This document shows, in pieces, positions 1-64,000 of a stretch of DNA of 64,000 nt. How positions within the stretch are numbered: position 1 is the first letter of the stretch; each line of letters starts with the position of its first letter. A program made the translations under genes and the position numbers. Source of the DNA: Syntrophales bacterium (GTDB taxonomy: Bacteria; Desulfobacterota; Syntrophia; Syntrophales; UBA2192); contig DAIMEJ010000003.1 of NCBI GenBank assembly GCA_036725345.1, positions 25,553 through 89,552 of the forward strand, written 5' to 3'. Below the pieces are notes generated by a model, which was not told the DNA's origin, did no database searches, and saw nothing but the letters and a program-made list of their open reading frames with translations.

Positions 1-2
1 AC

Positions 3-356
3 GTCTATGAAGCCCATCCCGGCTACCTGGAGATGCTTCTCGGTCAGATCGACTCTCCTCAACTTCGTTTCTGCCTGGACACGGGGCATTTCAACGCCTT
101 CTCGAAGACGGACCTGGGCCTGTGGCTTGAAAAACTGGGGCCCTATGTGGGGGAACTGCACCTCCACGACAATGACGGTTCGGCCGATGATCATCTTCCC
201 GTGGGCAGGGGGAACTTTCCCTTCCCGCGGCTCTTTTCATTTCTCCAGGAGAGAAGGATGTCGCCGATCATCACGATTGAGCCTCACACGGAGAAAAATC
301 TCTGGGATACGGTGGTTCACATGCGCGAGACAAGTTTGCTGAATGATTGCTGCTAA
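3..356 (+). CDS. Sugar phosphate isomerase/epimerase family TIM-barrel protein (5' truncated by window edge)
   Basis: Frame open from nt 3; CLDTGH...ELHLHDNDGSADDHLPVGRG...ITIE motifs of the xylose isomerase-like/AP endonuclease 2 family. Confidence 0.8.
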   Translation, partial: VYEAHPGYLEMLLGQIDSPQLRFCLDTGHFNAFSKTDLGLWLEKLGPYVGELHLHDNDGSADDHLPVGRGNFPFPRLFSFLQERRMSPIITIEPHTEKNLWDTVVHMRETSLLNDCC

Positions 357-371
357 CGGGGGAGGTCACTT

Positions 372-1700
372 ATGAAACTGGCGTTTGTCGGAGCGGGGTA
401 TGTGGGACTTGTCGCCGCTGCCTGCTTTGCCGAAATGGGAAATGAGGTCATCTGTGTCGATGTGGACGAGAAGAGGATCGAGGGTCTCAAGAGGGGCGTC
501 ATACCGATCTTTGAACCGGGCCTCGATTCGATGGTGAAGAGGAACCATGACGGCGGGCGGCTGAAGTTCACGACGAGCCTGGAGGAAGCGGTCAGAAGCT
601 CCCTCGTCGTCTTCGTCGCCGTGGGCACGCCGCAGGACGAAAACGGTGCCGCCGACCTGATGTATGTCATCAAGGTCGCCCGGGACATCGGCGAGTTCAT
701 CGAGGAGTACAAGATCGTCGTTCTGAAGTCGACCGTTCCCGTCGGGACGTGTGACAAGGTCAAGAAAACCATCCTGGAAAGATTGACCGCCAGGGGGGTT
801 ACGGTCGAGTTCGACGTGGTGTCCAACCCGGAGTTTCTGAAGGAGGGAGACGCCATTAACGACTTCATGAAGCCTGACCGGGTCGTCATCGGCACGGATA
901 ACGTGAGAACGGCTGAACTCATGAAAGAGCTCTACGCGCCTTTTGCCATGGAAAGGGATAAATTGATTATCATGGACAACCGCAGCGCCGAAGTGACGAA
1001 GTATGCCGCAAACGCCATGCTCGCCACACGCATATCGTTCATGAACGAGATCGCCAATATCTGCGAGCGGGTGGGTGCCGATGTTTCCCTCGTGCGAAGG
1101 GGCATCGGGTCCGACCGGCGGATCGGCTACAGCTTCATCTATCCGGGGATCGGTTACGGCGGTTCCTGTTTCCCCAAGGACATACGGGCCCTCATCAACA
1201 CGGCGCGGGAGCACCAGTACAACTCCCAGTTGCTCTCGGCCGTCGACGGCGTCAACATGCGTCAGCGGGGGATCATGACCGACAGGGTTGTGCAATATTT
1301 TGAAAAGCGGGGAGGCGTCAAAGGCAGGACCGTGGCCGTCTGGGGACTTTCCTTCAAACCGAACACCGATGACGTCCGGGAGTCTCCGGCCATGGCAATC
1401 CTGTCGATGCTGGTGGAAAAGGGGATCCGGGTCCAGGCCTATGACCCGGAGGCCATTGCCAGTGCGAAACGGGTGCTGGGAGACAACCCGAACGTGACCT
1501 ATTTCGACAGTGCCTACGATGCCCTCGCCGGGGCCGACGCCCTGGTCCTCCTGACGGAGTGGTTCATGTTCCGGAAGCCCGATTTCGAACGGGTGAAGAA
1601 GCTGCTGAAAGCACCGGTCATATTCGACGGACGAAACCAGTATGATCCGGCGGAGATGAAAAACAGGGGTTTTGTCTACATGAGCGTCGGGCGAAAATAA
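372..1700 (+). CDS. ugd: UDP-glucose 6-dehydrogenase
   Basis: GAGYVG Rossmann motif, AVGTP, KSTVPVGT, NPEFLKEG, GYGGSCFPKD catalytic Cys, FKPNTDD. Confidence 0.95.
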   Translation: MKLAFVGAGYVGLVAAACFAEMGNEVICVDVDEKRIEGLKRGVIPIFEPGLDSMVKRNHDGGRLKFTTSLEEAVRSSLVVFVAVGTPQDENGAADLMYVIKVARDIGEFIEEYKIVVLKSTVPVGTCDKVKKTILERLTARGVTVEFDVVSNPEFLKEGDAINDFMKPDRVVIGTDNVRTAELMKELYAPFAMERDKLIIMDNRSAEVTKYAANAMLATRISFMNEIANICERVGADVSLVRRGIGSDRRIGYSFIYPGIGYGGSCFPKDIRALINTAREHQYNSQLLSAVDGVNMRQRGIMTDRVVQYFEKRGGVKGRTVAVWGLSFKPNTDDVRESPAMAILSMLVEKGIRVQAYDPEAIASAKRVLGDNPNVTYFDSAYDALAGADALVLLTEWFMFRKPDFERVKKLLKAPVIFDGRNQYDPAEMKNRGFVYMSVGRK

Positions 1701-1712
1701 GGGATAGGGGCC

Positions 1713-2687
1713 GTGCTTCGTTATACGCTGAGAAGGGTGTTTTTCATGATTCCGCTTCTGTTCGGGATCACGATCATCTGTTTTTCCGTCATGCACCTGG
1801 CCCCCGGCTCGCCCACGGATCTGCAGACCCAGATGAACCCCAGAGCCTCCGCCGAGTTGAGGGAGCGCCTGAGGGCCATGTATGATCTCGACAAGCCCTT
1901 GCATGTTCAGTACGCCCTCTGGGTCCGGAAGCTCGCCGTGCTCGATCTGGGGACATCCTTCTCGCCGGATCGCCGGAATGTGTCCGATAAGATTCTCGAG
2001 CGACTCCCCGTGACGGTCTCTCTCAATGTCCTGTCCATGATCCTGATCCTGTCGATCGCGATCCCCATCGGCGTCCTGTCGGCGGTGCACCAGGGCTCCC
2101 TCTTCGACAAGTTGACCGGCGTCTTCGTCTTCATCGGTTTCGCCGTCCCGACGTTCTGGCTGGCCCTCCTCCTCATGATCCTTTTCGGGGTGAACCTCGA
2201 CTGGCTGCCCATATCGGGGCTGCGGTCCCTGAACTATGAGTACATGCCGCCGCTCGCGGCTTTCGCCGACCTCATCAAGCACCTCATCCTTCCCGTCACG
2301 CTGGCCGCCTTCGGGGGACTCGCGGGGCTCTCCCGGTACATGCGATCGAACATGCTGGAGGTCATCCGCCAGGATTACATCGTGACGGCCCGCGCGAAGG
2401 GACTGTCGGAGCGGGCGGTCATCTACAAGCACGCGCTCCGGAATGCCCTCCTGCCCGTCATCACGCTCCTGGGACTTTCCGTGCCGGGCCTGATCGGCGG
2501 AAGCGTTATCTTCGAAACCATATTCGGCATCCCCGGGATGGGACAGCTCTTCTACATGTCCGTCATGTCGAGGGACTACCCGGTCGTCATGGGCATCCTG
2601 GTGATCGGGGCCGTTTTGACCCTGCTGGGGAATCTCCTGGCCGACATTTCCTATGCCCTGGCCGATCCGAGGATCCGGATCTCCTGA
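1713..2687 (+). CDS. Peptide/nickel ABC transporter permease (DppB/OppB family)
   Basis: Hydrophobic; EAA loop [31 protein letters not shown]; GTG start with GGG/AGGG upstream. Confidence 0.92.
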
Positions 2688-2737
2688 GGGAAGCGGGACA
2701 TGGCGTGAGCACCTTGTCGTGACGGAAGGCTGAACGG

Positions 2738-3571
2738 ATGGAAAGAGATTTCTGGCAGCGATTCTCCAAAAACGAACTGGCCCTTGCGGGGTGCGTCATC
2801 GTGGTCTGCCTGTTTTTCGTCTCCCTCCTCGCGCCCTGGATTTCGCCCTACGATCCGACGGAAATACACCTGGACAATATTCTTGCAGCCCCGTCGGCGG
2901 ATCACTGGCTGGGGACGGATCAACTGGGACGTGACGTCTTGAGCCGGATGATCTGGGGATCGCAGATCTCCCTCAAGGTCGGGTTCGTCTCCACGGGGAT
3001 CGCCATCTTCATCGGAACCCTGCTCGGCGCCGTGGCCGGGTACTACGGCCGGATGGTCGATACGGTTATCATGCGGTTCGTGGACATCATGCTGTGCTTT
3101 CCGACGTTTTTCCTCATCCTGGCCGTCATCGCCGTCCTGGAGCCGTCGATATGGAATATCATGGTGATCATCGGCATCACGGGTTGGATGGGCATCACGC
3201 GGCTCGTCCGGGCCGATTTCATCAGCCTGAAGGAACGGGATTTCGTCCAGGCGGCGAGGGCGATCGGGGCCAGCGATTTCAGGATCATCTTCATCCACAT
3301 CCTGCCGAATGCCATGGCCTCGATTCTCGTGGCGGCGACCCTGGGAATTGCCGGGGCCATTCTCACGGAGTCCGCACTGAGTTTTCTCGGCATCGGCGTT
3401 CAGCCGCCCACGCCGAGCTGGGGGAACATCCTCACGGCGGGGAAGGACAACATCGATATCGCCTGGTGGCTGTCTCTTTTCCCGGGGCTGGCGATTCTGG
3501 TGACCGTCCTGGGCTATAACATGCTGGGCGAGGGGATCCGGGATACGCTGGATCCAAGGCTGCGGGGTTAG
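2738..3571 (+). CDS. Peptide/nickel ABC transporter permease (DppC/OppC family)
   Basis: HWLGTDQLGRDVLSR, FVQAARAIGA, HILPN, ESALSFLGIG, PSWG motifs. Confidence 0.92.
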   Translation: MERDFWQRFSKNELALAGCVIVVCLFFVSLLAPWISPYDPTEIHLDNILAAPSADHWLGTDQLGRDVLSRMIWGSQISLKVGFVSTGIAIFIGTLLGAVAGYYGRMVDTVIMRFVDIMLCFPTFFLILAVIAVLEPSIWNIMVIIGITGWMGITRLVRADFISLKERDFVQAARAIGASDFRIIFIHILPNAMASILVAATLGIAGAILTESALSFLGIGVQPPTPSWGNILTAGKDNIDIAWWLSLFPGLAILVTVLGYNMLGEGIRDTLDPRLRG

Positions 3572-3651
3572 CCCGGGGCGCGGGTCCGGGACAGCCGTCG
3601 GTGGGACGAAAAGCACAGCACGAAGACTCGAATCAGGGAGGGAACCGAGAG

Positions 3652-3831
3652 ATGAAAAAGGACAAGGCAAAGTATCAGGATCTGTTGGACAAGAGGATCG
3701 TGGCGCTGAAACTCGTCCGGGGGGAGATGACGCCGCAGGCACTCAAGGCCTATTTGAAGAACGTCCCTGACGCGTCGGACGACGCCGTGGAGATCGTCGT
3801 CGAACCGGTCAAACGAAGAAAGAAGTCGTGA
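3652..3831 (+). CDS. Small basic hypothetical protein (59 aa)
   Basis: ATG at 3652 after GGAGGGA; sits flush between dppC and tatD (stop 2 nt before tatD ATG); normal codon usage. Confidence 0.6.
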   Translation: MKKDKAKYQDLLDKRIVALKLVRGEMTPQALKAYLKNVPDASDDAVEIVVEPVKRRKKS

Positions 3832-3832
3832 C

Positions 3833-4660
3833 ATGACGCCGGAGGCCCGGGTTGTTGATACCCACGCACATCTGGAGATGAGTGCCTTCGACCGGGACCG
3901 GGACGCCGTCATCCGGCGCGCGCAGGAGGCCGGTGTCCAGTATATCGTCACCGTCGGGACCACCCTCGCTGAGTGCCGGAAAGCCATCGACATCGCCGGC
4001 CGGTACGAGCCGGTCTATGCCGTCATCGGCATTCACCCCCACGAGGTGAAACACATCGACGGCCGGACCTACGACACCCTGAGGGCCCTGGCGAAATCCC
4101 CGAAGGTGGTCGCCTACGGGGAGATAGGCCTCGATTTTTTCCGGAACCTCTCACCGAGGAACTGGCAGATCAAAAGGTTCGAGGAACAGCTCGAGGTGGC
4201 CGACGCCCTGGGGCTTCCCGTCGTGATCCACGACAGGGATGCCCACCGGGAGACCCTGAACGCCCTGAAACACCGGCCGGCCGCGAAGAGAGGGGTCATC
4301 CACTGTTTTTCAGGTGACGAGGCCATGGCCCGGCAGTGCCTGGACATGGGTTTTTACATTTCCATTCCGGGGACGGTCACCTATGAAAAGAACGAGCGGC
4401 TGAGGTCGATCGTCCGAAACCTTCCCCTCGCGAGCCTGCTCGTCGAAACGGATTGCCCCTATCTCACCCCCGTGCCGAACCGGGGCAAGCGGAATGAACC
4501 GTCTTACGTGCTTTACACGGCCCGGTGCATCTCCGAGATCAAGGGGGTGCCGCTCGAGGAAGTGGCCAGGGTCACCTCCGAAGGCGCGAAGGCGCTGTTC
4601 GGCATCGGCTGCCCCCGGACGTTGAAGTCCCCAGACAGTCCGTCTGGAATATCGGCTTGA
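3833..4660 (+). CDS. tatD: TatD family hydrolase (metal-dependent DNase)
   Basis: DTHAHL, IGIHPH, GEIGLDF, IHDRDAH, GVIHCFSG, ETDCPYL, NEP motifs. Confidence 0.93.
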   Translation: MTPEARVVDTHAHLEMSAFDRDRDAVIRRAQEAGVQYIVTVGTTLAECRKAIDIAGRYEPVYAVIGIHPHEVKHIDGRTYDTLRALAKSPKVVAYGEIGLDFFRNLSPRNWQIKRFEEQLEVADALGLPVVIHDRDAHRETLNALKHRPAAKRGVIHCFSGDEAMARQCLDMGFYISIPGTVTYEKNERLRSIVRNLPLASLLVETDCPYLTPVPNRGKRNEPSYVLYTARCISEIKGVPLEEVARVTSEGAKALFGIGCPRTLKSPDSPSGISA

Positions 4661-4692
4661 TTATCGGCAAGAAAAGGGGTATACAGACAAAA

Positions 4693-4768
4693 AAGCCTGG
4701 GGGTGCCCGAGCGGCTGAGATCATACCCCTTGAACCTGACCTGGGTAATGCCAGCGTAGGGAGCGGTT
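4693..4768 (+). ncRNA. TPP (THI-box) riboswitch
   Basis: GGGGTGCC...GCTGAGA...ACCC..TGAACCTGA.CTGGGTAATGCCAGCGTAGGGA matches the TPP aptamer core; directly upstream of thiamine genes. Confidence 0.95.
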
Positions 4769-4787
4769 GTGAAAATCCGGACATCGT

Positions 4788-4825
4788 GGGGCACATCCTG
4801 GATTATCAGGCTGTGCCCTTTTTTT
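4788..4825 (+). terminator. Intrinsic terminator, expression platform of the TPP riboswitch
   Basis: GGGCACA-TCCTG-gattat-CAGG-c-TGTGCCC stem followed by 7 T. Confidence 0.8.
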
Positions 4826-4934
4826 GTCCGGTGACCGGAAATCTCCAGCCTTCAAGGTCGAGCGGTCGCTGATCTCGTCGAAGACGTCTTCGATCCTTTT
4901 TCCCGGGGAAAATCCAGATGGCGGAGCTGAAGCT

Positions 4935-6281
4935 ATGAAAACGATCAGAGTGCTGACGGTGGCGGGATCCGATTCAGGGGGAGGCGCGGGCATCCAGGCC
5001 GACCTCAAGACCATTTCGGCCCTCGGGGGGTTCGGCATGACGGTGATCACGGCCCTCACGGCGCAAAACACGCTGGGCGTGCAGGGGGTTTACGAGATCC
5101 CCGTCGATTTCATCGAGAAACAATTCGATTCTGTGGCGTCGGACATCGGTGTCGATGGGGCAAAGACCGGGATGCTTTCCTCGTCGGACATCATCCGGGC
5201 GGTGGCAGGGAAGTTCCGACAGTACGGCATCGAGAAACTCGTCGTCGACCCCGTCATGGTCGCGAAGGGGGGCAGTGCGCTCCTGCGGGAAGACGCGCGG
5301 GAGACGCTGATCAGGGAACTCCTCCCCCTTGCCCTGGTTGCCACACCCAACATCCCCGAGGCGGAGGTGCTCACGGGGATTCGCATGACCGGCGTCGACG
5401 ATATGAGGGACGCGGCCATGGCCATCCACAGGCTCGGCGCGCGGAACGTGGTGGTCAAGGGGGGACACCTCGCGGGGGATGCCCTGGACCTCCTCTACGA
5501 CGGCAAAACATTTCACCCCGTCTCATCCCCCCGCATTGAGACGAAGCACACCCACGGGACGGGCTGCACGTTTGCCTCGGCCATCGCGACGGGACTTGCG
5601 GAAGGGAGATCCGTCCGGGAAGCCGTGACAAAGGCCAAGATTTATGTGACGGAGGCGATCCGCTTCGGCCTTGCCATCGGCGGCGGCCAGGGACCGACAA
5701 ACCACTTCGCCCCGGTTCTCCGGGAGGGCGAACGCTATCGCTGTATCGAGGAACTGAAACAGGCCATCGCAAGGCTGAAGGGCGAAGGGACGGGAAACGT
5801 CATTCCCGAAATCCAGTCCAATTTCGGCTACGCCATCCCCTTTGCCCTGTCGGCCGCCGACGTGGCAGCCGTTCCCGGACGCATCATCCGCGTCGGGGAG
5901 AACGCGGAGACCCTCCACGATCCGGCCTTCGGCGCCTCGAGTCACGTTGCGAAAGTGATTCTCGCGGTCATGCGTTTTGACGGCAGTTACCGATCGGCCA
6001 TGAACATACGCTTCTCCGACGAAATCGTCGACATCCTGAAGGTCCTCAAATTCGACGTGGCGAGCTTCGATCGGGCGGAGGAGCCGGTGGAAATGAAACT
6101 TCGCGAGGGCTCTTCACTCGAGTGGGGTACGACGGATGCCCTTTCACGGCACAAGGGAGTCCCCGATGCCGTCTTCGATCGGGGCGGCGAGGGGAAGGAA
6201 CCCATCGTGCGCGTCCTGGGGCGCAACCCCGCGGAGGTGGCCGACAAGGTTATCAAAGTGTCGAAGGCCCTGCGTAAGTGA
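4935..6281 (+). CDS. thiD: Bifunctional HMP/HMP-P kinase fused to archaeal-type thiamine-phosphate synthase (ThiD-ThiN)
   Basis: N-term AGSDSGGGAGIQADLKT, DPVMVAKGG, TPN, HTHGTGC (ThiD); C-term ~180 aa PEIQSNFGY...FGASSHVA...RSAMNIR...EGSSLEWG...PDAVFDRGGEGKEPIVRVLG (ThiN/ThiP_synth). Confidence 0.9.
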   Translation: MKTIRVLTVAGSDSGGGAGIQADLKTISALGGFGMTVITALTAQNTLGVQGVYEIPVDFIEKQFDSVASDIGVDGAKTGMLSSSDIIRAVAGKFRQYGIEKLVVDPVMVAKGGSALLREDARETLIRELLPLALVATPNIPEAEVLTGIRMTGVDDMRDAAMAIHRLGARNVVVKGGHLAGDALDLLYDGKTFHPVSSPRIETKHTHGTGCTFASAIATGLAEGRSVREAVTKAKIYVTEAIRFGLAIGGGQGPTNHFAPVLREGERYRCIEELKQAIARLKGEGTGNVIPEIQSNFGYAIPFALSAADVAAVPGRIIRVGENAETLHDPAFGASSHVAKVILAVMRFDGSYRSAMNIRFSDEIVDILKVLKFDVASFDRAEEPVEMKLREGSSLEWGTTDALSRHKGVPDAVFDRGGEGKEPIVRVLGRNPAEVADKVIKVSKALRK

Positions 6282-6282
6282 T

Positions 6283-6381
6283 AGAAGTTGAGAAGTTAGG
6301 AAGTTCAGAAGACAGGAGGAAGAACGAGACAAAAACCCGGCCAGTTACCCAATCTTCGCAACTTCATAAATTCCTAACTTC
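6283..6381. repeat. Inverted element built from 8-nt periodic GAAGTT units (copy 1)
   Basis: Left arm AGAAGTTG-AGAAGTTA-GGAAGTTC-AGAAG; right arm CTTCGCAA-CTTCATAA-ATTCCTAA-CTTC is its approximate reverse complement. Confidence 0.7.
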
Positions 6382-6455
6382 GTGAACTGCCGGCTCATGC
6401 TGCTGGAAACTCGAAGCTTATTTTAGAATTGGCTGGAGTAAGGAGGACTTGAGAG

Positions 6456-7229
6456 ATGCCACTCAACGAAGTCACGATCACCAGGGCCATCGTCGAGACG
6501 TACACAAGGAAGCTGCTGGCGCACCTTGACGTCGACGCGGCCGTTGTGGGCGGCGGTCCCGCGGGGCTTGTCGCGTCCTACTTTCTCGCGATGGCCGGGA
6601 AGAGAGTGGCCGTTTTCGAGCGCAAGCTCAGCATCGGCGGCGGCATGTGGGGCGGCGGGATGATGTTCAACGAGATCGTCGTCCAGGAGGAGGCAAAGGA
6701 AATACTGGACCTCTTCGGGGTCCGGACGGAGCGGTACGAGCCCGGCTACTACACGGCCGACGCCATCGAGGCGGTCACCACGATCTGCTCCCGCGCCATG
6801 CAGGCGGGGGCAAAGGTGTTCAACTGCATCACCGTCGAGGACGTGGTCATCCGTGAAAGCCGCGTCATGGGTCTCGTCATCACGTGGTCGCCCGTGGAGA
6901 TGACGGGACTTCACGTGGACCCGCTCACGATCCACGCGAAGTCCGTGATCGACGCCACGGGACACGACACGGAGGTTCTGCGCGTCATCGAGCGAAAGGC
7001 CGACGTAAAGCTTTTCACCGAGACGGGCAAAATCATGGGCGAGCGCTCCATGTGGTCCGAGAAGGCCGAGAGGCTCACGATCGACAACACCCGGGAGATC
7101 TGTCCCGGCGTTTACGTGGCCGGCATGTCGGCCAACGCCGCCTTCGGCGGTCCCCGAATGGGGCCCATCTTCGGCGGGATGCTGCTGTCGGGTCGCCGTG
7201 TGGCGGAGCTGATCCTGGCCGCGGGATAG
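6456..7229 (+). CDS. thi4: Sulfide-dependent adenosine diphosphate thiazole synthase (Thi4, His-type)
   Basis: [43 protein letters not shown]; AGGAGG SD. Confidence 0.93.
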
Positions 7230-7256
7230 AGGATTGCACGTTCAGCATTCTTACAG

Positions 7257-7376
7257 TTGATAGACGATTTTCGACCGCTCTAACGCTCGCTTCACTGCAA
7301 CGCAAAAACTCGCCCTTCGGGCTCAGACAGTTTGCGTTGCGGAAGTTTCGCTTCGTGAAGAGCGGTTACCGTCAAC
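7257..7376. repeat. Long imperfect palindrome (REP/MITE-like) between thi4 and thiC
   Basis: Nested inverted pairs ACCGCTCT/AGAGCGGT (7274/7366), GCAACGCAAA/TTTGCGTTGC and apical GCCC-TTCG-GGC. Confidence 0.65.
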
Positions 7377-7433
7377 ACGCCCAATTTCGCTATTCAGAAT
7401 TTTGATAGCTTGCCTGGGTAATAAGGTACTGCA

Positions 7434-8738
7434 ATGGGAACAAATAATATGACCCAGCTTGAAATGGCGCGCCGGGGAATCATCTCCGGAGAGATGGCGT
7501 CCTGCGCGAAGCACGAGCACGTCGAGGCCGAGTTCATCCGGAAGGGCGTCGAAGACGGCACGATCGTTGTCGTCCGTAACAACCGGCATCGCACGATCCC
7601 GGCCCTGGCCATCGGCAAGGGTCTCCGGACGAAGATCAACACCAACATCGGGACATCGAAGGACAGGGCGGACACGGCCCTGGAACTGGAGAAGGTCCGC
7701 GTTTCCATTGCCGCCGGTACCGACACAGTCATGGACCTCTCCACGGGGGGTGATCTCGGGGCGATCCGTCGCGCCGTCATCAGCGCATCGGACGTCGCCG
7801 TGGGGACCGTTCCCATCTACCAGGCCGCCGTGGCGGCCGTGAAGGCGGGCAAGGCCATCGTGGAGATGACGGCGGACGAGCTCTTCGCGGCGATCAAGGA
7901 AAACAGCGAGGACGGCGTGGACTTCATCACCATCCACTGCGGGGTCACACGGCAGAGCGTCGCCCGAATCGAGCGGCAGGGGCGGCTCCTGGGGATCGTG
8001 AGCCGCGGGGGATCCATTCTTGCCCACTGGATGGACTTCAACAATCGGGAAAATCCGCTCTACGAGGATTACGATCGGCTCCTGACCATCGCGAAGAAAT
8101 ACGACATGGTCCTGAGCCTCGGCGACGGTCTGCGTCCGGGATGCCTCTCCGACGCCACAGACCGGGGCCAGGTGCAGGAACTCATCCTCCTGGGGGAACT
8201 GACCCGCAGGGCGAGGGAACAGGGCGTCCAGGTCATGATCGAAGGCCCCGGCCATGTGCCGATCCAGGAGATCAAGGCCAACGTCCTTATGGAGAAGAGC
8301 CTCTGCAATGGGGCTCCCTTCTATGTTCTGGGGCCGCTCCCCACGGACGTCGCCCCCGGCTACGACCACATCACGGCGGCCATCGGCGGGGCCATCGCCG
8401 GATGGGCCGGCGCCGACTTTCTCTGCTACGTCACCCCCGCGGAGCACCTGCGCCTTCCCACCCTCGACGATGTCCGGGAAGGGGTGATCGCCTCGAAGAT
8501 CGCCGCCCACATTGCCGACATCGCCAAGGGCATCCCCGGCGCGATCGAACGGGACCACCGCATGGCCCGTTGCCGGAAGGAATTCGACTGGGAAGGTCAG
8601 ATCGGATCGTCCCTCGACCCGGTCCGCTCGAGGGCCTGGCTCGAGAAGAGCAAAAGCGCCGGGGAAGAGGGCTGCACGATGTGCGGGGATCTGTGCGCGG
8701 TGAGATTGGGCAAGAAGAGGAAGTCTGGCCCAAGTTGA
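7434..8738 (+). CDS. thiC: Phosphomethylpyrimidine synthase
   Basis: KINTNIGTS, MDLSTGG, GTVPIYQ, SRGGS, SLGDGLRPG, EGPGHVP, APGYDHIT, C-terminal CTMCGDLC Fe-S motif; in TPP-regulated operon; start may be 7449. Confidence 0.92.
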   Translation: MGTNNMTQLEMARRGIISGEMASCAKHEHVEAEFIRKGVEDGTIVVVRNNRHRTIPALAIGKGLRTKINTNIGTSKDRADTALELEKVRVSIAAGTDTVMDLSTGGDLGAIRRAVISASDVAVGTVPIYQAAVAAVKAGKAIVEMTADELFAAIKENSEDGVDFITIHCGVTRQSVARIERQGRLLGIVSRGGSILAHWMDFNNRENPLYEDYDRLLTIAKKYDMVLSLGDGLRPGCLSDATDRGQVQELILLGELTRRAREQGVQVMIEGPGHVPIQEIKANVLMEKSLCNGAPFYVLGPLPTDVAPGYDHITAAIGGAIAGWAGADFLCYVTPAEHLRLPTLDDVREGVIASKIAAHIADIAKGIPGAIERDHRMARCRKEFDWEGQIGSSLDPVRSRAWLEKSKSAGEEGCTMCGDLCAVRLGKKRKSGPS

Positions 8739-8782
8739 ACGATAGACAGGTCAATAGTATCGATAAAGCTCCCTGTAAAGGA

Positions 8783-8861
8783 CGAAGATAGGAAGTTATG
8801 AAGTTAAGAAGAGCGGAGAAGTTTCATCCGGACTTCTCATCTTCTCAACCTCTCAACTTCT
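8783..8861. repeat. Inverted element built from 8-nt periodic GAAGTT units (copy 2)
   Basis: CGAAGATA-GGAAGTTA-TGAAGTTA-AGAAGAGC...CTTCTCAT-CTTCTCAA-CCTCTCAA-CTTCT; lies between convergent genes. Confidence 0.7.
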
Positions 8862-8884
8862 TTCATTGCAAGGATACGCCTTCT

Positions 8885-9814
8885 TCAGCGGCTCTCGATA
8901 CGCCTGTGCCTCTCATCGAGCAGCTCGTTGATGCGGTCCATGACGAGCTTCGTGACCCCTTCGAACTGGGAGTGGAATTTCTGCTGGGATTCCCTGGAGA
9001 AGAGCTTGAAGGGCTCGGTGATGAGAAACTCCTGCAGCGCGCCTTCCACGGACAAGGGCTCCCCGATGCGGTAGGTGACGATTCCCGATTTCGCGAAGGG
9101 AGAATGACCGGTGTAGATCCGGTCGGAGTTGTTGCACCCCACGGGTATAATCTTCTTGCCTGAATAGAGGGCAATCTGCGCGAGCCCCGTCCGTCCAACA
9201 CCCAGCCTCAGCGATCGGGTCCCCTCGGGGAAGATGATGAGGTTCAGGTTCCACTCCCTGACCGCCTTCGTGCTCAGTTCGGCCACTTTCTCCATCAGCA
9301 TCTGGTGATAGTCCCTGAGCTGCTCGATGAAGCCCTGCCTGAAGAGGGACAGCGTCTCCGATTTCAGTTTAACCAGCGATGCGGCTTCATCGATCTTGCC
9401 GTCAATCCAGTCCTTGATGATGCGGTACTCTTCCCGGCCGATCTTCCGGCCGAAGCGCTGCTTGTAGAACTCCTCCACCAGGTACCCCATGGAGGGGACG
9501 GGAATCACGTTGCAGGCGTCCAGGAACTTCCCGACGGCCTTGTTCCGGTAGTACTTCCCCTTGGCCCAGACCGTCGTGAATGGGTAGTTCAGGCGCCAGA
9601 GCTGGTACTGGAAAGGCCAGTAGTTGTAACGGTCCGTGTGGTTCATGGCGAAGATGACCGTCTCGTCGCTGGGAATTCTTTCCAGGTTCTCCAGGCGTAT
9701 GTCCACGTTCTGCAACAGGTGATAGTTGGGCCCCAGGACGAAGCGCGCAACGAATCTCTGCCCGATGGGTGTGGGCGAAAGGTGGATGTTGTCCAGGTGT
9801 TTTTCGTCGATCAT
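8885..9814 (-). CDS. Lysophospholipid/glycerolipid acyltransferase family protein (PlsC-like)
   Basis: IFAMNHTDRYN (block I variant), WAKGKYY, IPV, IFPEGTRS, IIPVG. Confidence 0.8.
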   Translation of the reverse strand: MIDEKHLDNIHLSPTPIGQRFVARFVLGPNYHLLQNVDIRLENLERIPSDETVIFAMNHTDRYNYWPFQYQLWRLNYPFTTVWAKGKYYRNKAVGKFLDACNVIPVPSMGYLVEEFYKQRFGRKIGREEYRIIKDWIDGKIDEAASLVKLKSETLSLFRQGFIEQLRDYHQMLMEKVAELSTKAVREWNLNLIIFPEGTRSLRLGVGRTGLAQIALYSGKKIIPVGCNNSDRIYTGHSPFAKSGIVTYRIGEPLSVEGALQEFLITEPFKLFSRESQQKFHSQFEGVTKLVMDRINELLDERHRRIESR

Positions 9815-9962
9815 AAATATCTTCCGTGAATCATGAATCGGAGGTATTTTTTATCACAAGTTTTTCATTTCGCAAGGGGTTTCTCGCGGGGTCGAATCCT
9901 CTTTACTTGACCATTCGTCTGTGATTTATAAAGCCTTCCGTCCCACTTCGGGGAGTCTGAAC

Positions 9963-11150
9963 ATGTCCCTGTGGTCCGAGAAAAGATCCATCCTGATCAC
10001 CTGCGCCCGCGGGGTCGTTTCCGTGCTTGCAGGAGAAATCCGGGCATTATCCTTTCCGGTCCTGTCCGAGGGGGAGGCCATTGTCGAGACGGAAGGAAAG
10101 CTTTCCGACACGATCCTGCTCAACCTTTCCATTCGCACGGGGCAGCGCGTCCTTTACTTTTTGAAGGCTTTTCCGGCCGGAAACGCGCAGGACCTTTACC
10201 GGGCGGTTTCCGATACTGCCTGGGAGGAACTCATCCGCAAGGACGGCTACCTGTCCGTCACGGCCACCGGGGACACGACCGCCGTCAACGATTCACGCTT
10301 TGCCGCCGTGAAGACAAAGGACGCCATCGTGGACCGCATAAGGGAACGCAAAGGGCGAAGACCCGACTCGGGCCCGGACAGGAATGCCGCCGTGGTCCAC
10401 CTCCACTGGACGGGGGCTCACGCCCGGCTCTACCTGGACACGTCCGGGGAACCTCTCTCCAGGCGGGGCTACCGCAAGATACCCCTGGAGGCCCCGATGC
10501 AGGAGACCCTTGCCGCCGCTGTCCTCTTGACTGCCGGCTGGAAGGGGGAAGGGAATCTCGTCAACCCCATGTGCGGCAGCGGTACCCTCGCCATCGAGGG
10601 GGCCCTCATCGCCCTTCGGCGGGCGCCGGGGCTCCTGCGGGGGAATTTCGGATTCATGCACATCAAGGGCTTCGACGAGGCGCACTACGGAGATACACGG
10701 CGCAGGTTGAGGACATCGGCGGGCAAAACGTTGAATGGCAGGATTGTGGCCACGGATATCCGGCCCGAGGCCGTCGAGGCGGCCAGGCAGAATGCCCGGA
10801 CAGCCGGCGTGGATAAACTCATCGACTTTCATGCCTGCGATTTCAGGGAGACGCCCGTCCCCGGGGGTGGCGGTGTCGTCATCCTGAACCCCGAATACGG
10901 CGAGCGGATGGGTGAGATCAACGCCCTCGAAGGGGTCTATGGGGCTGCCGGGGATTTCTTCAAGAACCAGTGCCGGGGCTACCGTGGCTACATCTTCACG
11001 GGCAACCTCGGCCTTGCCAAGAAGGTGGGGCTCAGGACATCCCGACGAATCCCATTCTACAACGGGCCCATCGAGTGCCGGCTCCTCGAGTATGAACTCT
11101 ACGAGGGAAGCCACAAGCGCCCGCGAGACCCGGAATCTACTTCCGCGTAA
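9963..11150 (+). CDS. THUMP-domain class I SAM-dependent RNA methyltransferase (RlmL-like)
   Basis: LYLDTSGEPLSRRGYR, APMQETLAAA, NPMCGSGTLAIE, ATDI, NPEYGER. Confidence 0.88.
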   Translation: MSLWSEKRSILITCARGVVSVLAGEIRALSFPVLSEGEAIVETEGKLSDTILLNLSIRTGQRVLYFLKAFPAGNAQDLYRAVSDTAWEELIRKDGYLSVTATGDTTAVNDSRFAAVKTKDAIVDRIRERKGRRPDSGPDRNAAVVHLHWTGAHARLYLDTSGEPLSRRGYRKIPLEAPMQETLAAAVLLTAGWKGEGNLVNPMCGSGTLAIEGALIALRRAPGLLRGNFGFMHIKGFDEAHYGDTRRRLRTSAGKTLNGRIVATDIRPEAVEAARQNARTAGVDKLIDFHACDFRETPVPGGGGVVILNPEYGERMGEINALEGVYGAAGDFFKNQCRGYRGYIFTGNLGLAKKVGLRTSRRIPFYNGPIECRLLEYELYEGSHKRPRDPESTSA

Positions 11151-11157
11151 GAGACCG

Positions 11158-13893
11158 CTATTTCCTGCGCTCCACGGACCGCAGGGCCTCGTCCATCTTC
11201 CGCAGCTCCTCGCCGTAGGCGGCCCAGTTGCCCTGCTTCATATATTCCTGCGCCCTGCGGTAGTGCTGCAGGGCCTCCAGGGCATGTTCCCGGTCCGCCT
11301 TCTCCCGTGCGACGGGTGGTGCGGCAGCCCCTGCGGGCCTTGCCCCCCTGTCGCGGATCAACTCGCCGCCGAAGATGCGCTGCAGTGACAGCTCCAATGT
11401 CTCCTCCATCGCGATGGAATTCCCGAAAGCCACAATGACTCGCTTGAGTTCCGGCAGTTGCCCCTGCTCCGCGGACAGGTAGAGAGGCTGAATGTAGAGG
11501 ATCGATTTTTCGATGGGGATCGCGAGCAGGCTTCCGCGGATGGACGAGGAACCGCGCTGATTCCAGAGGGAAAGCTGCTTGGAGATTTCAGCGTCCTGGT
11601 CGATCCTCGCGTCGATCTGCCGGGGCCCGTAAATCAGTTTTTGCTTCGGGAACAGGTAAGCGATGAGCTTCCCGTAGTTCGGGGCGTCGTTGCGGGCGGC
11701 CATCCATGCCGTCATGTTGTCCTTCTTGCTGGGTGTGAAGGGAACGAGCATGATGAACTCCTCTTTTTTCTCGCCGGGGAGCTTCATGATCGTGTAGTAG
11801 GGATCCATCTCCTGCTCGCCGCTGCGTGTGGGTCTCCCGGGGATGGACCACAGGTCCTCCTTGTTGTAGAAGACCTGTGGATCTTGCATGTGATAGGCCC
11901 GGTACATGTGGGCCTGGACACCGAGCATGCCCCCGGGGTAGCGAATGTGGCTCAAGAGCCCCTCGGGTATCTCCTCAATGGGTTTGAAGACGCCCGGAAA
12001 GATGCGAGCGTAGGTCTTGAGGATGGGGTCGGCGGCGTCGCAGATGTAGAACTGGACCGTGCCGTCATAAGCATCGACAAGAGCCTTGAAGGAATTGCGG
12101 AGGTAATTTCCCACGCCGGCCATGGGTTCCGAGTAGGGGAAACGGTCCGTCAGGGTGTAGCCGTCGACAAACCAGACGAGTCTCCCCTCGGGGGTGACGA
12201 CCAGATAAGGGTCGCCTTCCAGCCGGGCGTAGGGGACAATCTTGGCGACCCGCTCCCGGACCTTGCGGTAGTACATGATGCGGCTTTCATCGGTGATCTC
12301 GTTGGCGAGCAGGATGGTCACCGAACCGAATCTGGCGGCGAAGAGCAGCTTCCGGAAAAAGGACAGGGGTACGCCGCCCTTTCCCTCGTACTGGGAATAG
12401 ACGTTCTTGTCCCCCACCGGGTAGTCGAACTCCGGCGCCTTCGTGCGCACGAAGACGTAATCGTTAGACGTCTCACCGTAGTAGATCTCGGGCCGGGTGA
12501 CTTTCACCTTCGTCGACGACACCGGCGGAACATCCTTGATGAAAAACTCGGGGAGCCCCTCGGAAGTGACCCGGTTCACGGGCCCCATGACGATGCCGTA
12601 ACCGTGGGTGTAGGTCAGATGCTCGTTGATCCAGGTCCGCGAGGGCAGGGCCGGATAGGACAGCTCTCGGGGCGAGAGCATCACCTGGCGCAATTCCCCG
12701 TTGATGATGTAACGGTCGTTGTCCACGTCGACGAACTTGTAATACGTCCGGATTTCCTGGATCTGGCCGTAGGTCTGCAGCAGAGGCGCGTCGTTCCAGA
12801 GACGGACGTTCTTGATGGTGAGATCGTTTCTCCGCAGGTCCTCGCGGGTGAGGTCCTCCTCGGCGGGGAAGTCGCTGACCTCGATGCTGTCGAGCTGGTA
12901 GGCCATGCGGGTGAACTTGATGTTCCGCTCGAGATAAGGCCGCTCGAGGACAATCTCGTTGGGGATCACTTTGAACTTCTGGATCATGGCAGGGTAGACC
13001 CCCCGGCCGAGGATGAAGAGCAGGAGAAAGAGAACAACGACAGATGCGGGGATCTGCCATTTCCTGGTGAAGAGCGTGGCGACGAGTGCCAGCCCGGCCA
13101 GCGCGCAGAGGACCATGAGCCCCTGAAGCACCCAGATCTGCGTGGTGATTTCGGTGTATCCGGGGCCGAAGACGACCCCGCGTTTCGTGAAGAGGATTTC
13201 GTTCAGGGTCAGCCACAGGCCGAATGTCCCCCAGAGGAAGAGGAGGGCCGTGAGGACCGTGAGGTGGGCCCGCGCGGCCGGTGTCGCCCTCCATACCCTC
13301 GGGGGCGCGAAGAAGAAGGACCGGCGTGAAAGATATATGAATGCCGTGGCGGCGGTCGTAAACAAAAGGACGAAGAATAACCACCCGTAGACGTGATTCA
13401 GGAAAGGCAGGCGAAAGACATAGAAGCCGATATCCCGTTCAAAGACGGGTTCCGTCACACCGAAGGGAGTGGCGTGGGTGAACTTCAGGAAATTCTCCCA
13501 TTCCCCCATGGCGTTCAGGGCGGCGAAGGCGCTGAACAGCAGGGAGACGATCAGGATGACGACTTTCATGGCGGGGTTGTCGAGGGCTGCCGGCGGGGAA
13601 TGCTCCACCCCGATGACCTCGATATCCGGGAGCCGGGAAGAAAACCTGAGTGCCAGGAAAAGGTTCGTATAGAAGACGGCGAAAAAGACAAGACCGAAGA
13701 GGGCGGCCAGCTTGAGCTGTGTCAGAACGGTGGTGGAAAACACGATTTCATAACTGACTTCCTTGAACCAGTACCAGTCGACGATGAAACCGATGGCCTG
13801 CCAGAGGACGTTGAGTATGACGAAGATTGCGATGAAAAAAACCAGGCCTCTGACATTCTGGATACGGGGTTGTGGCAGTCTGAACGTTCTCAT
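11158..13893 (-). CDS. UPF0182 family membrane protein
   Basis: N-terminal multi-TM region with FERDIGFYVF, VIPNEIVLERPYL, WINEHLTYTHGYG, YLRNSFKALVDAYDG, FYNKEDLW, LYIQPLY. Confidence 0.9.
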   Translation of the reverse strand: MRTFRLPQPRIQNVRGLVFFIAIFVILNVLWQAIGFIVDWYWFKEVSYEIVFSTTVLTQLKLAALFGLVFFAVFYTNLFLALRFSSRLPDIEVIGVEHSPPAALDNPAMKVVILIVSLLFSAFAALNAMGEWENFLKFTHATPFGVTEPVFERDIGFYVFRLPFLNHVYGWLFFVLLFTTAATAFIYLSRRSFFFAPPRVWRATPAARAHLTVLTALLFLWGTFGLWLTLNEILFTKRGVVFGPGYTEITTQIWVLQGLMVLCALAGLALVATLFTRKWQIPASVVVLFLLLFILGRGVYPAMIQKFKVIPNEIVLERPYLERNIKFTRMAYQLDSIEVSDFPAEEDLTREDLRRNDLTIKNVRLWNDAPLLQTYGQIQEIRTYYKFVDVDNDRYIINGELRQVMLSPRELSYPALPSRTWINEHLTYTHGYGIVMGPVNRVTSEGLPEFFIKDVPPVSSTKVKVTRPEIYYGETSNDYVFVRTKAPEFDYPVGDKNVYSQYEGKGGVPLSFFRKLLFAARFGSVTILLANEITDESRIMYYRKVRERVAKIVPYARLEGDPYLVVTPEGRLVWFVDGYTLTDRFPYSEPMAGVGNYLRNSFKALVDAYDGTVQFYICDAADPILKTYARIFPGVFKPIEEIPEGLLSHIRYPGGMLGVQAHMYRAYHMQDPQVFYNKEDLWSIPGRPTRSGEQEMDPYYTIMKLPGEKKEEFIMLVPFTPSKKDNMTAWMAARNDAPNYGKLIAYLFPKQKLIYGPRQIDARIDQDAEISKQLSLWNQRGSSSIRGSLLAIPIEKSILYIQPLYLSAEQGQLPELKRVIVAFGNSIAMEETLELSLQRIFGGELIRDRGARPAGAAAPPVAREKADREHALEALQHYRRAQEYMKQGNWAAYGEELRKMDEALRSVERRK

Positions 13894-14101
13894 ATCGAAC
13901 CTGTCCTTTTAAATATTCTTTCAGCTTTTACCGCACTATAGGAGAAGGTCTCCGGCCTGTCAAGGGAAGTCCGTCCTCTTCTGTTGCCTGAACCGTCCGT
14001 TTCTGGTATCTCTTTCACCATTCATCTCCTGCTGGAGTCGATTTAAAATCTCCCAGCGTGAGAGTGCTGCACCTTGATCACCAGGGGAGTCAGCGGAGGC
14101 C

Positions 14102-14893
14102 ATGACCAGGTCACCCGGAAAAATTTTCAGGTTTAGGATTCCTGCTGAAATTTTCCTTCTGCTCCTGTGTCTCGTCATCCTGGGCGGCTGCGCGGGGCGC
14201 GTGTCAAAACCGCCCGAGAAGAAGCCCGCAGTCGGTAAAGCCCGGACCTATCGTACCGGGTACACCGTTCAGGTGGGGGCCTTTACCCTTGTGGAAAATG
14301 CCGCGAGGCTCACGGATTCCCTGAGACGGGAGAGAATAGACGCCTATTACTTCGTTTACGGGAAGGGGCTTTACAAGGTCCGCTTCGGCAATTTCCCCTC
14401 CCGGGAATCCGCCCACCGGGAGGCTTCCCGCCTGAGATCCGCGGGCGTCATCGAAGAGTTTTATGTTGTCAGCCCGGAGGAGTACGCCGCCGCAAGGGGA
14501 GATATACGAGGAGACGCCTACCTGCGGGAAGAAATCGTTCGAACGGCCGAAAGCTTCATCGGCGTTCCTTATCTGTACGGCGGATCATCCCCCGATGAGG
14601 GGTTTGACTGCAGCGGTTTAACGATGGCCGTTTACGACCTGAACGGGCTCAGGCTCCCGCGGTCGTCCAGGGAGCAGTACGGAAGCGGAGACGCCGTCCC
14701 GAGGCGGGATCTCGAAAAGGGGGATCTGGTTTTTTTCAGCACGAGGATGGACGGGCGGGTCTCCCACGTCGGCGTATACATCGGTGACGACCGTTTTATC
14801 CACGCACCGGGCCAGGGCAAGAAGATCACCATCGATACCCTGTCGAGCCAGTACTTCGAGAGGCGTTACGTCGGCGCGAGAACTTACATTTAA
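14102..14893 (+). CDS. Lipoprotein with SPOR domain and NlpC/P60 (C40) peptidase
   Basis: Lipobox LGGC; YTVQVGAF...YKVRFGNF (SPOR); GVPYLYGG, FDCSGL, HVGVY, FIHAP (NlpC/P60). Confidence 0.9.
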   Translation: MTRSPGKIFRFRIPAEIFLLLLCLVILGGCAGRVSKPPEKKPAVGKARTYRTGYTVQVGAFTLVENAARLTDSLRRERIDAYYFVYGKGLYKVRFGNFPSRESAHREASRLRSAGVIEEFYVVSPEEYAAARGDIRGDAYLREEIVRTAESFIGVPYLYGGSSPDEGFDCSGLTMAVYDLNGLRLPRSSREQYGSGDAVPRRDLEKGDLVFFSTRMDGRVSHVGVYIGDDRFIHAPGQGKKITIDTLSSQYFERRYVGARTYI

Positions 14894-15043
14894 AGCCCTG
14901 CGGGAGGGCCGGATGTCTTTGTTGATGGTGTGACCGAACAGGGTCCGTGCGAGGAAATCCGGATCGCGCAAGAGAACACAACGGCCGATCATCTGATAAG
15001 GTTCATTCAACGGCTGACCGAACACTCTTAAAGGAGCACGCTC

Positions 15044-15550
15044 ATGAAAGGGAAACCCGTCAGAGATTCCATCGTGATCATGGCCCGGGCCATGAACCCG
15101 CAGGATGCAAATCCCTCAGGAAACGTTCACGGCGGGGTCATCATGAAGTTTATCGACGAGGCCGCGGGGGCCGCCGCCATCAAGCACTCGCGGTCAAACT
15201 GCGTCACGGCCTCCATCGACCGCCTCGACTTTCATCACCCGGTCTTCGTCGGCGATCTGGTTACCGCGAGGGCCAGTATCAACTATACGGGCAAGAGTTC
15301 CATGGAGGCGGGCGTTCGGGTCGAGTCGCAGAATCTCTTCACCGGCGAGACGCGCCACACCGTATCGGCCTATATGACCTTCGTTGCCCTGGACAAAAAC
15401 GGCAGACCCGCTCCCATCCCCCCCCTGATCCTGGAGACCCCTGAAGAGGAGAGGCGCAACCGTGAGGCGAAGGCACGCCGAGAGACGAGACTCAGGGAGA
15501 AGAGCAAGGAGAAGGAGTGCCAGAAAGAGGCCGAGAAGTGCAACACCTGA
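15044..15550 (+). CDS. Acyl-CoA thioesterase (hotdog fold, YciA-like)
   Basis: DANPSGNVHGGVIMKFIDEAA, VTASID, PVFVGD, TFVALD; AAAGGAG SD. Confidence 0.92.
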   Translation: MKGKPVRDSIVIMARAMNPQDANPSGNVHGGVIMKFIDEAAGAAAIKHSRSNCVTASIDRLDFHHPVFVGDLVTARASINYTGKSSMEAGVRVESQNLFTGETRHTVSAYMTFVALDKNGRPAPIPPLILETPEEERRNREAKARRETRLREKSKEKECQKEAEKCNT

Positions 15551-15612
15551 AGGCTTGGCCCCGTGAGACCATCCGGCGCTTCCCGGGGTGATTTCATCCC
15601 GGGCTCGGCGCA

Positions 15613-15933
15613 TCAGAAGAATTTCCCTGCAAGCCAGAAGAAGAACATTCCCGCTACAACGGTCAGCCCCAGGGACCTTGTCTTGAGGGCTATGGCGAAG
15701 GTCGGCAGGGCGACGAGAAGTTCGGGCCGGAAGATGTCCAGGTGCCTTGGCTCGCCGGAGGTGACCAGCGCCGGCAGGAGGAGGGCGCTCAGGATCGACG
15801 CCGGGATGAAATCGAGCCATGTTTTGAACCAGGACGGCAGGTCACGCTTTGAGAGCAAGGCCAGCGGAAGCCACCGCGGGATGTAGGTGACCAGGCCCAT
15901 GAAAAAAGAGAGTAGAAGAATATCGAATCTCAT
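15613..15933 (-). CDS. azlD: AzlD family branched-chain amino acid transport protein
   Basis: Small hydrophobic; TYIPRWLP, FIPASILSALL; downstream of azlC. Confidence 0.85.
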   Translation of the reverse strand: MRFDILLLSFFMGLVTYIPRWLPLALLSKRDLPSWFKTWLDFIPASILSALLLPALVTSGEPRHLDIFRPELLVALPTFAIALKTRSLGLTVVAGMFFFWLAGKFF

Positions 15934-15958
15934 ATCCCGTCCACAAGGTCGCAGCGAC

Positions 15959-16681
15959 CTAAGTTGATTCCTCCGGCGTTTTCGACTTTCTCCTGACGAG
16001 GACACCGATAGTGGCCGCGAGCACTGAGGCCGCAACGACGTAGAGGTTGCCGGGAAGAAGGATCGAGATGAAAACGGCCAAACCGCCCGCCGCGGCCGCG
16101 ATGAGCCAGTACAGAGCGCCTCTCAGCTGAAAAACAAGGAGACAGAGAAACATGGCGATGAGGGCGTAGTCGATCCCGAAGGCCCCGTGGGGGATGAATT
16201 CACCCGCGTACCCCCCGGCGACGGTACTGCCCACCCAGGCGGCGTTTGAGAGGTGATTGACGACGAGCGCGCGCCGCCAGTCCCATTTTTCGTCCCGGAA
16301 CCGCGTCAGGTTCACGGCAAAACTCTCATCCGTTATCCCGTAGCCGTAAAGCGCCAGCCGCCAGCTCCCGAGGTCCCTCAGGAAGACGGACAGGGAGGAA
16401 CTCATGAGGAGGTGCCTCAAGTTCACAACGAAGGTCGTCATCACGATGGGGATCAGACCGGCACCCCCGGTCATCATGGAGACGGCGATGAACTGGGCGC
16501 TTCCGGCGAAAACGAGAAGGGACATGAGGCCGATCTCGACAGGGCTGAGGCCGGCCTTTCCGGCAATGACGCCGAAGGCGAGGCCGATGGGAAAATAACC
16601 GAGGCAGATTGGCCATGCGGCCTTCGCCCCGTCCCTGGCGATGGCCCTGTAATCGTCCTCTTTGCGGCGGGGCTCCGTCAT
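15959..16681 (-). CDS. azlC: AzlC family branched-chain amino acid transport permease
   Basis: PICLGYFPIGLAFG, FAGSAQF, NLRHLLMS, ITDESFA. Confidence 0.9.
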   Translation of the reverse strand: MTEPRRKEDDYRAIARDGAKAAWPICLGYFPIGLAFGVIAGKAGLSPVEIGLMSLLVFAGSAQFIAVSMMTGGAGLIPIVMTTFVVNLRHLLMSSSLSVFLRDLGSWRLALYGYGITDESFAVNLTRFRDEKWDWRRALVVNHLSNAAWVGSTVAGGYAGEFIPHGAFGIDYALIAMFLCLLVFQLRGALYWLIAAAAGGLAVFISILLPGNLYVVAASVLAATIGVLVRRKSKTPEEST

Positions 16682-16685
16682 CGTT

Positions 16686-17471
16686 TCAGATCTTGAACTC
16701 GGCGACGAGGATCGTGTGGTCCGAAGGTTTCTCGGCTGTTCTTGGTTTCATGTCGATGTAGGCGTCGACGGAGCGGCTCGCCAGGGGGGCGGTGGCAAGG
16801 ATGTGGTCCACACGCCATCCCAGCCCCCTCTCGACGGTCTTGGGGATTCGGTAGTCGAAGAAGGTGTATTGACCGGGTTCCCCGGGGTGGTGCTTCCTGA
16901 AGATGTCCGTGAAGCCCCAGGCCTTGACGGCGTCAAAGGCCTCCCAGACTTCAGGTGTGAAATCCACGTGACCCAGGAGCCTCTTCGGGTTATGGACATC
17001 GATCTCTTCCCGGGCGACGTTCAGGTCTCCGCACCAGACGAGGGGCTTTTTGGCGGAGTCGTGTTTGGAGAAGAATTTCCCGAGGCGCGCAAGCCACTGG
17101 AGCTTGTAAGTGAATTTGGGGCTCTCTTTCTTCTCCCCCTGGGGCACGTAGGTGTTGACGACGGGAATTCCGGAGAAGACACCCCGAATGAGGCGATCCT
17201 CGTCGGGGGGGCCGCCGTCATCCAGGCCGAAGCGCACCTCCCGGGGTTTGTCGAGAGAGGCGATGGCGACGCCGTTATAACCCTTCTTGCCTCTGAAAAC
17301 CACGCTGTAGCCGGCATCTTCGAAATCCCCGGCGGGAAACTTGTCGTCCTCCACCTTGGTTTCTTGGAAGCAGATCACCGAGGGCCTGTTCTTCTTGATC
17401 CAGGGGATGACGATGTGGAGACGGTTTCGAATGGAGTTTACGTTGTAGGTCGCAATCTTGAATGTGGCCAT
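16686..17471 (-). CDS. xth: Exodeoxyribonuclease III
   Basis: [15 protein letters not shown]-like FQETK, YNGVAI, NTYVPQG, CGDLN, WRVDHIL, PSDH; AAGGAGG SD before ATG 17471. Confidence 0.93.
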
Positions 17472-17669
17472 GTATCCTCCTTTTGGGGAAAATACCGAGG
17501 ACTGAAGGGAACTTCCATAACACGATCCCCGGAGTTCCCTCAAGGTCTTTCGGAGCGGCCCAACCGGGACGGGCACCGGCAGTTTCTTCTTGATCCGGCC
17601 GACGGCTTCACATAAAAAAGGAGGCAACCCTTCGTGCGGGGGAATCGGGGCGGAGGTCGATGGATCACC

Positions 17670-18200
17670 GTGAGCGTCTATGAGAACATCAGCCGGATTC
17701 TGGAGCGTCTGGGCCTTCCCTGTGAGGAGATCGATCACGGGGCGGTGAGCGGCTGTGAGGACTCGCAGCACTTCCGCCGGCAGGCGGGGTGGAGCGGCGC
17801 GAGCAGCAAGTGCATCCTCTTCCACGCCAAGGGTCGTTATTACCTCGTCGTCACCACGGCGCAAAAGGAGATCGTCGCGCGACGCTTCAAAAGAGAATTC
17901 GGAACGAAAGACATCCGTTTTGCAAAGCTGGAGGAACTCGCCCGATGGACGGGGTGCGACCCGGGTTCCGTGTCGCCCTTCGGGCACCCTCGCGAGGATC
18001 TCCCCTATTATATCGACGAAGATATCTTCAAGGTGGAATATTTCATGTTCAACCCCGCCGTTCCCACACGGAGCATGCGTATCAAAACCGGCGACCTCCG
18101 GAAGGTGTACGCCGCCCTTCCCAACCCTGTCCGTTATTTCAGCGAGGACGAAGAGGGTCGATTTTCCGTTCGAGAGGGGGAGAAAATTCCCCCGGCGTAG
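17670..18200 (+). CDS. YbaK/prolyl-tRNA editing domain protein
   Basis: [34 protein letters not shown]; GTG start after GGAGG. Confidence 0.8.
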
Positions 18201-18228
18201 CGGGCATTTCTCCGGGGACAGGAACACC

Positions 18229-18894
18229 ATGGCAAATCATCCCTCCAAGAGAACCCTTGTTCACGAACCCATGACGGTCGTGACGGATCTGATCCTGTCT
18301 GCGCTGGCCTTCTATTTTGCCCTTGGTTTAGGCCGGCAGCACGAACTGACGGGGATGAGCGTCCATCTTTATTTTTCATACGCCTTCCGGGCCCTGAGTC
18401 TCGGCGCCCTGCTGGGCGCCCTGACGCACGGTCTGGGGCGAAACATGTCTGTCGCGGCAGGAGGGATCCTGTGGCGCGGCACACTCCTCTCCCTGGGGGC
18501 TGCCGCTTTTTTCCTTCTCCTGGCAACGGGCTACCACGCCCTGTCCGTCCGGTCCGTTGGTCACCTCCTTTGGCCGATCATGCTTGTGCTCGCCCTGTAT
18601 GCGATCGTCGTCATCAGGGATGATCGGTTCCTCTGGGCCGTGCTCTTCTATGCGACGGCCCTTCTGGTCATGCTGTCGGTGATGCTCCATGATTTTTTTT
18701 CCGGGGGGACTGAGGGGTCCGGCATCGTCGTTGCGGGCATCCTGGTGAGTTTTGCGGCCGCCATCATCCAGAGAAGCGGCCTGACCCTCCACAGGCATTT
18801 CAATCACAACGATCTCTATCACGTCATCCAGATAGTCGGCCTCTACTACCTGTACCGCGGCGCCATGCTGCTGAAGGACTGGCCCGGCGCCTGA
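18229..18894 (+). CDS. Polytopic membrane protein (~7 TM, DUF6962-like)
   Basis: Seven hydrophobic segments; N-term EPMTVVTD and C-term [12 protein letters not shown]. Confidence 0.7.
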
Positions 18895-18961
18895 TAGGTC
18901 ACCCATCCGTATCCCCGGTTTCTCCACCCCGCCTCATCACGAAAAAAAATTTTTGCCTGTC

Positions 18962-18990
18962 TTGACAACTGCTGTGCCGTTATTAATTTA
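18962..18990 (+). promoter_or_regulatory. Putative sigma-70 promoter of the Hsp20 operon
   Basis: TTGACA at 18962 with AT-rich TATTAATTTA about 13-17 nt downstream. Confidence 0.35.
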
Positions 18991-19068
18991 TGGCCGTAAA
19001 TGATGTCTAACCTATTGGATTAAAACACTTTAATTGATGTCATCACATCGAAAGGAGGTTGGGTTCTT

Positions 19069-19512
19069 ATGTTTTGGCAGGATTTTGGACGATTTGGAAG
19101 AGGGTGGGACCCTTCACGGGACATAGAGAACCTTCGCAGGGAGATGAATCGACTTTTCACGACAACCAGCCCCCGGGAAGCGCCCGAATTTCCAGCCATG
19201 AACATCTGGGTTCGGGACAGCGACGCAATGGTGACGGCGGAGTTACCCGGCATCGACGCCAGGGATCTCGACATCTCGGTCATCGGTGACACGATGACCC
19301 TGAGCGGCAATCGGAAGGCCGATGTGTTGAAAGAAGGGGAGAGCTATCACCGGCAGGAGAGAGGGAGCGGTTCCTTCGCCAGGACGATGAGACTTCCGTT
19401 CAAAATTGAGGCGGACAAGGTTTCGGCGAAATACGAGCGCGGTGTCCTCCAGATCACGCTCCCCCGCGCCGAGGAGGATAAACCCAGGAAGATCCAGGTA
19501 AAATCCAAGTAG
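19069..19512 (+). CDS. Small heat shock protein (Hsp20/alpha-crystallin)
   Basis: PAMNIW, AELPG, LTLSG-like MTLSG, RQERGSGSFAR, YERGVLQITLP; AAAGGAGG SD. Confidence 0.93.
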   Translation: MFWQDFGRFGRGWDPSRDIENLRREMNRLFTTTSPREAPEFPAMNIWVRDSDAMVTAELPGIDARDLDISVIGDTMTLSGNRKADVLKEGESYHRQERGSGSFARTMRLPFKIEADKVSAKYERGVLQITLPRAEEDKPRKIQVKSK

Positions 19513-19530
19513 GAAAGGGAGGGTGATGAT

Positions 19531-19929
19531 ATGGCGAACAGGGATATGGAGAAACGCGAAGCACAGTCTCCTTCCGAGACGGAAAGAACGAGATCCCGGA
19601 GGGTTTACAGCCCCAGGGTGGATATCTATGAAGCCAAGGACGCCATCATGCTTGTGGCGGACATGCCGGGTGTCGACGAGAAGACCGTCGACATCACGCT
19701 GGATAAAAACATCCTGACGATCAGCGGCGCCGTCGAGCCCGACGCCTTCGAGGGGTATCAACTGGGATACAGCGAGTACGGGACGGGCGACTACCAGAGG
19801 TCTTTCACGGTTTCCGATGAGATCGACGGAGACAGGATTGCTGCCACCGTTAAAGACGGGGTTCTGCGCGTGACGCTGCCGAAGGCCGAAAAGGTCAGGG
19901 CAAGGAAGATCATTGTCAGAGCGGAATGA
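19531..19929 (+). CDS. Small heat shock protein (Hsp20)
   Basis: PRVDIYE, ADMPGV, YQRSF, KDGVLRVTLPK. Confidence 0.93.
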   Translation: MANRDMEKREAQSPSETERTRSRRVYSPRVDIYEAKDAIMLVADMPGVDEKTVDITLDKNILTISGAVEPDAFEGYQLGYSEYGTGDYQRSFTVSDEIDGDRIAATVKDGVLRVTLPKAEKVRARKIIVRAE

Positions 19930-19954
19930 AAGCGAAAAGAAGGAGGTGCCCATC

Positions 19955-20455
19955 ATGGATAAAAAGATTCGAGACTTTGTACCCGCCGTCCAGGGCGGGC
20001 GAACATCTGAAGAGCAGATGCCGTTGCAATCCCTGCAGCGGCAGGTCAACCGGCTCTTCGACGACTTCTTCGGCAGCTTCGATCTCAGGCCCTTTACCGC
20101 GATGGGACGCGCCGGTGAATTCACCCCCCGTGTCGACGTCAGGGAAAGCGACAAGGCATTGACCGTCACGGCCGAGCTTCCGGGCATGGACGAAAAGGAT
20201 CTGGACGTGTTGCTGTCGGAGGATTCCCTGACCATCAAAGGGGAGAAGAGGCATGAGAAGGAGGAAAAGAGCGAGAACTACTACCGCATGGAAAGGTCTT
20301 ACGGCGCTTTCCACCGGGTGATTTCCCTGCCGAAGGAAATTGACGTGAAGAAGGTCGAGGCGAGCTTCACAAAGGGTATCCTGACCGTAAACCTTCCCAA
20401 GACGGCCAGGGCCAAGGAGAAAACGAAGAAAGTCCCCATCAAGACGGGGAAATAA
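19955..20455 (+). CDS. Small heat shock protein (Hsp20)
   Basis: NRLFDDFF, PRVDVRE, AELPGM, ERSYGAFHR, KGILTVNLPK; AAGGAGG SD. Confidence 0.93.
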   Translation: MDKKIRDFVPAVQGGRTSEEQMPLQSLQRQVNRLFDDFFGSFDLRPFTAMGRAGEFTPRVDVRESDKALTVTAELPGMDEKDLDVLLSEDSLTIKGEKRHEKEEKSENYYRMERSYGAFHRVISLPKEIDVKKVEASFTKGILTVNLPKTARAKEKTKKVPIKTGK

Positions 20456-20465
20456 ACCACCCCCC

Positions 20466-20494
20466 CGGCATCGCCCTGCGGTGCCGTTTTTTTT
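20466..20494 (+). terminator. Intrinsic terminator after Hsp20 operon
   Basis: CGGCATCGC-cct-GCGGTGCCG then 8 T. Confidence 0.8.
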
Positions 20495-20507
20495 GACCGG
20501 GTTTTCT

Positions 20508-21281
20508 TCAGGACGGGATGTCGAAGGACAGGAGGTCCCGCGCCAGAACGAGGGGGCCCGAGTAGTTCTTCCGGCACTGCCCTTCCATGTCCGCGGCATC
20601 GCATTCCGGGTAAAAGTGGGTCAGCACGAGTTTTCTGACGCCGGCGTGGCTCGCGATTTCTCCGGCAAGGGAAGGCGTCAGGTGTCCCTTGACCTTCTGT
20701 TCGTCGGGGAGGGCGCTTTCGCAGATGAAGAGATCCGCACCCTTCGCGAGTTCAATCAGATTTCCGCAACCGTCGGTGTCCCCCGAATAGACAACGCAGT
20801 ACCCTCCCGGCAGCTGTACCCGGTAGCCGATGCTGCTTGCGATATGGTTCACGGGCAGGCTGAAGATCTCGAAATTCTCCAGACGGAGCCGGTCCGGGCC
20901 GGAAGCACTCAATTCGGTGATCCGCATCAAACCATGCTCCAGGATGATCCACTCACCGTAGACCGCCTTTAATTTTTCGTAAAACTCGAGAAGGCCGCGT
21001 GCGCCGATGACCCGGATGGGAGTTCTTCGCCGGTAGGTTTCGGGGTACTTCGTGGCGAAGAGGAATGAGACAAACTCCCCCGTGTGGTCAGGATGCAGGT
21101 GGCTGAAGAGGAGATGGGTCACCTCGGAGACGGCCACCCCGGCCTCCAGGAGCCGCCTCATGGTCCCGGCCCCCAGATCGAAAACAATCTTTGATTCCCC
21201 GTACTCGATGAGGACCGAGCAGGAGCTCCTGAGAAGGGAGGGAACAACCGTTCCCGATCCGAGGATGGTCACCCTGTTCAT
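20508..21281 (-). CDS. MBL-fold metallo-hydrolase (RNase Z/BN-like)
   Basis: LGSGT, DLGAG, SHLHPDH, YSGDT, HLT, LVLTHFY. Confidence 0.88.
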   Translation of the reverse strand: MNRVTILGSGTVVPSLLRSSCSVLIEYGESKIVFDLGAGTMRRLLEAGVAVSEVTHLLFSHLHPDHTGEFVSFLFATKYPETYRRRTPIRVIGARGLLEFYEKLKAVYGEWIILEHGLMRITELSASGPDRLRLENFEIFSLPVNHIASSIGYRVQLPGGYCVVYSGDTDGCGNLIELAKGADLFICESALPDEQKVKGHLTPSLAGEIASHAGVRKLVLTHFYPECDAADMEGQCRKNYSGPLVLARDLLSFDIPS

Positions 21282-21360
21282 TCCCGTGTCCCTATGTATC
21301 TATGAAACGTTCTCGCAACCGATGACGGCGCCTTGAGGCGCAGCAAGGAACCGGGCTGCC

Positions 21361-21759
21361 TCAAGGCGTCGGGTGCACTTTGATGAGGATCCGCCTCGTC
21401 CTGGGACCGTCGAATTCGCAGAAGAAGACGGACTGCCAGGTCCCGAGAACGAGTTCCCCCTTCTCTATGAAAATCTGTTCGGAGGCCCCGACGAGGGAGG
21501 CCTTGATGTGAGCGGCCGCATTGCCTTCGATATGCCTGTAATTATCGTGGAGGGGGATGACCCTGTCCAACGCCGTCAGGATGTCCCTCGGGACATCAGG
21601 ATCGGCATTTTCATTGATCGTCACGGCGGCCGTCGTGTGAGGGACAAAGACAGAGCAAAGGCCGCTGGACACGCGGCTTTCCCTCACTGCCTTTCTCACG
21701 TCGTCCGTAATGTCCACCATCTGGAATCTGGCTGTTGTACGTATCGATAGGTTTTTCAT
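21361..21759 (-). CDS. yjbQ: YjbQ/UPF0047 family protein
   Basis: PHTTAAVTINENADPDV, HIEGNAAAHIKASL, LGTWQSVFFCEFDGPR. Confidence 0.92.
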   Translation of the reverse strand: MKNLSIRTTARFQMVDITDDVRKAVRESRVSSGLCSVFVPHTTAAVTINENADPDVPRDILTALDRVIPLHDNYRHIEGNAAAHIKASLVGASEQIFIEKGELVLGTWQSVFFCEFDGPRTRRILIKVHPTP

Positions 21760-22098
21760 GGCCCCCCCGTATTGCCCGGCGACCGGGATCATTACTTAGC
21801 CCATGGAAGCGGCTCTATTTCATTTAGTAAAAAGGGGGACTTTTTTCAAGCTAAAGTCAGTCAGGGTTATCGACGGCCCGGAGTCAAAAATTCGTATTCT
21901 TTTCAGGAGATTGACGGAGCATCTTCCGTGTGTATTCCACTCCCCTCTTCTCCGTTTTTTGCGCCCCTCTTTTTAAAGGGGGGAAAGATATTTTTTATTG
22001 TAATAATATCAACATATTGGACTTATGGTGGTCGAGTTTTCTCTGTGTGATGATGGATCGTCAAGGAAGCGGCAGCTTTTCGGGAGGTGAGATTGCTC

Positions 22099-22114
22099 TG
22101 GCACGCAATCTGCT
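22099..22114 (+). promoter_or_regulatory. Putative sigma-54 (-24/-12) promoter of the pilus assembly operon
   Basis: TGGCACG-CAAT-CTGCT versus consensus TGGCACG-N4-TTGCW; 283 nt upstream of the pilMN start. Confidence 0.55.
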
Positions 22115-22396
22115 TCTTTACTTCGAGACCTTCGAAATTTCTTCAAAAATTGGAGATGTAAGCTTCAGAATTAGGAAGTTGAAAAGCATAAATAATATCT
22201 TGTGGTTTCCCCGTGGGGATGCGGGGAAAAGTGGTCGGTTTTCCCCCGGTGACGGCGAAGAGTGGGTCTGCATTAAAAATTCTTGACAAATGTGATTAAT
22301 TAGATAATGTTTTCCAATATTTTGGTCGGTTTCACTTTTTGTTGAACGCAGGAAGTTATTCCATCCCTGGAATAAAGGGGCAGTGACCGAACTGGG

Positions 22397-24289
22397 ATGA
22401 CTATGAAATCGGATCGAGAAATCTCTTCGACAGAGAAACTGCTGGACATCATTCGCGGAAAAAAGGATTCCGGCATTGAAATAACGGATGATGCGATCAG
22501 GGTTAAACCGAAGAGGCCTTCCCTGAAGGCGTTCCGTTTCAGGCCCTTCGATTCCAAAGTAACCGTGGGTGTTGATATCGGGAGCCAGAGCCTCCGGATG
22601 GTTAAAATCCAGGAGACCGCCGAAAATCAGTGGAAGTTGGTTGATTACCGATCCGTACCGCTCCCGAAGGCATCGGTCGGCTCTTTCGAATTTACAGGCT
22701 TTGTCAAGTCGGAGCTCAACAAGTTCTGCGGGACCCCCAAGAATCTCAAGGTCTGGAGTCTTATTCCCTCCTCAAAAGTCGATGTCCGGTTCATCAAGAT
22801 ACCGAAGGTTCCGCCGAAACAGGTGGAAAACGCCGTCTACTGGACCGTGAAAAAGGAGGTCACTTTCGAGGACAACGAGACCATCCTCGATTACGATGTC
22901 CAGGGGGACATCACCGAGCAGGGTGTTCAGAAACTCTCCGTCCTGGTCCACACGACACCCCGCTCCGAGGTGCAGTCCGTCCAGGATCTCTTCTCCGACG
23001 CGGGTTACCATCTGGCCGGGGTCACCATCGCCCCCTTTGCCATCCAGAATCTCTTCCGGACCGAGTGGGTCCCGGTCGTGGGGGATGTGACGGCCAGTCT
23101 CTACATCGGCAGGGACTGGTCACGCATCGACATGTACACGAAGGGCAACCTGGTGCTGACACGCGGGATAAAGGCGGGGCTCAACAGCATGGTCGAGGCG
23201 CTCGTTGAGACCTACAATGAGAAGATCAAGAAAGCCCCGGCTGAGAGGGATGCCCTGACGAAGACCGACAGGGGCTTGACGACGGAACAGGCGCATAAGC
23301 TTCTCATGAGCCTCAACCCGGATGCCCCGCCGCTGGGTCGTGAGGACGCCGGGCATCAGCTAAAGGAAGAGGAAATCTTCTCCATGATCCTGCCTGCCAT
23401 CGAGCGGCTCGTCAGGCAGGTCGAGAGGACCTTTGCGAACGTCGGTGCGGAGAGAGTCGGCAAGATCTACATCGCCGGCGTCATCGACGGTTACAAGCCG
23501 CTGGTCGACTACATCGGCGATCAACTGGGGATCGAAAGCGGGATCATGGATGTCCTGTCTCCGGACAACCCCTCCATCTACGACGTCAACCCCCCGGCTT
23601 CCGTTTCGGAGAGGGTCGCTTTTGCGCCGGCCGTGGGGCTGGCATTGTCGGACAACACGCGCACGCCCAACCTCATCTTCACGTACAAAGCCAAGGAGAA
23701 GATGGTCAAGGTGACCCGGGTCAACCGCGTCATTATGATGGGTAGTTTACTTTTTATCCTGCTGGGAACGGGCGCCTTCTACTGGCAGTTCCACCTGGCG
23801 GATCAGAAAAAAGCAACCTATGAAAGCCTCGGGAAGGAACTGGACCGCTACAACCCGAGAATCGACAAAAACTTCATCCTTCAAATCGCCACCAAGGTGA
23901 AGCAGGAACAGGGGGTCACCAGGAGCTACAGTGAAAGGTACCTCGGGATGGCGGTCATCAGCGAACTCTCGACCCTCACCCCCTCCCATATCCGGCTGCT
24001 CAAGTTGAGAACGGATATGGTACCCCTCCCCGCCGCGAATAATCCCGCGGTCGCCCCCAAAAAGGAGCCCGCCAAGGAAGTCGAGAAGGTGAGAAACGTG
24101 GAGGTCGAGGGCATCGTCCTGGGCGATCGGGCCAAGCTGGAAAGCCTCCTCTCGTCCTACGTGCTCAAGTTGCAGAGTTCCCCCCTGTTCAAGGACACCA
24201 AGGTTCAGAAAACCAGCGTTGAGTCCTATTACTTGAACAAGGGGCAGAGCGAGGTTCTGCGGTTCAACCTGACGGTCAAAGTGATTTAG
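22397..24289 (+). CDS. Type IV pilus assembly protein, PilM (actin-like) fused to PilN (TM + periplasmic domain)
   Basis: VGVDIGS actin-like phosphate loop, PilM-like core to ~aa 420, NL-containing linker TPNLIF, single TM, PilN-like C-term (VEGIV...LQSSPLF...FNLTVKV). Confidence 0.8.
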   Translation: MTMKSDREISSTEKLLDIIRGKKDSGIEITDDAIRVKPKRPSLKAFRFRPFDSKVTVGVDIGSQSLRMVKIQETAENQWKLVDYRSVPLPKASVGSFEFTGFVKSELNKFCGTPKNLKVWSLIPSSKVDVRFIKIPKVPPKQVENAVYWTVKKEVTFEDNETILDYDVQGDITEQGVQKLSVLVHTTPRSEVQSVQDLFSDAGYHLAGVTIAPFAIQNLFRTEWVPVVGDVTASLYIGRDWSRIDMYTKGNLVLTRGIKAGLNSMVEALVETYNEKIKKAPAERDALTKTDRGLTTEQAHKLLMSLNPDAPPLGREDAGHQLKEEEIFSMILPAIERLVRQVERTFANVGAERVGKIYIAGVIDGYKPLVDYIGDQLGIESGIMDVLSPDNPSIYDVNPPASVSERVAFAPAVGLALSDNTRTPNLIFTYKAKEKMVKVTRVNRVIMMGSLLFILLGTGAFYWQFHLADQKKATYESLGKELDRYNPRIDKNFILQIATKVKQEQGVTRSYSERYLGMAVISELSTLTPSHIRLLKLRTDMVPLPAANNPAVAPKKEPAKEVEKVRNVEVEGIVLGDRAKLESLLSSYVLKLQSSPLFKDTKVQKTSVESYYLNKGQSEVLRFNLTVKVI

Positions 24290-24297
24290 GTCGGCGC

Positions 24298-24831
24298 ATG
24301 AAGCCAAAGGAAATATTTGAAACGTTGAAAGGAAGCTTCTCTTCCCTGCTGGTCGGGGTGATCATCATCGTGATCTTCCTGGTCATTGGCTTTTACAACG
24401 TCCGGTCCCTGAACGATCTGGACCGTGACGTCCAGAAAATCAAGGCTGATATCGAGGAACAGCGCATCATGGCGCCTCTCTATAATGATCTCATCGAGAA
24501 GATCAAGGTCAAGACGAAGAAGCATTTGCCCTTCCCCGCCAAAGCCAAGTTGCCCAGGGAACAACACGAGCAGATTACGTCGATATTCGGGGAACTGGCG
24601 AAGAGGGCCAACCTCGAGGTCGTTTCCATCACACCGGATGTCAATTCACTGGCGGGGGGATCCGGCCTGCTGGTGGTCAACGCGGCTTTAAAAGGGGATT
24701 TCTTCAATTTCAGGAATTATCTGATTGAGCTAGGAAACGTGCCTTACCTGGAGCATCTGGGAGAAATCCAGATACAGACCATTCCGGGCGGCAGAGAGTT
24801 CCACCTCAAATTGTGGGTGTCCGTGGGATGA
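24298..24831 (+). CDS. PilO-like inner membrane alignment protein
   Basis: N-terminal TM, coiled coil, ferredoxin-like C-term (LKGDFFNFRNYLIEL); position after pilMN. Confidence 0.7.
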   Translation: MKPKEIFETLKGSFSSLLVGVIIIVIFLVIGFYNVRSLNDLDRDVQKIKADIEEQRIMAPLYNDLIEKIKVKTKKHLPFPAKAKLPREQHEQITSIFGELAKRANLEVVSITPDVNSLAGGSGLLVVNAALKGDFFNFRNYLIELGNVPYLEHLGEIQIQTIPGGREFHLKLWVSVG

Positions 24832-24901
24832 TGGATCGAACAGGGGGATCTTTTGTTGATCGGGGTCCGGGGCAACCCCGTCGTCTGCCGGGGCTGATGG
24901 A

Positions 24902-25399
24902 ATGAAAAAACGGGAAAGGATCATTCTGGCCGTCATGTTCGCGTGCATCCTGTTCGCCGGCTATTATTTTTTCCTCTCGGGAGCGGGACCGGGGGCCCCG
25001 AAGGTGGCCGTGACCGGCGGCAAGCCCGCGGATTCGGCGAAGATGATGGCGGAGATCGCCAACAGCCTGAAGAAAGACCCGGCGACGGAACCGGATGCCT
25101 ATGTGATCGCGCGGGCGGAAACCAACTGGGAGACGGACCCTTTCTACAAGGGGGTCCTCGCCTCTGCAAAGGACAAATCGGCCGGGGCGGGAAAGGGTCC
25201 GGATATCGTCTACTCCGGTTTTGTGGACCTGGGGGTGAAACGGATAGCCGTCATCAACGGCAACCCTTATGAGGTGGGTGACAAGCTCGAATTAGCGGGC
25301 TCCTATTATGTGAGGCAGATCGACTCGACCAGGGTCGTCGTCGTAGACAGGGAACAGAGCAGAAATATCACCATCCCGTTGAAGGACGAGACTTTTTAA
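24902..25399 (+). CDS. PilP/GspC-like pilus accessory protein
   Basis: N-terminal TM; DPF motif; beta-domain YSGFVD...AVING..YEVGD; position before secretin. Confidence 0.6.
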   Translation: MKKRERIILAVMFACILFAGYYFFLSGAGPGAPKVAVTGGKPADSAKMMAEIANSLKKDPATEPDAYVIARAETNWETDPFYKGVLASAKDKSAGAGKGPDIVYSGFVDLGVKRIAVINGNPYEVGDKLELAGSYYVRQIDSTRVVVVDREQSRNITIPLKDETF

Positions 25400-25410
25400 G
25401 GAGAAAAGCC

Positions 25411-27066
25411 TTGAACTTGACAAGACTGAAAAAAAGAACCTGGTGTTGGGTCTTTGTAGTCGGCCTGGGCCTCATTATTTCATGTTCCGCCCCGGCAACC
25501 GATATTAAGAAGGACCCGTTTTTTGAGAAATGGGGCACCCTTGCCGATCAATCCAAGGGGCAATCGCCGACGGCCAGGGAACGAGTCATCGAGACGCCGC
25601 CGATGGGACCCGACGAGATTGCAGAGCAGCAGGTCATGGCGACAAGGGACCGGCCTCTTCCCACCAAGCGGGTCAGCCTCAGGATGCACAACGTGGACAT
25701 CAACGTCATCCTGCGGGCCATGGCGCAGGCCGCCAACCAGAACATCCTGATCAAATCCGGCGTCAAGGGCCAGAGCAGCATTCACATCAATAACGAGCCC
25801 TGGGACGAGGCTTTCAAGGGCATCCTGAGGACCAACGGGCTGGTCTACACCTGGGAGGGGAACATCATCCGGGTGATGACGGTGGAGGACATGGAGCACG
25901 ACATCAAGCTGGCGTCCACCGTGGACAGGCGGCGGGCCCAGAAGCTCGTCACCATGGTCATGAATGTCGATTTCGCCGACGCCGGCAAGTTGAAGGAGAG
26001 CGTGAAAGAATTTCTGACGAAGGAAAAGGACGGGAAGCCTCGCGGATCCGTCACGGTGGACGAGCACACGAATTCCCTGATTATCCAGGCCACCCGGGAT
26101 GACCTCGAGCGGATCAAGCCCATGCTCTCGAAGCTGGACAAGCCCATACCCCAGATCACGATCAAGGCCAACATCGTCGAGGCGACGAAGGACACGGCCC
26201 GCGACCTGGGTGTGCAGTGGGGCGGCATTTACGGAAACACCGTCAACAGCAAACAGTACTTCGTCACGCCCGGCGGTTCCGGGGGCACGGCAGGGACCAA
26301 CCCGCTCACCGGGTCCTACACCCCGACCTTCGGCCAGACCGGGATCGGCGGGCAGGGGAACGCCGTGAATTTCCCTGTCAGCGCTGAAGCGATCGCCGCG
26401 GCCGGGGGCTCCGGCTCCCTGGGGCTCATATTCGGGACCATCGGCGGCAGTTTTCTTGAAGTGCAGCTGCAGGCCCTCCAGACGGACGGGAAGCTGAACA
26501 TCCTCTCGAGCCCCTCCATCACGACCCTCGACAACCAGACGGCCTACACCGAAAACGGTGAACGGGTCCCCTATGTGGCGACCAGTTCGACGGGGGGGAC
26601 GGTCACGCAGGAGGTGAGATTCGAAGACGCCGTCCTTCGACTCGAGGTGACACCGCATGTGATCGACGGCAAGAACCTGAAGATGAAGATCAAGGTGAAG
26701 AAGGACGAGGTGGACACCACCCGGACCGTCCAGGGGAACCCCTACATCATCAAGAAACAAACGGAAAGCACGCTCATCGTGCAGGACGGGGAGACCATCG
26801 TCATCTCCGGTCTCACGAAACAGACAATCCTCGGCAGCAATTCGGGCATTCCCGGTGTGAAGGATATCCCCGGTCTCGGCTGGCTCTTTTCGACGGATTC
26901 GACGTCGAATCAGTTCCAGGAAGTCCTCGTGTTCATCACGCCGCACATCCTGAAAACGCAGGTAGCGGGCGGGGCCCCGAAGACGGAGGTGCCGTCGGAA
27001 GCACCCCCCTTGCCGGAAAATCCGGTCAAATCCGGTGAGGCCCCCTCGAAACAAATAAAGGAATGA
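25411..27066 (+). CDS. pilQ: Type IV pilus secretin (PilQ family, short, lipoprotein-like)
   Basis: STN/N-domain, ITIKANIVEA, DLGVQW, LSSPSITTLDNQTA, LRLEVTPHV, VQDGETIVISGL, IPGLGWLF, FITPHI; LIISC possible lipobox. Confidence 0.9.
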   Translation: MNLTRLKKRTWCWVFVVGLGLIISCSAPATDIKKDPFFEKWGTLADQSKGQSPTARERVIETPPMGPDEIAEQQVMATRDRPLPTKRVSLRMHNVDINVILRAMAQAANQNILIKSGVKGQSSIHINNEPWDEAFKGILRTNGLVYTWEGNIIRVMTVEDMEHDIKLASTVDRRRAQKLVTMVMNVDFADAGKLKESVKEFLTKEKDGKPRGSVTVDEHTNSLIIQATRDDLERIKPMLSKLDKPIPQITIKANIVEATKDTARDLGVQWGGIYGNTVNSKQYFVTPGGSGGTAGTNPLTGSYTPTFGQTGIGGQGNAVNFPVSAEAIAAAGGSGSLGLIFGTIGGSFLEVQLQALQTDGKLNILSSPSITTLDNQTAYTENGERVPYVATSSTGGTVTQEVRFEDAVLRLEVTPHVIDGKNLKMKIKVKKDEVDTTRTVQGNPYIIKKQTESTLIVQDGETIVISGLTKQTILGSNSGIPGVKDIPGLGWLFSTDSTSNQFQEVLVFITPHILKTQVAGGAPKTEVPSEAPPLPENPVKSGEAPSKQIKE

Positions 27067-28763
27067 GTTACTACAGACTGTTAGAGTTGAATAGAGAGCC
27101 CTTTTCCAACTCGCCCGAGCCTGATCTTTTTTATCAAGCCCCTCAGCACGTCCAGTGCCTGCAAAAGCTCGAGATTTCCATCCGGCTCCGCCGGGGCCTC
27201 AACGTTGTCATGGGTGACGTGGGAACGGGGAAGACCACCCTTTCACGGATGCTCATTCGGAAGTTCCGCGGTGAGGGCAATGTCGAGATGTTTCTTGTTC
27301 TCGATCCCGACTTTGGCAGCGCCCTAGAGTTTCTCGTCGCCGTCGCCCGGTTGTTCGGGGTCTATACGCGCGAGGCGGCGTCGAGCGAGTGGCAGCTCAA
27401 GGAAAACATCAAGGACTATCTGTTCCACCAGGCAATCCAAAAAGACCGAATTATCGTGCTGATCATCGACGAGGGTCAGAGACTTCCGCCTTTTTGCATC
27501 GAATTGCTGAGAGAGTTGCTCAATTACGAGACCAACACGTCCAAGCTCCTCCAGATCGTCGTCTTCGCCCAGAAGGAATTCAAGAAAACCCTCGATGAAC
27601 ACGCCAATTTCGCCGACCGCGTGAACGTCTGTCACGTCATGAACCCGCTCAATTTCGGCCAGACGCGGGCCATGATCCGGTTTCGGATCGACAGGGCCAG
27701 CGAGGCCGGGAAAAACCCGATTCTCTTCACCGCGCCGGCGCTGTGGGCGGTGTACAGGGCCACGGGCGGGTACCCTAGGAAGATCATGATGCTCGGTCAC
27801 CAGATTCTCCTGAAGATGATCGTTGAGGACCGGAAGCGGGCCGACTGGTCGCTCGTGCGATCATGCATCAAAGACACGGCGCCGGTGAGGCCCGTTGTCA
27901 GGACATGGCGGCTCGCCCTCGTCCCCGCCTGTATCGCCTTTGCGGCCCTCGTCCTCGGGTTGACCTTTGAAAAACCGTCGACCTGGCTGACGAGGGCGGT
28001 GCAGGAATCCGGCATCACCGCGCTTTACAGGGGTGCGCCGGGCCCGGGGACTCCTGCTGTTGAACCGGCCGTGGACGGCGACGGAAAGGGGCAGGTGCTT
28101 CGGGAGGCGTCCCTTGAAAACCTGCCTGCGACAGCGCCTTCAGCGGGGGACGTACCCCGCGATTCGAGTACCGGGCTGAAAGAGGACCCCCGGGGAACGG
28201 CGGAGAAACCGTCGGCGAGACTTGCCCTGGATATGCCTGCGGTTCCCATACCGCCTCCTTCGGCCGCCTCTTTGCGGGAAAAAGAAATACCCGAATCGCT
28301 GGGGCGGATCACCGTAAAGAAGAAAAATGCCTGCATGCAGGTCCTCCGGCAGCTCTACGGTTCATCGGCCGAGACGCACCTGGAGGGTCTTTCAAAGGCC
28401 AACGTGAAGTTTAAGGACATCAGCAAGGTCAAGGTCGGGGACACGATCCGCTTTCCGGCCCTCCCGGCCCCGTCGAGGCCCGATCAGCATGCGGCCTACT
28501 GGGTGCAGCTCGTGGAGATGGAAACACTGGAAGATGCGTATGAGTACGTCAATCATTACACGGCCCGCGTGGCCCGGACCAGGATACTTCCTTTCTGGAG
28601 CCGCGAGGGAGGGCTGCGGTTCTCCGTCCTTCTGGGAGAAGGTTTCAACCATGAAGGGTCGGCCCGGAGGGCGATGAGGAATCTTCCGCAGAAAATCGCC
28701 GCATCCGCCGAGATCGTCAGTGACTGGGGCGAGGGAACCGTGTTTTTCGCCGATCTGGGATGA
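27063..28763 (+). CDS. ExeA/GspA/MshM-like AAA+ ATPase with TM and periplasmic LysM-like and SPOR-like domains
   Basis: REPFSNSP, GDVGTGKT, IIDEGQ, TGGYPRKI; TM at ~aa 285; KVKVGDTIRFP (LysM-like); YWVQL...FSVLLG (SPOR-like). Confidence 0.82.
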   Translation: MSYYRLLELNREPFSNSPEPDLFYQAPQHVQCLQKLEISIRLRRGLNVVMGDVGTGKTTLSRMLIRKFRGEGNVEMFLVLDPDFGSALEFLVAVARLFGVYTREAASSEWQLKENIKDYLFHQAIQKDRIIVLIIDEGQRLPPFCIELLRELLNYETNTSKLLQIVVFAQKEFKKTLDEHANFADRVNVCHVMNPLNFGQTRAMIRFRIDRASEAGKNPILFTAPALWAVYRATGGYPRKIMMLGHQILLKMIVEDRKRADWSLVRSCIKDTAPVRPVVRTWRLALVPACIAFAALVLGLTFEKPSTWLTRAVQESGITALYRGAPGPGTPAVEPAVDGDGKGQVLREASLENLPATAPSAGDVPRDSSTGLKEDPRGTAEKPSARLALDMPAVPIPPPSAASLREKEIPESLGRITVKKKNACMQVLRQLYGSSAETHLEGLSKANVKFKDISKVKVGDTIRFPALPAPSRPDQHAAYWVQLVEMETLEDAYEYVNHYTARVARTRILPFWSREGGLRFSVLLGEGFNHEGSARRAMRNLPQKIAASAEIVSDWGEGTVFFADLG

Positions 28764-28766
28764 CAC

Positions 28767-30503
28767 ATGCAAGGAAAGGTGGGGAAAGTGAAAGTCAGGA
28801 AAAAACTGGGGGAAATGCTCGTAGAGGCCAAGCTGTTGACGGATGAACAGCTCAATCAGGCGCTGACGGATCACAAGAAGAGCGGCCTCAAGCTGGGCAA
28901 GTATCTCATGCAGCAGGGGACCCTGACGGAATACCAGATCATCAGCGTCCTGAGCCAGCAGTTGAAGATAGAGAAGTACCATCCGGACAAGTACCCCGTG
29001 GACATCAACCTCGTCCAGATTGTGCCTTCGGACATCGCCCAGAAATACCAGGTTGCTCCGCTGAAGAAAAAGGGTCACCTCCTGACCATCGCGATGGTCG
29101 ACCCTGTCGATATCAACGCCCAGGACGCCATTGAAATGCTCACCAACCACGAGGTGGAACCCGTGGTCTGCACGGAACGCGAGTTGAACCAACTCATCGG
29201 GCAGGTCTACGGGATGCAGTCGGGAATCGGCGGGGTGCTGGAGAGCATCGAGGAACTCAAGATTGATTCGGGTGCCGACGCCGACGCCATCGCGGGGCCC
29301 TCGACGGACGATCTGCAGGTCAGCTCTCTCCAGGGGATGGCCGAGGAAGCCCCGATCGTGCGCCTCGTCAATTCCATCATCTCGCAGGCCGTCCGCGAAA
29401 GTGCAAGTGACATCCATCTCAGCCCGCAGCTGAAAAATGTCCAGGTGAGATTCCGGATTGATGGCAGGCTGCACGAAGTCCCCGCGCCCCCCAAGGCCAT
29501 GTTCCTGCCCATCATATCCCGGATCAAGATTCTGGCCAATATGGACATCGCCACATCGAGGATCCCGCAGGACGGGCGATTCACGGTCAAAATGGAAAAC
29601 AAGGAGATCAACGTCAGGGTTTCCTCGATCCCGACGATCTACGGGGAAAACCTCGTTTTGAGACTTCTCGACATGGGTGCCGGCGTCTACTCCCTGGATC
29701 GTCTGGGCATGTCCAAGGAGGACAAGGACAAGGTCGACTCCATCATCAACAAACCCTACGGCATGATTCTCAGCACGGGGCCCACCGGCAGCGGCAAGAG
29801 CACGAGCCTCTACGCCATCATCAAGGAAATCAACCGGGCCGATATTCACATCATCACGCTCGAGGACCCCGTGGAATACAGGGTCGAGCGGGTGAGGCAG
29901 GTACAGCTGAATCGGAAGGCGGGGATGACCTTTGCCAGCGGGTTGAGGTCGATTCTCCGGCAGGACCCGGATGTCATCATGGTCGGCGAGATCCGGGACG
30001 GCGAAACGGCGGGAATCGCCGTGCAGGCGGCACTGACGGGTCACAGGGTCCTGAGCACCGTTCACACCAATGATTCCGCCGGTGCGATCACCCGGCTTCT
30101 CGACATGGGCATCGAGCCGTTCCTCGTTTCGTCGGTCCTGCTCGTCTCTTTTGCCCAGAGGCTCGTGAGGACCATTTGCACCTATTGCAAGGAGCCCTAC
30201 CGGCCGAACGAGAAGGTGGTCGAGGCCTGGGGACTCAACGGGGTGAAGGACGGTCAGTTCCAGCGCGGACGGGGATGTCCCGCCTGCATGGGAACGGGTT
30301 ACCGGGGGCGAACGGGTCTCTTCGAAATCCTTCTCAATGACGACCTCATTCAGGACATGATTATCAAAGGGGCTTCGGCCCAGGAGATCCACCGCGCGGC
30401 CAAGCAGGCCGGGAGGCTTCGGACCCTCAGGGAGGATGCCGTTATCAAGGTCCTCAACGGCGTCACGACACTGGAGGAAGCGGCCTCGGCCGTCATGGTC
30501 TGA
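28767..30503 (+). CDS. pilB: Type IV pilus extension ATPase (PilB/GspE family)
   Basis: MshEN-like N-term KLGEML, ASDIH, PQDGR, GPTGSGKST, EDPVE, VGEIRD, TVHTND, CxxC...CxxC Zn site. Confidence 0.93.
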   Translation: MQGKVGKVKVRKKLGEMLVEAKLLTDEQLNQALTDHKKSGLKLGKYLMQQGTLTEYQIISVLSQQLKIEKYHPDKYPVDINLVQIVPSDIAQKYQVAPLKKKGHLLTIAMVDPVDINAQDAIEMLTNHEVEPVVCTERELNQLIGQVYGMQSGIGGVLESIEELKIDSGADADAIAGPSTDDLQVSSLQGMAEEAPIVRLVNSIISQAVRESASDIHLSPQLKNVQVRFRIDGRLHEVPAPPKAMFLPIISRIKILANMDIATSRIPQDGRFTVKMENKEINVRVSSIPTIYGENLVLRLLDMGAGVYSLDRLGMSKEDKDKVDSIINKPYGMILSTGPTGSGKSTSLYAIIKEINRADIHIITLEDPVEYRVERVRQVQLNRKAGMTFASGLRSILRQDPDVIMVGEIRDGETAGIAVQAALTGHRVLSTVHTNDSAGAITRLLDMGIEPFLVSSVLLVSFAQRLVRTICTYCKEPYRPNEKVVEAWGLNGVKDGQFQRGRGCPACMGTGYRGRTGLFEILLNDDLIQDMIIKGASAQEIHRAAKQAGRLRTLREDAVIKVLNGVTTLEEAASAVMV

Positions 30504-30545
30504 ATTTTTCTCTCTCGTGCGATTATTTTTGAACGGAAGGATCCC

Positions 30546-31781
30546 ATGCCTAAATTCACATACGAGGCGATCGCGGAAAGCGGCGCGGCCCTGTCGGGGG
30601 TCATCGAAGCGGAGTCTGCCGAGATGGCGAACACCCTGCTCGCCACCCGGGGTTATATCCCGTCAAAGGTCAAGAGGGTTTCCGAGGGGGGGGTCGGCCG
30701 GGGCCTGGCCTTCGACTTCATCCAGTCCCGGTTGGCGTCGGTCAAGGCTTCGGAGCTCATCCTTTTCACAAAGCAGTTCCGGACCATGTTCAGGGCGGGT
30801 GTGCCGATCATGCGAATATTCGAGGTTCTCGGTTATCAGACGCAGAACCCGAAATTGAAGAGGATCATCACGGGAATTGCCGGCGACATACAGGAAGGCG
30901 CCACCCTGTCGGACGCGCTGTCGAAGCATCCCGACACCTTCACACCCCTTTACCGGAGCATGATCAAGGCCGGCGAGACCAGCGGTAACATCCCCGAGGT
31001 ATTGGAGCGGATGATCTATATCCTGGAGCACGAGCACAAGATCAAGTCGGACATCCGGTCAGCCATGCAATACCCCATCATCGTGCTCATTGCTCTGGGG
31101 GTGGCCTTTTTCGTGCTCCTGACCTTCGTCATCCCCCGGTTTGTGACGATCTTCTCCAGGGCGGGGCTCGCCCTTCCCTGGCCGACGAAGGTCAGCATGG
31201 TGCTCTACTCCGTGCTCAGCAACTACTGGTACATCTGCCTGGCCGCCGTCGTCCTGGGGGGGATAGCGCTGCGGATGTATTTCAAGACACCGGTGGGTCG
31301 ATACACGAGGGATGCCTTCATCCTGCGCATTCCGCTCATCGGCACCCTTTTCATCCGGGCGGCCATGTCGCGGTTCGCAAGCATCTTTTCCATCCTCCAG
31401 TCGAGCGGTGTCCCCGTGATGACGTCCCTGCAGATCCTCTCGGGGACCATCGGCAACACCGCCATCGCGAGGGAATTCGACCGCGTCCGGGACCGTGTGG
31501 AGGAGGGAAGGGGCATTTCAGGCCCCCTGAATGTGGCAAAGTACTTCACCCCCATGGTGATTCAGATGGTTTCCATCGGCGAGGAGTCGGGTCAGCTCGA
31601 TGAAATGCTGAAGGCCGTGTCGACCCACTATGATGACGAGGTGGCCTATTCCGTTCAGCGGCTATCCGAAGCCGTGGGCCCGATTCTGGTCGTCGGCCTT
31701 GCGGCGGTGGTCGGCTTTTTTGCCATGGCCATTTTCCTTCCGATGTGGGACCTCACGCAGGTCGCGCGGACGGGATTCTGA
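30546..31781 (+). CDS. pilC: Type IV pilus platform protein (PilC/GspF family)
   Basis: FTYEA, FTKQF..MFRAGVP, GETSG, AMQYP, GEESGQLDEML, AIFLPMW. Confidence 0.93.
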   Translation: MPKFTYEAIAESGAALSGVIEAESAEMANTLLATRGYIPSKVKRVSEGGVGRGLAFDFIQSRLASVKASELILFTKQFRTMFRAGVPIMRIFEVLGYQTQNPKLKRIITGIAGDIQEGATLSDALSKHPDTFTPLYRSMIKAGETSGNIPEVLERMIYILEHEHKIKSDIRSAMQYPIIVLIALGVAFFVLLTFVIPRFVTIFSRAGLALPWPTKVSMVLYSVLSNYWYICLAAVVLGGIALRMYFKTPVGRYTRDAFILRIPLIGTLFIRAAMSRFASIFSILQSSGVPVMTSLQILSGTIGNTAIAREFDRVRDRVEEGRGISGPLNVAKYFTPMVIQMVSIGEESGQLDEMLKAVSTHYDDEVAYSVQRLSEAVGPILVVGLAAVVGFFAMAIFLPMWDLTQVARTGF

Positions 31782-31882
31782 TATGCCTTCCGGGGAGTCG
31801 CCTGCCGCTGCCCCGGCAAGGGGGTATACGGGATTGTATGAGCCCGGGGAATCGTTTTTGCGCAACACGGACACTCAATGAC

Positions 31883-33208
31883 ATGAAGCGCCCTCAGATC
31901 AACGTCAGTCTTTACGTTCTCATTCCGGTGATCTTCAGCGGGATTGCCGTCTTCGCGATCATCATCACCTACCGGATGATGGTGTCCTATGCCCAGTTTC
32001 CCGTGGAGTCCCTATCCTACCTTCAGTGGTGGGGTCTGGGCATCACCGTCTTCACCTTTCTCTGCGCGCTGTTCATCACGTGGCTCATCCTGAGACCGAT
32101 CAAGCAGTTCATCAAGAAGACGGAGAACCTCCCCGTATTCCCGAAATCCCAGGTTGAAAGCGTGAAGAGCTCCAAGGGGGACGATCTGGCGCAGTTCAAC
32201 ACGGTCTTCGAGCAGGTCAGCAACATCCTGAGCAAGGTCGAAGCCAAGGAGCTTTTCCCCGAAATTGTCGGGCAGAGCAAGGCCGTCAGGGGCATCTTCA
32301 GCCAGGTCTTGAAGATCGCGCCGACGGACGCGACGGTCCTCATCACGGGAGAGAGCGGGACGGGAAAGGAACTCATCGCCCAGAGCATTTATCAGCACAG
32401 CCTGCGGAAGGATCGACCCTTCGTCAAGCTCAACTGTGTGGCCATACCCGAGGGGCTGCTGGAGAGCGAGCTGTTCGGCCACGAAAAGGGATCTTTTACC
32501 GGGGCCACGGCGCAGAAAAAAGGAAAGTTCGAGCTGGCCAACAGCGGGACCATTCTCCTGGACGAAATCGGGGACATGCCGCTTACCACGCAGGCCAAGC
32601 TGCTTCGCGTTCTCCAGGAAAAGGAATTCGAAAGGGTGGGTGGCACCCGATCCATCAGGGTCGATGTCCGCTTCATTGCCGCGAGCAACAAGCAACTCCC
32701 CAAGCTCGTCCAGGACGGGTCATTCAGGGAGGATCTCTTCTATCGGCTCAACGTTCTTTCCCTGTACCTGCCGCCCTTGAGGGAGAGGCGAGAGGACATT
32801 CCCCTTTTGGCGGAATATTTTCTATCCAGGGCGGCAAAGCCCGTGAATATTTCATCCGCGGCGCTGCAGTCCCTGATCGGCTACAGCTGGCCCGGAAACG
32901 TCAGGGAACTTCAAAACACGATTGAGCGGGCTGCCGTCATGGCTGAAAACGGCATCATCCAGATCCATCATATCCCCCCCCAGATTACAGGCGGTGTCGT
33001 CGGTCAGATCACGAATGAACTGCCCGAGACGGCGTCCATCGACGACAGGCTGCAGGAAATTGAGAAGAAAATAATCGTTGACGCTTTGATCAGGGCCGAC
33101 GGTATACAGGTCAAGGCCGCCCAGATTCTCGGGATCAAAGAGCGAAGCCTCTGGCACAGAATCAAGAAATACGACATTGATGTCACGGCCATAAAGAAAT
33201 CTACATAA
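31883..33208 (+). CDS. Membrane-anchored sigma-54 enhancer-binding protein (2 TM + HAMP-like linker + AAA+ + Fis HTH)
   Basis: Two N-terminal TM helices; IVGQS, TGESGTGKE, ESELFGHEKGSFTGA, LLDEIGD, FREDLFYRL, WPGNVREL, AAQILGI; no receiver domain. Confidence 0.88.
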   Translation: MKRPQINVSLYVLIPVIFSGIAVFAIIITYRMMVSYAQFPVESLSYLQWWGLGITVFTFLCALFITWLILRPIKQFIKKTENLPVFPKSQVESVKSSKGDDLAQFNTVFEQVSNILSKVEAKELFPEIVGQSKAVRGIFSQVLKIAPTDATVLITGESGTGKELIAQSIYQHSLRKDRPFVKLNCVAIPEGLLESELFGHEKGSFTGATAQKKGKFELANSGTILLDEIGDMPLTTQAKLLRVLQEKEFERVGGTRSIRVDVRFIAASNKQLPKLVQDGSFREDLFYRLNVLSLYLPPLRERREDIPLLAEYFLSRAAKPVNISSAALQSLIGYSWPGNVRELQNTIERAAVMAENGIIQIHHIPPQITGGVVGQITNELPETASIDDRLQEIEKKIIVDALIRADGIQVKAAQILGIKERSLWHRIKKYDIDVTAIKKST

Positions 33209-33346
33209 ATTGGAGGGCTTGCTTCAATATTTGTAAGTATTTTATATTTTTCAGGTTTCAAAAAAAAGGCAAGCCGGTGAAAATTGATTGATAATGGTAT
33301 GAATTCACTCACCATTCTTGTTTTGCCCCGTCTTTTATCCGGGACA

Positions 33347-33362
33347 TGGCATGGTTCATGCT
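33347..33362 (+). promoter_or_regulatory. Putative sigma-54 promoter of the major pilin gene
   Basis: TGGCATG-GTTC-ATGCT with correct GG/GC spacing, between the EBP gene and pilA. Confidence 0.65.
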
Positions 33363-33615
33363 GATTCGATGCTCTGACGGCGTCCAAAAGTCGCTGAAAA
33401 TCAAGGATGTAGTGACAGGTTCTTTTATAACATAGCTATCGCGGGCAGATTTTTTGTTACGGGTTGCCTAAAATCCTACCGTGACACGGACCTTAAGGGC
33501 ATGTCTCTCCCGCGTAGGAGATAAAAAGGTTCTTTAGAGGATGGCGTTTGGTGGTTCTCGAGAAAAGGAATTCTAATAATAAATGGTGAATAAACGAGTT
33601 TCAAGGAGGTTTCAG

Positions 33616-34002
33616 ATGCGTAGTCAAATGCTCATCAAAAATCAGAAAGGTTTCACGCTGATCGAGATCATCGCCGTTCTCGTGATCCTCGGGATCCTGG
33701 CTGCCGTCGCCATCCCGAAGTACTTCAGCCTGCAGGAAGAGGCCAAGATCAGAGCGGCGGTGGGGGCCGTGGCCGAGGGTAAAGCCAGGGTCACCCAGTA
33801 TGGTGCCCAGGAGCTTCTGAAAAACAGCAGGTGGCCTGGCTTAGATAGTTACACCAACGCTGCCCTCGGAACCGGTGCTGGTGATTTTACGCTGTCTTTT
33901 TCTCGTGATGGAAGCGACATCGTTGTTAAGGCAATAGGAAGAGCTGCACCTGTTGCAGGTACCAGCACGAGCGGCAAAATCAGGCCGCCGACCGGAAGCT
34001 AA
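33616..34002 (+). CDS. pilA: Major type IVa pilin
   Basis: QKG/FTLIEIIAVLVILGILAAVAIPKY class III signal; AAGGAGG SD; own promoter and strong terminator; 116-aa mature chain. Confidence 0.88.
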   Translation: MRSQMLIKNQKGFTLIEIIAVLVILGILAAVAIPKYFSLQEEAKIRAAVGAVAEGKARVTQYGAQELLKNSRWPGLDSYTNAALGTGAGDFTLSFSRDGSDIVVKAIGRAAPVAGTSTSGKIRPPTGS

Positions 34003-34019
34003 TTATCATTGTATCCAGG

Positions 34020-34058
34020 AATGCAGAGCTGCCCCGAGGGGCAGCTCTGCATTTTTTT
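34020..34058 (+). terminator. Intrinsic terminator after pilin
   Basis: Perfect stem AATGCAGAGCTGCCC-cga-GGGCAGCTCTGCATT plus T run. Confidence 0.9.
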
Positions 34059-34271
34059 AAGCAATCCCCTTATCACTTCCTCTCCAAAGCCGCGGTCAGT
34101 CTCGGCAACTAACCCCTGAACCAATCCTGAATCGAGCTTTTACCTTTTCTCGACTCGAAATCCCCATTGAATCGGCCTTTGGGGTGAAGAGCATGGGCGA
34201 GGGTTTTTTGCAGCGATAGGACCGGGACAGGCAGATCGCTCCATGGAGGTGCTGACTTTCACGAACAACAG

Positions 34272-36488
34272 TCAGTGAGCCTGACGGTTGGATGCAAGCG
34301 ATCGAAACACGCGATCGATGATGGGAAAGATAACGCCCTCATCAGGAATATAGGCGTGCATGTAATTCTCTCTGCGGATTTCTCTCACTTTATTTCTGAG
34401 TTCCCGCCTGTTCGTCAATGTAAAGAGTCGGCAGACCGTCTTCGTCAGAAGCTTTCTTTGACCTGTGCGTTCGTACAGCTCGATGAGCGCGAGGTGCGCA
34501 TCGAGTCTGTTCGGCGCCCTGGCAAGAGCCTTCTGCCAGAAAGAGATCGAAAGTTCATCATTTTTACGCTGCCGGTGGGCCTCTGCCGCGAGCACCATGG
34601 CGGAGGTGTCGTTTTCATTCATGGACAATATTTTCAATGCCGCCGTGACGGCCCCCGCCGTATTGCCCTCCTTCAGAGAAATCAATCCATCATTGATGAG
34701 GTAAACCGAATTCCTGGGGTTCTCATCCACTGCGAGCTGAATGTATTTTCGCGCCTCCGGCAGATTCCCCTGGTTTAGCCTGGCAAGGGCCATACCGTTA
34801 TAAAGGTCGGGGATGGTCCCGTACTTACGTTCCGCTTCGCGGAAGTATGAAAAGGCCTTTTCGTAGTCTTTTTCATGTTCTAGGTAATAATTTCCGATAT
34901 TGCACAGGTAAATGACCGGTTCGGACAGGTTGGCAAATCCCCCGAGCTCCAGTGCTTTTATGCTCTTCTCCAGGGCCATTTCGTAATTGCCTTCTTCCCG
35001 ATAGACCTTGGCCAGGGCTCCGTGCGGTCGGCTGAGATTTGGGTATGTCTCCGCGTTGACCATCCAGAGAATCTTCGCGTACCTCATATGGCCGTTTCTC
35101 AAATAGGTGGTATGGCCGAAATCAACCAGAAGAACGACTATGGCGAAGACCGCCATCATCTGAATCCATTTCCTCCGGGAGAAGTAGTCGAGGACATCGA
35201 GCAGGAAAATGGCAATCGGCACGAAAAACAGCATCGAAGGTATGTAGTTTCTGTGCTCATAGATGAGCTCCAGGGGGATGATCGAGCCTTCGACAAGGTG
35301 ATTCAGGAAAAAAAAGATGATGCAATAGGACAGAAGGGGTCTTTTGCGCGCCGAGGAGAGGGCGTATGCAAGGGCGACCAAAATGAATAGAATGGCCAGG
35401 GCCGTCGACGGGGGTTCCAGAAGAGACCTCGAGATCTCGATGTCGTGAACCAGGGCCATGCGGGTGGTCTGGGGATAAACCAGAAGCGACAGGTAAAAGA
35501 CAATGACGCGGGGCTCCGTCAGGAGACGCTCCGCCATGTTGAAACGGCGCAGGCGGTATCCTTCGAAGAGACTCGAAAAGTCGACGGAGAAAATGATGAC
35601 GATGGTGATTGCCGCGAGAATTGCGACAACGGCCAGGACCATTTTTTTGCTGAATCTTTCCTGGAGCCCCTGGATGAGCATCACGTCATAGAGAAGAATG
35701 CTCAACGGCAGAAGGACGACGTTTTCCTTGCTGCCCAGCGCCAGCAGGGTCGACGCCGCGGAGAGACCAAAACACAGTATGGCCGATATTTTTCTGTCCA
35801 CAGTCCGTCCCTTAAGATAAAAATACATGGCCATGATGTAAAACATGCCTGCCATGCTCGCCATCCTCTGGATGATTGTCGTAACGGCGTGGACATGAAT
35901 GGGGTGCGCGGACCAGAAAAAAGCGGCGAGAAGGGCTATGTTGTATGCGTTATCGCCATAGTACGGTCGAAGCAGCGGCAGTTTCAGGGTGTTCATGACG
36001 AAGAGAAAAAGGAAAAACGCCGCCACCAGGTGAATGACGACATTGACGACATGATAGCCGAACTCGTCCAGGTCCCCGAAATAGTAGTTTGTCGCGAAGC
36101 TGATGTAAGCGACAGGCCGGCTGAGTTTCCCCTCCCTGGTGTAAATACCTTTTGACAGCTCGGACCAGGTCAGGTTTTTGATGTGTATTTTTTCATTGTC
36201 GACAATGTTGCCGATATCGTCGAAGTGCCACTCGGCATGAAAGCTGTTTCCGTATATGGCGAGCAGAAGAACGGACAGGCCGATGAACGCAAAAATATAC
36301 TTTCGGGCATCCGGCAGGTGCCATTTGGTATTCACATTAAATCCGTTTCTCTTGGATATCATGCTTTTCCCCGATTCACCGCCCATCAGCGGATCGTCGT
36401 CCCCCTCTTCCACATCCCGCGAACGGATCCATTGTTCCGTTCTCGTGAAAAAAGGCCCTGGCATCCGTATTCGCGGTTGAAAGGGCAA
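34272..36488 (-). CDS. TMTC-like GT-C membrane glycosyltransferase with C-terminal TPRs (paralog 1)
   Basis: TM1 then WHFDDIGNIVDN; FHLVN-like YHVVN; HPIHVHAVTTIIQR; SKEN; YEHRNYIPS; then TPR helices; true start may be 36362. Confidence 0.8.
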   Translation of the reverse strand: MPFQPRIRMPGPFFTRTEQWIRSRDVEEGDDDPLMGGESGKSMISKRNGFNVNTKWHLPDARKYIFAFIGLSVLLLAIYGNSFHAEWHFDDIGNIVDNEKIHIKNLTWSELSKGIYTREGKLSRPVAYISFATNYYFGDLDEFGYHVVNVVIHLVAAFFLFLFVMNTLKLPLLRPYYGDNAYNIALLAAFFWSAHPIHVHAVTTIIQRMASMAGMFYIMAMYFYLKGRTVDRKISAILCFGLSAASTLLALGSKENVVLLPLSILLYDVMLIQGLQERFSKKMVLAVVAILAAITIVIIFSVDFSSLFEGYRLRRFNMAERLLTEPRVIVFYLSLLVYPQTTRMALVHDIEISRSLLEPPSTALAILFILVALAYALSSARKRPLLSYCIIFFFLNHLVEGSIIPLELIYEHRNYIPSMLFFVPIAIFLLDVLDYFSRRKWIQMMAVFAIVVLLVDFGHTTYLRNGHMRYAKILWMVNAETYPNLSRPHGALAKVYREEGNYEMALEKSIKALELGGFANLSEPVIYLCNIGNYYLEHEKDYEKAFSYFREAERKYGTIPDLYNGMALARLNQGNLPEARKYIQLAVDENPRNSVYLINDGLISLKEGNTAGAVTAALKILSMNENDTSAMVLAAEAHRQRKNDELSISFWQKALARAPNRLDAHLALIELYERTGQRKLLTKTVCRLFTLTNRRELRNKVREIRRENYMHAYIPDEGVIFPIIDRVFRSLASNRQAH

Positions 36489-36493
36489 CGGGA

Positions 36494-38572
36494 CTAGAGG
36501 GCCTTGTCCCTGCGCGCGGCTCCGCGGTCCGGCTGTTTCTTTTTCAGCAGAAAAACGATGCGTTCCGGAACAGGGACGTAGGAATAGAAATTTTTCCTCT
36601 GTTGAATCCCCTGGACAAAATCCAGAACAGCCTGACTGCCGATGCCCTGAAGCAGAAGGTCTCTCGCCTCCGCAAACTCCCGGTCTTTGCCGGCGGCGTC
36701 ATGAAGATCCATCAGCGCCAGGTACGCGTAGTTTCTGTCGGCTCTTTTCTGCAGATAATATCCCCAGTATGAAGCCGATTCGGCATAGAGCCCTTTCCGG
36801 CGAAGGGCTTCAGCGATGATGGTCAGGGGCGAACTGTGGTCTTCCGCCAGGTCCAGGGCTTTCCGGCTCGACGCCATCGCCCCGTCAAGGTCCCCCTCCT
36901 TCAAAAGAATCAAAGCGTGATTGCTGTGGTAATCCGTGTTTCCGGGTTTCAGGGCTATGGCCTTGACGATCGTCGCTTCGGCCGCATCGAAATCCCCTTT
37001 CTTCAGAAACAACATGGCCATTCCATTGTAATACTCGTGCGTGGTGGCGTATTCCAGGGACTTCGTGTAACAGGTCCTGGCTTTCTCTTCGTCCCCGCTC
37101 ATGTCCAGGTAAATGTTACCGACGTAGCAGTGGTAGATCGCGGGCTCCGCCCGGTTGATCCACCGATCCGATTTGAGGGCTGCCTGAAATTCCTCGAGCG
37201 CCCGTTCGTAATTCCCCTCCATGAGAAGTACTTTTCCGAGCAGGGCTCGCACGCGGCTGGACCGCGGGGTTTTCTCGACATTGTCCATCCACAGGGTCTT
37301 TTCGTCGGCCAGGACATCGTTTCGTTTGTAGGTTGTCAGGCCCTGAAGGGCAAGCATGACGGCGACGGCTACGATCAACAGCCGCCGGATAATCTGCTTG
37401 TCGGTGCAATGATCATAGACATGGACCATGAGGATGGCGACGGGCACAAAGAGGAACATGGAAGGTATGTAATTCCGGTGCTCGTAGGCGAGTTCCAGCG
37501 GCAGGATGGAACCCTCGATGACGTGATTGAGGAAGAAAAAGAGGACACAGAAGGAAATCAGGGGCCATCGGCGCGCTTTCAGCAGGGCGCCGCCGATGAT
37601 GAGCGCCATACCCAGAATAGCGGCCGCCGTCGTCCAGGGTTCGAAGAGCGAGCGGGAGACATGAACATCGTAGAAAAAGGCAAGCCGGGTGGGTACGGGG
37701 TAAAACAGGAGCGTGAGGTAAAGGAAAATGACCCTGGGCTGCGTCAGCAGCCGCTCCACCAGAGTGAAATACCGGGTCTGGTAACCCTCGATGACGGGCT
37801 TGAAATCGATCCACCAGAGCCCAAGAAGGACGGCGGCCAGCATGGGTATGGCGATGATTTTCAAGTTTTTCTTTATATTTTCCGTGCTCAACCCCTGGAT
37901 AAGGAATAGATCATACAGGAAGAGGATGACCGGCAGCATGAGGGCGTTTTCCTTGGAGCCGAAGGACAGAAGAAAAGAAGCACCGCAGAGCCCGTAGAAC
38001 AGGATGCTGTGCTGACGGTCTTGAGAGGTTCTTCCCCTGATGTAAGCAAACATGGCCAAAAGGAAAAAAAGGCCCGCCATGCTCGACATCCTCTGGATGA
38101 GGTAGGTGACGGCGGTTACCTGCACGGGATTGACCGACCACAGGAGTGTGGCGAGAAAGGAAATGGTGAAGGAACTCCGGCCGTATTCCTCCCGGAGGAG
38201 AGGGAGATTCAGCGTGCGGTGGATGACGAGGAAAAGGAGAAAGGACGAGAGGAGATGGAGAGTGACATTGACGACATGGTAACCGAACACATCCAATCGC
38301 CCGAAATAGTAATTGAGGCCGAAACTCAAGCGGGCCGCGGGTCTTGAAATATGCCCGAGAAAATAGAGGGTATTCTTCAACTCCGTCCAGGAGAGGTTTT
38401 TTAAATGCACCTGCCGGTTGTTGACGATGTTGTCAAAATCGTCAAAATGCCAGAGGGCATTGAAGCTGTTGCCGTAGATCGCCAGCAACACCAGCAGGAG
38501 GGTAACGAAGACGAGGCCGTACTTTTTCCCTGTCAGAGATTTCCAGTTCATAAGCGTCATGGGGCCAATCAA
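36494..38572 (-). CDS. TMTC-like GT-C membrane glycosyltransferase with C-terminal TPRs (paralog 2)
   Basis: WHFDDFDNIVNN; YHVVN; NPVQVTAVTYLIQR; SKEN; YEHRNYIPS; TPRs. Confidence 0.8.
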   Translation of the reverse strand: MIGPMTLMNWKSLTGKKYGLVFVTLLLVLLAIYGNSFNALWHFDDFDNIVNNRQVHLKNLSWTELKNTLYFLGHISRPAARLSFGLNYYFGRLDVFGYHVVNVTLHLLSSFLLFLVIHRTLNLPLLREEYGRSSFTISFLATLLWSVNPVQVTAVTYLIQRMSSMAGLFFLLAMFAYIRGRTSQDRQHSILFYGLCGASFLLSFGSKENALMLPVILFLYDLFLIQGLSTENIKKNLKIIAIPMLAAVLLGLWWIDFKPVIEGYQTRYFTLVERLLTQPRVIFLYLTLLFYPVPTRLAFFYDVHVSRSLFEPWTTAAAILGMALIIGGALLKARRWPLISFCVLFFFLNHVIEGSILPLELAYEHRNYIPSMFLFVPVAILMVHVYDHCTDKQIIRRLLIVAVAVMLALQGLTTYKRNDVLADEKTLWMDNVEKTPRSSRVRALLGKVLLMEGNYERALEEFQAALKSDRWINRAEPAIYHCYVGNIYLDMSGDEEKARTCYTKSLEYATTHEYYNGMAMLFLKKGDFDAAEATIVKAIALKPGNTDYHSNHALILLKEGDLDGAMASSRKALDLAEDHSSPLTIIAEALRRKGLYAESASYWGYYLQKRADRNYAYLALMDLHDAAGKDREFAEARDLLLQGIGSQAVLDFVQGIQQRKNFYSYVPVPERIVFLLKKKQPDRGAARRDKAL

Positions 38573-38587
38573 TAATTTGGATACAAT

Positions 38588-39541
38588 TTACATACCATTT
38601 TCCGGTGTGTGAGCGGTTGGAACCCCCTTCACATTCAGCTCCCGGGTCAAGAGATAACTGAACAGAAGTCCCAGAGTGAACGCGACCAGGAGACCCGTGA
38701 GCCTCAACAGCAACGACACGATGACCCCGTAGGCCGCGCCTACCCCGAACAGCCCGGAGGAGATTGCGACAATCACTTCCTGGATGCCGAAGTTTCCCGG
38801 TGTCAGGTTGATCAGGAGAGAAAAGGAAGCCAGCAAATACACGAGCAGTGAAAGATCGAACGGGACCTCCAGCCCGTAGGATCGATAGGCCGCCTGGTAC
38901 ATCACCCCGCCCAGGAGGATGTTCAGCAGGGCACAGAAGGACAGCCGGGAGACCAGGGCACGGTCCCCCCTGATATCCGACCATCCCCTGATCGCGTCGT
39001 TGATCCGGTGAATCAATCGGTTGTTCCATGTCAACTCCCGAAACGGGGTCAGCATCAGGCAGACGAGAATCAGCAGCGCAGCCAGAAACAGGCCGGTGAG
39101 TTCCCGGAAGTAGGTGAAGGGCCTGTGCAGGGCGATCAGAACCATGAGTCCCGACACACTGACCATGGTGAAATTGATCAGATAGCTTGCGGCCAGCGAT
39201 GTGCCGAACTGTGTGTAGGAAAAACCATGGCGACGTTTGAGATAAGCGGCACGGGCGATGAGCCCCCCTGAAAAGGGTGCGATGGCGTTGCCGAGGGTCG
39301 TCATGAATGAAAGGCCGAGCCACTCTCTGGTTTTCAGATGAATGCTGAATTTTGCGGCGATGATGCGCAATGCCACCCCGTTGACGACCAGGACGGCGCT
39401 CTGAAGACAAATCAGCAGCAGGATGAAGCGAAAGGAGATGCCCTGAAGGGCGGCAAGCGCATCCCTTTCCCGATAGAGGAAAACCGCCATCAAGATCAGG
39501 ACAAGCGTTATGCTGAAAACAGGCCATGCGATGCGCTTCAT
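38588..39541 (-). CDS. UPF0104/lysylphosphatidylglycerol-synthase TM family protein (putative lipid-linked sugar flippase)
   Basis: ~8 TM; LGNAIAPFSGG..RAAYL and TPGNFGIQE motifs. Confidence 0.75.
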   Translation of the reverse strand: MKRIAWPVFSITLVLILMAVFLYRERDALAALQGISFRFILLLICLQSAVLVVNGVALRIIAAKFSIHLKTREWLGLSFMTTLGNAIAPFSGGLIARAAYLKRRHGFSYTQFGTSLAASYLINFTMVSVSGLMVLIALHRPFTYFRELTGLFLAALLILVCLMLTPFRELTWNNRLIHRINDAIRGWSDIRGDRALVSRLSFCALLNILLGGVMYQAAYRSYGLEVPFDLSLLVYLLASFSLLINLTPGNFGIQEVIVAISSGLFGVGAAYGVIVSLLLRLTGLLVAFTLGLLFSYLLTRELNVKGVPTAHTPENGM

Positions 39542-40263
39542 CCCGTATCCTCGTCCTTTCGCACCTTCGCGGTTAAAAAAGCCGCGTGCCTTGGATCGAG
39601 TTTCGCGATTCCGGACGGCAGGGGAAAGTACCCGGAACCCTCAAGGCGGACCACTTTAAAGCCGTGAACCTCGAAGACGTCCCTGAGTCCGCGGTAGCCG
39701 AAAACCCGGTGGTGTTGCCAGCTCTTCGGGTTCGTCGCCGCTTCTCCATGATGAATGGCCAGTGGATTTCCAATTTGAAAACGCCTGCCGGAGATGTTGG
39801 ACAGGGAGAAAGGCTGCCACCCCAGGATGAGTGCGAAAATGTTGTGCCAGCTGCAGAGGTTTTCCGTGCACACAATCGCGTACCCCCCCGTCTTCAGGAC
39901 CCTGCGAATCTCCGCGATGAAATGGTCCGTGTCCGTGATGTGCTCGATGACCTGATTTGCGTGGAGGACGTCAAACGTGTTATCGGAAAACGGAAAGGCA
40001 TCGTTGAGGTCCGCCTGCCTGGCGTCGATCCCCCGTTGAAGGGCCAGGGCCCGTCTTTCCTCCACCACCTCGATGCCGAACAGTCGCGCTTTCCCCAGGC
40101 GGCTTCCCAGTTGCAGGGTCCACTCGCCGTCATCGCAGCCGCAGTCGAGGAGGAGCGCCGGGTCCGATGCGGGCTCGAGGCAGTCAAGGATGCACGTCCT
40201 GTAGTCCTCGACGGCGGCCTGCCGCATTTTATGCATTGCTCTTCTGACGGCTTCTCTCATCAT
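39538..40263 (-). CDS. Class I SAM-dependent methyltransferase
   Basis: LLDCGCDDG, GIE, ADLN, FDVLHANQVIEH, RVLKTGG; 4-nt overlap with next gene. Confidence 0.88.
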   Translation of the reverse strand: MMREAVRRAMHKMRQAAVEDYRTCILDCLEPASDPALLLDCGCDDGEWTLQLGSRLGKARLFGIEVVEERRALALQRGIDARQADLNDAFPFSDNTFDVLHANQVIEHITDTDHFIAEIRRVLKTGGYAIVCTENLCSWHNIFALILGWQPFSLSNISGRRFQIGNPLAIHHGEAATNPKSWQHHRVFGYRGLRDVFEVHGFKVVRLEGSGYFPLPSGIAKLDPRHAAFLTAKVRKDEDTG

Positions 40264-40296
40264 AAAACGCTGACGGGCCCGACCCCGTGAAGACCT

Positions 40297-41019
40297 TCAA
40301 GCACCGGGTGATGGGCCCGCTCCTTTCGTCAGCGGCCGGTGGGAGACCGCGATGCCGAGGCGTGAAACAAAAAAGTCACCTGCGGACGGGAGGTCCTTTA
40401 TCTTCCCTTCGATCACCCGCAACAGGGGGATGCAGGTTTCATAACGAATGACGTCTGTTGTCTGCAAGCCATGGCGTTCCACGAGGCGACGGTATTCCTC
40501 TTCGGTCCGCACGCCGACATGACCCGTCGTTTGCCTGAGGAGTCGGTTTCCGTGCTTCAGGCGCTCGATCCAGTGGCTTCGGCAGGGCGTAAAAAAAACG
40601 AATGTACCGTGCGTCCTGAGGAGCCGGGCCGCCTCTGAAAGAGCGCCTGCGAGGTGATCGTCCGAGAGGTGCTCCAGCACGTCGATGGCGATGATCTTGT
40701 CAAAGCTGTGATCATCGAAGAGGGTCAGCGAACAGATGTCCGCGACGGCGTATTGCACGTTATCCGGTGCTCCCATGGAACGGGCTTTTTCGATGGCGGC
40801 CGGCGAAAAATCCACACCGGCCACTTTTCGAACGCGGCCGGCGAGCCATCTCGTGTAATGGCCGCTGCCGCACCCGAGCTCCAGGACATCGTCCGCCGGC
40901 CCCGGCATGCAGAGCCTCTCGATCGTCTGCAGGCGTTGACGCTCCCGGAAGGCGTTATTGCCGAAGAGGCCGGGCCTGTTCAGCTTCTCGTAGTAGGCGC
41001 TGTCGTAAAGCGGTTTCAT
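40297..41019 (-). CDS. Class I SAM-dependent methyltransferase
   Basis: VLELGCGSG, GVDFS, ADI, FDKIIAIDVLEHL, LLRTHG; ATGA overlap with upstream GT2. Confidence 0.88.
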   Translation of the reverse strand: MKPLYDSAYYEKLNRPGLFGNNAFRERQRLQTIERLCMPGPADDVLELGCGSGHYTRWLAGRVRKVAGVDFSPAAIEKARSMGAPDNVQYAVADICSLTLFDDHSFDKIIAIDVLEHLSDDHLAGALSEAARLLRTHGTFVFFTPCRSHWIERLKHGNRLLRQTTGHVGVRTEEEYRRLVERHGLQTTDVIRYETCIPLLRVIEGKIKDLPSAGDFFVSRLGIAVSHRPLTKGAGPSPGA

Positions 41020-41996
41020 GAGTTTGATCCCGTCCCCCTGACCCATCCCGTCACCTGCCACTTCAGGATCCCGAGGCCGAAGGACAATACGACGGCAGGC
41101 AGACAAAAACCGACCACGAGGAGGTCCCTCCACGTCCTGCTCAGGTAGACAACCAGGCAGAGGAACCCCAGGGCCAGACCGGTCAGCACGGGGCCTTTCA
41201 GCACGGGCGAAAAAATGACCGCTGCCAGTGATAAAAGGATGAGGAACCAGATCAGAAGATAGAGGAAGAAGTATTTTCCTCCCGGGCGAAGATAGTAGTC
41301 GGCAAACCGGGGTCCGCGCTCGTACGTGTGAATCATGACGTCCCGGAAATCCGTCCTCGGCCGGTAGGTCACGCAAGCGGCATGGGTCTTCAGGATCGGC
41401 CGTTCCCCGACGATTTGTCTCAGGATCCGGGTATCGTCGTTGGTGTAACGGTCGATCTCGGGCAATTGACTTTTCAGCCACAGGGTGCGGTCGCAGATGA
41501 AATTTGTCGTTCCCTTCGGGACGCTGTCGAAATTATCGGGGGTGATGAAATATTCTTCGGTTTTATTCATGGTGTGGTAGTACTTCGAGTAGAGCCTGCA
41601 TCTGAGAAGATGAAAAAACCTGGCGAAGCCCCAGGGGCTCCCGTCATAAGCGTCGACGGCCGGCAGAAGGGGCTCGTAGTTTCGGCTGTGCACCTTCGCG
41701 AGCAGGTCCAACTCCGGGATGACCCGCGCATCGTTGAAGATCAGGGTTTCGAACCGGGCGGCCCGGGCGCCGGTGTTCCGCGCTACAATGCGGCCCTCGT
41801 TGGACTCCAGGTTGATCAAACGGACAGGGTAAGAGGCGGTAATCCGGGGCGTGGCGTCCGTCGAGCCGTCATTCACCACGATCACTTCGAACTGCTCCCG
41901 CGGGTAGGTTTGACCGACGAGCGCCTCCAGGCAGGTGCCGAGGGTATCCGCGCCGTTGAAAACGGGGACGATAATGGAGAAATTTTCAAGGCTCAT
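41016..41996 (-). CDS. Glycosyltransferase family 2 with C-terminal TM helices
   Basis: SIIVPVFN, VVNDGSTD, ARNTG, FNDAR (DxD region), DD-containing NDDTRI; hydrophobic C-term. Confidence 0.85.
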   Translation of the reverse strand: MSLENFSIIVPVFNGADTLGTCLEALVGQTYPREQFEVIVVNDGSTDATPRITASYPVRLINLESNEGRIVARNTGARAARFETLIFNDARVIPELDLLAKVHSRNYEPLLPAVDAYDGSPWGFARFFHLLRCRLYSKYYHTMNKTEEYFITPDNFDSVPKGTTNFICDRTLWLKSQLPEIDRYTNDDTRILRQIVGERPILKTHAACVTYRPRTDFRDVMIHTYERGPRFADYYLRPGGKYFFLYLLIWFLILLSLAAVIFSPVLKGPVLTGLALGFLCLVVYLSRTWRDLLVVGFCLPAVVLSFGLGILKWQVTGWVRGTGSNS

Positions 41997-42010
41997 CGCA
42001 CCTGACGCCT

Positions 42011-43105
42011 TCAGGCATAGGGTATAAGGTGGTCGACAATCACTTCGGACGGGTGGAGATCCTCAAAACGAGACCCGCTGCCGCGCCTCAGGGTGGGGAA
42101 GGAGCGCAAGAAATAGTCGACCTTCCCATCGTGGAAGCCGGCCAGAAAGACGTTGGTCCCCAGGCCTTCCGTCCGCTCGGTCCTGGCCCTCATGACGAGA
42201 CAGGGAATGTCGAGGTAATAGCTTTCCTCCTGGATGCTCCCCCCGTCCGTGACTATGAAATCGGCGCCGGCCAGCATGTCGAGGAACGTCAGATAAGGCT
42301 GTATGGGCATCAGTTCAATAGACGGGAGGTTCTCGAGTTTCGCGTAGAGGCCCCTGCGGACGAGCTGCTGTCGCGTCGGTTCATGGAGGACGAAGAGAAC
42401 CCTCCGTTCGCGTCCGATTCGTTCCAGAAGAGCGACGACGGTCTCGAGCCGGGACCTGGAGTATATCGTCTCCACCCTGTGGAGGGTGGCGACGACATAG
42501 GACCCGGCGGGCCGTGTCCCGCTGGTACGCGAGGCGGCAAAGCGAAGGGTGTCGACGATTGTATTGCCGCCGGCATGAATGGTTTTTCCCTCGAGATGCA
42601 TTTTCCTCAGGTTTTCACAGGCCCATTCCGAAGGGGCAAAAAGAATGTCGCTGTAACGCATGACGATGAGACGGATCATCTCCTCGGGGAAAGGGTCCAG
42701 GAGGTCAAAACTCCGGAGGCCAGCCTCCACGTGGGCCACCTTGATGCCGCAGCGCCTGGCGAAAAGAAGCGACAGCAGGGTGGTCATGGTGTCACCGTGA
42801 ATGAGGCAGACTCCCTTTTCGCCCCGGAAAACGTTTCTTCGGATGCCCTCCAGCCTCAACGCCGCACGACCGAGGCTCGCCCCCGTCCATGCGAGAGCCT
42901 CGGAGAGCCGGGTGATGCTCGTTTTTTCTCCCCGGAGACGGATGTCGGGCTCACGCAACCCGAAGGGTTCGATGAGGTCGCCGGTGATTCCCGCATGCTG
43001 CCCCGTGTCGATGAAGTTGAAGTGAACGGCCCGTCGATCCAGTTCACGCATGATGGGGGCCATCTTGATGAACTGGGCCTTCGTGCCGATCATGATGTGG
43101 ATCAT
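42011..43105 (-). CDS. UDP-N-acetylglucosamine 2-epimerase family protein (divergent, non-hydrolysing WecB-like)
   Basis: GTKAQFIKMAP, TGQH, HGDT, HVEAGLRS, PEE, TLHR, TDGGSIQEE. Confidence 0.82.
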   Translation of the reverse strand: MIHIMIGTKAQFIKMAPIMRELDRRAVHFNFIDTGQHAGITGDLIEPFGLREPDIRLRGEKTSITRLSEALAWTGASLGRAALRLEGIRRNVFRGEKGVCLIHGDTMTTLLSLLFARRCGIKVAHVEAGLRSFDLLDPFPEEMIRLIVMRYSDILFAPSEWACENLRKMHLEGKTIHAGGNTIVDTLRFAASRTSGTRPAGSYVVATLHRVETIYSRSRLETVVALLERIGRERRVLFVLHEPTRQQLVRRGLYAKLENLPSIELMPIQPYLTFLDMLAGADFIVTDGGSIQEESYYLDIPCLVMRARTERTEGLGTNVFLAGFHDGKVDYFLRSFPTLRRGSGSRFEDLHPSEVIVDHLIPYA

Positions 43106-43130
43106 AGGGACTATTCCCCAGTTCGAAAGC

Positions 43131-44075
43131 TCAGCCCTCCGGGGGCACGGGGCCCCTGCCCTCGCTGCGGTCGAAGCGCAGCTGCGCGACCTGTTCCGAG
43201 ACGAGGCCGACCATGAAGACCACGACGGCCATGGTCATCAGCATGGCGGAGGTGGGACCGTAGCGGCCGCCCAGGAAAAAGATCTTTACAAGACCCCAGG
43301 CGAATCCCGTGAGAAACATGGCGGCGCTGACGGGGATGAAAATTCTCAAGGGTGAAAACAGTGTGGCGATCTTCACGATGATCAGGAAAAACCTCGTACC
43401 GTCCCGCAGCAGCTTGATCTTGCTCCTCCCTTTTCGCTTCGCCGTCCGGATGGGGACGTAGGCCAGGCTGTGGCCGGAGCGGACAATGGCGAGCGTGATC
43501 GTCGTGGGGTAGGAAAAGGTGTTCGGAAGGAGGTAGACGAAGCGCCGCGCGATGACGGTCTTGATCGCCCGGAAGCCCGACGTCAGGTCTTCGATCTTCA
43601 TTCTGCAGATGTAGCTGGCGAAGAAGTTGTAGATCTTGTTGGCCGCATCCCTGTGAAGGCTCGTTTCCGAATCGTGTGTGCGCGCGCCCACGGCCATGTC
43701 GTAGGTCTCGAGCTTTTCGAGGAGCCGCGGGATGTCCTCGGGGTTGTGCTGCCCGTCGGCGTCGAGGATCACGAGGGCCTTTCCCCTGGCATTTCGAATG
43801 CCCGTTTTGACGGCGGCGCCGTTTCCGATGTTGTAGGGATGCGAAATCACCCGGGCGCCCGCCTGGCGGGCACTTTCGGCCGTTGCGTCGTGAGACCCGT
43901 CATCCACGACGATGATTTCATAGGACTGGTTTTGGCTGGCCATGACCTGTTGTATATTTGTTACAACCGTTGCAATTCCCTCCTTTTCGTTGTAGGCAGG
44001 AATGACGACGCTGACGGCCGGTATCGCATTTCTCGCTTCTGCTGCCAGGGAATGCATAATGGTCGTACTTTTCAT
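43131..44075 (-). CDS. Polyprenyl-phosphate glycosyltransferase (GT2, DPM1-like) with C-terminal TMs
   Basis: VVIPAYNE, VDDGSHD, GNGAAVKTG, LDADGQH, DLTSGFRA, SKIK; two TM at C-term. Confidence 0.88.
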   Translation of the reverse strand: MKSTTIMHSLAAEARNAIPAVSVVIPAYNEKEGIATVVTNIQQVMASQNQSYEIIVVDDGSHDATAESARQAGARVISHPYNIGNGAAVKTGIRNARGKALVILDADGQHNPEDIPRLLEKLETYDMAVGARTHDSETSLHRDAANKIYNFFASYICRMKIEDLTSGFRAIKTVIARRFVYLLPNTFSYPTTITLAIVRSGHSLAYVPIRTAKRKGRSKIKLLRDGTRFFLIIVKIATLFSPLRIFIPVSAAMFLTGFAWGLVKIFFLGGRYGPTSAMLMTMAVVVFMVGLVSEQVAQLRFDRSEGRGPVPPEG

Positions 44076-44160
44076 CAGGTCTATTACCCGTGGAAAAGGT
44101 AACAGGCGAACTGGGTTCCGTGATTCGGCAACTGCAATTTGACAATAATATTCAACTTAT

Positions 44161-44189
44161 ATGCCATAACATTCTTAATCATCTATAAT
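44161..44189 (+). promoter_or_regulatory. Putative sigma-70 promoter toward the ECF/minor pilin operon
   Basis: ATGCCA-17 nt-TATAAT in an AT-rich divergent intergenic region. Confidence 0.35.
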
Positions 44190-44559
44190 GGCTTCCCGTA
44201 AAATGCAAGATAAAAAGATTAATGAAATTGAGGATGTTCAACCGACGCAGGGCGCGTTTAAAAGCTTTTTCCGGAGTCAAAAAACCCTTGTCCGCTCAGA
44301 AGGGGCCATCTGGCGAGCATGGTGGGTAAGTAGTTAAATTTATGTGTAAATCATTGACTTTTGGTAATGTTTTTGCTCATCATCGAAGGGGGGCCCTTCA
44401 CCTCCCCGGTACTCCGACAGGCCGCTCTTCCGCTCGAGGGCTTTTTGTTCTGATTCACAGGGCTGAGGCATCGGCAATTTTAACGGACGGGGGAGACCGA
44501 GAACAGTTAAAGGCCCTCCGGCTGAGCCCCCTGTGACTTTTACCCTCGTTGAGTTGTAT

Positions 44560-45276
44560 ATGAATTGGAAGGAACAAGACGAGATCATCTCGAGGGTGCT
44601 AAAGGGCGACCGAAACGCCTACACCCTGGTGGTCAATCGGTATAAAGGCCCGATCTTCAACCTGGCCTATCGCATGACAGGCAGTTATCACGATGCCGAT
44701 GATCTCACGCAGGAAACTTTTTTGAAGGCCTACACGGCCCTCGGGAAGTTCAAGAGAGACAGAAAATTTTTCACCTGGCTTTACACGATCAGCCTCAACC
44801 TGATCCGGAACCATCACAGGAGGGCAAAGCCGGTGTCGGATCCCATGGAGGCCCTGTGCAGCGGCGAACCCGGCAGCGATTTCGAAAACCCGGAGGGAAG
44901 CGCCATCCGGGGGGAGGAAATCAAGCGGCTCGACATCTGCATGCGCAGACTGGCCCCGGATGTCCGGGAAGCCGTTGTCCTGAGGTTTCACCAGGGGCTG
45001 TCCTTTGAGGACATCGCGACGGTGAGCGGATGCTCCCTGAGCGGGGCAAAAATGAAAGTATACAGGGGTCTCGAGAAGCTGAGACTCCTGATGGACGAGA
45101 CGATAGGGGAAAGAAACCGCCATGACGAAAGAGGCAGAAATGACCACGGCGAGGGAGCACCTGGAGAAACGCATGGAGAGGGCCCTACTGGAGGAGCTTT
45201 CGCCGGAGGAAAGAGCCCTTCTGGAGAAGGACCTGCAGGGGGCGCCCGAGCTCCTCGCGAAGTGGAGAGATCTTGA
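44560..45276 (+). CDS. ECF RNA polymerase sigma factor
   Basis: DADDLTQETFLKAY, FFTWLYTISLNL..NH (region 2); REAVVLRF..GLSFEDIA...GAKMKVYRGLEKLR (region 4). Confidence 0.9.
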   Translation: MNWKEQDEIISRVLKGDRNAYTLVVNRYKGPIFNLAYRMTGSYHDADDLTQETFLKAYTALGKFKRDRKFFTWLYTISLNLIRNHHRRAKPVSDPMEALCSGEPGSDFENPEGSAIRGEEIKRLDICMRRLAPDVREAVVLRFHQGLSFEDIATVSGCSLSGAKMKVYRGLEKLRLLMDETIGERNRHDERGRNDHGEGAPGETHGEGPTGGAFAGGKSPSGEGPAGGARAPREVERS

Positions 45277-45850
45277 GAATGTCGTCTCCCTGGCCCGGCT
45301 GACGCCGCGGGTCGAGCCGCCCGCCGATCTCGACGCGCGGGTCATGACCCGGATCGAATCGCTCGAGCCGGCCCTCTGGACCCGCGTCAGGGCATTCCTC
45401 CTGCAGCCCGTCGACACGCGCATCGATTTCAAGAGGGCCTTCTCGGGTTCGGTGACAGGGAGCGAGTGTTCCTTCTACTTCATCATGGCCGGCCTTTATT
45501 TCCTGATCGTCGGCCTCATCCTGCTCTTCGGCCTCGGGAGGTTCGGCGGCGAGTGGCTGATGATGCGCTGGGTCAGGATGCAGCCCCACATCGCCCTCAC
45601 GACCGCCGCCTGGCTTGTCGTCCTGGGCATCTTCATCCTGAAGGACGGAGAGGTCGCGGCCAGGGTCGCCCGGATCGGGACCGTCGCCTACATCGCTCTT
45701 CTGATCCTGGATGCCGTGGCCATTCACATGACGGCGGGGTTCCCCCTCGCGCTTGTCTTTTTCTTCAGTTTCATAGGGACGGGCGTCGTGGCGGGGCTCT
45801 TCCTGGCAAAAATCATCTGGAACTACGGGAAAAACTATGCAGCCCTTTAG
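45122..45850 (+). CDS. Putative membrane anti-sigma factor
   Basis: N-terminal helical ASD-like segment (ELSPEERALLE...), VEPPADLDARVM, four C-terminal TM helices; directly after ECF sigma; start 45122 or 45140. Confidence 0.7.
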   Translation: MTKEAEMTTAREHLEKRMERALLEELSPEERALLEKDLQGAPELLAKWRDLENVVSLARLTPRVEPPADLDARVMTRIESLEPALWTRVRAFLLQPVDTRIDFKRAFSGSVTGSECSFYFIMAGLYFLIVGLILLFGLGRFGGEWLMMRWVRMQPHIALTTAAWLVVLGIFILKDGEVAARVARIGTVAYIALLILDAVAIHMTAGFPLALVFFFSFIGTGVVAGLFLAKIIWNYGKNYAAL

Positions 45851-46364
45851 ATTCAAAATGTCTCGACTGCCGGGGGGCAACAACCACGGCTTCACGATGA
45901 TCGAGGTCATCGCGGTCCTCCTCATCCTGGGGTTTCTCACCTTCACTGCTGTCTCGATGCTCTACCAGCCCGACAAGGTGGAGGTGCCGACGCAGATTGA
46001 AGTCCTGAAAAGCCACATCCGCTTTGCCCAGGCCGCGGCCCTGAACAGCAGCAATGACTGGGGCATCGAAGTCGATACAATCACAAGCACGACCTACGTT
46101 CTCTTCAAGATTCTGGACGATACGAGTCAAGATAAGACCTTTCCGGGGGAACAGTCCGAGACGGTGACCCTCCCCGCCGGTTTTACCCTGACATCCCCGG
46201 CTTCGGGTAATGTCCTCATTTTCGACACCTGGGGGGTTCCCTACGTAGGCACATCCAGGACCAAGCCGGACTCACCGGCAAGCACCGATCTCGTCTTCAC
46301 GCTTTCAAAGGGCGCCGAGAGCAAGACAGCCACGATCACGAAGAACACGGGGTATGTGCCATGA
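45837..46364 (+). CDS. Minor pilin (FimT/FimU-like)
   Basis: HG/FTMIEVIAVLLILG class III signal; FDTWGVP; Thr/Ser-rich. Confidence 0.85.
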   Translation: MQPFRFKMSRLPGGNNHGFTMIEVIAVLLILGFLTFTAVSMLYQPDKVEVPTQIEVLKSHIRFAQAAALNSSNDWGIEVDTITSTTYVLFKILDDTSQDKTFPGEQSETVTLPAGFTLTSPASGNVLIFDTWGVPYVGTSRTKPDSPASTDLVFTLSKGAESKTATITKNTGYVP

Positions 46365-46777
46365 TCGCTCAATGGAAAGGGGAGAAAAGACAGGGAGGAT
46401 TCACGCTCATCGAGGTGATCGTGACGATTATCGTCGCGTCCATCATGGGTGTTTTGCTCGTTCAGTTCATGGGGACGGCCATGTTCCGGAGCGGCGAGCC
46501 CCTTGTCCGCGTCCAGGACGTCTCGACGCTCAGGAACGTCCTCGAAAACATGACCTCCGACTACAAGTACCTGGCGGCCACGCGGGCCGATTTCCTATCC
46601 ACCTTCAAAGACCGGGTGGATACGGGGTATTACGGGACGGGCTACACGGCGACGACAAAATACATCGAATTCCCCACTGGGGGCGGGACGGAAATCGAGG
46701 ATTTTTCAGATCCCAAGCTTCTCAAGGTGACCGTTACGAAGGGAAACCAGAGCATTACAACGATTTTCGCCCGGTGA
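46361..46777 (+). CDS. Minor pilin (PilV-like)
   Basis: GG/FTLIEVIVTIIVASIMG class III signal; KVTVT C-terminal strand; 4-nt overlap with previous gene. Confidence 0.85.
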   Translation: MIAQWKGEKRQGGFTLIEVIVTIIVASIMGVLLVQFMGTAMFRSGEPLVRVQDVSTLRNVLENMTSDYKYLAATRADFLSTFKDRVDTGYYGTGYTATTKYIEFPTGGGTEIEDFSDPKLLKVTVTKGNQSITTIFAR

Positions 46778-46785
46778 GGTCCACG

Positions 46786-49700
46786 ATGAAAATTACCGGC
46801 AGGTTCCGGGAGAAGCGAATGAAAAAACAGTCGGGTTTCACGCTCATCGAGATCATGGTCACGCTGGTCATCGTGGGGATCCTGGCGACGGTGGCCGGGA
46901 CAGGCCTCGTGGCTGGGATCAACGGCTACCTGAGCGCCAAGGAAAACGACGCGATGGCCCAGAAGGCGCAGCTTGCCATGGCGAGGCTGAGCAGGGAGCT
47001 TACGGAATTCACCGAGATCCGGAGTTCCTTTATAGACGGCCCCACGACGGATGCCATCATCGAGAGGCTTTCGGGAACAGACGCCTCGGCGGTGACAAGA
47101 ACCGTCGCCATCGGCCTCGACGGGCAATCCGTCAAGATCAAGGAAGACAGCGAGGGGACGTCGCCGGATTACACGACGGGCGATGTCCTCATCGACAATG
47201 TCAACAGTCTGAGCTTCACATACTACTGCGGTGCGATCGCCTGTCCGTCCGGCACCGACGACCTCCGGCTCCTGTCGGGAATCAGGATAAATCTCTCGCT
47301 GAATCGCCCCGATATCGGCCAGACGATCGACTTCTCGACGACCGTCCACCCCCGCAACATCGGCAGTATCGGGGGGCTGGATCCTGCGACCGCGACTTAT
47401 CCGGGCCAGTCCAGCTATACCCAATGCTTCGTGGCCACGGCAGCCTACGGGAGCTACAGCCACCCCATGGTACTTGTCCTTCGGGAGTTCAGGGACAGCC
47501 GGCTTGTTCATTCCGATTTGGGCAGGCGGTTTATCGAGGCCTATTACACTGTCGGCCCGTCCCTTGCCGTCCTTATTCAGGAAAAACCCTGGGTCTGCTT
47601 CCTTGTGCGCCTGGCCCTCGTGCCCGTTGTATGTCTCGCGTTTCTTCTGACCCATTTCCCGCTTGCCTTCCCGATCCTGATTGCCCTTTCGTGGATTGCC
47701 GCGAGGGCCATCACCCGTTCGAGGAGAGGGAATCCCATGAATCCAAAAACTACGCTGTCCAGTCAGAAGGGGGCCGTTCTGCTCGCCGTCGTGGTCACCA
47801 TGGTCATCTTCGCGTCCCTCGGGGCCGTGATGCTAAACCTCTTCACGACGTCCACACACAGCCAGTTCGTCGGCAACCTCTCCGTCCGCGCCTACTACCT
47901 CGCCGAGGCGGGCTACCGGTACGCGGCGAGTCAGTATCTCAATGCCACCGGTCTGACATCAAGGGATGCTGAGACCGCGCGCGAGACGGCACTAAAAAAC
48001 CTCCACAGTAAAGACTTCGTGAAAGACTTCGTGCTCGCAAACAATGAAGGCAAGTTCAGCCTCCAGGTCTACCCTTACTGGTACAAGGTGGACTCCACGG
48101 GCGGAAACCAGCTTGTGGCGAAGGTCATCGGCCAATACCCGCTTCCAAAATATGATGCTTCAGGAAAACCCAATTATGAGGAAGGAAGCTGGGTCCAGGT
48201 CAGGGACGCCGTCACGGGCAATTTTAAATACGCCCAGCTTCAGGGCGCGAACCCCGGCGCCTCGGGTGACAGCGCCAGGGTCGATTTCACCAAGTATCAG
48301 AACCAGACTTGGGACAGCTACCCCGTGAATTCCATCATCGTGCCCGTAGCCAAGACCCGGGAGAGCGGCGGCGTCGGCAACCAGACCGTCGGCCAGAACG
48401 GCGAATTGCTCCTCGAGGCTGCAAGCGGCTACAAAGCCTTCCCGCGATGGAACGGTGTTGTCTTAGTGTGGGATACTTCAGGAAATGAGAAAACCCTTGC
48501 CTACCGGGAACTCTACATGAATAGCGGTACCGGGACTTACAAGCTAAAGGGGATCACGGACCCGAACGCGGCCACGATGGCCAACGTTACCATCGCCCCC
48601 GGGACCTACGTCATCCTGGGGAAGTTCGTCCGCCTGAGCTCGAAGGGTGTCATCGGCTCCGGCCAGGCCATGGGGGCAAGCCGCAGGGTGGATTTCTATA
48701 TCCCCATGGGATATCTGGGGGGAGCTTCCTTTGCTTCGGTGGAAAAGCAGCTCGATTTCTCCGATCTTAATCGTGACTGGATAACGGGACCGCACTTTAC
48801 CCAAATCGGTTCGCAGGAAATCGTGACGATCGAAGGAAGCTCGGCCCTTCATGTCTCCCAGACATCTAACGCAGTCTATTATGGGAGCTGTTACTCCCGG
48901 CAGGAATTCGGCATCGGCCTGAACTGGGGACCGACGGGCGCGAATATCCCCTTCGACCAGGCCTGGCGGACTGCCGGAGGGTTCCTCAGCTACGATGTCC
49001 AGGTCAAGATGGCGCTCATCGACCCGAACGAACCCGATCCCGACGTCTACAAAAACGGCATCAGCTTCGCCCTGAACGAAAAGGGGGATTGCTACGGTAT
49101 CAGCCTCTACAGGCAGCATGCGACGGAGTATTACTGCGATGGCCTGCCCATTTACTACCCCTCAGAAATCAATGAATCTCTTCGGGGGGTCCCGCTAATC
49201 GACTTGTGGAGCAAATCGCTCTCCGGGACAGAGTATTTTGCGCCCAGTGTGGTGGTGAACACCCCCCGAGGAATGGGTACGATGTATGGCGGCGAGACAG
49301 CCAACTTCCCGCCCGAGGGGGTGGATTCAAAGGTCATCCAGATAACTTATTACCCCGAAACGGGAAGTAAGGTCCGCCTCCTAACTGACGGAGCACTTCC
49401 TGCACCCCTTGTGCCCAATCAGGAATACTGGGCCCGTGTCATCACAAAGAACACCATCAACTATCTCTATCTCTTCACGAGCCAATCAGCGGCGCACTGC
49501 CCATCGGTGGATGGTGTAAGAAACTGCTTCTGGCCCACGGACGGATCCTGGGTCAGGCTTACCGACAGCGGCACGGTAACCCACGAGATTCTATACGACG
49601 ACCCTGTACGGAGGGGTCTTGCTTATGCCTACCTGGCGAGTTCCTCGGCCAACACGGACTACACCCACCTCGTAAAAAGCCCGACAATGCAGTCGATGCG

Positions 49701-50580
49701 GAAGTGGGTCACTCTCGTGGTCCGCATGAAGGAGGCCCCGAGCCTTTATTACATGAACGGAGGAAACGCGAACCTCGACCGAATCCGCCTCGGGGACACC
49801 GTCTACACGACCTCCAGTTGCACAGCCGGAGGCATGGTGACGAACATCGCCCGGGTCGCCTGGGAGCCCGTCTACATGTACAGGGAGACCTACAAGACCT
49901 GGAACGGCACGGCGCGGGGGGCTTTGGTTCTCGACGTCCTCTTTGACTCGAACGGCAACAAGCGGCCCATCCTCTTCGACAAGGACACCTGCAGTGGGAA
50001 GCTGTTTGTGGGAACGCCGCCCAATGGTGTTCACCTGGCTACTATCCTAGAAGGAGCGCAGAACAACAGTGCCCATACGAAGGGCATATGGATCCAGGTC
50101 TTCGTCGCCGACCCCGATGAGGACACAACGCTGAAGTCTCCGAACACGAAAGCCTTCGACCAGACAACCTCCGGTGACGTCAACCGTAAGAAGGTGGAGC
50201 GCGGCGCCATCGTCTGGCCGCCCGACAACGTTTCGGTGAGCGGCGATTCCCACATCACCGAAGAAAACGACTATTTCACGATGCTTAAATGGGACACAAG
50301 ATGGTGGGAGTCCTCGTTAATCGATCGCTTCTATTCCGAATACAACGACTATGTGGGCGGAGAAAGTTCAGGTCCCGACACCATATGGATTCGTGCGGCC
50401 GGAGGAGCAATATTCAAAACCCCGGACAGCGGCACCTTCCCAACACCCGTGCAACGTCCGGAGGTGGGCTTGCACGCTCTAGGCACCTACAGTGTCTGGT
50501 CGTATTTCGACGACTTCGCCTTGAAGCTTGGTGGATACAAGGGAACAGTACAGGGCTTCACGCAGCCCTTCCAGCAGTAA
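46786..50580 (+). CDS. Composite 1264-aa protein: PilW-like prepilin + CFI-box-CTERM-like domain + TM + second PilX-like prepilin + large adhesin-like beta domain
   Basis: SG/FTLIEIMV at aa 17/18; CFVATAAYG...LREFRD...YY..GP..A at aa 214; basic linker; QKG/AVLLAVVVTMVIF at aa 329/330; internal ATG 47737 with GAGGAG SD; no stop codon in frame. Confidence 0.8.
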   Translation: MKITGRFREKRMKKQSGFTLIEIMVTLVIVGILATVAGTGLVAGINGYLSAKENDAMAQKAQLAMARLSRELTEFTEIRSSFIDGPTTDAIIERLSGTDASAVTRTVAIGLDGQSVKIKEDSEGTSPDYTTGDVLIDNVNSLSFTYYCGAIACPSGTDDLRLLSGIRINLSLNRPDIGQTIDFSTTVHPRNIGSIGGLDPATATYPGQSSYTQCFVATAAYGSYSHPMVLVLREFRDSRLVHSDLGRRFIEAYYTVGPSLAVLIQEKPWVCFLVRLALVPVVCLAFLLTHFPLAFPILIALSWIAARAITRSRRGNPMNPKTTLSSQKGAVLLAVVVTMVIFASLGAVMLNLFTTSTHSQFVGNLSVRAYYLAEAGYRYAASQYLNATGLTSRDAETARETALKNLHSKDFVKDFVLANNEGKFSLQVYPYWYKVDSTGGNQLVAKVIGQYPLPKYDASGKPNYEEGSWVQVRDAVTGNFKYAQLQGANPGASGDSARVDFTKYQNQTWDSYPVNSIIVPVAKTRESGGVGNQTVGQNGELLLEAASGYKAFPRWNGVVLVWDTSGNEKTLAYRELYMNSGTGTYKLKGITDPNAATMANVTIAPGTYVILGKFVRLSSKGVIGSGQAMGASRRVDFYIPMGYLGGASFASVEKQLDFSDLNRDWITGPHFTQIGSQEIVTIEGSSALHVSQTSNAVYYGSCYSRQEFGIGLNWGPTGANIPFDQAWRTAGGFLSYDVQVKMALIDPNEPDPDVYKNGISFALNEKGDCYGISLYRQHATEYYCDGLPIYYPSEINESLRGVPLIDLWSKSLSGTEYFAPSVVVNTPRGMGTMYGGETANFPPEGVDSKVIQITYYPETGSKVRLLTDGALPAPLVPNQEYWARVITKNTINYLYLFTSQSAAHCPSVDGVRNCFWPTDGSWVRLTDSGTVTHEILYDDPVRRGLAYAYLASSSANTDYTHLVKSPTMQSMRKWVTLVVRMKEAPSLYYMNGGNANLDRIRLGDTVYTTSSCTAGGMVTNIARVAWEPVYMYRETYKTWNGTARGALVLDVLFDSNGNKRPILFDKDTCSGKLFVGTPPNGVHLATILEGAQNNSAHTKGIWIQVFVADPDEDTTLKSPNTKAFDQTTSGDVNRKKVERGAIVWPPDNVSVSGDSHITEENDYFTMLKWDTRWWESSLIDRFYSEYNDYVGGESSGPDTIWIRAAGGAIFKTPDSGTFPTPVQRPEVGLHALGTYSVWSYFDDFALKLGGYKGTVQGFTQPFQQ

Positions 50581-50605
50581 CGGTCCCTGAAGAGAAAAAC
50601 CCGGA

Positions 50606-50642
50606 GGGGGACCCCTTGTGGCAGGGGTTCCCCTTCTTTTTG
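50606..50642 (+). terminator. Intrinsic terminator after minor pilin operon
   Basis: GGGGACCCCT-tgtggc-AGGGGTTCCCC then TTCTTTTT. Confidence 0.7.
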
Positions 50643-50680
50643 ATGGCTGGTCTCACTGGCCGGATTGGGGAGAGAGGCAT

Positions 50681-50715
50681 AAAAAACCGGGATACTGAAA
50701 CATCCCGGTTTTTTT
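50681..50715. terminator. Bidirectional intrinsic terminator
   Basis: AAAAAACCGGGAT-actgaaac-ATCCCGGTTTTTTT between convergent operons. Confidence 0.8.
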
Positions 50716-50745
50716 ACTTTTTTTCAGGCTTTCAAAGAGTGGTTA

Positions 50746-52137
50746 TCACTTCTGTCTGCCGAAGTTGCTGATCTGGGCGATGAGTTCGTCCACGGTGGCT
50801 TTTTCGTCGATAATGAGGTGCGGTCCCGTGCTCTCGACGGCATCCACCGCATCGCCAAAGTCCTTGCCGCCCGACATGTACTGGGCATCCCCCTTCCCGA
50901 GACCGTTGCCGTTATCCGGGTAGGCACGCTGGAAGACATCCGCACCGCTTCCGTTGCCGGGCAGGAACGGGGTGACAGTCGCCCCCCATCCTGCCGCCGA
51001 CGCGCGGGGGCTCCCCGAGTCGGTTTCCTGAACAAGCTGACCCTCCGGCCGGAAAGCGGCCGCGTCGCCGTCGATGAGCGGCGAGACATAGACGAGTTCC
51101 TGGGCGGCCTCGGCAGAGGGCTTGAAATTATCCGACGGTGGATAGAAGCTCGTGCGGGTCTGCAGGTATTCTTTCAGGTATCGCTCCATCGTGAACATGC
51201 CGTCGGCCTTGCCCATCTGGATGGCGCTCTCGATCTGGGGGATCTTGTTTTCTCGGATGATGCCCTTCACGGACTGGGTGCCCCGGGCGATGGAGAGCAT
51301 GGGCACCCTGTACCCAAGTCTTTCCATGAAGGTGAGCTGCTGGATGATGACCCACTGGAGGGCCGAGGCCAGCTGAAAGCGGATTTCCTCCTGAGCCTCC
51401 ACGGGAAAGGAGTTGCAAAGGCGGTAAAGGGCGTCCTCGGCATTCGTCGCGTGCAGAGAGGCGATGACCAGCTGCCCGGACTCGGCCGCGTTCAGGGTCA
51501 GGCGCATGACCTGAGGTTCGCGGAGCTCGCCCACGACGATGACATCGGGCGCCTCCCGAAGGACGTCGAGGAGACCCTGTTCGAAGGAAGGCATATGGGT
51601 ACCGAACTCGCGCTGCTCGATGAAGGAGTTCTTGGAAATGAAACGAAATTCGATGGGGTCTTCCAGTGTGACGATGTGGGCCGCCCGTGACCGGTTGATT
51701 TCGTCGACGAGGGCCGCGATGGTCGTCGATTTGCCGGCTCCCGCGGCGCCGCAGATCAGGATGAGCCCCGCCTTTATTCCTGCAATCTGTTGCAGGGAAG
51801 GATGGAGGTTCAGCTTTTCGATGCAGGGGACCGTGCCCGGCAGGAGGCGGATGGCAAGGCTCAAGCCCCGGGTCGTGTTGAATATGCTGACCCGGATCCG
51901 GACCTGCTGGATGCTCATGGCCAGATCGACGGACCAGCGCTGTCTCAGCGTGTTGAGCTGACGGGACGTGAGGATCTTTTTGACCAGGGCGTCCACTTCC
52001 CTGTGGTTCCACCGGCCGTTCTTGTCAAAGTGAACCTGGCCATTCTTCCTGAACACCAGGGGGCTGCCTCCCGTGATGTGAATATCGGAGTATTCATCAC
52101 GGACGGCTGCATCTATGACTTTACTGAACTTGTTCAT
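50746..52137 (-). CDS. pilT: PilT/PilU family retraction ATPase with long C-terminal extension (paralog 1)
   Basis: SDIHITGG, GAAGAGKSTT, TLEDPIEF, PDVIVVGELRE, SLHAT, KGIIRENK; AGGAGG SD. Confidence 0.88.
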   Translation of the reverse strand: MNKFSKVIDAAVRDEYSDIHITGGSPLVFRKNGQVHFDKNGRWNHREVDALVKKILTSRQLNTLRQRWSVDLAMSIQQVRIRVSIFNTTRGLSLAIRLLPGTVPCIEKLNLHPSLQQIAGIKAGLILICGAAGAGKSTTIAALVDEINRSRAAHIVTLEDPIEFRFISKNSFIEQREFGTHMPSFEQGLLDVLREAPDVIVVGELREPQVMRLTLNAAESGQLVIASLHATNAEDALYRLCNSFPVEAQEEIRFQLASALQWVIIQQLTFMERLGYRVPMLSIARGTQSVKGIIRENKIPQIESAIQMGKADGMFTMERYLKEYLQTRTSFYPPSDNFKPSAEAAQELVYVSPLIDGDAAAFRPEGQLVQETDSGSPRASAAGWGATVTPFLPGNGSGADVFQRAYPDNGNGLGKGDAQYMSGGKDFGDAVDAVESTGPHLIIDEKATVDELIAQISNFGRQK

Positions 52138-52461
52138 GGCTACCCTCCTCCTGAAGGGCCAGAGCCGAAGATAGGATATGTAAAGTGAACTGTTCCCTCT
52201 CTTTTTATCGGCAGGAAATGAAAAGACCTTAACAATTCGAGCATTTTTCATGCCAGGCATTTTTCACGGCCCAAAAGAAAAAGCTCCTGTTTTTGAGTTG
52301 TTAGAGCCTTTCTCTGAGAAGGGCTATTTTATCCCTGAAGGATATTTGACGGGTTTACTGAAATTTGATTTGAAAATTGTAAAAAGAATGGGTCGGCCGG
52401 CGGACAGAAAGGGGAGGAAGCGCCGCAAGGAGGTTTTTAACCCTTTGAATCGATATGGGAT

Positions 52462-53709
52462 TTATTTTTTGACCTTTCTCAGGTTCTCGAGCTGGGATAT
52501 CAGCTCATCGACCGTCGCTTTTTCGTCAAGACTGTGGACGTGCCCTTCGAGGCCGTATTCGGCGTGCTGACCCTGGAAGACGGCGGGCTTCGCCTCGTGG
52601 GCGGGTATGGGTCTCCGGGGTTTCGGCATGCCTCCGTCCAGGTCAATGAGGGGCGAGATGTAGATGGCGTCCTGGCTGATCTCCGGTGAGGGCCGGAAGT
52701 TCTCCGACGGAGGCACGAATTTTTTCTTGGTGCCGATGAAGTCCCGCAGGTATCGCTCCATCGTGAACATGCCGTCGGCCTTGCCCATCTGGATGGCGCT
52801 TTCAATCTGAAAGATCTTGTTTTCGCGGATCAGCCCCTTGACGGCCTGGGTGCCGCGGAGAATGGAAAGGACGGGAATCCTGAAGCCCAAGTCTTCCCGG
52901 AAGATGAGCTGTTGGATGACAATCCACTGCATGGCGGAGGCGATTTTGTTACGGATCTCCTCTTGGGCCTCGACGTGAAAGGAATTGCAGAGCCTGTAAA
53001 CGGCGTCTTCGGCGTTTGTGGCGTGGAGGGACGCGATGACGAGGTGACCCGATTCGGCAGCGTTCAGGGTCAGGCGCATGACCTCCGGTTCCCTCAGCTC
53101 CCCGACGACGATGACATCCGGGTTTTCCCTCAGGACATCGAGGAGTCCTTTTTCGAAAGTAGGCACATGGGTCCCCAACTCCCGCTGCTCGATGAAGGAC
53201 ATCTTGGAGAGGTAGCGGTACTCGATGGGGTCCTCGAGGGTCACGATGTGGGTTGACCGGCTGCGGTTGATCTCGCCGATGATCGCCGCGATCGTCGTCG
53301 ACTTGCCGGAACCGGTGGCCCCGCAGACCAGGACGAGACCGGCCTTCATACCGGCGATTGACTCCAGGGAGGGGTGCAGGTTGAGCTTTTCTATCGAGGG
53401 GATTGTTCCCGGAAGGAGCCGGATGGCGAGGCTCAGGCCCCGGGTGGTGTTGAAGACGTTCAACCGGAGCCGCACGCCGTGAACGCTGAGCGCCAGATCC
53501 GATGACCATTCCCTGGCGAGCTTACGGAGTTGGTTGGGTGTGAGGATCTTCCGCACGAGTGTGTCCACTTCCTGGGGCGTCCACCGCACGGAATCCTCGG
53601 CCTGTATACGGCCGTTTTTGCGGTAGACCATCGGGTGTCCGCCCGTCATGTGGACGTCGGAAAACCCTTCGCGGACAGCGGCGGCTATGATGGCGGTGAA
53701 CTTTTTCAT
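52462..53709 (-). CDS. pilT: PilT/PilU family retraction ATPase with C-terminal extension (paralog 2)
   Basis: SDVHMTGG, GATGSGKSTT, TLEDPIEY, PDVIVVGELRE, GHLVIASLHAT, KGLIRENK. Confidence 0.88.
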   Translation of the reverse strand: MKKFTAIIAAAVREGFSDVHMTGGHPMVYRKNGRIQAEDSVRWTPQEVDTLVRKILTPNQLRKLAREWSSDLALSVHGVRLRLNVFNTTRGLSLAIRLLPGTIPSIEKLNLHPSLESIAGMKAGLVLVCGATGSGKSTTIAAIIGEINRSRSTHIVTLEDPIEYRYLSKMSFIEQRELGTHVPTFEKGLLDVLRENPDVIVVGELREPEVMRLTLNAAESGHLVIASLHATNAEDAVYRLCNSFHVEAQEEIRNKIASAMQWIVIQQLIFREDLGFRIPVLSILRGTQAVKGLIRENKIFQIESAIQMGKADGMFTMERYLRDFIGTKKKFVPPSENFRPSPEISQDAIYISPLIDLDGGMPKPRRPIPAHEAKPAVFQGQHAEYGLEGHVHSLDEKATVDELISQLENLRKVKK

Positions 53710-53878
53710 CTATCGTCCTCGGGTCTCCCATGGACGATGCCCGGCCCTGCCTTGTTCAGGCCGCGCCGGGATGGGTGAGCCCGGTAAAAACCCGAAATGA
53801 ACCTTCAACCTGGCTGTTTTTGGAAGTGGTATTATTAGCCCAGGTGAGTGAAAAATTACAAGTCTTTTTTTATAACCG

Positions 53879-54061
53879 CTATTTCAAACGCGGGTCGACG
53901 CCCTTGAATCCGCATTCCGGCGCGTAGCACGTCACGTTCCTGAAGAGGCACTTCTGCCGGCAGGAGGGGCACTGTTCCGGAAGTGCATCCCCCCCGAAGG
54001 TGTACCCGCAATTCTCGCACTTCCAGAAGGTCTCCGGAAGGTCGTTTTTTTTCTCCGACAT
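53879..54061 (-). CDS. Rubredoxin-like small metal-binding protein (RCKP-type)
   Basis: WKCENCGY...PEQCPSC...[14 protein letters not shown]; AAAGGGG SD. Confidence 0.8.
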
Positions 54062-54121
54062 GGTGATCCCCTTTCCGAAGCGTCCCCGCGGCGCGCTTCG
54101 TGCTTGTGTTCTGTTTGTGTC

Positions 54122-54910
54122 CTATCGGGCGAGATAACCGCCGTCATTCGCCACCACCTGGCCGGTCATGTAGGCCGAAGCGTCGGAGGCGAGAAAAACG
54201 GCAAGCCCTTTCATGTCGTCGATGTCCCCGATCCTCCTCATCGGGATCAGGCTGAGCATCTGCTCGCACTGCTCCTTGAATTCAGGCTTTTCGATGTAGC
54301 TCATCATGTCCGTCCGGAAGTAACCGGGGGCGATGGCGTTGACCCTGATGTTGTAAGGGGCCAGCTTCACGGCCAGGTTCATCGTCAGCAGGTTGATGGC
54401 CCCTTTTGAAGAGTTATAGGGGACCGCCGGGTGAACCTTTTCGTCCGACCCCCGGAAGGCCATGACCGAGGAGATGTTGATAATGTTTCCCCCGCCCTGA
54501 TCCTTCATGAGACGGGCGACTTTCTGGGTCAGGATCCAAACGCCCCTCACGTTCACGTTGAATAGCTGATCCCATCGCTCGATGGGGAAGTCGAGCGTCG
54601 GGGCCCCCCAGGTGGCGCCGGCGTTGTTGACGAGAATGTCGACGCGTGAAAATTTTTCAGCGGCGGCGCTGACGAGCCTTTCGATGTCCTCCTCTTTTGC
54701 CACGTCGCACGCCACCGGAAGGACGCGCACACCGAAATTTTTCCGTATCTCTTCGGCCGTCGTCTCGAGGTTTTTCATCTTTCTCGACGCGATGACCAGG
54801 TCCGCCCCCGCCTCTGCCAGACCGATGGCAATGAATCGGCCTATCCCCCGTCCGCCCCCCGTGACCATGGCGACTTTTCCGTTGAGCCTGAAGAGATCCT
54901 GCAGCTTCAT
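54122..54910 (-). CDS. Short-chain dehydrogenase/reductase (gluconate 5-dehydrogenase-like)
   Basis: TGGGRGIG, CDV, VNNAG, NISS, YNSSK, NAIAPGYF. Confidence 0.92.
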   Translation of the reverse strand: MKLQDLFRLNGKVAMVTGGGRGIGRFIAIGLAEAGADLVIASRKMKNLETTAEEIRKNFGVRVLPVACDVAKEEDIERLVSAAAEKFSRVDILVNNAGATWGAPTLDFPIERWDQLFNVNVRGVWILTQKVARLMKDQGGGNIINISSVMAFRGSDEKVHPAVPYNSSKGAINLLTMNLAVKLAPYNIRVNAIAPGYFRTDMMSYIEKPEFKEQCEQMLSLIPMRRIGDIDDMKGLAVFLASDASAYMTGQVVANDGGYLAR

Positions 54911-54979
54911 TTCATCCTCCTTTGATGGTTCCCCGGCTGCCGTACCGAAACCGGCCGATCGGCTTTCCCGCCGGTTTTC

Positions 54980-55666
54980 TCAGAGATAACCGTGATCCTT
55001 TTCCCACTTTCTGGCCTTTTCATAATCGCGGAAGCGCCGCTCCATCCGCTTGAACCCGGGTGTGTGCATCCTGCGCCTCCCGTCGACGGTCTGAACGCCC
55101 AGGTAGGCGTGGAGCATTTCGTGATACACGACATTTTCAATGACGTAAAGCGGGATTTTTTTCCGGTCCAGGCAGGGATTGATCCGGATGGCGCCGGTCC
55201 TCTCGTCGTAACACCCCAGGGTCCGCTGCCGGACGCCCCTTCTTCTCGAGTTCCTGCCCCAGGTGATGACGGCGGTGACGAGGTTGCCGAAATATTTCCC
55301 GTTGATGTCCGCGTATATTTTATCCAGTTCGAAGACCCTGCCCTTCGTGCAGACCTTCTGTGTTCCGCCGTTGTATCGCAGGAGGTCCTCCCTGTTTCGG
55401 CGGATGAATTCGCGGATGAGGGGGAACCGGTTTCTGTCTTTTCTGATGCCTTCCGCTACCTCGCTTATGACGGCCTCGCCGGCGCCGAGGAGGATACGGT
55501 GCAGCCGGACACGAAAGTCCCCCTCGGGTGTTTCGCGCCAGGAAACAACGGAGGGGGAGTCCTCTATGAGCGTTAGATAGACGGTCTTTCCCGTGACGAT
55601 CTCGAGGTAACGTCTGATGTCTTCCGGCCCGTATAAAAGAGGCAGGGTTACGGCAAGGGCCCGCAT
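54980..55666 (-). CDS. SprT-like / M48-related zinc metalloprotease domain protein
   Basis: INGKYF, TLGCY, IRINPCLD, VVYHEMLH (HExxH), HTPGFK. Confidence 0.78.
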   Translation of the reverse strand: MRALAVTLPLLYGPEDIRRYLEIVTGKTVYLTLIEDSPSVVSWRETPEGDFRVRLHRILLGAGEAVISEVAEGIRKDRNRFPLIREFIRRNREDLLRYNGGTQKVCTKGRVFELDKIYADINGKYFGNLVTAVITWGRNSRRRGVRQRTLGCYDERTGAIRINPCLDRKKIPLYVIENVVYHEMLHAYLGVQTVDGRRRMHTPGFKRMERRFRDYEKARKWEKDHGYL

Positions 55667-55875
55667 CGATGATTCCTCCTGTGTCCCGAGATGATCCGGA
55701 AATTCTATATCGCTTTTGACTGCCGAGATCAATCGGGATTCAACGAACCCGTCTTCAAGGCGAAGACGACAAGCCCTTCTCGATGGAAAAGGTGTACCCC
55801 GATATTTCAGATTGAAAAGATTTCCGGAAGATCTTACAAGTTTTCCTCATACAACAGGCAACGGAGGCCCTGAAA

Positions 55876-57525
55876 ATGTTGCACCCCCTGGCCGGGAAGC
55901 CGGCGCCGCCGGACATGCTGGTCGATGTCCCGAAGCTGGTGAGCGCCTATTACGACCTTCACCCCGATGCGTCGGATCCGCTTCAGCACGTCGCCTTCGG
56001 GACGTCGGGACACCGGGGCTCATCTTTCTCGAGGAGCTTCAACGAGGATCACATCCTGGCCATCAGCCGGGCCGTCTGTGAATTTCGATCCTCCAGGGGC
56101 ATCACGGGGCCGCTTTTTCTCGGTACGGACACCCACGCCCTCTCGGAACCCGCGTTCGCGACGGCCCTCGAGGTCCTGGCGGCCTGTGGCGTGGATGTCA
56201 TGATACAGAAAGGACGCGGCCACACGCCGACACCGGTGATCTCGCATGCCATCGTCACGTACAACCGGGGCCGGGAGTCGGGGCTGGCCGACGGGATCGT
56301 GATCACGCCCTCCCACAACCCCCCGGAGGACGGAGGGTTCAAATACAACCCCCCTCACGGCGGTCCGGCCGATGTGGACATCACCCGGTGGGTGGAGGCG
56401 AGAGCCAATGATCTCATCAGGAAAGGGGTTGGAGAGGTGAAACGCCTTCCCTTCGGGAAAGCACGCCGGGCGGCCACCACCCACGAACACGATTACGTCA
56501 GGCCCTTCGTGGAAGATCTGCAGAACGTCGTCGAAACCGATGTCATCCGGGACAGGGGCATCCGGATTGCCGCGGACCCCATGGGCGGGTCGTCCGTCGC
56601 CTTCTGGGATTCCATCGCGGAGCGATATCAATTTCGGATCGACGTCGTCAACCGGCACGTCGATCCGACTTTTTCTTTCATGACCCTGGACCATGACGGC
56701 AAGATCCGAACGGACTGCTCCTCGCCGTACGCCATGGCCCGGCTCATCGCCCTGAAAGATCGCTACGACATCGCTTTCGGCAACGATGCCGACTGCGATC
56801 GCCATGGCATCGTGACCCGGGGCGCGGGGCTCATGAACCCCAATCACTATCTGGCCGTCTCCATCTGGTACCTTTTCCGCAACAGGCGAGGGTGGCGGCA
56901 GGATGCCGCCGTCGGCAAGACGCTCGTCTCCAGCGGCATGATCGACCGCGTGGCCGCGCACCTGGGCAGGAAGCTCTTCGAAGTGCCCGTCGGTTTCAAG
57001 TGGTTCGTCGGGGGTTTGATGGATGGAACCTGCGGCTTCGGCGGCGAGGAAAGCGCCGGGGCTGCCTTTTTGCGCAAGGACGGCGCGGTCTGGACGACGG
57101 ACAAGGACGGCATCATCATGGCTCTGCTGTCTGCGGAGATCACCGCCGCTACGGGACGGGACCCCGCCGAACACTACGAGGCCCTGACCGGGATGTTCGG
57201 GACCCCCTTTTACGAACGGGTGGACCTGCCGGCCTCTCCGGAACAGAAGGCGGCCGTCGGGAAACTCTCGCCGGATGACCTGTCGGTCAATGAAATAGCC
57301 GGGGAGAAGATCCTCGCCAGGCTGACAAGTGCGCCGGCGAATAACGCCTCCATCGGCGGGCTGAAGGTCGTCACCGAAAACGGGTGGTTCGCCGTGCGGC
57401 CCTCCGGGACGGAGAACGTCCTCAAGGTCTACGCGGAGAGCTTCAGGGGCCGGGCGCATCTTGAAAGGATCCAGGATGAAGCCCGGCGGGTGATTGAAGA
57501 AGCCTGCCGGAAGTCGGGTGAATGA
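55876..57525 (+). CDS. pgm: Phosphoglucomutase (alpha-D-glucose-1,6-bisphosphate dependent)
   Basis: FGTSGHRG, TPSHNPP, GFKYNP, NDADCDRH, VPVGFKWF, GEESAG, RPSGTE. Confidence 0.95.
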   Translation: MLHPLAGKPAPPDMLVDVPKLVSAYYDLHPDASDPLQHVAFGTSGHRGSSFSRSFNEDHILAISRAVCEFRSSRGITGPLFLGTDTHALSEPAFATALEVLAACGVDVMIQKGRGHTPTPVISHAIVTYNRGRESGLADGIVITPSHNPPEDGGFKYNPPHGGPADVDITRWVEARANDLIRKGVGEVKRLPFGKARRAATTHEHDYVRPFVEDLQNVVETDVIRDRGIRIAADPMGGSSVAFWDSIAERYQFRIDVVNRHVDPTFSFMTLDHDGKIRTDCSSPYAMARLIALKDRYDIAFGNDADCDRHGIVTRGAGLMNPNHYLAVSIWYLFRNRRGWRQDAAVGKTLVSSGMIDRVAAHLGRKLFEVPVGFKWFVGGLMDGTCGFGGEESAGAAFLRKDGAVWTTDKDGIIMALLSAEITAATGRDPAEHYEALTGMFGTPFYERVDLPASPEQKAAVGKLSPDDLSVNEIAGEKILARLTSAPANNASIGGLKVVTENGWFAVRPSGTENVLKVYAESFRGRAHLERIQDEARRVIEEACRKSGE

Positions 57526-58330
57526 TTCCGCGGGGAAGGAGGGCTTGTTGAAACATCGGCTTCAGGACGTCAGGGTTCTGCAAAGACTCGTCGGCTCGCT
57601 GGCCCGGAAAGAAGTCCCGCCGTCGCCGCCGGGGCGTCTCACGCTCGAGATCGGGAGATTCTTCCTCGGGGCGCCGTACGCTTCGGGCACACTCGAATCG
57701 AGGGGGCCCGAGCGCCTCGTCGTCAACTTGAGGGCGTTCGACTGCTTCACCTTCGTTGAAAACGCGGTGGCCCTCACCCGGCTTCTTCAATCGAAGGATC
57801 GATCTTTCGCACGTTTCGAGAAGCTGCTCCGGGAGATCCGGTATCGCGGGGGCCGCCTCAGGGGATACCCCTCGAGGCTTCACTATTTTTCAGAATGGAT
57901 CAACGACAACGGGAAAAAGGGTTTCCTGAGGGATGTCACGTCTGCGGCGGGGGGGAGGCGGGTCCGGATGAACATCCGATACATGACGGAGCACCGGGAC
58001 GCCTATCCCGCGATGAGGGACGAAAACAACATGAAAAGGATGCTTGCCGTCGAGAGAACGCTCAGCCGAAGGACGTTGTCCGTAGTGCCGAAGAGGGCCC
58101 TGAGACGACTGGAGGGGCGGATTCGCGACGGCGATGTGATAGCCATCGCGACGAGCCGGGGGGGACTCGATGTTCAACACGTCGGTCTCGCGGCGAGGGT
58201 GCGCGGAAGGATCCATCTGCTTCACGCCTCGAGCGTGCACGGGAAGGTCGTTCTGTCGCGAGAGACGCTGCACCGCTACCTCTCGCGCAGCCGCGGGCGC
58301 ACGGGGGTCCTGGTGGCGCGGGTTTCCTGA
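57518..58330 (+). CDS. DUF1460 / AmiA-like N-acetylmuramoyl-L-alanine amidase (NlpC/P60 superfamily)
   Basis: FLGAPY, VNLRAFDCFTFVE, RYRGG, RLHYFSEW, GLDVQHVG, HASS; start uncertain (57494 TTG or 57518 GTG). Confidence 0.82.
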   Translation: MNDSAGKEGLLKHRLQDVRVLQRLVGSLARKEVPPSPPGRLTLEIGRFFLGAPYASGTLESRGPERLVVNLRAFDCFTFVENAVALTRLLQSKDRSFARFEKLLREIRYRGGRLRGYPSRLHYFSEWINDNGKKGFLRDVTSAAGGRRVRMNIRYMTEHRDAYPAMRDENNMKRMLAVERTLSRRTLSVVPKRALRRLEGRIRDGDVIAIATSRGGLDVQHVGLAARVRGRIHLLHASSVHGKVVLSRETLHRYLSRSRGRTGVLVARVS

Positions 58331-58333
58331 ATG

Positions 58334-59839
58334 TCACCATGCCATGGCTTCGATGGCCTTTATGACGGCCTTTTCGTCGAGGGAGACTTCCCTGTAGATA
58401 TTCTCCACCGCGGCCGCGTCGAGTCTCTGAAAATCCTTCTCCACAGGGGTGATCACGGTACCGGCCATGTCGATGATCCCCGGGCTGACGACGACCCGAT
58501 CGGCGCCTTCCCTGAAAAAAGCGTCCGGACGATGTTTTCGCCGGGGGAAAATCAAAAGACGCCATCGGCCGCCTTTCAGGAAAGCGGCGATGTTCAGCAT
58601 CGGCTCCTCGGCGATGGCCAGCGTTTTCCTGAGGGATGCCGTAAGTCCCCGGAAGGCGTCAGCCATTCTCTCCGGATCATCGCCCTCGAGGACCAATACT
58701 TCCCGCCCCAGTTTTATCGCCCGGTGGAGGGTGACACCGTCCGACTCCTTCATTAAAACCCGTCTTTTTTCTTCTTCGATTTCCGGTCCGATGGACATCG
58801 TCTTCGAGGGGCCGGCCTGAAGGTGCAGATGATCCGGCGCGGAAGCCCCGCACCCGGCGCCGTTATAGAGTATCGCCCAGGCGGGACCGAAATCCGCCGC
58901 GAGCCGCAGGAGGGTCCGGATGTTCGGATCGATGAGCTGGGCCCGGTGGTCGATGTGGGAGATCGTGAAGTGGAAATGAAAAACGGGCATGGGGTTGCAC
59001 AGGATCAGAAACGCCTCGCGATAAAGGACCCCCGCCTGGGGCCCGGGGAGGTTTTCCACGCAGAGGAAACAGGGACGGTTCCGGATGGCCTCGGCGTTCA
59101 GGACGGCCGTGCTGCTCTTGATCCTCGCGGGATTGAACTGGAGGTGCACCGTGTAACCCCCGCACGGCACTTCCCTGTCCTTGACTGTCTTCAACTGCTC
59201 GTAACCTTCCCGTAAATCGTCCCATTGGCGCTTCTGCCCCGAGAGCAGGTCGAGGCACAGGTCCGTGAGGCTGCGTTCGTTCGGGCCACCCTCGAAGGCA
59301 GCCAGAATCTTTCGTCCCTCTGCCGGGGTTCTCTGTCTGCTTCCCGTCCTCTTGTAGCCGACAAAGTGGCTGACCGTCGTTTTGCCCATGGTGAAGGGTT
59401 CTTCGCGTGTGAATTGGAAACCCGCTTTTTCGTAAAAACGAAGCGCCCGGCCGTTCTGAACCATCACGCCGACGAGGATTTCCCCGACATGTCTTTCGGC
59501 GGCGTGTTCCTCCACCGCCTTCATGAGTCGCTTTCCAATCCCCCGGCCCTGGACGTCGGGCAGAAGATAGAACGCGGTGAGGTAGAGGCGTTTTTCTTTC
59601 CTGTTGAAGTGGGTCCTGGCGTAGCCGACCGCGCGACCACCGACCTCTGCGATGCAGCCATGCGCTGAAGGGTCGATGAAAAGGGCCGAGAAAGCCCCTC
59701 GTTCGTAGTATATGTCGAAATAAGCCTTGAGATCCGTCTCGGGAATGAAGCTCGAGTAGGCGCTGAGCCAGGAAAGCCAGGTGATTCTGCGAAGGTCTTC
59801 CAGGTCGGTTTTCAACCAGGGCCGAATGATGATTTCCAC
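58334..59839 (-). CDS. GNAT acetyltransferase fused to DUF4922 (HIT-superfamily nucleotidyltransferase/phosphorylase-like)
   Basis: N-term FYLLPDVQGRGIG...ALRFYEKAGF (GNAT); C-term LQFNPARIKSS, RPCFLC, LCNPMP, GASAPDHLHLQ, VSPGIIDMAG. Confidence 0.82.
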   Translation of the reverse strand: MEIIIRPWLKTDLEDLRRITWLSWLSAYSSFIPETDLKAYFDIYYERGAFSALFIDPSAHGCIAEVGGRAVGYARTHFNRKEKRLYLTAFYLLPDVQGRGIGKRLMKAVEEHAAERHVGEILVGVMVQNGRALRFYEKAGFQFTREEPFTMGKTTVSHFVGYKRTGSRQRTPAEGRKILAAFEGGPNERSLTDLCLDLLSGQKRQWDDLREGYEQLKTVKDREVPCGGYTVHLQFNPARIKSSTAVLNAEAIRNRPCFLCVENLPGPQAGVLYREAFLILCNPMPVFHFHFTISHIDHRAQLIDPNIRTLLRLAADFGPAWAILYNGAGCGASAPDHLHLQAGPSKTMSIGPEIEEEKRRVLMKESDGVTLHRAIKLGREVLVLEGDDPERMADAFRGLTASLRKTLAIAEEPMLNIAAFLKGGRWRLLIFPRRKHRPDAFFREGADRVVVSPGIIDMAGTVITPVEKDFQRLDAAAVENIYREVSLDEKAVIKAIEAMAW

Positions 59840-59848
59840 TTTACCTGT

Positions 59849-61366
59849 CTACACTCCTCGGTTGATTTTCTGACGGGCCTGGATTTCCCCTGTGCGGACC
59901 TCGTCTTTGAAGGCGTTATTGCGGTTCGTCTCCTCGATGCCCGGAGATGCGTCGGTATTGCCCGGCCACCGCCGGCACCAGTAGAGGTTTTCATAAATTC
60001 TGCCGATCCGGTACTCGCGGCAGACGCGCAGGGCCACGGCGTAATCCTCGCCGTAACTGACGTTGGGGAACCCGATCTTCCGCATGAGGTGCGTGTTGAA
60101 TGCCCTCGGGGCCCCCAGCCCGTTGACGCGAAGGGCGTTGTTGCGGCCGTTCTCGTCGGTCCATTCCCGGTGGTCGATGAGGCCCGGCGGTATTTCCTCC
60201 AGGTCGGCGTTCACGAGCGTGTAGGAGCCGATGACCATGGCGAAACCGCCCTGGCGAAAAAGATCCATGATCTTCTGGAGCGAGTCGCGGCCGCTGTAGA
60301 GGTCGTCGGAGTCGAGCTGTACGGCGTAGCGCCCGCAGGCCTCGGAGAAGAGCGCCTCGTTCCAGCACCCGCCGATGCCGAGGTCGCGCCGCCCCGGGAT
60401 GACGTGTTTCAGGGCGGAATGCCGCCGCGCGAGGTCCCTCAGGACAGCGGTGGTCCCATCCGCCGAGTGGTTGTCGACGACGATGACGTTGAAGGGGAAG
60501 TCCGCCTGTTGCGAGAGGGCGCTTTTCACGGCACCGGCGATGGTTTCTTTCCGGTTCCGGACGGGGATGATGACGCTTGCCTCCACCGGGAAGGGGTAAG
60601 GGACCCGTTCCACCTCCTTGAAATCCGGCGCCAGATAGGCGTCGATCTTCTTGAGATAATCCGTGAAGACGGATTCCATCTCCTTCTGTGCAGCCGCGTT
60701 TCGGGGGTCGACGTAGGAGAAGAGTTTCTGAGCGCCCGTCGGCCCATCCGGCACGGACGAGGCATAGAGGGCCTTCCGGATATGGTGGACGGGGTGGTCG
60801 ATGGAGACCTTGAGGCGGAGGTCGTAGAGGCCGGCATGTTCAACCTCCGGGGTGTCCCCGTATTTCGCGAGAGCCGTCCGGGCGGCGTCAAGGGAGAAGA
60901 GCACCATGGGGCCGAAATCGAAATCGTCGCGGACGCTCCCCGGCTGGTAGTCGTTGAGCGGGTGGTAAATTTCCCGGGATCCGTCGAGGTCATAAAAGTC
61001 CGAGTAGGCCACGCCGGCGGACGTTTTTACGGCGGTGTCGCATAATCGCTTCAGGGTGTTGCCCGCAAGGCGGATGTCTCTCGAAGGGGGAGGGAGGAAA
61101 AGGAGCCAGGGCGTCCTGCAGGCCTCTGAAATGAACGAGATGGTCCGGTTCGAAAAAAAACCCTGAGAGGCAATCCGCCTGCAGCGGTCCCTGGAAAACG
61201 GCTCCTCCTCTGGACAGAGAACCGCCACCTCCTCGACGGGATCGGAGGCAAGAAAAGCATCCAGAATTTTTTTAAAGAAAGGTTCCCGGCTGAAAGGGAT
61301 CAACACGGTGAGGGGTTTCACGCTCGTCTCTCCCCGGCGATGAATCGGCTGGCGGGATCCTACCAC
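59849..61366 (-). CDS. Glycosyltransferase family 2 protein with duplicated (N-terminal degenerate) GT-A domain
   Basis: YSDFY, DDFDFG, SVIIPVRNR, VVDNHSADGT, LGIGGCWN, QLDSDDLY, YGEDYA. Confidence 0.85.
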   Translation of the reverse strand: MVGSRQPIHRRGETSVKPLTVLIPFSREPFFKKILDAFLASDPVEEVAVLCPEEEPFSRDRCRRIASQGFFSNRTISFISEACRTPWLLFLPPPSRDIRLAGNTLKRLCDTAVKTSAGVAYSDFYDLDGSREIYHPLNDYQPGSVRDDFDFGPMVLFSLDAARTALAKYGDTPEVEHAGLYDLRLKVSIDHPVHHIRKALYASSVPDGPTGAQKLFSYVDPRNAAAQKEMESVFTDYLKKIDAYLAPDFKEVERVPYPFPVEASVIIPVRNRKETIAGAVKSALSQQADFPFNVIVVDNHSADGTTAVLRDLARRHSALKHVIPGRRDLGIGGCWNEALFSEACGRYAVQLDSDDLYSGRDSLQKIMDLFRQGGFAMVIGSYTLVNADLEEIPPGLIDHREWTDENGRNNALRVNGLGAPRAFNTHLMRKIGFPNVSYGEDYAVALRVCREYRIGRIYENLYWCRRWPGNTDASPGIEETNRNNAFKDEVRTGEIQARQKINRGV

Positions 61367-61414
61367 ATCCCGCCGTCTGAGGCACGCTGAACTTCGGGGG
61401 GATGACCCTGCAGC

Positions 61415-64000
61415 CTATTTCAGCTTGAATTCCACCCGGCTTTGCAGCGCCTTCCCCTTCGTCGAGGGAGAGAGGGAATTCGGTTCGACGACGAAGATCC
61501 GATCGGCCGTGATCTTCTCCGATTCGAGGAGATACTCCTTGACGCTTTCAGCCCGCTCCGACGCGAGGAGTCTCAGGTCGCTGTCGCTCACCTTGGCGTT
61601 CGTCAAAAAGAGCTTCTCCATCTCCGCGGCTGGGAGAGTCTTCGCCATCCCGATGATGTTCCTCGGTTTCGGGAATTTCTCCGCCTTGTACACCAGGGTG
61701 AGGTACTTCTCGTATTCCGCCGGCGTGATCACAACGTCCTCCACCGGCACGGCCGGCTCGCCCTTCCGGATCATATCGTTGAGTTTCTGCGCTTTTAATT
61801 TCTGGTCGAGCATGGCGTGTTTCAGTCCCTCGGTGTCTTTTTCCGGATCGACGTAACCCTCGATGTCCATCTTGAGGACGGGTCTTTCGTCGAGGGCCTT
61901 GACGAGGACGTCCAATTTCTTCTCGGCCGCCGCCGTGATGTCGGAACTGCCGGGCCCGAATTCCACGTAACCGAGCTCCTCGCCTCCCCCGAAGAGGGAC
62001 CCGAGGAGGGCGAAGGGGGCCGTGACGGCCTTGGTGATGAGGTTGACGATCACCTGCCAGATGATGGGCCAGATGCTGAATTTCGGGTCGTCGAGACTGC
62101 CCGAGAGGGGAACATCAAGGTTGATCTGGCCGTTGCGGTCCTTGAGCAGGGAAACGGCGGTCGTGACGGGGAGCTTGATGGCGTCGGGGCTTTCGACCTT
62201 GTCCCCGAAGGTCAGTTGATCGAAGAAAAACTTGTTCTGGGCCGTCAGCTTGTTCCCCTCGATCAGGTACTTCACGTCGAAAGTCAGCTTCCCCTTTGCA
62301 ATGGTGTACCCGAGGTATTTGATGGAATAGGGCGTTGCGGGGCTGAGTTCGATGTCCTTGAAGGAAACATTCATGTCCACGTACCGGTCCTTGATCAGGG
62401 GATTGATGGTGCCCTTGACATCGATGGGAGACCCCCGGCCCAGGTTCCCCTTGAGATCGACTTTGGCCCGCGAGATTTCCTCGGAGGAAAGCCCGGTGAT
62501 GCTCCCCGACATGTTGAGCATCTTCGCCGTGTAATTCGGCTTGATGAAATTGTCCGTGAAGTCGATGGTCCCGCCCTGGAGGGTCACCTTGCCGATTTTG
62601 ATGTTCGGTGGAACCTCCGCGGCCTTCGCGGGTCCGGGCTCTTTGGCTGCCGGCTCCGCGGGCTTTTCGGCCTTTCCGGGTTCTTCCTCTTCCCCCTTTT
62701 CCTTGCCGAAGATCTGCTGCACGTTTCTCGTGCCGTCGGGATTGATGATGAAGCGCACGTAGAAGTCGGACAGGGCAATGCCCTTGATGTTGACGGACAT
62801 CGGGTTATGACCGACATCGAGCTGATCAAAGAAGAGAGACTTCCATTTGAGGAAATCGTTGGCGTTGGCCTTGTCGATGGAGGCAAAGTCGGCGACGAGG
62901 ACATTGCCGGCGTATTTTGCTGTCGGCGAACCCTCGCTACCCTGGACGACGCTGAGGGTCCCCTTCGTGGAAATGCCCCCCCGCGTCACGTTGATTCTCG
63001 CTTTGTCGGTGAAATAGGGCTGGAACGGCCGGATGGCAAAATTTTTCATGTCGATGTCAAACTCGGCGGCGACCGGTTCGATGCCGATAGGACCCTTTAC
63101 GGAGACGGTCCCTTTTTGATCAACGGTCAATGAAAGGTCTATGGTGCCCTTGGCCCCCGGCGCGGTGGAGAGGTTTTCTCCCCGGAAATTCAGAGGATCG
63201 ACCTTGATCGTCACCGTCTCCTCTGGGACCATGTCGATGAAGGTTATTTTCCCGCCCTCGATCTTGAGTGAATCGATCCTCGCGGACAACGGTTTTTCAG
63301 CCTTTTTTTCCAGCTCTTTCCCGGCCTTGACGAGGGGTCTGGGGTAGATCAGTTCTCCTTCTTTAGTCCGCCGGACGACGATGTCAGGCGACTGAAACGC
63401 CAAACTTGAGAGGTGGATGGCCGGCACGAGCGGCTCCACGGAAGCCATGGTGATCTTCAGGGAGGGGTAGCGGATAATCTTGTTGTTTTGCAGATCATCT
63501 ATGGCGGTATTTCTCAGTTCGACGTCACCAGTGATCTTAAGAACCGGCGGCTTGTTCTTGAACCGGGTGAAAGAGAGGCTCGACGTTGTGTCGACGACCG
63601 CCGAAACTATCTTGAAGTTTGTCTTCACGGGAATGTATTTAGCGTAATAGGGGATGTCGAGGTCCTGGATGTTGACGTCGAAGGTCGTTTCGAGTGAATC
63701 CTTGAAGGGTTTCGTCTTCCCTTCCAGCTTGAAGGGGTCGCCGTTGATGACGGCCGAGAATTTCGGCTCCGTGTAGTCATCGATGTAGTAAGCGAGATCG
63801 GAGACGAAGGGGATGGAGACGTTGAGCTCCCTCACGGTGTGATTCGTGTCTTTCGGCCCGTCCCAGAAATCCACGCTCCCGTTGACGACATGGATGTTGT
63901 GGATCATAAAACGGGGCAGAGGTTTTTCTTCCTTCGGCTTTTCCTCTTTCGGGAGGAGATCCGAGAAATTGTAGGATTCGTCCGCGTTCCTGGCGATGTG
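61415..64000 (-). CDS. DUF748/AsmA-like repeat envelope protein with C-terminal OmpA-like region (5' truncated by window edge)
   Basis: Frame open to window end; repeated beta-rich modules (IDFTD, GKLTFD), LLKDRNGQINLDVPLSGSLDDP, AVTAPFALL, RVEFKLK. Confidence 0.82.
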   Translation of the reverse strand, partial: HIARNADESYNFSDLLPKEEKPKEEKPLPRFMIHNIHVVNGSVDFWDGPKDTNHTVRELNVSIPFVSDLAYYIDDYTEPKFSAVINGDPFKLEGKTKPFKDSLETTFDVNIQDLDIPYYAKYIPVKTNFKIVSAVVDTTSSLSFTRFKNKPPVLKITGDVELRNTAIDDLQNNKIIRYPSLKITMASVEPLVPAIHLSSLAFQSPDIVVRRTKEGELIYPRPLVKAGKELEKKAEKPLSARIDSLKIEGGKITFIDMVPEETVTIKVDPLNFRGENLSTAPGAKGTIDLSLTVDQKGTVSVKGPIGIEPVAAEFDIDMKNFAIRPFQPYFTDKARINVTRGGISTKGTLSVVQGSEGSPTAKYAGNVLVADFASIDKANANDFLKWKSLFFDQLDVGHNPMSVNIKGIALSDFYVRFIINPDGTRNVQQIFGKEKGEEEEPGKAEKPAEPAAKEPGPAKAAEVPPNIKIGKVTLQGGTIDFTDNFIKPNYTAKMLNMSGSITGLSSEEISRAKVDLKGNLGRGSPIDVKGTINPLIKDRYVDMNVSFKDIELSPATPYSIKYLGYTIAKGKLTFDVKYLIEGNKLTAQNKFFFDQLTFGDKVESPDAIKLPVTTAVSLLKDRNGQINLDVPLSGSLDDPKFSIWPIIWQVIVNLITKAVTAPFALLGSLFGGGEELGYVEFGPGSSDITAAAEKKLDVLVKALDERPVLKMDIEGYVDPEKDTEGLKHAMLDQKLKAQKLNDMIRKGEPAVPVEDVVITPAEYEKYLTLVYKAEKFPKPRNIIGMAKTLPAAEMEKLFLTNAKVSDSDLRLLASERAESVKEYLLESEKITADRIFVVEPNSLSPSTKGKALQSRVEFKLK

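Follow-up and report, generated by a model that had tools for sequence, protein, structure and literature searches.

The activator gene and its surroundings

The window, by which we mean the whole 64-kb stretch of DNA analyzed, carries a pilus-assembly operon encoding a PilM/N fusion, two small ORFs, a secretin, an MshM-like AAA_22 ATPase, an MshEN-containing PilB/MshE ATPase and PilC. Its last gene encodes a sigma-54 enhancer-binding protein, and a major pilin gene (pilA) follows, with the Shine-Dalgarno sequence AAGGAGG at 33603-33609 (Table 1). Pfam assigns Sigma54_activat to residues 128-294 of the activator, AAA_lid_14 to residues 300-370 (E 9e-25) and HTH_8 to residues 390-430, and finds no match in residues 1-127 and no Response_reg anywhere in the protein. 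The receiver domain (PF00072) is absent from the activator (P0001) and from its best 120 homologues. Within the AAA+ domain, Walker A (GESGTGKE), Walker B (LLDEIGD) and the GSFTGA loop (residues 203-208, nt 32489-32506) are intact. Most family members have GAFTGA at this position. The GSFTGA variant is also found in the Desulfovibrio vulgaris activators DVU2394 and DVU3220, for which target operons have been assigned (PMC4641369).

Table 1. Position of the activator, its domains and the associated genes and regulatory elements in the window.
Feature	Position	Strand	Basis
Membrane-anchored sigma-54 enhancer-binding protein (predicted), 441 aa	31883..33208	+	ORF; Pfam; full-length homologues of 58-94% identity
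TM helix 1, residues ~8-30	31904..31972	+	Hydropathy; conservation; AF2 helix 10-36 (low-confidence model)
Outer loop, short and variable, residues 31-49	31973..32029	+	Least conserved protein segment
TM helix 2, residues ~50-70, begins at conserved W50	32030..32092	+	Hydropathy; conservation
Divergent HAMP-like linker, residues 71-127	32093..32263	+	Pfam; hhalign; conservation
Sigma-54 interaction AAA+ domain	32264..32764	+	Pfam PF00158, E 7e-72
Fis-type HTH_8 DNA-binding domain	33050..33172	+	Pfam PF02954, E 8e-10
Pilus-assembly operon (last gene, the activator)	22397..31781	+	Pfam; synteny across loci L001-L080
Major pilin gene, prepilin GFTLIEIIAVLVILGILAAVAIPKYF	33616..34002	+	Pfam N_methyl; NCBIfam; conserved downstream gene
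Sigma-54 -24/-12 element TGGCATGGTTCATGCT	33347..33362	+	Motif match; conserved across loci
Candidate enhancer (UAS) site 1, CTACATAAATTGGAG	33201..33215	+	Overlaps activator stop codon; CTACA-N5-TGTAG palindrome
Candidate enhancer site 2, CTTCAATATTTGTAA	33222..33236	+	21 bp past site 1
Second -24/-12 match TGGCACGCAATCTGCT	22099..22114	+	298 nt upstream of pilMN
Third palindrome-like site CTTCAAAAATTGGAG	22141..22155	+	27 nt downstream of the pilMN -24/-12 match; conserved in L001 and L002

The membrane anchor is supported by hydropathy and by conservation. Kyte-Doolittle values in 19-residue windows exceeded 1.6 only around residues 14-26 and 56-68, with a maximum of 1.06 elsewhere, which gives two TM helices and a loop of about 19 residues between them. 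In the family alignment, L10, Y11, P15 and G20 of TM1 are nearly invariant, and entropy is 2.67 in the outer loop, where indels occur, versus 1.30 in TM1 and 1.65 in TM2, both of which lack indels. The positions of K2/R3 before TM1 and of R71/K74/K78/K79 after TM2 are consistent with an N-in/C-in topology. We infer that the activator is an inner-membrane enhancer-binding protein held by its two N-terminal helices, with the AAA+ and HTH domains facing the cytoplasm. The two TM helices with a very short outer loop, the AAA+ and HTH domains and the lack of a receiver had all been proposed in the initial annotation and are confirmed here. The same is true of the absence of a nearby kinase: Pfam detected no HisKA, HATPase_c or Response_reg in the pilus cluster and selected genes between 15.0 and 63.9 kb, and a six-frame pattern scan of the 64 kb returned neither a second GAFTGA-type protein nor an H-box or RpoN box.

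From TM2 the chain runs through an RPIKQF helix, a variable connector (residues 84-99) and a DDLAQF...ILSKVEAKELFP helix into the AAA+ domain, and residues 71-83 and 100-127 are indel-free across the activator family. The HAMP-like nature previously suggested for this linker is partly confirmed: it is suggested by remote comparison and falls under the Pfam threshold. The window activator has no match to Pfam HAMP (PF00672) at the gathering score; one of 17 family members is hit, at E 0.0099. The family profile aligned by hhalign with kinase P0235 over its Pfam HAMP domain (206-258) with a probability of 95% (E 3.7e-8), a score to which the aligned TM helices contribute, and in this alignment the invariant P72 pairs with the HAMP proline and D100-D101-L102 with the DEL motif. 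Only chance-level matches (E at least 0.3) were obtained when the N-terminal sequence profile was compared with the PDB. An AF2 model of the full protein, built from 23 input sequences, displays a helix-connector-helix pattern in this region with low confidence (pLDDT 55), and because of this value it was not taken to a fold search; the model carries no information on oligomers. The HAMP label seems reasonable for the linker, though it is a divergent one.

The same segment bears on the possibility that the membrane form is an inactive precursor and that a cut near residues 71-125 frees a soluble PspF-like AAA+-HTH protein. Connector 84-99 is variable and probably exposed, and release from the membrane would remove the geometric problem of a tethered hexamer acting on DNA. 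However, the cluster contains no conserved protease gene, and the helix running from residue 100 to the AAA+ domain is conserved and indel-free, as would be expected of a helix that relays a signal more than of a tether meant to be discarded. We consider activation by proteolysis very improbable.

Conservation of the locus and its regulatory DNA

About 80 Syntrophales/Desulfobacterales genomes have the same architecture behind pilC, within a pilus cluster of MSHA-like type. The full-length homologues listed number more than 120, and the N-terminal module is present in 128 species genomes. A profile search run exhaustively over 1.84 billion representatives placed the module in only 118 clusters, nearly all of them activators of 427-480 aa or fragments. 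A survey of the literature on membrane-anchored or transmembrane enhancer-binding proteins yielded no description of this family. The gene directly upstream of the activator is pilC in 76 of 80 loci, at a median gap of 8 nt (20 nt or less in 43 of the 76), and the complete order PilMN...PilC-activator is preserved in 49 of the 80, the remaining loci being cut by contig ends. The pilC stop and the activator start often overlap or nearly abut.

Downstream of the activator, a TGGCAY-N5-xTGCW site occurs within 450 nt of the stop codon in 64 of 72 loci, where about 2 would be expected (the background rate elsewhere is 0.032 per 450 nt), and nearly all 72 loci continue with a pilin gene whose product has a near-invariant N-terminus. 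In the window this -24/-12 element lies 138 nt past the activator stop codon, in front of pilA as had been claimed, and is invariant in an alignment of eight close relatives; transcription is predicted to start near 33373. Bare -24/-12 matches with up to two mismatches number 17 in the window versus 20 expected, which is not above chance, and for this reason we placed weight on cross-species conservation. The second site that the initial annotation had placed before pilMN is a match to the motif, but its conservation is confined to the two nearest clades, and we rejected it as a family-wide feature. Nearer to pilMN than this match there is a sigma-70-like block, which is invariant.

A second conserved element, the palindrome CTACA-N5-TGTAG, is found at or near the activator stop codon in 60 of 72 loci. 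It is enriched 140-fold (70 matches in 21.6 kb vs 24 in 1.06 Mb), and in 54 of 57 loci the -24 element follows it at a distance of 98-201 bp. Many loci carry paired copies spaced 21-23 or 30-32 bp, that is, two or three helical turns. The palindrome crosses the stop codon in differing registers, the encoded proteins ending in ...KST-stop, ...LQKM-stop or ...LQ-stop, which argues that selection acts on the DNA and not on the peptide. Only three matches exist in the 64-kb window, each 1-2 bases off consensus, compared with 0.15 expected. From its position and conservation, the palindrome is likely to be the activator's enhancer.

A two-component pair in the sister lineage

In a sister lineage, the slot after pilC is occupied by a kinase followed by a receiver-AAA+-HTH activator (loci L081, L082 and L085-L087), in the order MshE-PilC-kinase-REC/AAA+/HTH-palindromes-GGCAC-N5-TTGC-pilin. 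The kinases P0201 and P0212 and that of L085 contain the N-terminal module of the window activator. The activator's sensor module aligns with that of a histidine kinase at 32% identity (E 6e-17; hhalign 98.7%), and its residues 124-439 share 59% identity with the L081 response regulator. As in the window, these metagenomic pairs have CTACA-N5-TGTAG sites at the stop codon, a sigma-54 promoter and a pilin of the same type. They differ in that sensor and output remain separate proteins and retain HisKA, HATPase_c and Response_reg, whereas the window protein joins the two ends with the middle deleted. A careful maximum-likelihood tree of the AAA+-HTH region also included 24 further response-regulator activators, the nearest outside these two groups. 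In it, the TM-anchored activators and the pilC-linked response regulators each come out as a single clade (100/99 for both), and the two clades group together against the 24 others with moderate support (89/72; 88% of bootstrap trees).

Because the sister pair has both a homologous sensor and a 59%-identical output, the activator appears to combine a PilS-like sensor and a PilR-like output by fusion, with the joint at about residues 123-124, between EL and FP. In such an origin, the sensor of a pilC-linked kinase (two TM helices plus the HAMP-like segment) would have been fused in frame to the linker-AAA+-HTH portion of the neighboring regulator, with loss of the kinase core (DHp, CA) and of the receiver. 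The earlier proposal that a single membrane-anchored protein replaces a PilS/PilR-type pair at this locus is thus supported by the sister loci.

The sister pair is also informative about what the N-terminal module does. It might be argued that the TM helices serve for placement only, as a non-sensing anchor of a constitutive activator whose dose is set by operon transcription, so that pilin follows the assembly machine in a feed-forward cascade. The activator is indeed the last assembly-operon gene, coupled to pilC at the close or overlapping junction noted above, its outer loop is short and variable, and no recognized ligand-binding domain was found in the protein. However, the linker from TM2 to the AAA+ domain is conserved, fixed in length and HAMP-like, and in the sister lineage a histidine kinase has the homologous module as its input, which is hard to square with a passive anchor and points to a signal-transmitting unit. 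A purely passive role is, in our judgement, rather unlikely. Less likely still, and highly improbable in our view, is that a distant canonical pilS/pilR pair mainly controls the pilin gene while the local activator is auxiliary or has another target: activator, enhancer, promoter and pilin co-travel in about 60 species, and it is a local pair that fills the same slot in the sister lineage.

Proposed activation of the pilin gene from the membrane

The explanation that we consider probable, as judged from comparative sequence data, is that a membrane-held, fusion-derived activator drives the pilin gene via the palindromes and the sigma-54 promoter. Most likely, it turns on the adjacent gene without a phosphorylation step. 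The activator would be produced as the final gene of the pilus-assembly operon, and its dimers would bind the palindromes overlapping and following its own stop codon (33201-33236) and build the AAA+ ring. Through a DNA loop of about 140 bp, the ring would then open the sigma-54 closed complex at 33347-33362, resulting in a pilin mRNA whose leader is about 240 nt long. For this pilA 5' UTR, a riboswitch or structured leader was considered and rejected: the UTR has no Rfam match, and its folding energy is no better than that of shuffled sequences (z -0.19).

How this activity would be controlled is less certain. By analogy, the TM helices may take a signal inside the membrane, and the fixed-length HAMP-like helix may relay it to the AAA+ domain, allowing or blocking ring assembly much as the coiled-coil linker of NtrC1/DctD does, minus phosphotransfer. 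The inner-membrane pool of unassembled pilin is one leading candidate signal, which would fit the conserved TM helices and variable loop, but PilC or some other component of the assembly machine is just as plausible a partner. Since the pilin N-terminus is almost invariant, co-variation cannot single out pilin as the ligand. A related possibility keeps the same activator and promoter and has the TM module read the PilC platform, PilN/O-like proteins, the MshE ATPase or a general membrane cue instead of pilin. The close genetic coupling to pilC agrees with it, and the natural fusions P0126 and P0130, in which the module and AAA+ domain are carried on an MshEN-PilB/MshE ATPase, hint at an association with the motor. 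However, P0126 has lost its Walker B motif (LFLHQV) and both fusions are outside pilus loci, so that they may serve another role, and the precedent of PilS favors pilin (PMC6058289). Nothing argues directly against sensing of machine state, which we rate as less likely than not.

The most specific form of the membrane-held activator model, in which the TM helices bind unassembled pilin or PilC in the bilayer, the HAMP-like helix sets assembly and disassembly of the AAA+ ring, and the membrane-tethered ring acts on an enhancer overlapping its own stop codon, is put forward tentatively, as we would sooner expect some part of it to fail than the whole to hold. If true, the nascent, co-translationally inserted activator would be born beside its target, and pilin transcription, translation and membrane insertion would all be kept at the pilus machine. 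This would be a cis-acting, phosphorylation-free, membrane-bound sigma-54 switch.

A close known counterpart is the PilS-PilR system of Pseudomonas aeruginosa (also present in Myxococcus, Geobacter and Xanthomonas). There too, a pilin gene with a -24/-12 promoter and upstream activator sites has beside it the genes for a membrane sensor and for a sigma-54 AAA+/HTH activator. PilS contacts pilin via its TM segments (PMC6058289). The window system differs in being one polypeptide without DHp/CA core, receiver or phosphotransfer, in having two TM helices compared with six in PilS, and in that the activator itself is predicted to be membrane-bound. NtrC1 and DctD likewise run a long helix straight into the AAA+ domain at a conserved (F/L)P.I(I/V)GQS start, but theirs comes from a phosphorylatable receiver and that of the window activator from a HAMP-like domain on TM helices. 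In these proteins the coiled coil keeps dimers inactive until the signal arrives, and the assembly state is hence the regulated step.

Other membrane-working regulators offer partial parallels. ToxR, TcpP and CadC also combine sensor, membrane anchor and DNA-binding output in one polypeptide. They activate with sigma-70 and carry an OmpR-type winged helix, one TM helix and a sensor domain in the periplasm, whereas the window activator would be an ATP-driven AAA+ ring-former working on sigma-54 with its periplasmic part almost absent. Neither an OmpR-type winged helix nor a periplasmic sensor domain was found in it, only HTH_8 and the short loop, and its likeness to ToxR/CadC-type regulators goes no further than the general idea of a transcription factor tethered to the membrane. 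The intramembrane-sensing kinases LiaS and BceS likewise have two TM helices and a minimal outer loop, and kinases of this type take their signal from another membrane protein. Their output is a kinase; that of the window activator is a directly attached transcription motor.

Enhancer-binding proteins are usually viewed as soluble proteins that sense intracellular signals or are fed by kinases. In a survey of Clostridiales, most of their input domains were without transmembrane regions (PMC6615313). The family described here, spread over more than 100 syntrophic and sulfate-reducing bacterial species, would have the AAA+ motor wired to a membrane sensor. As a two-protein, ancestor-like form survives in the sister lineage, it provides a natural before/after pair in which a HAMP output helix drives either a kinase or an AAA+ ring. 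The compact, phosphorylation-free link from sensor to sigma-54, with a 15-bp operator, may also serve as an orthogonal genetic part. Pili in syntrophic consortia have been associated with contact between cells and with electron transfer, and the activator is relevant to how pilus production is regulated in them. It is, finally, a test case for the assembly of a hexameric ring on DNA under a membrane tether: six subunits would bring together twelve TM helices, a geometric difficulty for tethered assembly.

Architecture of the membrane-anchored activator

Sequence and comparison establish the architecture of the activator, its topology signals, its operon position and a conserved enhancer-promoter-pilin unit, and the feature is genuine, is conserved and looks functional. 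The protein combines a sigma-54 interaction AAA+ domain (Pfam, E 7e-72) and its lid with a Fis-type HTH_8, and its Walker motifs (A, GESGTGKE; B, LLDEIGD) are intact. The Pfam scan found no receiver domain and assigned nothing to residues 1-127. As no NCBIfam model reached its cut-off, the activator is a generic member of its superfamily with no named equivalog. Its sigma-54 contact loop reads GSFTGA, as the initial annotation had it; most relatives carry GAFTGA, and the variant is shared by DVU2394 and DVU3220 of Desulfovibrio vulgaris, two activators with assigned target operons (PMC4641369).

Two transmembrane helices with a very short outer loop had been proposed, and hydropathy bore this out with exactly two membrane-spanning peaks (centres at residues 14-26 and 56-68). 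Basic residues precede TM1 and follow TM2, which places the N-terminus, AAA+ and HTH in the cytoplasm and only about 19 residues outside. Among 23 full-length relatives (58-94% identity), TM1, TM2 and residues 71-83 and 100-127 are conserved and free of indels around a variable loop. This pattern reads as the signature of intramembrane sensing and rigid-helix transmission, rather than of a periplasmic ligand binder.

The suggestion that a HAMP-like linker follows TM2 held in part. Pfam HAMP was matched by only 1 of 17 family members (E 0.0099), whereas hhalign aligned the family profile across the genuine HAMP domain of a kinase (P0235, weakly retrieved by an exhaustive N-terminal profile search) with 95% probability, pairing the invariant P72 with the HAMP proline and D100-D101-L102 with the DEL motif. 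We call these residues a divergent HAMP-like linker. The N-terminal module had no sequence match in PDB. An AF2 model of the activator was poor overall (pLDDT 55); its low-confidence helices (10-36, 44-81, 89-95 and 101-118) agree with the predicted arrangement of two transmembrane segments and a HAMP-like linker.

Features of the window and of the activator
Feature	Position	Strand	Remark
TPP riboswitch (RF00059)	4689-4780	+	68 bits; directly upstream of thiD-like gene
thiD-like gene	4824-6281		
Three consecutive small heat-shock protein genes	19069-20455	+	just upstream of pilus locus
-24/-12 match TGGCACGCAATCTGCT	22099-22114		upstream of pilMN
Palindrome-like site	22141-22155		downstream of the preceding match
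Sigma-70-like block CTTGACAAA...TAGATAATG	22285-22313	+	about 100 nt upstream of pilMN
PilM/N fusion	22397-24289	+	first gene of pilus-assembly operon
Two small ORFs, secretin, MshM/ExeA-like AAA_22 ATPase, MshEN-containing PilB/MshE ATPase			between PilM/N and PilC, in that order
PilC	30546-31781	+	directly before activator
Activator	31883-33208	+	441 aa
TM1	residues 8-30		entropy 1.30
Outer loop	residues 31-49		entropy 2.67, indels
TM2	residues 50-70		entropy 1.65
Post-TM2 helix	residues 71-83		entropy 1.30
Helix into AAA+ domain	residues 100-127		entropy 1.06
Sigma-54 interaction AAA+ domain	residues 128-294		Pfam
AAA+ lid	residues 300-370		Pfam
HTH_8	residues 390-430		Pfam
Codons shared with palindrome	33199-33208		activator C-terminus
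Palindrome copy 1	33201-33215		overlaps activator TAA
Palindrome copy 2	33222-33236		after activator stop
-24/-12 site TGGCATGGTTCATGCT	33347-33362		138 nt past activator stop
Prepilin gene	33616-34002	+	strong ribosome-binding site
ECF-type sigma factor gene	44533-45276	+	heads minor-pilin operon
Two tandem PilT-like ATPase genes	50746-53709	-	convergent on minor-pilin operon

Pilus operon, candidate enhancer and promoters

The activator is the last gene of a co-directional pilus-assembly operon. Searching with a profile of its first 135 residues gave 128 species genomes, from which 80 loci were kept, all belonging to Syntrophales, Desulfobacterales or unclassified Thermodesulfobacteriota MAGs. 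In 76/80 the next gene upstream is a pilC homologue, across a gap (median 8 nt; 43 gaps at most 20 nt or overlapping) too small for a kinase gene. The full order PilMN, orfA, orfB, secretin, MshM, MshE, PilC, activator is present in 49 loci and in most others is interrupted by contig ends only. The earlier observation of no receiver domain and no kinase nearby stands: scanning the pilus cluster and selected other genes (15.0-63.9 kb) with Pfam found neither, and six-frame pattern searches of the whole 64-kb window found no second GAFTGA protein, H-box or RpoN box. One MAG, shared by loci L027 and L062, encodes a second, orphan copy (L027 3116-4468), a paralogue that lacks an upstream pilC and is not followed by a pilin, palindrome or -24/-12 site.

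The bare -24/-12 motif is not significant in the window (17 matches at ≤2 mismatches versus 20 expected). We accept the site annotated in front of pilA as a promoter because it is conserved: TGG[CT][AG]N-N5-NTG[CT]N occurs within 450 nt after the activator stop in 64 of 72 evaluable loci, against 0.032 per 450 nt elsewhere in these loci, and an alignment of eight close relatives shows the promoter as an invariant island amid diverged DNA. In nearly all loci a pilin comes next, with the almost invariant N-terminus GFTLIEIIAVLVILGILAAVAIPKYF; in L004-L018 the promoter is followed by two pilin genes in tandem (about +500 and +1050 from the activator stop), and in the window by one.

A conserved candidate enhancer adds to the initial annotation. 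Alignment on the stop codon revealed CTACA-N5-TGTAG at or just past the stop, family-wide. At ≤1 mismatch it lies between -40 and +260 of the stop in 60/72 loci, a 140-fold enrichment (70 matches in 21.6 kb versus 24 in the remaining 1.06 Mb). Of the 57 loci having both elements, 54 have the palindrome 98-201 bp ahead of the -24 element. Often it is doubled, its copies spaced by 21-23 or 30-32 bp (two or three turns of the helix). The arrangement is the classical one for a sigma-54 promoter, with an enhancer and a loop of 100-200 bp; the obvious candidate target of the HTH is the palindrome. It overlaps the last codons in clade-specific registers, with proteins ending ...KST*, ...LQKM* or ...LQ*, so that conservation acts on the DNA and not on the peptide. 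Here and at the corresponding place in L001-L080, the palindrome dictates the final 2-5 activator codons, an example of a protein C-terminus constrained by a cis element.

The claim of a second sigma-54 site before pilMN fared less well. The match is kept in the two closest relatives, but the next clade has a different site, TGGCAYRTATTGTGCA, at another position, and more distant loci have nothing comparable. The sigma-70-like block, which does not vary between two diverged clades, probably serves the assembly operon as its basal promoter. The only other palindrome match in 64 kb (0.15 expected) lies on the downstream side of the sigma-54 match. Together, these features make autoregulation of the assembly operon possible in the lineage of the window, and not a family trait.

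Relation to a kinase/regulator pair

Scored against 1.84 billion representative proteins, the N-terminal profile retrieved only 118 clusters, almost all activators of 427-480 aa or fragments. In two histidine kinases (P0201 and P0212; 377 and 381 aa) the module precedes HisKA and HATPase_c. P0125 (742 aa; L083 3214-5442) carries the module and AAA+, then HisKA-HATPase_c-Response_reg where the HTH would be, so that an activator-like ATPase feeds into a hybrid kinase. P0126 (L084 8001-10868) and P0130 (953-955 aa) join the module and sigma-54 AAA+ to MshEN and a PilB/GspE-type ATPase; in P0126, Walker B is replaced by LFLHQV, and the gene adjoins a lone receiver gene and is not part of a pilus cluster.

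Two kinase loci of a sister lineage (L081, L082) show PilC, kinase, REC-AAA+-HTH activator, palindromes, promoter and pilin, with two CTACA-N5-TGTAG at the REC activator's stop codon, followed by GGCAC-N5-TTGC. Three longer contigs found via the response regulator (L085-L087) carry MshE, PilC, kinase, response regulator and pilin. The sister lineage thus shares the post-pilC position and the pilin, but keeps a separate kinase and REC activator where the window has a single polypeptide.

By sequence comparison, both halves of this polypeptide are homologous to the pair. Residues 14-124 match kinase residues 21-142 (32% identity, E 6e-17), the L085 kinase matches the module by hhalign (98.7%), and residues 124-439 match residues 138-460 of the L081 response regulator (59% identity). 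Even the joint is visible: SKVEAKEL resembles kinase SHLREREL, and the following FPEIVGQS matches regulator FPDIIGQS. The proposal of one membrane protein in place of a PilS/PilR-type pair is thereby upheld, and the system appears to be a PilS/PilR-sigma-54 pilin circuit condensed into a single enhancer-binding protein anchored in the membrane. A literature search found no paper describing activators of this kind.

In a careful maximum likelihood tree of the AAA+-HTH region, the membrane-anchored activators and the pilC-linked response regulators form separate clades (100/99 each). These two clades pair to the exclusion of the 24 nearest other response-regulator activators; support for the pairing is moderate (89/72; 88% of bootstrap trees). 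Since activators with a receiver represent the outgroup state and the regulator gene comes directly after that of the kinase, the most economical history would be one in-frame deletion from the kinase output helix to the regulator linker helix.

Candidate signals and neighbouring genes

We infer that activator dimers bind the palindromes and form an AAA+ ring activating sigma-54 at the pilin promoter. By analogy with NtrC1/DctD and with HAMP signalling, the dimeric 2TM-HAMP-like unit would keep the AAA+ domains assembly-incompetent until an intramembrane signal frees them to assemble. Pilin is a candidate for this signal, as Pseudomonas PilS contacts PilA directly via its transmembrane segments (Kilmury and Burrows 2016, as cited in PMC6058289). 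Given the tight coupling of the activator to pilC and the natural fusions of its module to MshE-type ATPases, PilC or the MshE motor would be an equally plausible signal.

The sole other regulator found in the window is an ECF-type sigma factor (Sigma70_r2 and r4_2). With its gene heading the minor-pilin operon, the pilus super-locus uses sigma-54, ECF sigma and probably sigma-70 promoters. The PilT-like ATPases (T2SSE matches) have long C-terminal extensions. HSP20 was confirmed by Pfam for two of the three small heat-shock protein genes and the third was assigned by eye. The TPP riboswitch and the thiD-like gene belong to a thiamine gene group.

Follow-up and report, generated by a model that had tools for sequence, protein, structure and literature searches.

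Gene content of the locus

What sugar-handling genes are doing in the middle of a type IV pilus gene cluster is the question raised by a 64-kb stretch of DNA from a Syntrophales bacterium, the whole of which is referred to here as the window. Eight genes, all on the minus strand and separated by short gaps or 4-bp overlaps, lie between the gene for the major pilin and those for the minor pilins (Table 1), as a sequence-only reading of the window, made before our analysis, had described. Taken together, the evidence suggests, with a probability of roughly 0.6, that this operon encodes a periplasmic O-glycosylation system dedicated to pilins and built on the plan of a lipid-phosphate-sugar, a flippase, and a GT-C enzyme, where the acceptor is indicated by gene context. 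The two GT-C/TPR proteins are the most likely enzymes to transfer sugar onto the pilus, given their kinship to human TMTC enzymes and their adjacency to pilin genes across dozens of species.

Table 1. Features in and around the putative glycosylation operon (positions counted from the first letter of the window)
Feature	Position	Strand	Evidence and remarks
Type IV pilus machinery	22397..33208	+	Pfam
Major prepilin, MshA-like	33583..34002	+	PF07963 N_methyl 1.6e-9; TIGR02532; prepilin motif scan
GT-C/TPR protein A, TMTC-like, ~696 aa from MISKRNG	34272..36362 (ORF to 36488)	-	TPR Pfam matches, residues 460-690
GT-C/TPR protein B, TMTC-like, 685 aa per public-assembly gene calls	36494..38551 (ORF to 38572)	-	AF2, hhalign, Foldseek
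MprF-type flippase-like membrane protein (UPF0104 / LPG_synthase_TM)	38588..39541	-	PF03706 4.1e-27; TIGR00374 4.7e-15
Class I SAM methyltransferase 1	39538..40263	-	PF08241 1.4e-17; 4-bp overlap with start of flippase-like gene
Class I SAM methyltransferase 2, 240 aa from MKPLYD	40297..41019	-	PF08241 4e-22; NodS-like 4e-15; public-assembly gene calls agree
GT2b glycosyltransferase, C-terminal membrane region	41016..41996	-	PF00535 1e-22, residues 7-106 only
Non-hydrolysing UDP-HexNAc 2-epimerase, WecB/MnaA-like	42011..43105	-	PF02350 7e-58; TIGR00236; PDB 4NEQ 3e-41
GT2a polyprenyl-phosphate glycosyltransferase, DPM1/GtrB/ArnC/AglJ-like, two C-terminal TM helices	43131..44075	-	PF00535; NCBIfam; PDB
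ECF sigma factor	44533-45276	+	Sigma70_r2/r4; divergent from the operon, upstream of minor pilins
Putative anti-sigma membrane protein	45122-45850	+	Paired with the ECF sigma factor; divergent from the operon
Three prepilin-type genes	45837-46364, 46361-46777, 46786-50580	+	PF07963 matches; prepilin motif scan

The pilus machinery comprises PilM_2, two small ORFs, a secretin, an AAA_22 ATPase, an assembly ATPase with an MshEN domain, a platform protein, and a sigma-54 activator, and the same gene order flanks the GT-C/TPR gene in >30 related loci. The ECF sigma/anti-sigma pair is kept at the same position in six related loci. The mature major prepilin, which we propose as the acceptor, starts with FTLIEIIAVLVILGILAAVAIPKY and ends in a Ser/Thr/Pro-rich C-terminal tail. 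Its gene (pilA) and that of protein A are convergent and 269 bp apart, and there is no co-transcription of the GT-C genes with pilA in the window, which counts against the pilin-dedicated reading. The three downstream prepilin-type genes encode minor pilins and a 1264-aa pilin-like protein, which are possible further acceptors.

Relationship of the GT-C/TPR proteins to TMTC1-4

Proteins A and B are paralogs with 44% identity over 668 residues. The AF2 model of protein B (pLDDT 86, pTM 0.83) contained 11 long TM helices followed, from residue 424, by approximately 7 TPR hairpins (~14 helices); judging from the number of helices, the TPR domain would lie on the non-cytoplasmic side and the catalytic DD loop in the periplasm. 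The membrane domain of neither protein matched a Pfam family, even at E<=10. In a Foldseek search with this domain, the nine best matches were all GT-C enzymes (five Pmt4 and four STT3) and ALG3 ranked 13th (E 1.0). The Foldseek E-values were weak (8e-3 to 0.4), and the domain-only model had a pLDDT of 70.8. Pmt4 was the nearest solved fold (E 8e-3, TM 0.47), and the PDB contained neither a structure of the TMTC family nor a relative of the membrane domain of the GT-C/TPR proteins. Identity as a PMT (GT39) was rejected, given that no PMT/PMT_2 Pfam match was obtained and that the proteins carry TPRs instead of MIR domains.

When 40 family members were aligned with 12 TMTC1-4 sequences (PMC7801869, Additional file 1) using hhalign, the match had a probability of 99.5% and an E-value of 3.1e-22 over residues 17-417, compared with 0.07-0.58 for reversed and shuffled controls. 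The family HMM scored 51-89 bits against the TMTCs, and pairwise phmmer scores were 31-58 bits over both proteins (31-55 bits for protein A). Pfam DUF1736 (PF08409, the TM7-TM8 loop) was not detected in either protein, even at E<=10, and was absent from the precomputed annotation of all 120 homologs listed. As judged from models and alignments, both membrane proteins belong to the GT-C enzyme class and are true relatives of the TMTC sugar-transferases, so that the GT-C fold and the TMTC homology claimed in the sequence-only reading both hold, as do the motifs it quoted.

The TMTC motifs have been defined as DD (M1), SHKSYRP (M2), RxD (M3), KE(T/Q)xxT (M4), DW (M5), and ERxxY (M7) (PMC7801869). 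The alignment places DD, (S)RP..LSF.LN, R161, K207-E208, D302, and E364..Y368-PSM of the family on M1-M5 and M7, with D44 and D45 falling on the TMTC DD in the first external loop. R77-P78, R161, K207-E208, D302, E364, and Y368-x-PS are kept, whereas M2 has lost its SHKS, RxD its D (Ser/Ala here), and DW its W, and the R of ERxxY is displaced one position later (E-H-R-N-Y). In the 40 homologs, D44, D45, R77, N87, R161, K207, D302, H365, N367, Y368, and P370 are invariant, and P78, E364, R366, and S371 are conserved in >=90%. Protein A shows the motifs FDD, SRP, AHPIHVHAV..QR, SKEN, and EHRNYIPS, and its sequence reads AHPIHVHAVTTIIQR, GSKEN, and YEHRNYIPS.

This conservation bears on whether the proteins are enzymes at all. 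They might instead be non-catalytic pilus assembly factors, TPR proteins resembling the PilF/PilW/Tgl pilotins with the membrane domain as a mere anchor; the gene sits inside a pilus cluster, homologs are labelled 'Tfp pilus assembly protein PilF' in databases, and TIGR02521 PilW and the Tgl/GltE TPR lipoproteins gave weak matches. However, these matches cover the TPR region only and lie far below the cut-offs (43 and 34 bits vs 154 for TIGR02521; 17.7 vs 225 for NF033762), the residues assigned by TMTC modelling to catalysis, metal binding, and phosphate binding (DD, K-E, D302, E/H/R..Y) are invariant or >=90% conserved in the 40 homologs, and the operon is shared with a lipid-sugar synthase. 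We consider a purely structural role highly improbable.

TMTC1-4 (CAZy GT105) are Dol-P-Man O-mannosyltransferases of cadherins, with which the proteins in the window have in common a homologous 11-TM GT-C domain followed by non-cytoplasmic TPRs, the patterns DD, RP..LSF.LN.....YH.VN...H, HP.H..AV...R, KE, and E..Y.PS, and the logic of a lipid-monophosphate-sugar donor. The carrier here would be undecaprenyl rather than dolichyl, the sugar is probably other than mannose, and the acceptor would be a pilin instead of cadherin EC domains.

Proposed donor synthesis and export

The best NCBIfam match of GT2a was AglJ (4e-36), followed by PpgS (1e-28) and ArnC (9e-28), and its PDB matches were ArnC (5e-23, full length over residues 18-290), DPMS (1e-17), and GtrB (2e-15). 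These matches place GT2a in the class of enzymes that make a lipid-phosphate-sugar donor; the sugar that it would load is suggested by its neighbours. ManNAc is a tentative assignment from the epimerase (wecB, TIGR00236, 191.6 bits vs 39 bits for NeuC), a gene that is missing from most related cassettes. The PDB matches of GT2b were generic GT2 enzymes, and this protein might lengthen the glycan or else produce a second lipid-linked donor.

Relatives of the operon replace GT2b with GT4 enzymes, and more broadly exchange the epimerase, GT2b, and the methyltransferases for GT4 and FkbM-type enzymes. The constant core is formed by an ArnC/DPM1/GtrB-like GT2a, an MprF-like flippase candidate, and the GT-C protein, which occur together in 8-9 loci, one of them truncated. 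The gene content bears out the proposal that a single operon combines a GT2 of the polyprenyl-phosphate type with a GT-C enzyme and a flippase-like protein, the latter being the MprF-type candidate flippase for the lipid-linked sugar. The order of events that had been implied, with transfer preceding extension and O-methylation, is unlikely, since the substrates involved, NDP-sugars for the GT2b/GT4 enzymes and SAM for the methyltransferases, would confine both reactions to the cytoplasm before flipping.

A similar order is known from archaea. In the Agl pathway of Haloferax volcanii (AglJ, AglG/I/E, AglP, AglB; AglD/AglR/AglS), studied by the Eichler laboratory, glycan assembly reportedly starts with an AglJ-like GT2 that works on a lipid monophosphate; additional GTs in the cytoplasm, together with a SAM methyltransferase, process the lipid-bound product before it is flipped, and a GT-C enzyme finally moves the glycan onto a surface protein. 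AglJ is also the top NCBIfam match of GT2a, as noted above, but the archaeal system attaches its glycan to Asn by N-linkage, with a transferase of the STT3/AglB type and dolichol as the carrier.

In bacteria, the GtrB-GtrA-GtrC, ArnC-ArnE/F-ArnT, CsbB-GtcA-YfhO, and GT136 pentofuranose systems each encode together a GT2 lipid-P-sugar synthase, a small flippase, and a GT-C enzyme (PMC11127046). The operon in the window has the same three components, although the targets of the known systems are O-antigen, lipid A, or teichoic acids, no TPR domains occur in their GT-C enzymes, and their flippases are of the GtrA/SMR or MATE type rather than PF03706. The acceptor could be a glycan or lipid (LPS, exopolysaccharide, or a peptidoglycan-linked polymer) modified in the style of Gtr, ArnT, or YfhO, with the pilus linkage being regulatory or accidental. 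The resemblance of the layout to O-antigen and teichoic-acid modification systems (PMC11127046), the resemblance of GT2a to ArnC, its best PDB match, and the further sugar genes in the window agree with such an acceptor; it is nevertheless improbable, as the closest relatives of known function (TMTC1-4) and the closest folds (Pmt4, STT3) glycosylate proteins, a TPR domain is typically carried by enzymes directed at proteins (TMTC, TfpW, OGT), and the enrichment of prepilin genes described below would be left unexplained.

Pilin genes beside the homologs

Of the 79 species-level loci, 58 had a small prepilin gene at a distance of <=500 bp from the GT-C/TPR gene, and the density of prepilin genes was 0.525 per kb near the GT-C/TPR gene vs 0.0205 per kb at >3 kb away, a 26-fold difference. 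Enrichment beside pilin genes had been named beforehand as a test of the sequence-only reading, and these counts speak in its favour. The association spans two pilin classes (MshA-like, n=32; T4a PilA-like, n=21) and three gene arrangements, convergent and tandem among them, and this constancy argues for a dedicated partner. In 16 related loci with T4a pilins, pilA is followed in tandem by the GT-C gene, and many Desulfobacterales have nothing but the GT-C/TPR gene between pilA and the minor pilins. The Ser/Thr patterns of the pilins contained no decisive acceptor signature.

The superfamily as a whole is very large, with 69,012 clusters at E<=1e-3, and many of its members must therefore have acceptors other than pilin. 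This size is also compatible with general O-glycosylation of periplasmic and envelope proteins, in which a wide set of exported proteins, such as secretin, minor pilins, adhesins, and cytochromes, would be targets and the pilin just one of them or not the principal one. Many genomes carry multiple copies, up to four in tandem, 21 of the 79 loci (several of them short contigs) are without an adjacent prepilin gene, and TPR domains are able to bind many partners. However, the close adjacency over two pilin classes and three arrangements points to a dedicated partner, and the GT-C gene is the sole non-pilus gene within the pilus cluster in many loci; we therefore regard broad specificity as unlikely.

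Comparison with known pilin glycosylation

The sequence-only reading had stated that known pilin glycosylation relies on PglL/TfpO enzymes of a different family, which overlooks TfpW of group IV Pseudomonas aeruginosa (Pa5196/PA7; AAM52060.1), a 646-aa GT-C pilin D-arabinofuranosyltransferase (10.1101/2020.04.19.049825). In TfpW, the N-terminus is cytoplasmic, 11 TM helices are predicted, the DDx of periplasmic loop 1 is essential, and the C-terminal TPR domain is periplasmic; the tfpW gene directly follows pilA, and the enzyme arabinosylates pilin from a polyprenyl-phosphate-linked sugar (10.1101/2020.04.19.049825). A GT-C/TPR pilin glycosyltransferase is thus already established by this precedent.

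By published description, TfpW shares with the proteins in the window a GT-C architecture of ~650-700 aa with 11 predicted TM helices, the loop-1 DDx, the C-terminal periplasmic TPR domain, a gene adjoining that of the major pilin, here in convergent orientation, and, as proposed here, a sugar donor linked to polyprenyl phosphate. The two differ in donor route, which is DprE1/DprE2 and PRPP-based for D-Araf in the case of TfpW and consists here of a DPM1/ArnC-like GT2 and a UDP-HexNAc epimerase; no D-Araf donor genes (DprE1/DprE2, PRPP transferase) were found among the genes of the operon. They also differ in flippase candidate (GtrA-type for TfpW, MprF-type here) and in phylum (Gamma/Betaproteobacteria vs Desulfobacterota). 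Half of the YX6PFX7P motif of TfpW (periplasmic loop 4) is present, in that Y285-x6-P292 is invariant and the next F and the second P are missing (consensus YPIxSRLTLLHD). PglL and TfpO (PilO) likewise glycosylate type IV pilins in the periplasm, and tfpO also directly follows pilA, but they belong to an unrelated Wzy_C/O-antigen-ligase-like family and use Und-PP-linked oligosaccharides. An O-oligosaccharyltransferase of this kind was rejected as a candidate, as none of the eight proteins had a Wzy_C or O-antigen ligase match in Pfam or NCBIfam.

Proposed pathway and implications

In the pilin-dedicated pathway that we propose, the epimerase would supply UDP-ManNAc or a related 2-epimer, and GT2a would move the sugar from its UDP donor to undecaprenyl phosphate at the cytoplasmic face. 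GT2b and the two SAM methyltransferases may then extend and/or methylate the lipid-linked sugar in the cytoplasm, or GT2b may provide a second lipid-linked donor. The product would be flipped by the MprF-type membrane protein and transferred by the two GT-C/TPR enzymes to Ser/Thr of the folded neighbouring type IV pilin, to which gene context points. The two paralogs might serve different acceptors or sites (major vs minor pilins) or act sequentially. By analogy with TfpW and TfpO, which guard against pilus-specific phages (PMC11841053), the likely benefit is an altered pilus surface that, for example, blocks such phages.

A more speculative extension, which we consider rather unlikely, is that the pilin-adjacent GT-C/TPR proteins of Desulfobacterota, possibly together with TfpW, form one ancient clade with the eukaryotic TMTCs, that type IV pilins were the first targets for which a TPR arm came to recognise Ser/Thr on folded beta-sheet domains, and that the enzyme here moves a short methylated ManNAc-containing glycan off undecaprenyl monophosphate. 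If true, a glycan would here be O-transferred en bloc from its lipid monophosphate carrier, a route known to date only from archaeal Agl N-glycosylation.

In humans, TMTC1-4 are genes associated with disease (cobblestone lissencephaly, hearing loss), and knock-outs in cells, along with modelling, are the main source of what has been deduced about their catalysis and acceptor recognition. A bacterial homolog whose candidate acceptor, the adjacent pilin, is small, easy to purify, and genetically linked would make structure, donor specificity, and the function of the TPR arm more accessible to study. The pathway also proposes a function that can be tested for a very large family without annotation (13,518 clusters at E<=1e-30), whose members are now labelled 'TPR protein' or 'PilF', and predicts glycosylation by exchangeable cassettes for the pili of syntrophic and sulfate-reducing Desulfobacterota. 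Some of these pili have been discussed as conductive filaments, and their glycosylation would have consequences for resistance to phages, for adhesion, and for the chemistry of the pilus surface in anaerobic digesters and sediments.

Base composition

The region had been described as an AT-richer cassette, and the underlying G+C counts (31/60 and 43/60) were exact. The description fits only the pilA/GT-C end: against a mean of 0.581 for the window, the G+C content is lower in pilA (0.543), GT-C A (0.515), GT-C B (0.546), and, by a small margin, the flippase-like gene (0.566). It does not fit the whole eight-gene set, as the other five genes have a G+C content of 0.58-0.61. The 2-kb interval with the lowest G+C content of the whole 64 kb is 33001-35000.

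Organization of the operon and pilus gene cluster

The eight genes on the minus strand between pilA, the major prepilin gene, and the minor pilins probably serve periplasmic O-glycosylation of the adjacent type IV pilins (estimated probability, roughly 0.6), a process in which GT-C/TPR enzymes homologous to TMTCs would draw on a lipid-phosphate-linked sugar supplied by GT2a. The enzyme classes, the homology to TMTCs, and the adjacency to pilin genes are demonstrated, and the acceptor, the sugar, the flippase role, and the split of tasks between the paralogs are inferred. The genes are separated by gaps of at most ~130 bp or share 4-bp overlaps, and the operon lies within a type IV pilus cluster; ORF and domain scans thus bore out the gene set, motifs, and pilus context described in the sequence-only reading. 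GT-C A and GT-C B are paralogs (44% identity across 668 residues) that may divide the labour between them, and identical copies of GT-C B occur in an uncultured Syntrophales MAG (GCA_035358095.1) and in JGI and ENA metagenome contigs. A prepilin motif scan of the whole 64 kb retrieved only four prepilin-like ORFs, corresponding to pilA and the three prepilin-type genes downstream of the operon.

Features of the probable glycosylation operon, its pilus context, and other gene sets in the window
Feature	Position	Strand	Basis or context
UDP-glucose/GDP-mannose dehydrogenase	372-1700		
Sigma-54-like GG-N10-GC site	22099-22113		~285 bp before pilM
Pilus machinery, apparently MSHA-type	22397-31781		
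PilM_2, secretin, AAA_22 ATPase, MshEN-domain assembly ATPase, platform protein, sigma-54 activator		+	upstream of operon, followed by pilA
Sigma-54-like GG-N10-GC site	33347-33361		222 bp before pilA, just past sigma-54 activator gene
Prepilin (pilA)	33583-34002	+	upstream of operon
Eight-gene operon	34272-44075	-	
GT-C A, ~690 aa, polytopic N-terminal half and C-terminal TPRs	34272-36362	-	domain scans
GT-C B, ~690 aa, polytopic N-terminal half and C-terminal TPRs	36494-38551	-	domain scans
LPG_synthase_TM / 'flippase-like' membrane protein	38588-39541	-	domain scans
Class I SAM methyltransferase	39538-40263	-	domain scans
Class I SAM methyltransferase	40297-41019	-	domain scans
Second GT2 (GT2b)	41016-41996	-	domain scans
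UDP-GlcNAc 2-epimerase	42011-43105	-	domain scans
GT2 enzyme (GT2a)	43131-44075	-	domain scans
ECF sigma and membrane anti-sigma candidate	44533-45850		downstream; between operon and minor pilins, divergent from operon
Three prepilin-type genes			downstream of operon
Prepilin-type ORF, 1264 aa	46786-50580		
Two T2SSE-family ATPases (504 and 415 aa)	50746-53709	-	directly after minor pilin block
Second envelope/sugar gene set	55876-63907		
Phosphoglucomutase/phosphomannomutase	55876-57525		second set
GNAT + DUF4922 protein	58334-59839		second set
505-aa GT2	59849-61366		second set
DUF748/OmpA protein	61415-63907		second set

The pilus machinery appears to be of the MSHA type rather than classical T4a, as indicated by the MshEN domain on the assembly ATPase, the MshM/ExeA-like AAA_22 ATPase between the secretin and this ATPase, and the 630-aa PilM_2 protein. 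The 1264-aa ORF begins with a pilin-like part; a CFVATAAYGS motif, more membrane segments, and another hydrophobic N-terminal segment of pilin-like character come after it. The ORF may represent a minor pilin fused to an MshQ/PilY1-like tip protein. The two T2SSE-family ATPases may be PilT/PilU-like retraction ATPases.

Neither near pilA/GT-C A nor ahead of GT2a did scans for sigma-70 promoters and terminators exceed chance level. The sigma-54 pattern was likewise at chance across the window (38 matches against 47 expected), which leaves the sites preceding pilA and pilM as positional leads only. The ECF sigma/anti-sigma pair is kept at the same position in several related Syntrophales loci from a species-level genome scan (L015, L018, L026, L028, L031, and L045).

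Homology of the GT-C/TPR proteins to TMTC1-4

The membrane domain alone of GT-C A and GT-C B gave no Pfam or NCBIfam match, even at E≤10, and PDB sequence searches with the single protein, a full-length profile, or a membrane-domain profile returned TPR proteins or nothing, with no membrane-domain match. An AlphaFold2 model of GT-C B built with 40 homologs was confident (pLDDT 86, pTM 0.83); it contains 11 long helices in the membrane, a first loop with short juxtamembrane helices, and ~7 TPR hairpins from residue 424. Foldseek searches with the full-length model retrieved only TPR structures, which swamped the membrane domain. Using a separate model of residues 1-436 (pLDDT 70.8), the nine best matches were all GT-C glycosyltransferases (five Pmt4 and four STT3; best Pmt4, E 8e-3 and TM 0.47), with ALG3 at rank 13 (E 1.0) and unrelated transporters and receptors at a probability of ≤0.11.

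Profile-profile comparison with 12 TMTC1-4 membrane domains, as published by Eisenhaber et al. 2021 (PMC7801869, Additional file 1), yielded an hhalign probability of 99.5% (E 3.1e-22, 197 columns), and the match widened to residues 17-417 at a lower alignment threshold, while reversed and column-shuffled TMTC alignments, used as controls, gave E values of 0.07-0.58. Pairwise phmmer comparisons with the TMTCs scored 31-58 bits, and the family HMM scored 51-89 bits on them. The alignment superimposed family residues on motifs of the TMTCs, confirming that the parallels noticed in the sequence-only reading are real: the invariant D44-D45 on M1 (DD); the invariant R77 and P78 (at least 90%), followed by LSF.LN, on YRP..L(S/T)F.LN, which is part of M2; R161 on the R of M3 (RxD); K207-E208 on M4; D302 on the D of M5 (DW); and E364-H-R-N-Y368-x-P-S-M on M7 (AERVLYMPSM), with the R one position later. 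Missing from the family are the SHKS of M2, the D of M3, and the W of M5, and the model for DUF1736 gives no match. On the basis of this homology, GT-C A and GT-C B can be assigned as divergent members of a TMTC-like GT-C+TPR superfamily of very large size (69,012 clusters at E≤1e-3; 13,518 at E≤1e-30). A few members are named 'protein O-mannosyl-transferase' in databases and 'PilF' in other sources; the names 'PilF/PilW' were rejected, as their scores were far below the family cut-offs and the matches covered TPRs only.

Proposed donor pathway

GT2a aligned with ArnC over nearly its full length, including the C-terminal membrane helices (E 5e-23), was also similar to Pyrococcus DPM synthase and GtrB, and had AglJ, PpgS, and ArnC as its best NCBIfam matches; it is accordingly assigned to the polyprenyl-phosphate glycosyltransferases. 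The epimerase belongs to the WecB, non-hydrolysing type, and GT2b resembles GT2 over the generic first 100 residues only. In the related loci of Syntrophales, GT2a, GT-C, and the flippase-like gene are constant and the genes between them vary: GT4 glycosyltransferases, together with methyltransferases of class I or FkbM type, take the place of the epimerase and GT2b. The core is a three-component system, and the genes in the middle form a swappable glycan-tailoring module. Since GT2b or GT4 enzymes and methyltransferases depend on NDP-sugars and SAM from the cytoplasm, the lipid-linked sugar, if extended or methylated at all, has to be so modified before its flipping, presumably by the flippase-like protein; this order resembles the haloarchaeal Agl route. 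The unit transferred by the GT-C enzymes could be either a monosaccharide or a short glycan.

Association with pilin genes

When GTDB species were scanned, each represented by a single genome, 79 loci were identified, nearly all from Desulfobacterota and two from Chromatiaceae. Searches by tblastn with the window's proteins revealed a recurring order of secretin, ATPase, platform protein, (sigma-54 activator), pilA, GT-C/TPR gene, and minor pilins; many Desulfobacterales have no gene other than the GT-C/TPR gene between pilA and the minor pilins. Scanned for the prepilin signal motif independently of homology, 58 of the 79 loci had a small prepilin ORF ≤500 bp from a GT-C/TPR gene, and the prepilin density was 26-fold higher within 900 bp of this gene than beyond 3 kb (0.525 and 0.0205 per kb, respectively). 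Enrichment beside pilin genes, on which the sequence-only reading had staked its refutation, is thus clearly in its favour. The partner pilins were MshA-like (32) or classical T4a PilA-like (21), and the arrangements included convergent and pilA-then-GT-C tandem pairs; these two classes and varied arrangements argue against simple inherited synteny. When aligned, the pilins adjoining GT-C genes, the presumed acceptors, showed Ser/Thr-rich strands and tails and no conserved acceptor signature.

Some Smithella/Syntrophales loci (L007, L016, L017, and L025; GT-C blocks at ~10000-18000) have as many as four GT-C/TPR paralogs in tandem beside two to three tandem pilA genes, which points to diversification of enzyme/acceptor pairs. 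A Desulfobacula MAG locus (L060:8931-13217) contains two tandem Cys-containing T4a pilin genes, a GT-C/TPR gene, and then a VKOR + DsbA-like fusion (PF07884 + PF01323), suggesting a cassette for the maturation of pilins through both disulfide formation and glycosylation.

Comparison with known pilin glycosylation systems

The initial view that known pilin glycosylation is of the PglL/TfpO type only was incomplete, as it omitted TfpW of P. aeruginosa, a GT-C of 646 aa that has 11 TM helices and a TPR domain in the periplasm and depends on a DDx motif in loop 1 (10.1101/2020.04.19.049825). The tfpW gene directly follows pilA, and TfpW is both required and sufficient for the arabinosylation of pilin with a polyprenyl-phosphate donor (10.1101/2020.04.19.049825); TfpW and TfpO provide protection from pilus-specific phages (PMC11841053). 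Judged by TfpW's published description, the operon system would work in the same manner, but it differs in its DPM1/ArnC-like GT2 donor pathway without DprE1/E2, its MprF-type flippase candidate, a YX6PFX7P motif that is just half present in its GT-C proteins, and a host from another lineage. The principle of a GT-C/TPR pilin glycosyltransferase is therefore already established by TfpW, and the operon is a variant rather than a new category. Searches of a library of papers found nothing linking TMTC homologs with pilins and no account of the Desulfobacterota GT-C/TPR family; the TMTC homology and the family size make the system a worthwhile experimental target despite the TfpW precedent.

Base composition

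The 60-base G+C counts of the sequence-only reading were exact. Only pilA (0.543), GT-C A (0.515), and GT-C B (0.546) were clearly under the mean of the window (0.581); values for the epimerase, both GT2s, and the methyltransferases were average, and the lowest 2-kb window of the 64 kb was 33001-35000. With the deviation limited to pilA and the GT-C genes, horizontal transfer of the whole cassette was rejected. The low G+C of these genes, together with the swapped tailoring genes and variable copy numbers in related loci (1-4 for GT-C and 1-3 for pilA), does not agree with the single exchangeable eight-gene cassette proposed earlier, and fits a fast-evolving pilin/transferase pair plus a modular sugar module.

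Follow-up and report, generated by a model that had tools for sequence, protein, structure and literature searches.

A type IV pilus locus of a Syntrophales bacterium contains a gene that appears to encode two pilus subunits in one reading frame. We propose that its product is a natural tandem prepilin, a precursor with three membrane helices that would be cut by prepilin peptidase at two sites and so give rise to two pilus-tip subunits; based on the sequence, we give this reading a probability of roughly 0.6. The gene occupies positions 46786-50580 on the plus strand of the window, the 64,000-nucleotide stretch of DNA that was analyzed. To our knowledge, every description of type IV pilins and pseudopilins presents them as separate small proteins that each carry an N-terminal class III signal of their own. 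A literature search found no prior description of a pilin polyprotein, in agreement with an earlier sequence-only reading of this DNA, and this route, in which pilus parts are made within a single precursor, appears not to have been described.

The frame of 1264 codons runs without a break from the ATG at 46786 to the TGA at 50578-50580, just as the sequence-only reading had placed it, and the upstream limit of the stop-free frame (46249-46354) lies before this ATG. A second ATG at 46819, which would give the leader MKKQSG|F, may be the true start; most relatives have a leader of 5-6 residues, and in one database entry the protein is 1253 aa long. Gene calls on at least 24 independently assembled contigs (ENA, NCBI, JGI, and Logan assemblies) give exactly this 1264-aa protein, and the occurrence of the fused ORF is far above chance. 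Its parts are, in order, a GspJ/PilW-like pilin (module 1), a CFI-box-CTERM domain with an anchor helix, a 20-aa basic loop, a second pilin-type helix, and a 935-aa all-beta ectodomain (module 2). The periplasmic domain, hydrophobic segment and basic linker listed in the earlier reading are thus present, but they had not been recognized as a complete CFI-box-CTERM domain, and the hydrophobic segment (residues ~268-306) is about 39 aa long, not about 30.

The minor-pilin operon starts with a GspH/FimU-like gene (45837-46364, plus strand) that matches N_methyl and, weakly, GspH; the ComGD and typeII_sec_gspH models stay below their cutoffs, and the position of the gene is conserved in relatives. 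Next is a PilV/GspI-like minor pilin gene (46361-46777, plus strand; N_methyl, TIGR02532, and a weak type_IV_pilV match) with the site G|FTLIE, including Glu5. A terminator-like hairpin closes the operon (50603-50636, plus strand), 23 nt past the stop codon, with a 14-bp stem (9 GC pairs) followed by a T-run. Directly upstream of the operon are genes for an ECF sigma factor and a conserved membrane protein (44533-45850, plus strand; Sigma70_r2/r4 matches on homologous genes), a gene order that also occurs in loci L003, L004, L019, and L020. The membrane protein has no Pfam match and is a possible anti-sigma factor.

The fused gene belongs to a larger pilus locus. A set of machine genes (22397-34002, plus strand) encodes a PilM-like protein (PilM_2), a secretin (Secretin), an AAA_22 ATPase, an MshE/PilB-type ATPase (T2SSE and MshEN), a PilC/GspF protein (T2SSF), a sigma54 activator (Sigma54_activat), and a major pilin (33583-34002, plus strand; N_methyl), and this machine would use the pilins described here. 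Two tandem PilT-like ATPase genes (50746-53709, minus strand; T2SSE Pfam matches) are convergent with the fused gene. No prepilin peptidase gene was found in the 64-kb window.

All features within the fused gene are given on the plus strand. Leader 1 (residues 1-17, 46786-46836) is short and basic, ends in Gly17, and precedes a hydrophobic helix with Glu22 at +5 of the class III site G17|F18, the prepilin pattern that had been read from the sequence. Residues 12-37 match Pfam N_methyl (5e-10) and TIGR02532 (2e-8), and the signal KKQSG17|FTLIE22 scores 38.9 bits (cutoff 21.2) and 33.6 bits (cutoff 16.3) with these models, respectively. The AF2 model of module 1 (46837-47361; pLDDT 76.8) has a pilin fold, with alpha1 at residues 20-73 and beta-sheet strands within residues 75-187, and its top PDB matches are pilin and pseudopilin structures. 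Best among them are the EpsJ chains of 2RET and 3CFI (Foldseek E 9e-5 to 4e-4, probability 1.0, TM-score 0.60-0.63 relative to target), which bears out the assignment to the PilW/GspJ class. A fragment of one homologue is named "PulJ/GspJ family protein" by NCBI. With 13-15.6 bits, the module does not reach the cutoff of the gspJ equivalog model TIGR01711 (64.85), and we regard it as GspJ-like by modeled fold and by position, not as an equivalog. A tether of low model confidence follows (residues 193-213, 47362-47424; pLDDT below 50 at residues 193-212) and is probably flexible.

The CFI-box-CTERM domain (residues 214-282, 47425-47631) begins at the invariant Cys214 (CFVATAAYG) and matches all of NF041770 (81.8 bits, cutoff 40, model positions 1-69 of 69). 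The same model was matched by 46 of 46 tested relatives, with C214, F215, T218, A219, R236, and D237 invariant. CFI-box-CTERM is a sorting-signal-like unit that, as its name indicates, is normally found at the end of a protein. It does stand at the C-terminus in split relatives (gene 1 of L017, 313 aa; P0068; P0069; P0074), whereas 982 residues follow it in the window protein. The unit has the layout of tripartite C-terminal sorting signals, with the invariant Cys motif, a hydrophobic stretch (268-306), and then a basic cluster, RAITRSRRG; it differs from them in being internal and in an extra helical domain of ~50 residues. Where relatives lack the full CFI-box, a minimal form (CF[IV]xTA, a helix, and Arg/Lys) is found in 34 of 39, against a background of 3.9%. 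A search for a processing enzyme of CFI-box-CTERM and for literature on the domain found neither, and the motif with its invariant Cys may mark an extra processing step.

The hydrophobic anchor at the end of this domain (residues 268-306, 47587-47703) is predicted to span the membrane in the outside-to-inside direction. The conserved anchor domain has an AF2 pLDDT of 90-95. In the window protein, the ~39 hydrophobic residues are modeled as two helices (268-290 and 294-314); if these formed a two-pass hairpin, the topology would be inverted. We discount such a hairpin because the second helix has only about 13 hydrophobic residues and because relatives without the full CFI-box have a single helix of 17-20 aa at this position.

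The anchor is followed by a basic loop (residues 307-329, 47704-47772; RAITRSRRGNPMNPKTTLSSQKG) that ends in Q-K-G329 and would double as leader 2. As the sequence-only reading had noted, the loop is basic: its last 20 residues hold five Lys/Arg and no Asp/Glu, and across the family it has a median length of 18 aa with about five Lys/Arg and less than one Asp/Glu. Charge and hydropathy suggest that it is cytoplasmic. The earlier argument that the chain returns the second site to the cytoplasmic face therefore holds, given the basic loop and the single-helix relatives. Prepilin peptidase cuts after the -1 Gly at this face of the membrane.

The putative internal prepilin peptidase site, G329|A330 (47770-47775), has the sequence QKG329|AVLLA334, with Ala at +5, and leads into a hydrophobic helix of 23 residues. 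Every one of 127 sequences keeps the Gly (fused 68/68 and 39/39, split 20/20), within the context Q-[RK]-G|[SA]-[VI]-L and Gly/Ala at +5, which is the same in fused and split forms. When a 29-position profile of this site was compared with 485 window ORFs, the top four non-self matches were the four genuine prepilin N-termini, which all line up with it at the -1 Gly: the major pilin (E 3e-6), the PilV-like pilin, module 1, and the GspH-like pilin. This second class III signal without Glu5, proposed earlier, is therefore pilin-like, and we predict that prepilin peptidase cuts there. The N_methyl, TIGR02532, PilX_N, and GspK models recognize neither site 2 nor the body of module 2. No case is known to us in which a prepilin peptidase cuts behind a "leader" of 329 residues that holds two membrane helices.

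A Shine-Dalgarno sequence, GAGGAG (47722-47727), and an in-frame ATG at 47737 (Met318) lie within the loop (47722-47739). Both had been pointed out before; they are real and are conserved across the clade of the window protein (L007-L015), where module 2 could probably also be made separately from Met318.

Module 2 comprises 935 residues from A330 to the C-terminus, in accord with the ~935 aa of adhesin-like sequence described earlier. It starts with a 60-residue alpha1-type helix (AF2 helix 327-386; feature 330-386, 47773-47943) with a hydrophobic N-terminal half (hydropathy peak 330-352) and continues in a body of ~880 aa (47944-50577), modeled as an all-beta, multidomain, adhesin-like ectodomain (pLDDT 74.7, pTM 0.60). 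The GspK-family signature is lack of Glu5, largest size among the minor pilins, and a place at the 3' end of the cluster (PMC5207764). Module 2 has a -1 Gly after a basic leader, lacks Glu5, is the largest, and ends the cluster. The earlier view of a PilX/GspK-like second pilin thus stands on signature and gene position, but not on sequence or fold: module 2 has no match in Pfam or NCBIfam (isolated N-terminal fragment included), no sequence match in the PDB by single sequence or profile, and no GspK/PilX fold match by Foldseek (best E 1.6e-3, TM-score below 0.1). Some relatives carry MAM-like, FG-GAP, or CBM5/12 domains.

Among 150 sequences (the window protein and the best 149 family representatives, with at most 50% mutual identity), 107 have the fused architecture. 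The ratio of 107 fused to ~17-22 split is biased toward fused, since a fused query gives higher scores to proteins with two modules. L007-L015, at 40-77% identity, keep an open frame, as do nine of the ten loci of the window's clade. Homologous loci, whose state had been proposed as a check, thus include many fused ones, and split versions also exist (L017, L022, and L023). L017, from the sister lineage of the window's clade, has an in-frame TGA 3 nt before the homologous ATG in three assemblies, at a codon that is CCA in L015. In L022 and L023, gene 1 lacks any anchor. In the split forms, the Gly of the module 2 leader is 7-30 residues from the free N-terminus. A Met occurs in the linker of only 26 of the 107 fused members; L019 (Smithella) lacks any ATG, GTG, or TTG over the 34 codons that precede the Gly, and L021 has only two GTGs, both within the anchor helix and neither with a Shine-Dalgarno sequence. 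Fusion is therefore obligate at these two distant loci, which have no usable internal start codon. A rough tree has the fused state at its root and about 10 changes between fused and split; this repeated interconversion argues that both forms give equivalent products.

We propose the following model for the tandem prepilin. Helix 1, the class III signal and alpha1 of the GspJ/PilW-like pilin, would leave the N-terminus inside and the pilin domain in the periplasm, and the terminal anchor helix of the CFI-box domain would bring the chain back to the cytoplasm. The Lys/Arg-rich loop ending in Q-K-G329 would then serve as leader for a second class III-type helix, which would return the 935-aa pilin, Glu5-less and in the GspK/PilX position, to the periplasm. 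Prepilin peptidase would cut at G17|F18 and G329|A330, so that the fused precursor would give the same mature tip pilin as the separate gene of the split relatives. In the window's clade, the Shine-Dalgarno sequence and ATG of Met318 would probably add separately made module 2. The CFI motif (Cys, helix, and basic cluster) may signal one more cut, by which module 1 would be released from its anchor. If module 1 retained the C-terminal anchor, its exit from the membrane with the pilus tip would be difficult to explain, and this part of the model needs an extra protease. A fuller version, in which prepilin peptidase acts as a polyprotein processor together with an unknown CFI-Cys protease to leave two adjacent tip pilins at 1:1 and a discarded hairpin, is tentative. 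That the fusion enforces a 1:1 stoichiometry, as suggested earlier, is speculation.

The sequence-only reading had named an assembly error or one-off stop-loss as the main alternative. A single base change can abolish a stop codon and the relatives come mostly from metagenome assemblies, but the identical ORF is on contigs from different assemblers and projects, and the frame stays open down to 40% identity, in 107 diverged representatives, and in RefSeq isolate genomes (Nitratidesulfovibrio liaohensis WP_309542548.1 and Desulfobaculum WP_167941618.1). Conservation is also strong in both halves (59% identity to L007 across the whole protein). These observations refute an assembly error or one-off stop-loss, and a chimera, sequencing error, or recently inactivated pseudogene is highly improbable. 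A pair of ordinary genes with a dispensable stop, started at 46786 or 46819 and at Met318 (47737), would explain why the Shine-Dalgarno sequence and ATG are kept across the window's clade and why the TGA of L017 precedes that very ATG; read-through would then be a tolerated or degraded by-product that has no function itself. However, without a stop codon each ribosome on module 1 continues into module 2, and fusion is thus the default product of gene 1. The open frame across nearly all of the clade and the fused root of the rough tree also speak against this reading. Since outgroups are fused and lack an internal start, a fused precursor must work in this family, and we consider two independent genes improbable.

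A permanently fused, three-helix inner-membrane protein, uncut at G329, is unlikely, though somewhat less so than the pair of genes. Its two periplasmic pilin-like domains would not travel on the filament but act at the machine's base, for instance as a platform for priming or nucleation. Most of the family is obligately fused, the highly conserved anchor looks made for staying in the membrane, and site 2 is missed by every standard pilin model, all of which would fit such a protein. An uncut loop, however, leaves the universal Gly and its Q-[RK] context, shared with split forms, without a reason, and the repeated fused-to-split transitions, including those with an anchor-less gene 1 (L022 and L023), suggest that tethering is not required. 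We therefore prefer the tandem prepilin that is cut at both sites.

The tandem prepilin resembles the type II secretion tip of GspI-GspJ-GspK (EpsI/EpsJ, 2RET and 3CFI) in operon order (H-like, I-like, J-like, and a large last subunit), in the EpsJ fold of module 1, and in the GspK-family signature of module 2 (PMC5207764). Unlike that tip, the J and K positions are one polypeptide here, joined by the anchor helix and the predicted cytoplasmic loop; module 2 has an all-beta body that lacks a GspK sequence or fold match; and the machine in the window resembles an MSHA/T4a-type pilus with PilT-like ATPases rather than a T2SS. In type IVa pili, PilY1 is a separate, non-pilin protein. The FimU-PilV-PilW-PilX set with PilY1 (P. 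aeruginosa; M. xanthus, PMC7541494) likewise combines four or five minor pilins with a large adhesin that is encoded with them, and is considered to prime assembly and to be located at the tip. Unlike in these complexes, the large ectodomain here is grafted on a pilin in the PilX position, itself fused to a PilW-like pilin, and the PilY1, PilX_N, and PilW family models do not match the fused protein. Pilins with an extended C-terminus also have an alpha1 helix and a pilin domain that bears large modules for adhesion or assembly initiation. Those that we know of have one N-terminal class III signal, and none has been described with a second internal site after a complete pilin. In concept only, and without homology, the precursor resembles the flavivirus polyproteins, membrane polyproteins that are resolved by membrane proteases, among them signal peptidase: alternating transmembrane segments place each cleavage site facing its protease. 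The two cases differ in protease, in membrane side, and in biology.

The fused layout is a widespread natural family in which a pilin and an anchor helix precede a predicted cytoplasmic loop and a second, invariant prepilin-type site. Proteins of this family that are annotated as "type II secretion system proteins" of 1000-1300 aa should be treated with caution, as they appear to be two pilus subunits in one frame. The orphan CFI-box-CTERM domain gains a defined context in which its processing enzyme can be sought. If the precursor is cut, prepilin peptidases act deep inside a multi-pass protein and their known substrate range would be wider; if it is uncut, tip subunits work tethered in the membrane and the picture of priming complexes would change. 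Both outcomes are directly testable because cultured sulfate reducers (Nitratidesulfovibrio liaohensis and Desulfobaculum) carry fused genes. If the fuller version with both proteases is true, the family would reveal an unrecognized biogenesis route for pilus tip complexes and a first role for the orphan CFI-box signal.

An anchor helix and a basic loop join two pilin-type modules in this locus, in a fusion that is real, conserved, and, across the family, often obligate. The fused gene runs from ATG 46786 to TGA 50578-50580 on the forward strand as a single frame of 1264 codons without interruption, as a sequence-only reading had proposed. A prepilin N-terminal methylation motif occupies residues 12-37 (Pfam N_methyl, 5e-10; TIGR02532, 2e-8), bearing out the proposed first cleavage site at G17/F18 with Glu22 at +5. 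The hydropathy of the 1264-aa product gives three hydrophobic segments (18-40, ~268-306, and 330-352), and the basic linker described by that reading is present, with five Lys/Arg and no acidic residues in the 20 residues preceding G329. The internal GAGGAG (47722-47727) and in-frame ATG (47737, Met318) that it reported were also found. A second ATG at 46819 gives the leader MKKQSG/F and may be the actual start of the gene, because leaders of 5-6 residues predominate among the relatives and one database entry gives the protein a length of 1253 aa.

The region between the modules had been described as a hydrophobic segment and a linker; both are there, but the region is not an anonymous spacer. 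Residues 214-282 match the CFI-box-CTERM domain (NCBIfam NF041770) at 81.8 bits (cutoff 40), covering model positions 1-69 of 69. The normal place of this domain is the end of a protein. In a predicted model of residues 1-470 (46 sequences, pLDDT 76.8), module 1 is a classical pilin with a helix at 20-73 and a sheet at 75-187, followed by a low-confidence tether (193-212). The CFI-box appears as a helical unit (pLDDT 90-95) with hydrophobic helices 268-290 and 294-314 at its end; a short loop then leads to a second pilin-style helix of 60 residues (327-386) that runs into beta-strands. The top PDB matches of module 1 are the EpsJ/GspJ chains of 2RET and 3CFI (E 9e-5 to 4e-4, probability 1.0, TM-score 0.60-0.63 relative to the target), and the next is the Thermus pilin-like protein TTHA1219.

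Module 2 starts with an invariant Gly in a prepilin-like context. The standard models of Pfam and NCBIfam do not recognize this second site. When a 29-position profile of the site and its helix was run against the 485 six-frame ORFs of the window, the top four non-self matches were exactly the window's four genuine prepilin N-termini: the major pilin (E 3e-6), the PilV-like protein, module 1, and the GspH-like protein, each with its -1 Gly aligned on G329. The residue aligned with G329 is Gly in all covering sequences (68/68, 39/39, and 20/20), and the context across the family is Q-[RK]-G/[SA]-[VI]-L-[IV]-[GA]-L-I, with Gly or Ala at +5, not Glu. The GspK family is marked by being the sole minor pilin without Glu5, by a size much larger than the others, and by its place at the 3′ end of the cluster (PMC5207764); module 2 likewise lacks Glu5, is far larger, and lies at the cluster's 3′ end. 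The earlier proposal of a second class III signal without E5, as in PilX/GspK, thus stands for the site and the GspK signature and fails for a PilX_N or GspK family match. Module 2 has no sequence or structure match to PilX_N, GspK, PilY1, or MshQ, so we do not assign it to any of them.

Modelled alone, module 2 is predicted to have an N-terminal helix and then an all-beta multidomain body (pLDDT 74.7, pTM 0.60). Comparison of this model with the PDB gave no significant structure neighbors; neither the single sequence nor a profile found sequence relatives in the PDB, and searches of Pfam and NCBIfam returned no family. The body would fit a surface adhesin, given that MAM-like, FG-GAP, CBM5/12, or 'choice-of-anchor J' domains are present in some relatives.

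An assembly error or a stop-loss mutation had been named as the main alternative to a genuine fusion, and the data contradict it. At least 24 contigs (32 blocks in the index) carry a called gene for exactly this 1264-aa product; they come from ENA, NCBI (GCA_029561395.1), JGI, and Logan assemblies, and the gene neighborhood is the same in each. The frame is open across relatives, and cultured isolates also carry the fused gene: Nitratidesulfovibrio liaohensis, on a 4.3-Mb contig (WP_309542548.1), and Desulfobaculum (WP_167941618.1). We therefore reject assembly error, a pseudogene, and a single stop-loss. NCBI names an N-terminal fragment of the N. liaohensis protein 'PulJ/GspJ family protein'; other database names are generic, e.g., 'type II secretion system protein'.

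Whether homologous loci are fused or split was checked within the window's own clade, represented, at 40-77% identity, by L007 from a Syntrophales MAG and by ten loci from metagenomes (L008-L018). One open frame crosses the junction in all nine window-like loci that span it, including L015 at 40% identity, and conservation along the protein peaks at the junction. The exception is the metagenome locus L017, which is split. Its gene 1 encodes 313 aa and ends ...CGT AAA GGA GTT TGA, followed by GCC ATG CTG AAA AAC CAG AGG GGC GCC GTC; gene 2 starts 3 bases past the gene 1 stop, in the same frame, with AAAGGAG ahead of it. The sister locus L015 has CCA at the position of this TGA. The split products of the L017 type, gene 1 and gene 2, each occur in three assemblies, which shows that a two-gene version of the locus is real and makes ATG 47737 a credible start site.

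Searched exhaustively with HMMER, 1.84 billion cluster representatives yielded 154 proteins at E <= 1e-30, and the best 149 of these, plus the window protein, were classed by alignment and local profiles; the profile of the second site and helix also matches the first pilin helix. Fused architectures comprise 68 proteins with pilin, CFI-box, anchor helix, and second site and 39 with pilin, short anchor helix, and second site, against 9 with gene 1 alone and 22 with gene 2 alone (a few evidently truncated fused genes), a fused-to-split ratio that is inflated because the fused query scores two-module proteins higher. There are also 11 fragments and one CFI-box protein with a long tail (P0065) that has no match to the second-site profile and in whose tail the same site is visible. 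The curated CFI-box model matched 46 of the 46 members tested.

The linker from anchor helix to Gly has a median of 18 residues, with ~5 Lys/Arg and <1 Asp/Glu, and contains any Met in only 26 of 107 fused members. At the DNA level, a Smithella locus (L019) is free of ATG, GTG, and TTG over the 34 codons ahead of the Gly. Another homologous locus (L021) offers just two GTGs, both within the anchor helix and neither with a Shine-Dalgarno sequence. For most of the family, the sequences thus leave the precursor as the only route to module 2.

In 34 of the 39 fused members without a full CFI-box, C-F-[IV]-x-T-A lies within 30 residues ahead of a single 17-20-residue helix, a placement with a background rate of 3.9%. 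Since this minimal form is kept, the conserved unit is the Cys motif, the predicted transmembrane helix, and the basic cluster. The same tripartite layout characterizes the Cys-containing C-terminal sorting signals described by Haft, for which cleavage by a CPBP/Rce1-type intramembrane protease was proposed (10.1101/2023.06.07.544157); that paper makes no mention of the CFI-box, and literature searches on the CFI-box found nothing relevant. Gene 1 of L017 keeps the whole CFI-box and helix. Two other split loci have no helix: gene 1 of L022 (2898-3479) ends '...PPTCFISTASN*', seven residues past the Cys, and gene 1 of L023 (1-525) ends directly past the pilin domain. These suggest that the GspJ-like module works without the anchor when encoded by its own gene. 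Only where topology demands it, to link two proteins that both insert N-terminus inside, is the helix found without exception. The L022 and L023 gene 1 products may naturally resemble what processing would leave of module 1. A rough neighbor-joining tree of the shared region (108 leaves) with parsimony places the fused state at the root with ~10 fused-to-split changes, a result we take to mean no more than several independent events.

Both the positive-inside rule and the relatives with a single anchor helix point to a cytoplasmic position for the loop before G329. With the extracytoplasmic-type domains in module 2 relatives, they also led us to reject a two-pass hairpin that would leave module 2 in the cytoplasm. 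We infer that prepilin peptidase cuts past G17 and past G329, which would yield the same mature products as split genes; speculatively, a cut near Cys214 could free module 1. The main difficulty for this mechanism is that an anchored module 1 would have to travel with the pilus tip, and one main rival is that the three-helix protein stays uncut and functions at the machine's base. The other main rival applies to the window's clade only, where two separately initiated products would be made and the read-through fusion tolerated. There the Shine-Dalgarno sequence and ATG are retained (window GAGGAGAGGGAATCCCATG, L007 GAAGGGAGGGAATCCCATG). Over the junction in this clade, the linker and leader vary at all three codon positions, a pattern that favors no reading. 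Under the processed-precursor reading, Met318 probably also initiates module 2 independently in this clade.

The fused gene is the last in an operon ordered ECF sigma factor, conserved membrane protein, GspH-like, PilV-like, fused gene, an order also kept in Smithella. A strong terminator hairpin lies past it (50603-50636). A second strong terminator-like hairpin (50681-50714) shares with the first the 165-nt gap before the convergent first PilT-like gene. The ECF sigma factor gene is followed by an apparently overlapping membrane protein gene (225-242 aa, no Pfam family; together 44533-45850, forward strand). In the window, L007, L017, and L019, this pair immediately precedes the minor-pilin genes, an arrangement that suggests the tip-pilin operon has its own regulation.

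The window also encodes a complete MSHA/T4a-like pilus machine on the forward strand (22397-34002), comprising a PilM_2-like protein (630 aa), secretin, AAA_22 ATPase (MshM/GspA-like), MshE/PilB-type ATPase (T2SSE + MshEN), PilC/GspF (T2SSF), sigma54 activator, and the major pilin (33583-34002, MLIKNQKG/FTLIE). A motif search of the 64-kb window found no A24 prepilin peptidase gene, a negative that holds for this stretch only. Between the major pilin gene and the minor-pilin operon, on the reverse strand, are two genes for large TPR-repeat proteins (738 and 692 aa; 34272-38572) and a block of glycosyltransferase, UDP-GlcNAc 2-epimerase, and methyltransferase genes (38400-44100). In L019 and L021 a block of this type lies next to the fused gene, and it may serve pilin glycosylation or a linked polysaccharide. 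Two tandem PilT-like T2SSE ATPase genes on the reverse strand (50746-52260 and 52462-53709) converge on the fused gene from downstream; both products have long C-terminal extensions with a common end motif (...IIDEKATVDELIAQISNFGRQK and ...SLDEKATVDELISQLENLRKVKK). A small Cys-rich ORF of 60 aa (CENCGY...CPSC; 53879-54061, reverse strand) has a counterpart annotated elsewhere as rubredoxin-like (Pfam RUBY_RBDX).

Literature searches on pilin polyproteins, tandem or fused pilins, and GspJ-GspK fusions found nothing relevant, in agreement with the sequence-only reading, which knew of no described pilin polyprotein. The literature searched contained modular pilins and tip complexes, but neither a naturally occurring tandem prepilin nor an internal site for prepilin peptidase. 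The components are of known kinds, and their arrangement appears to be undescribed. Because cultured species carry the fused gene, it is experimentally tractable.
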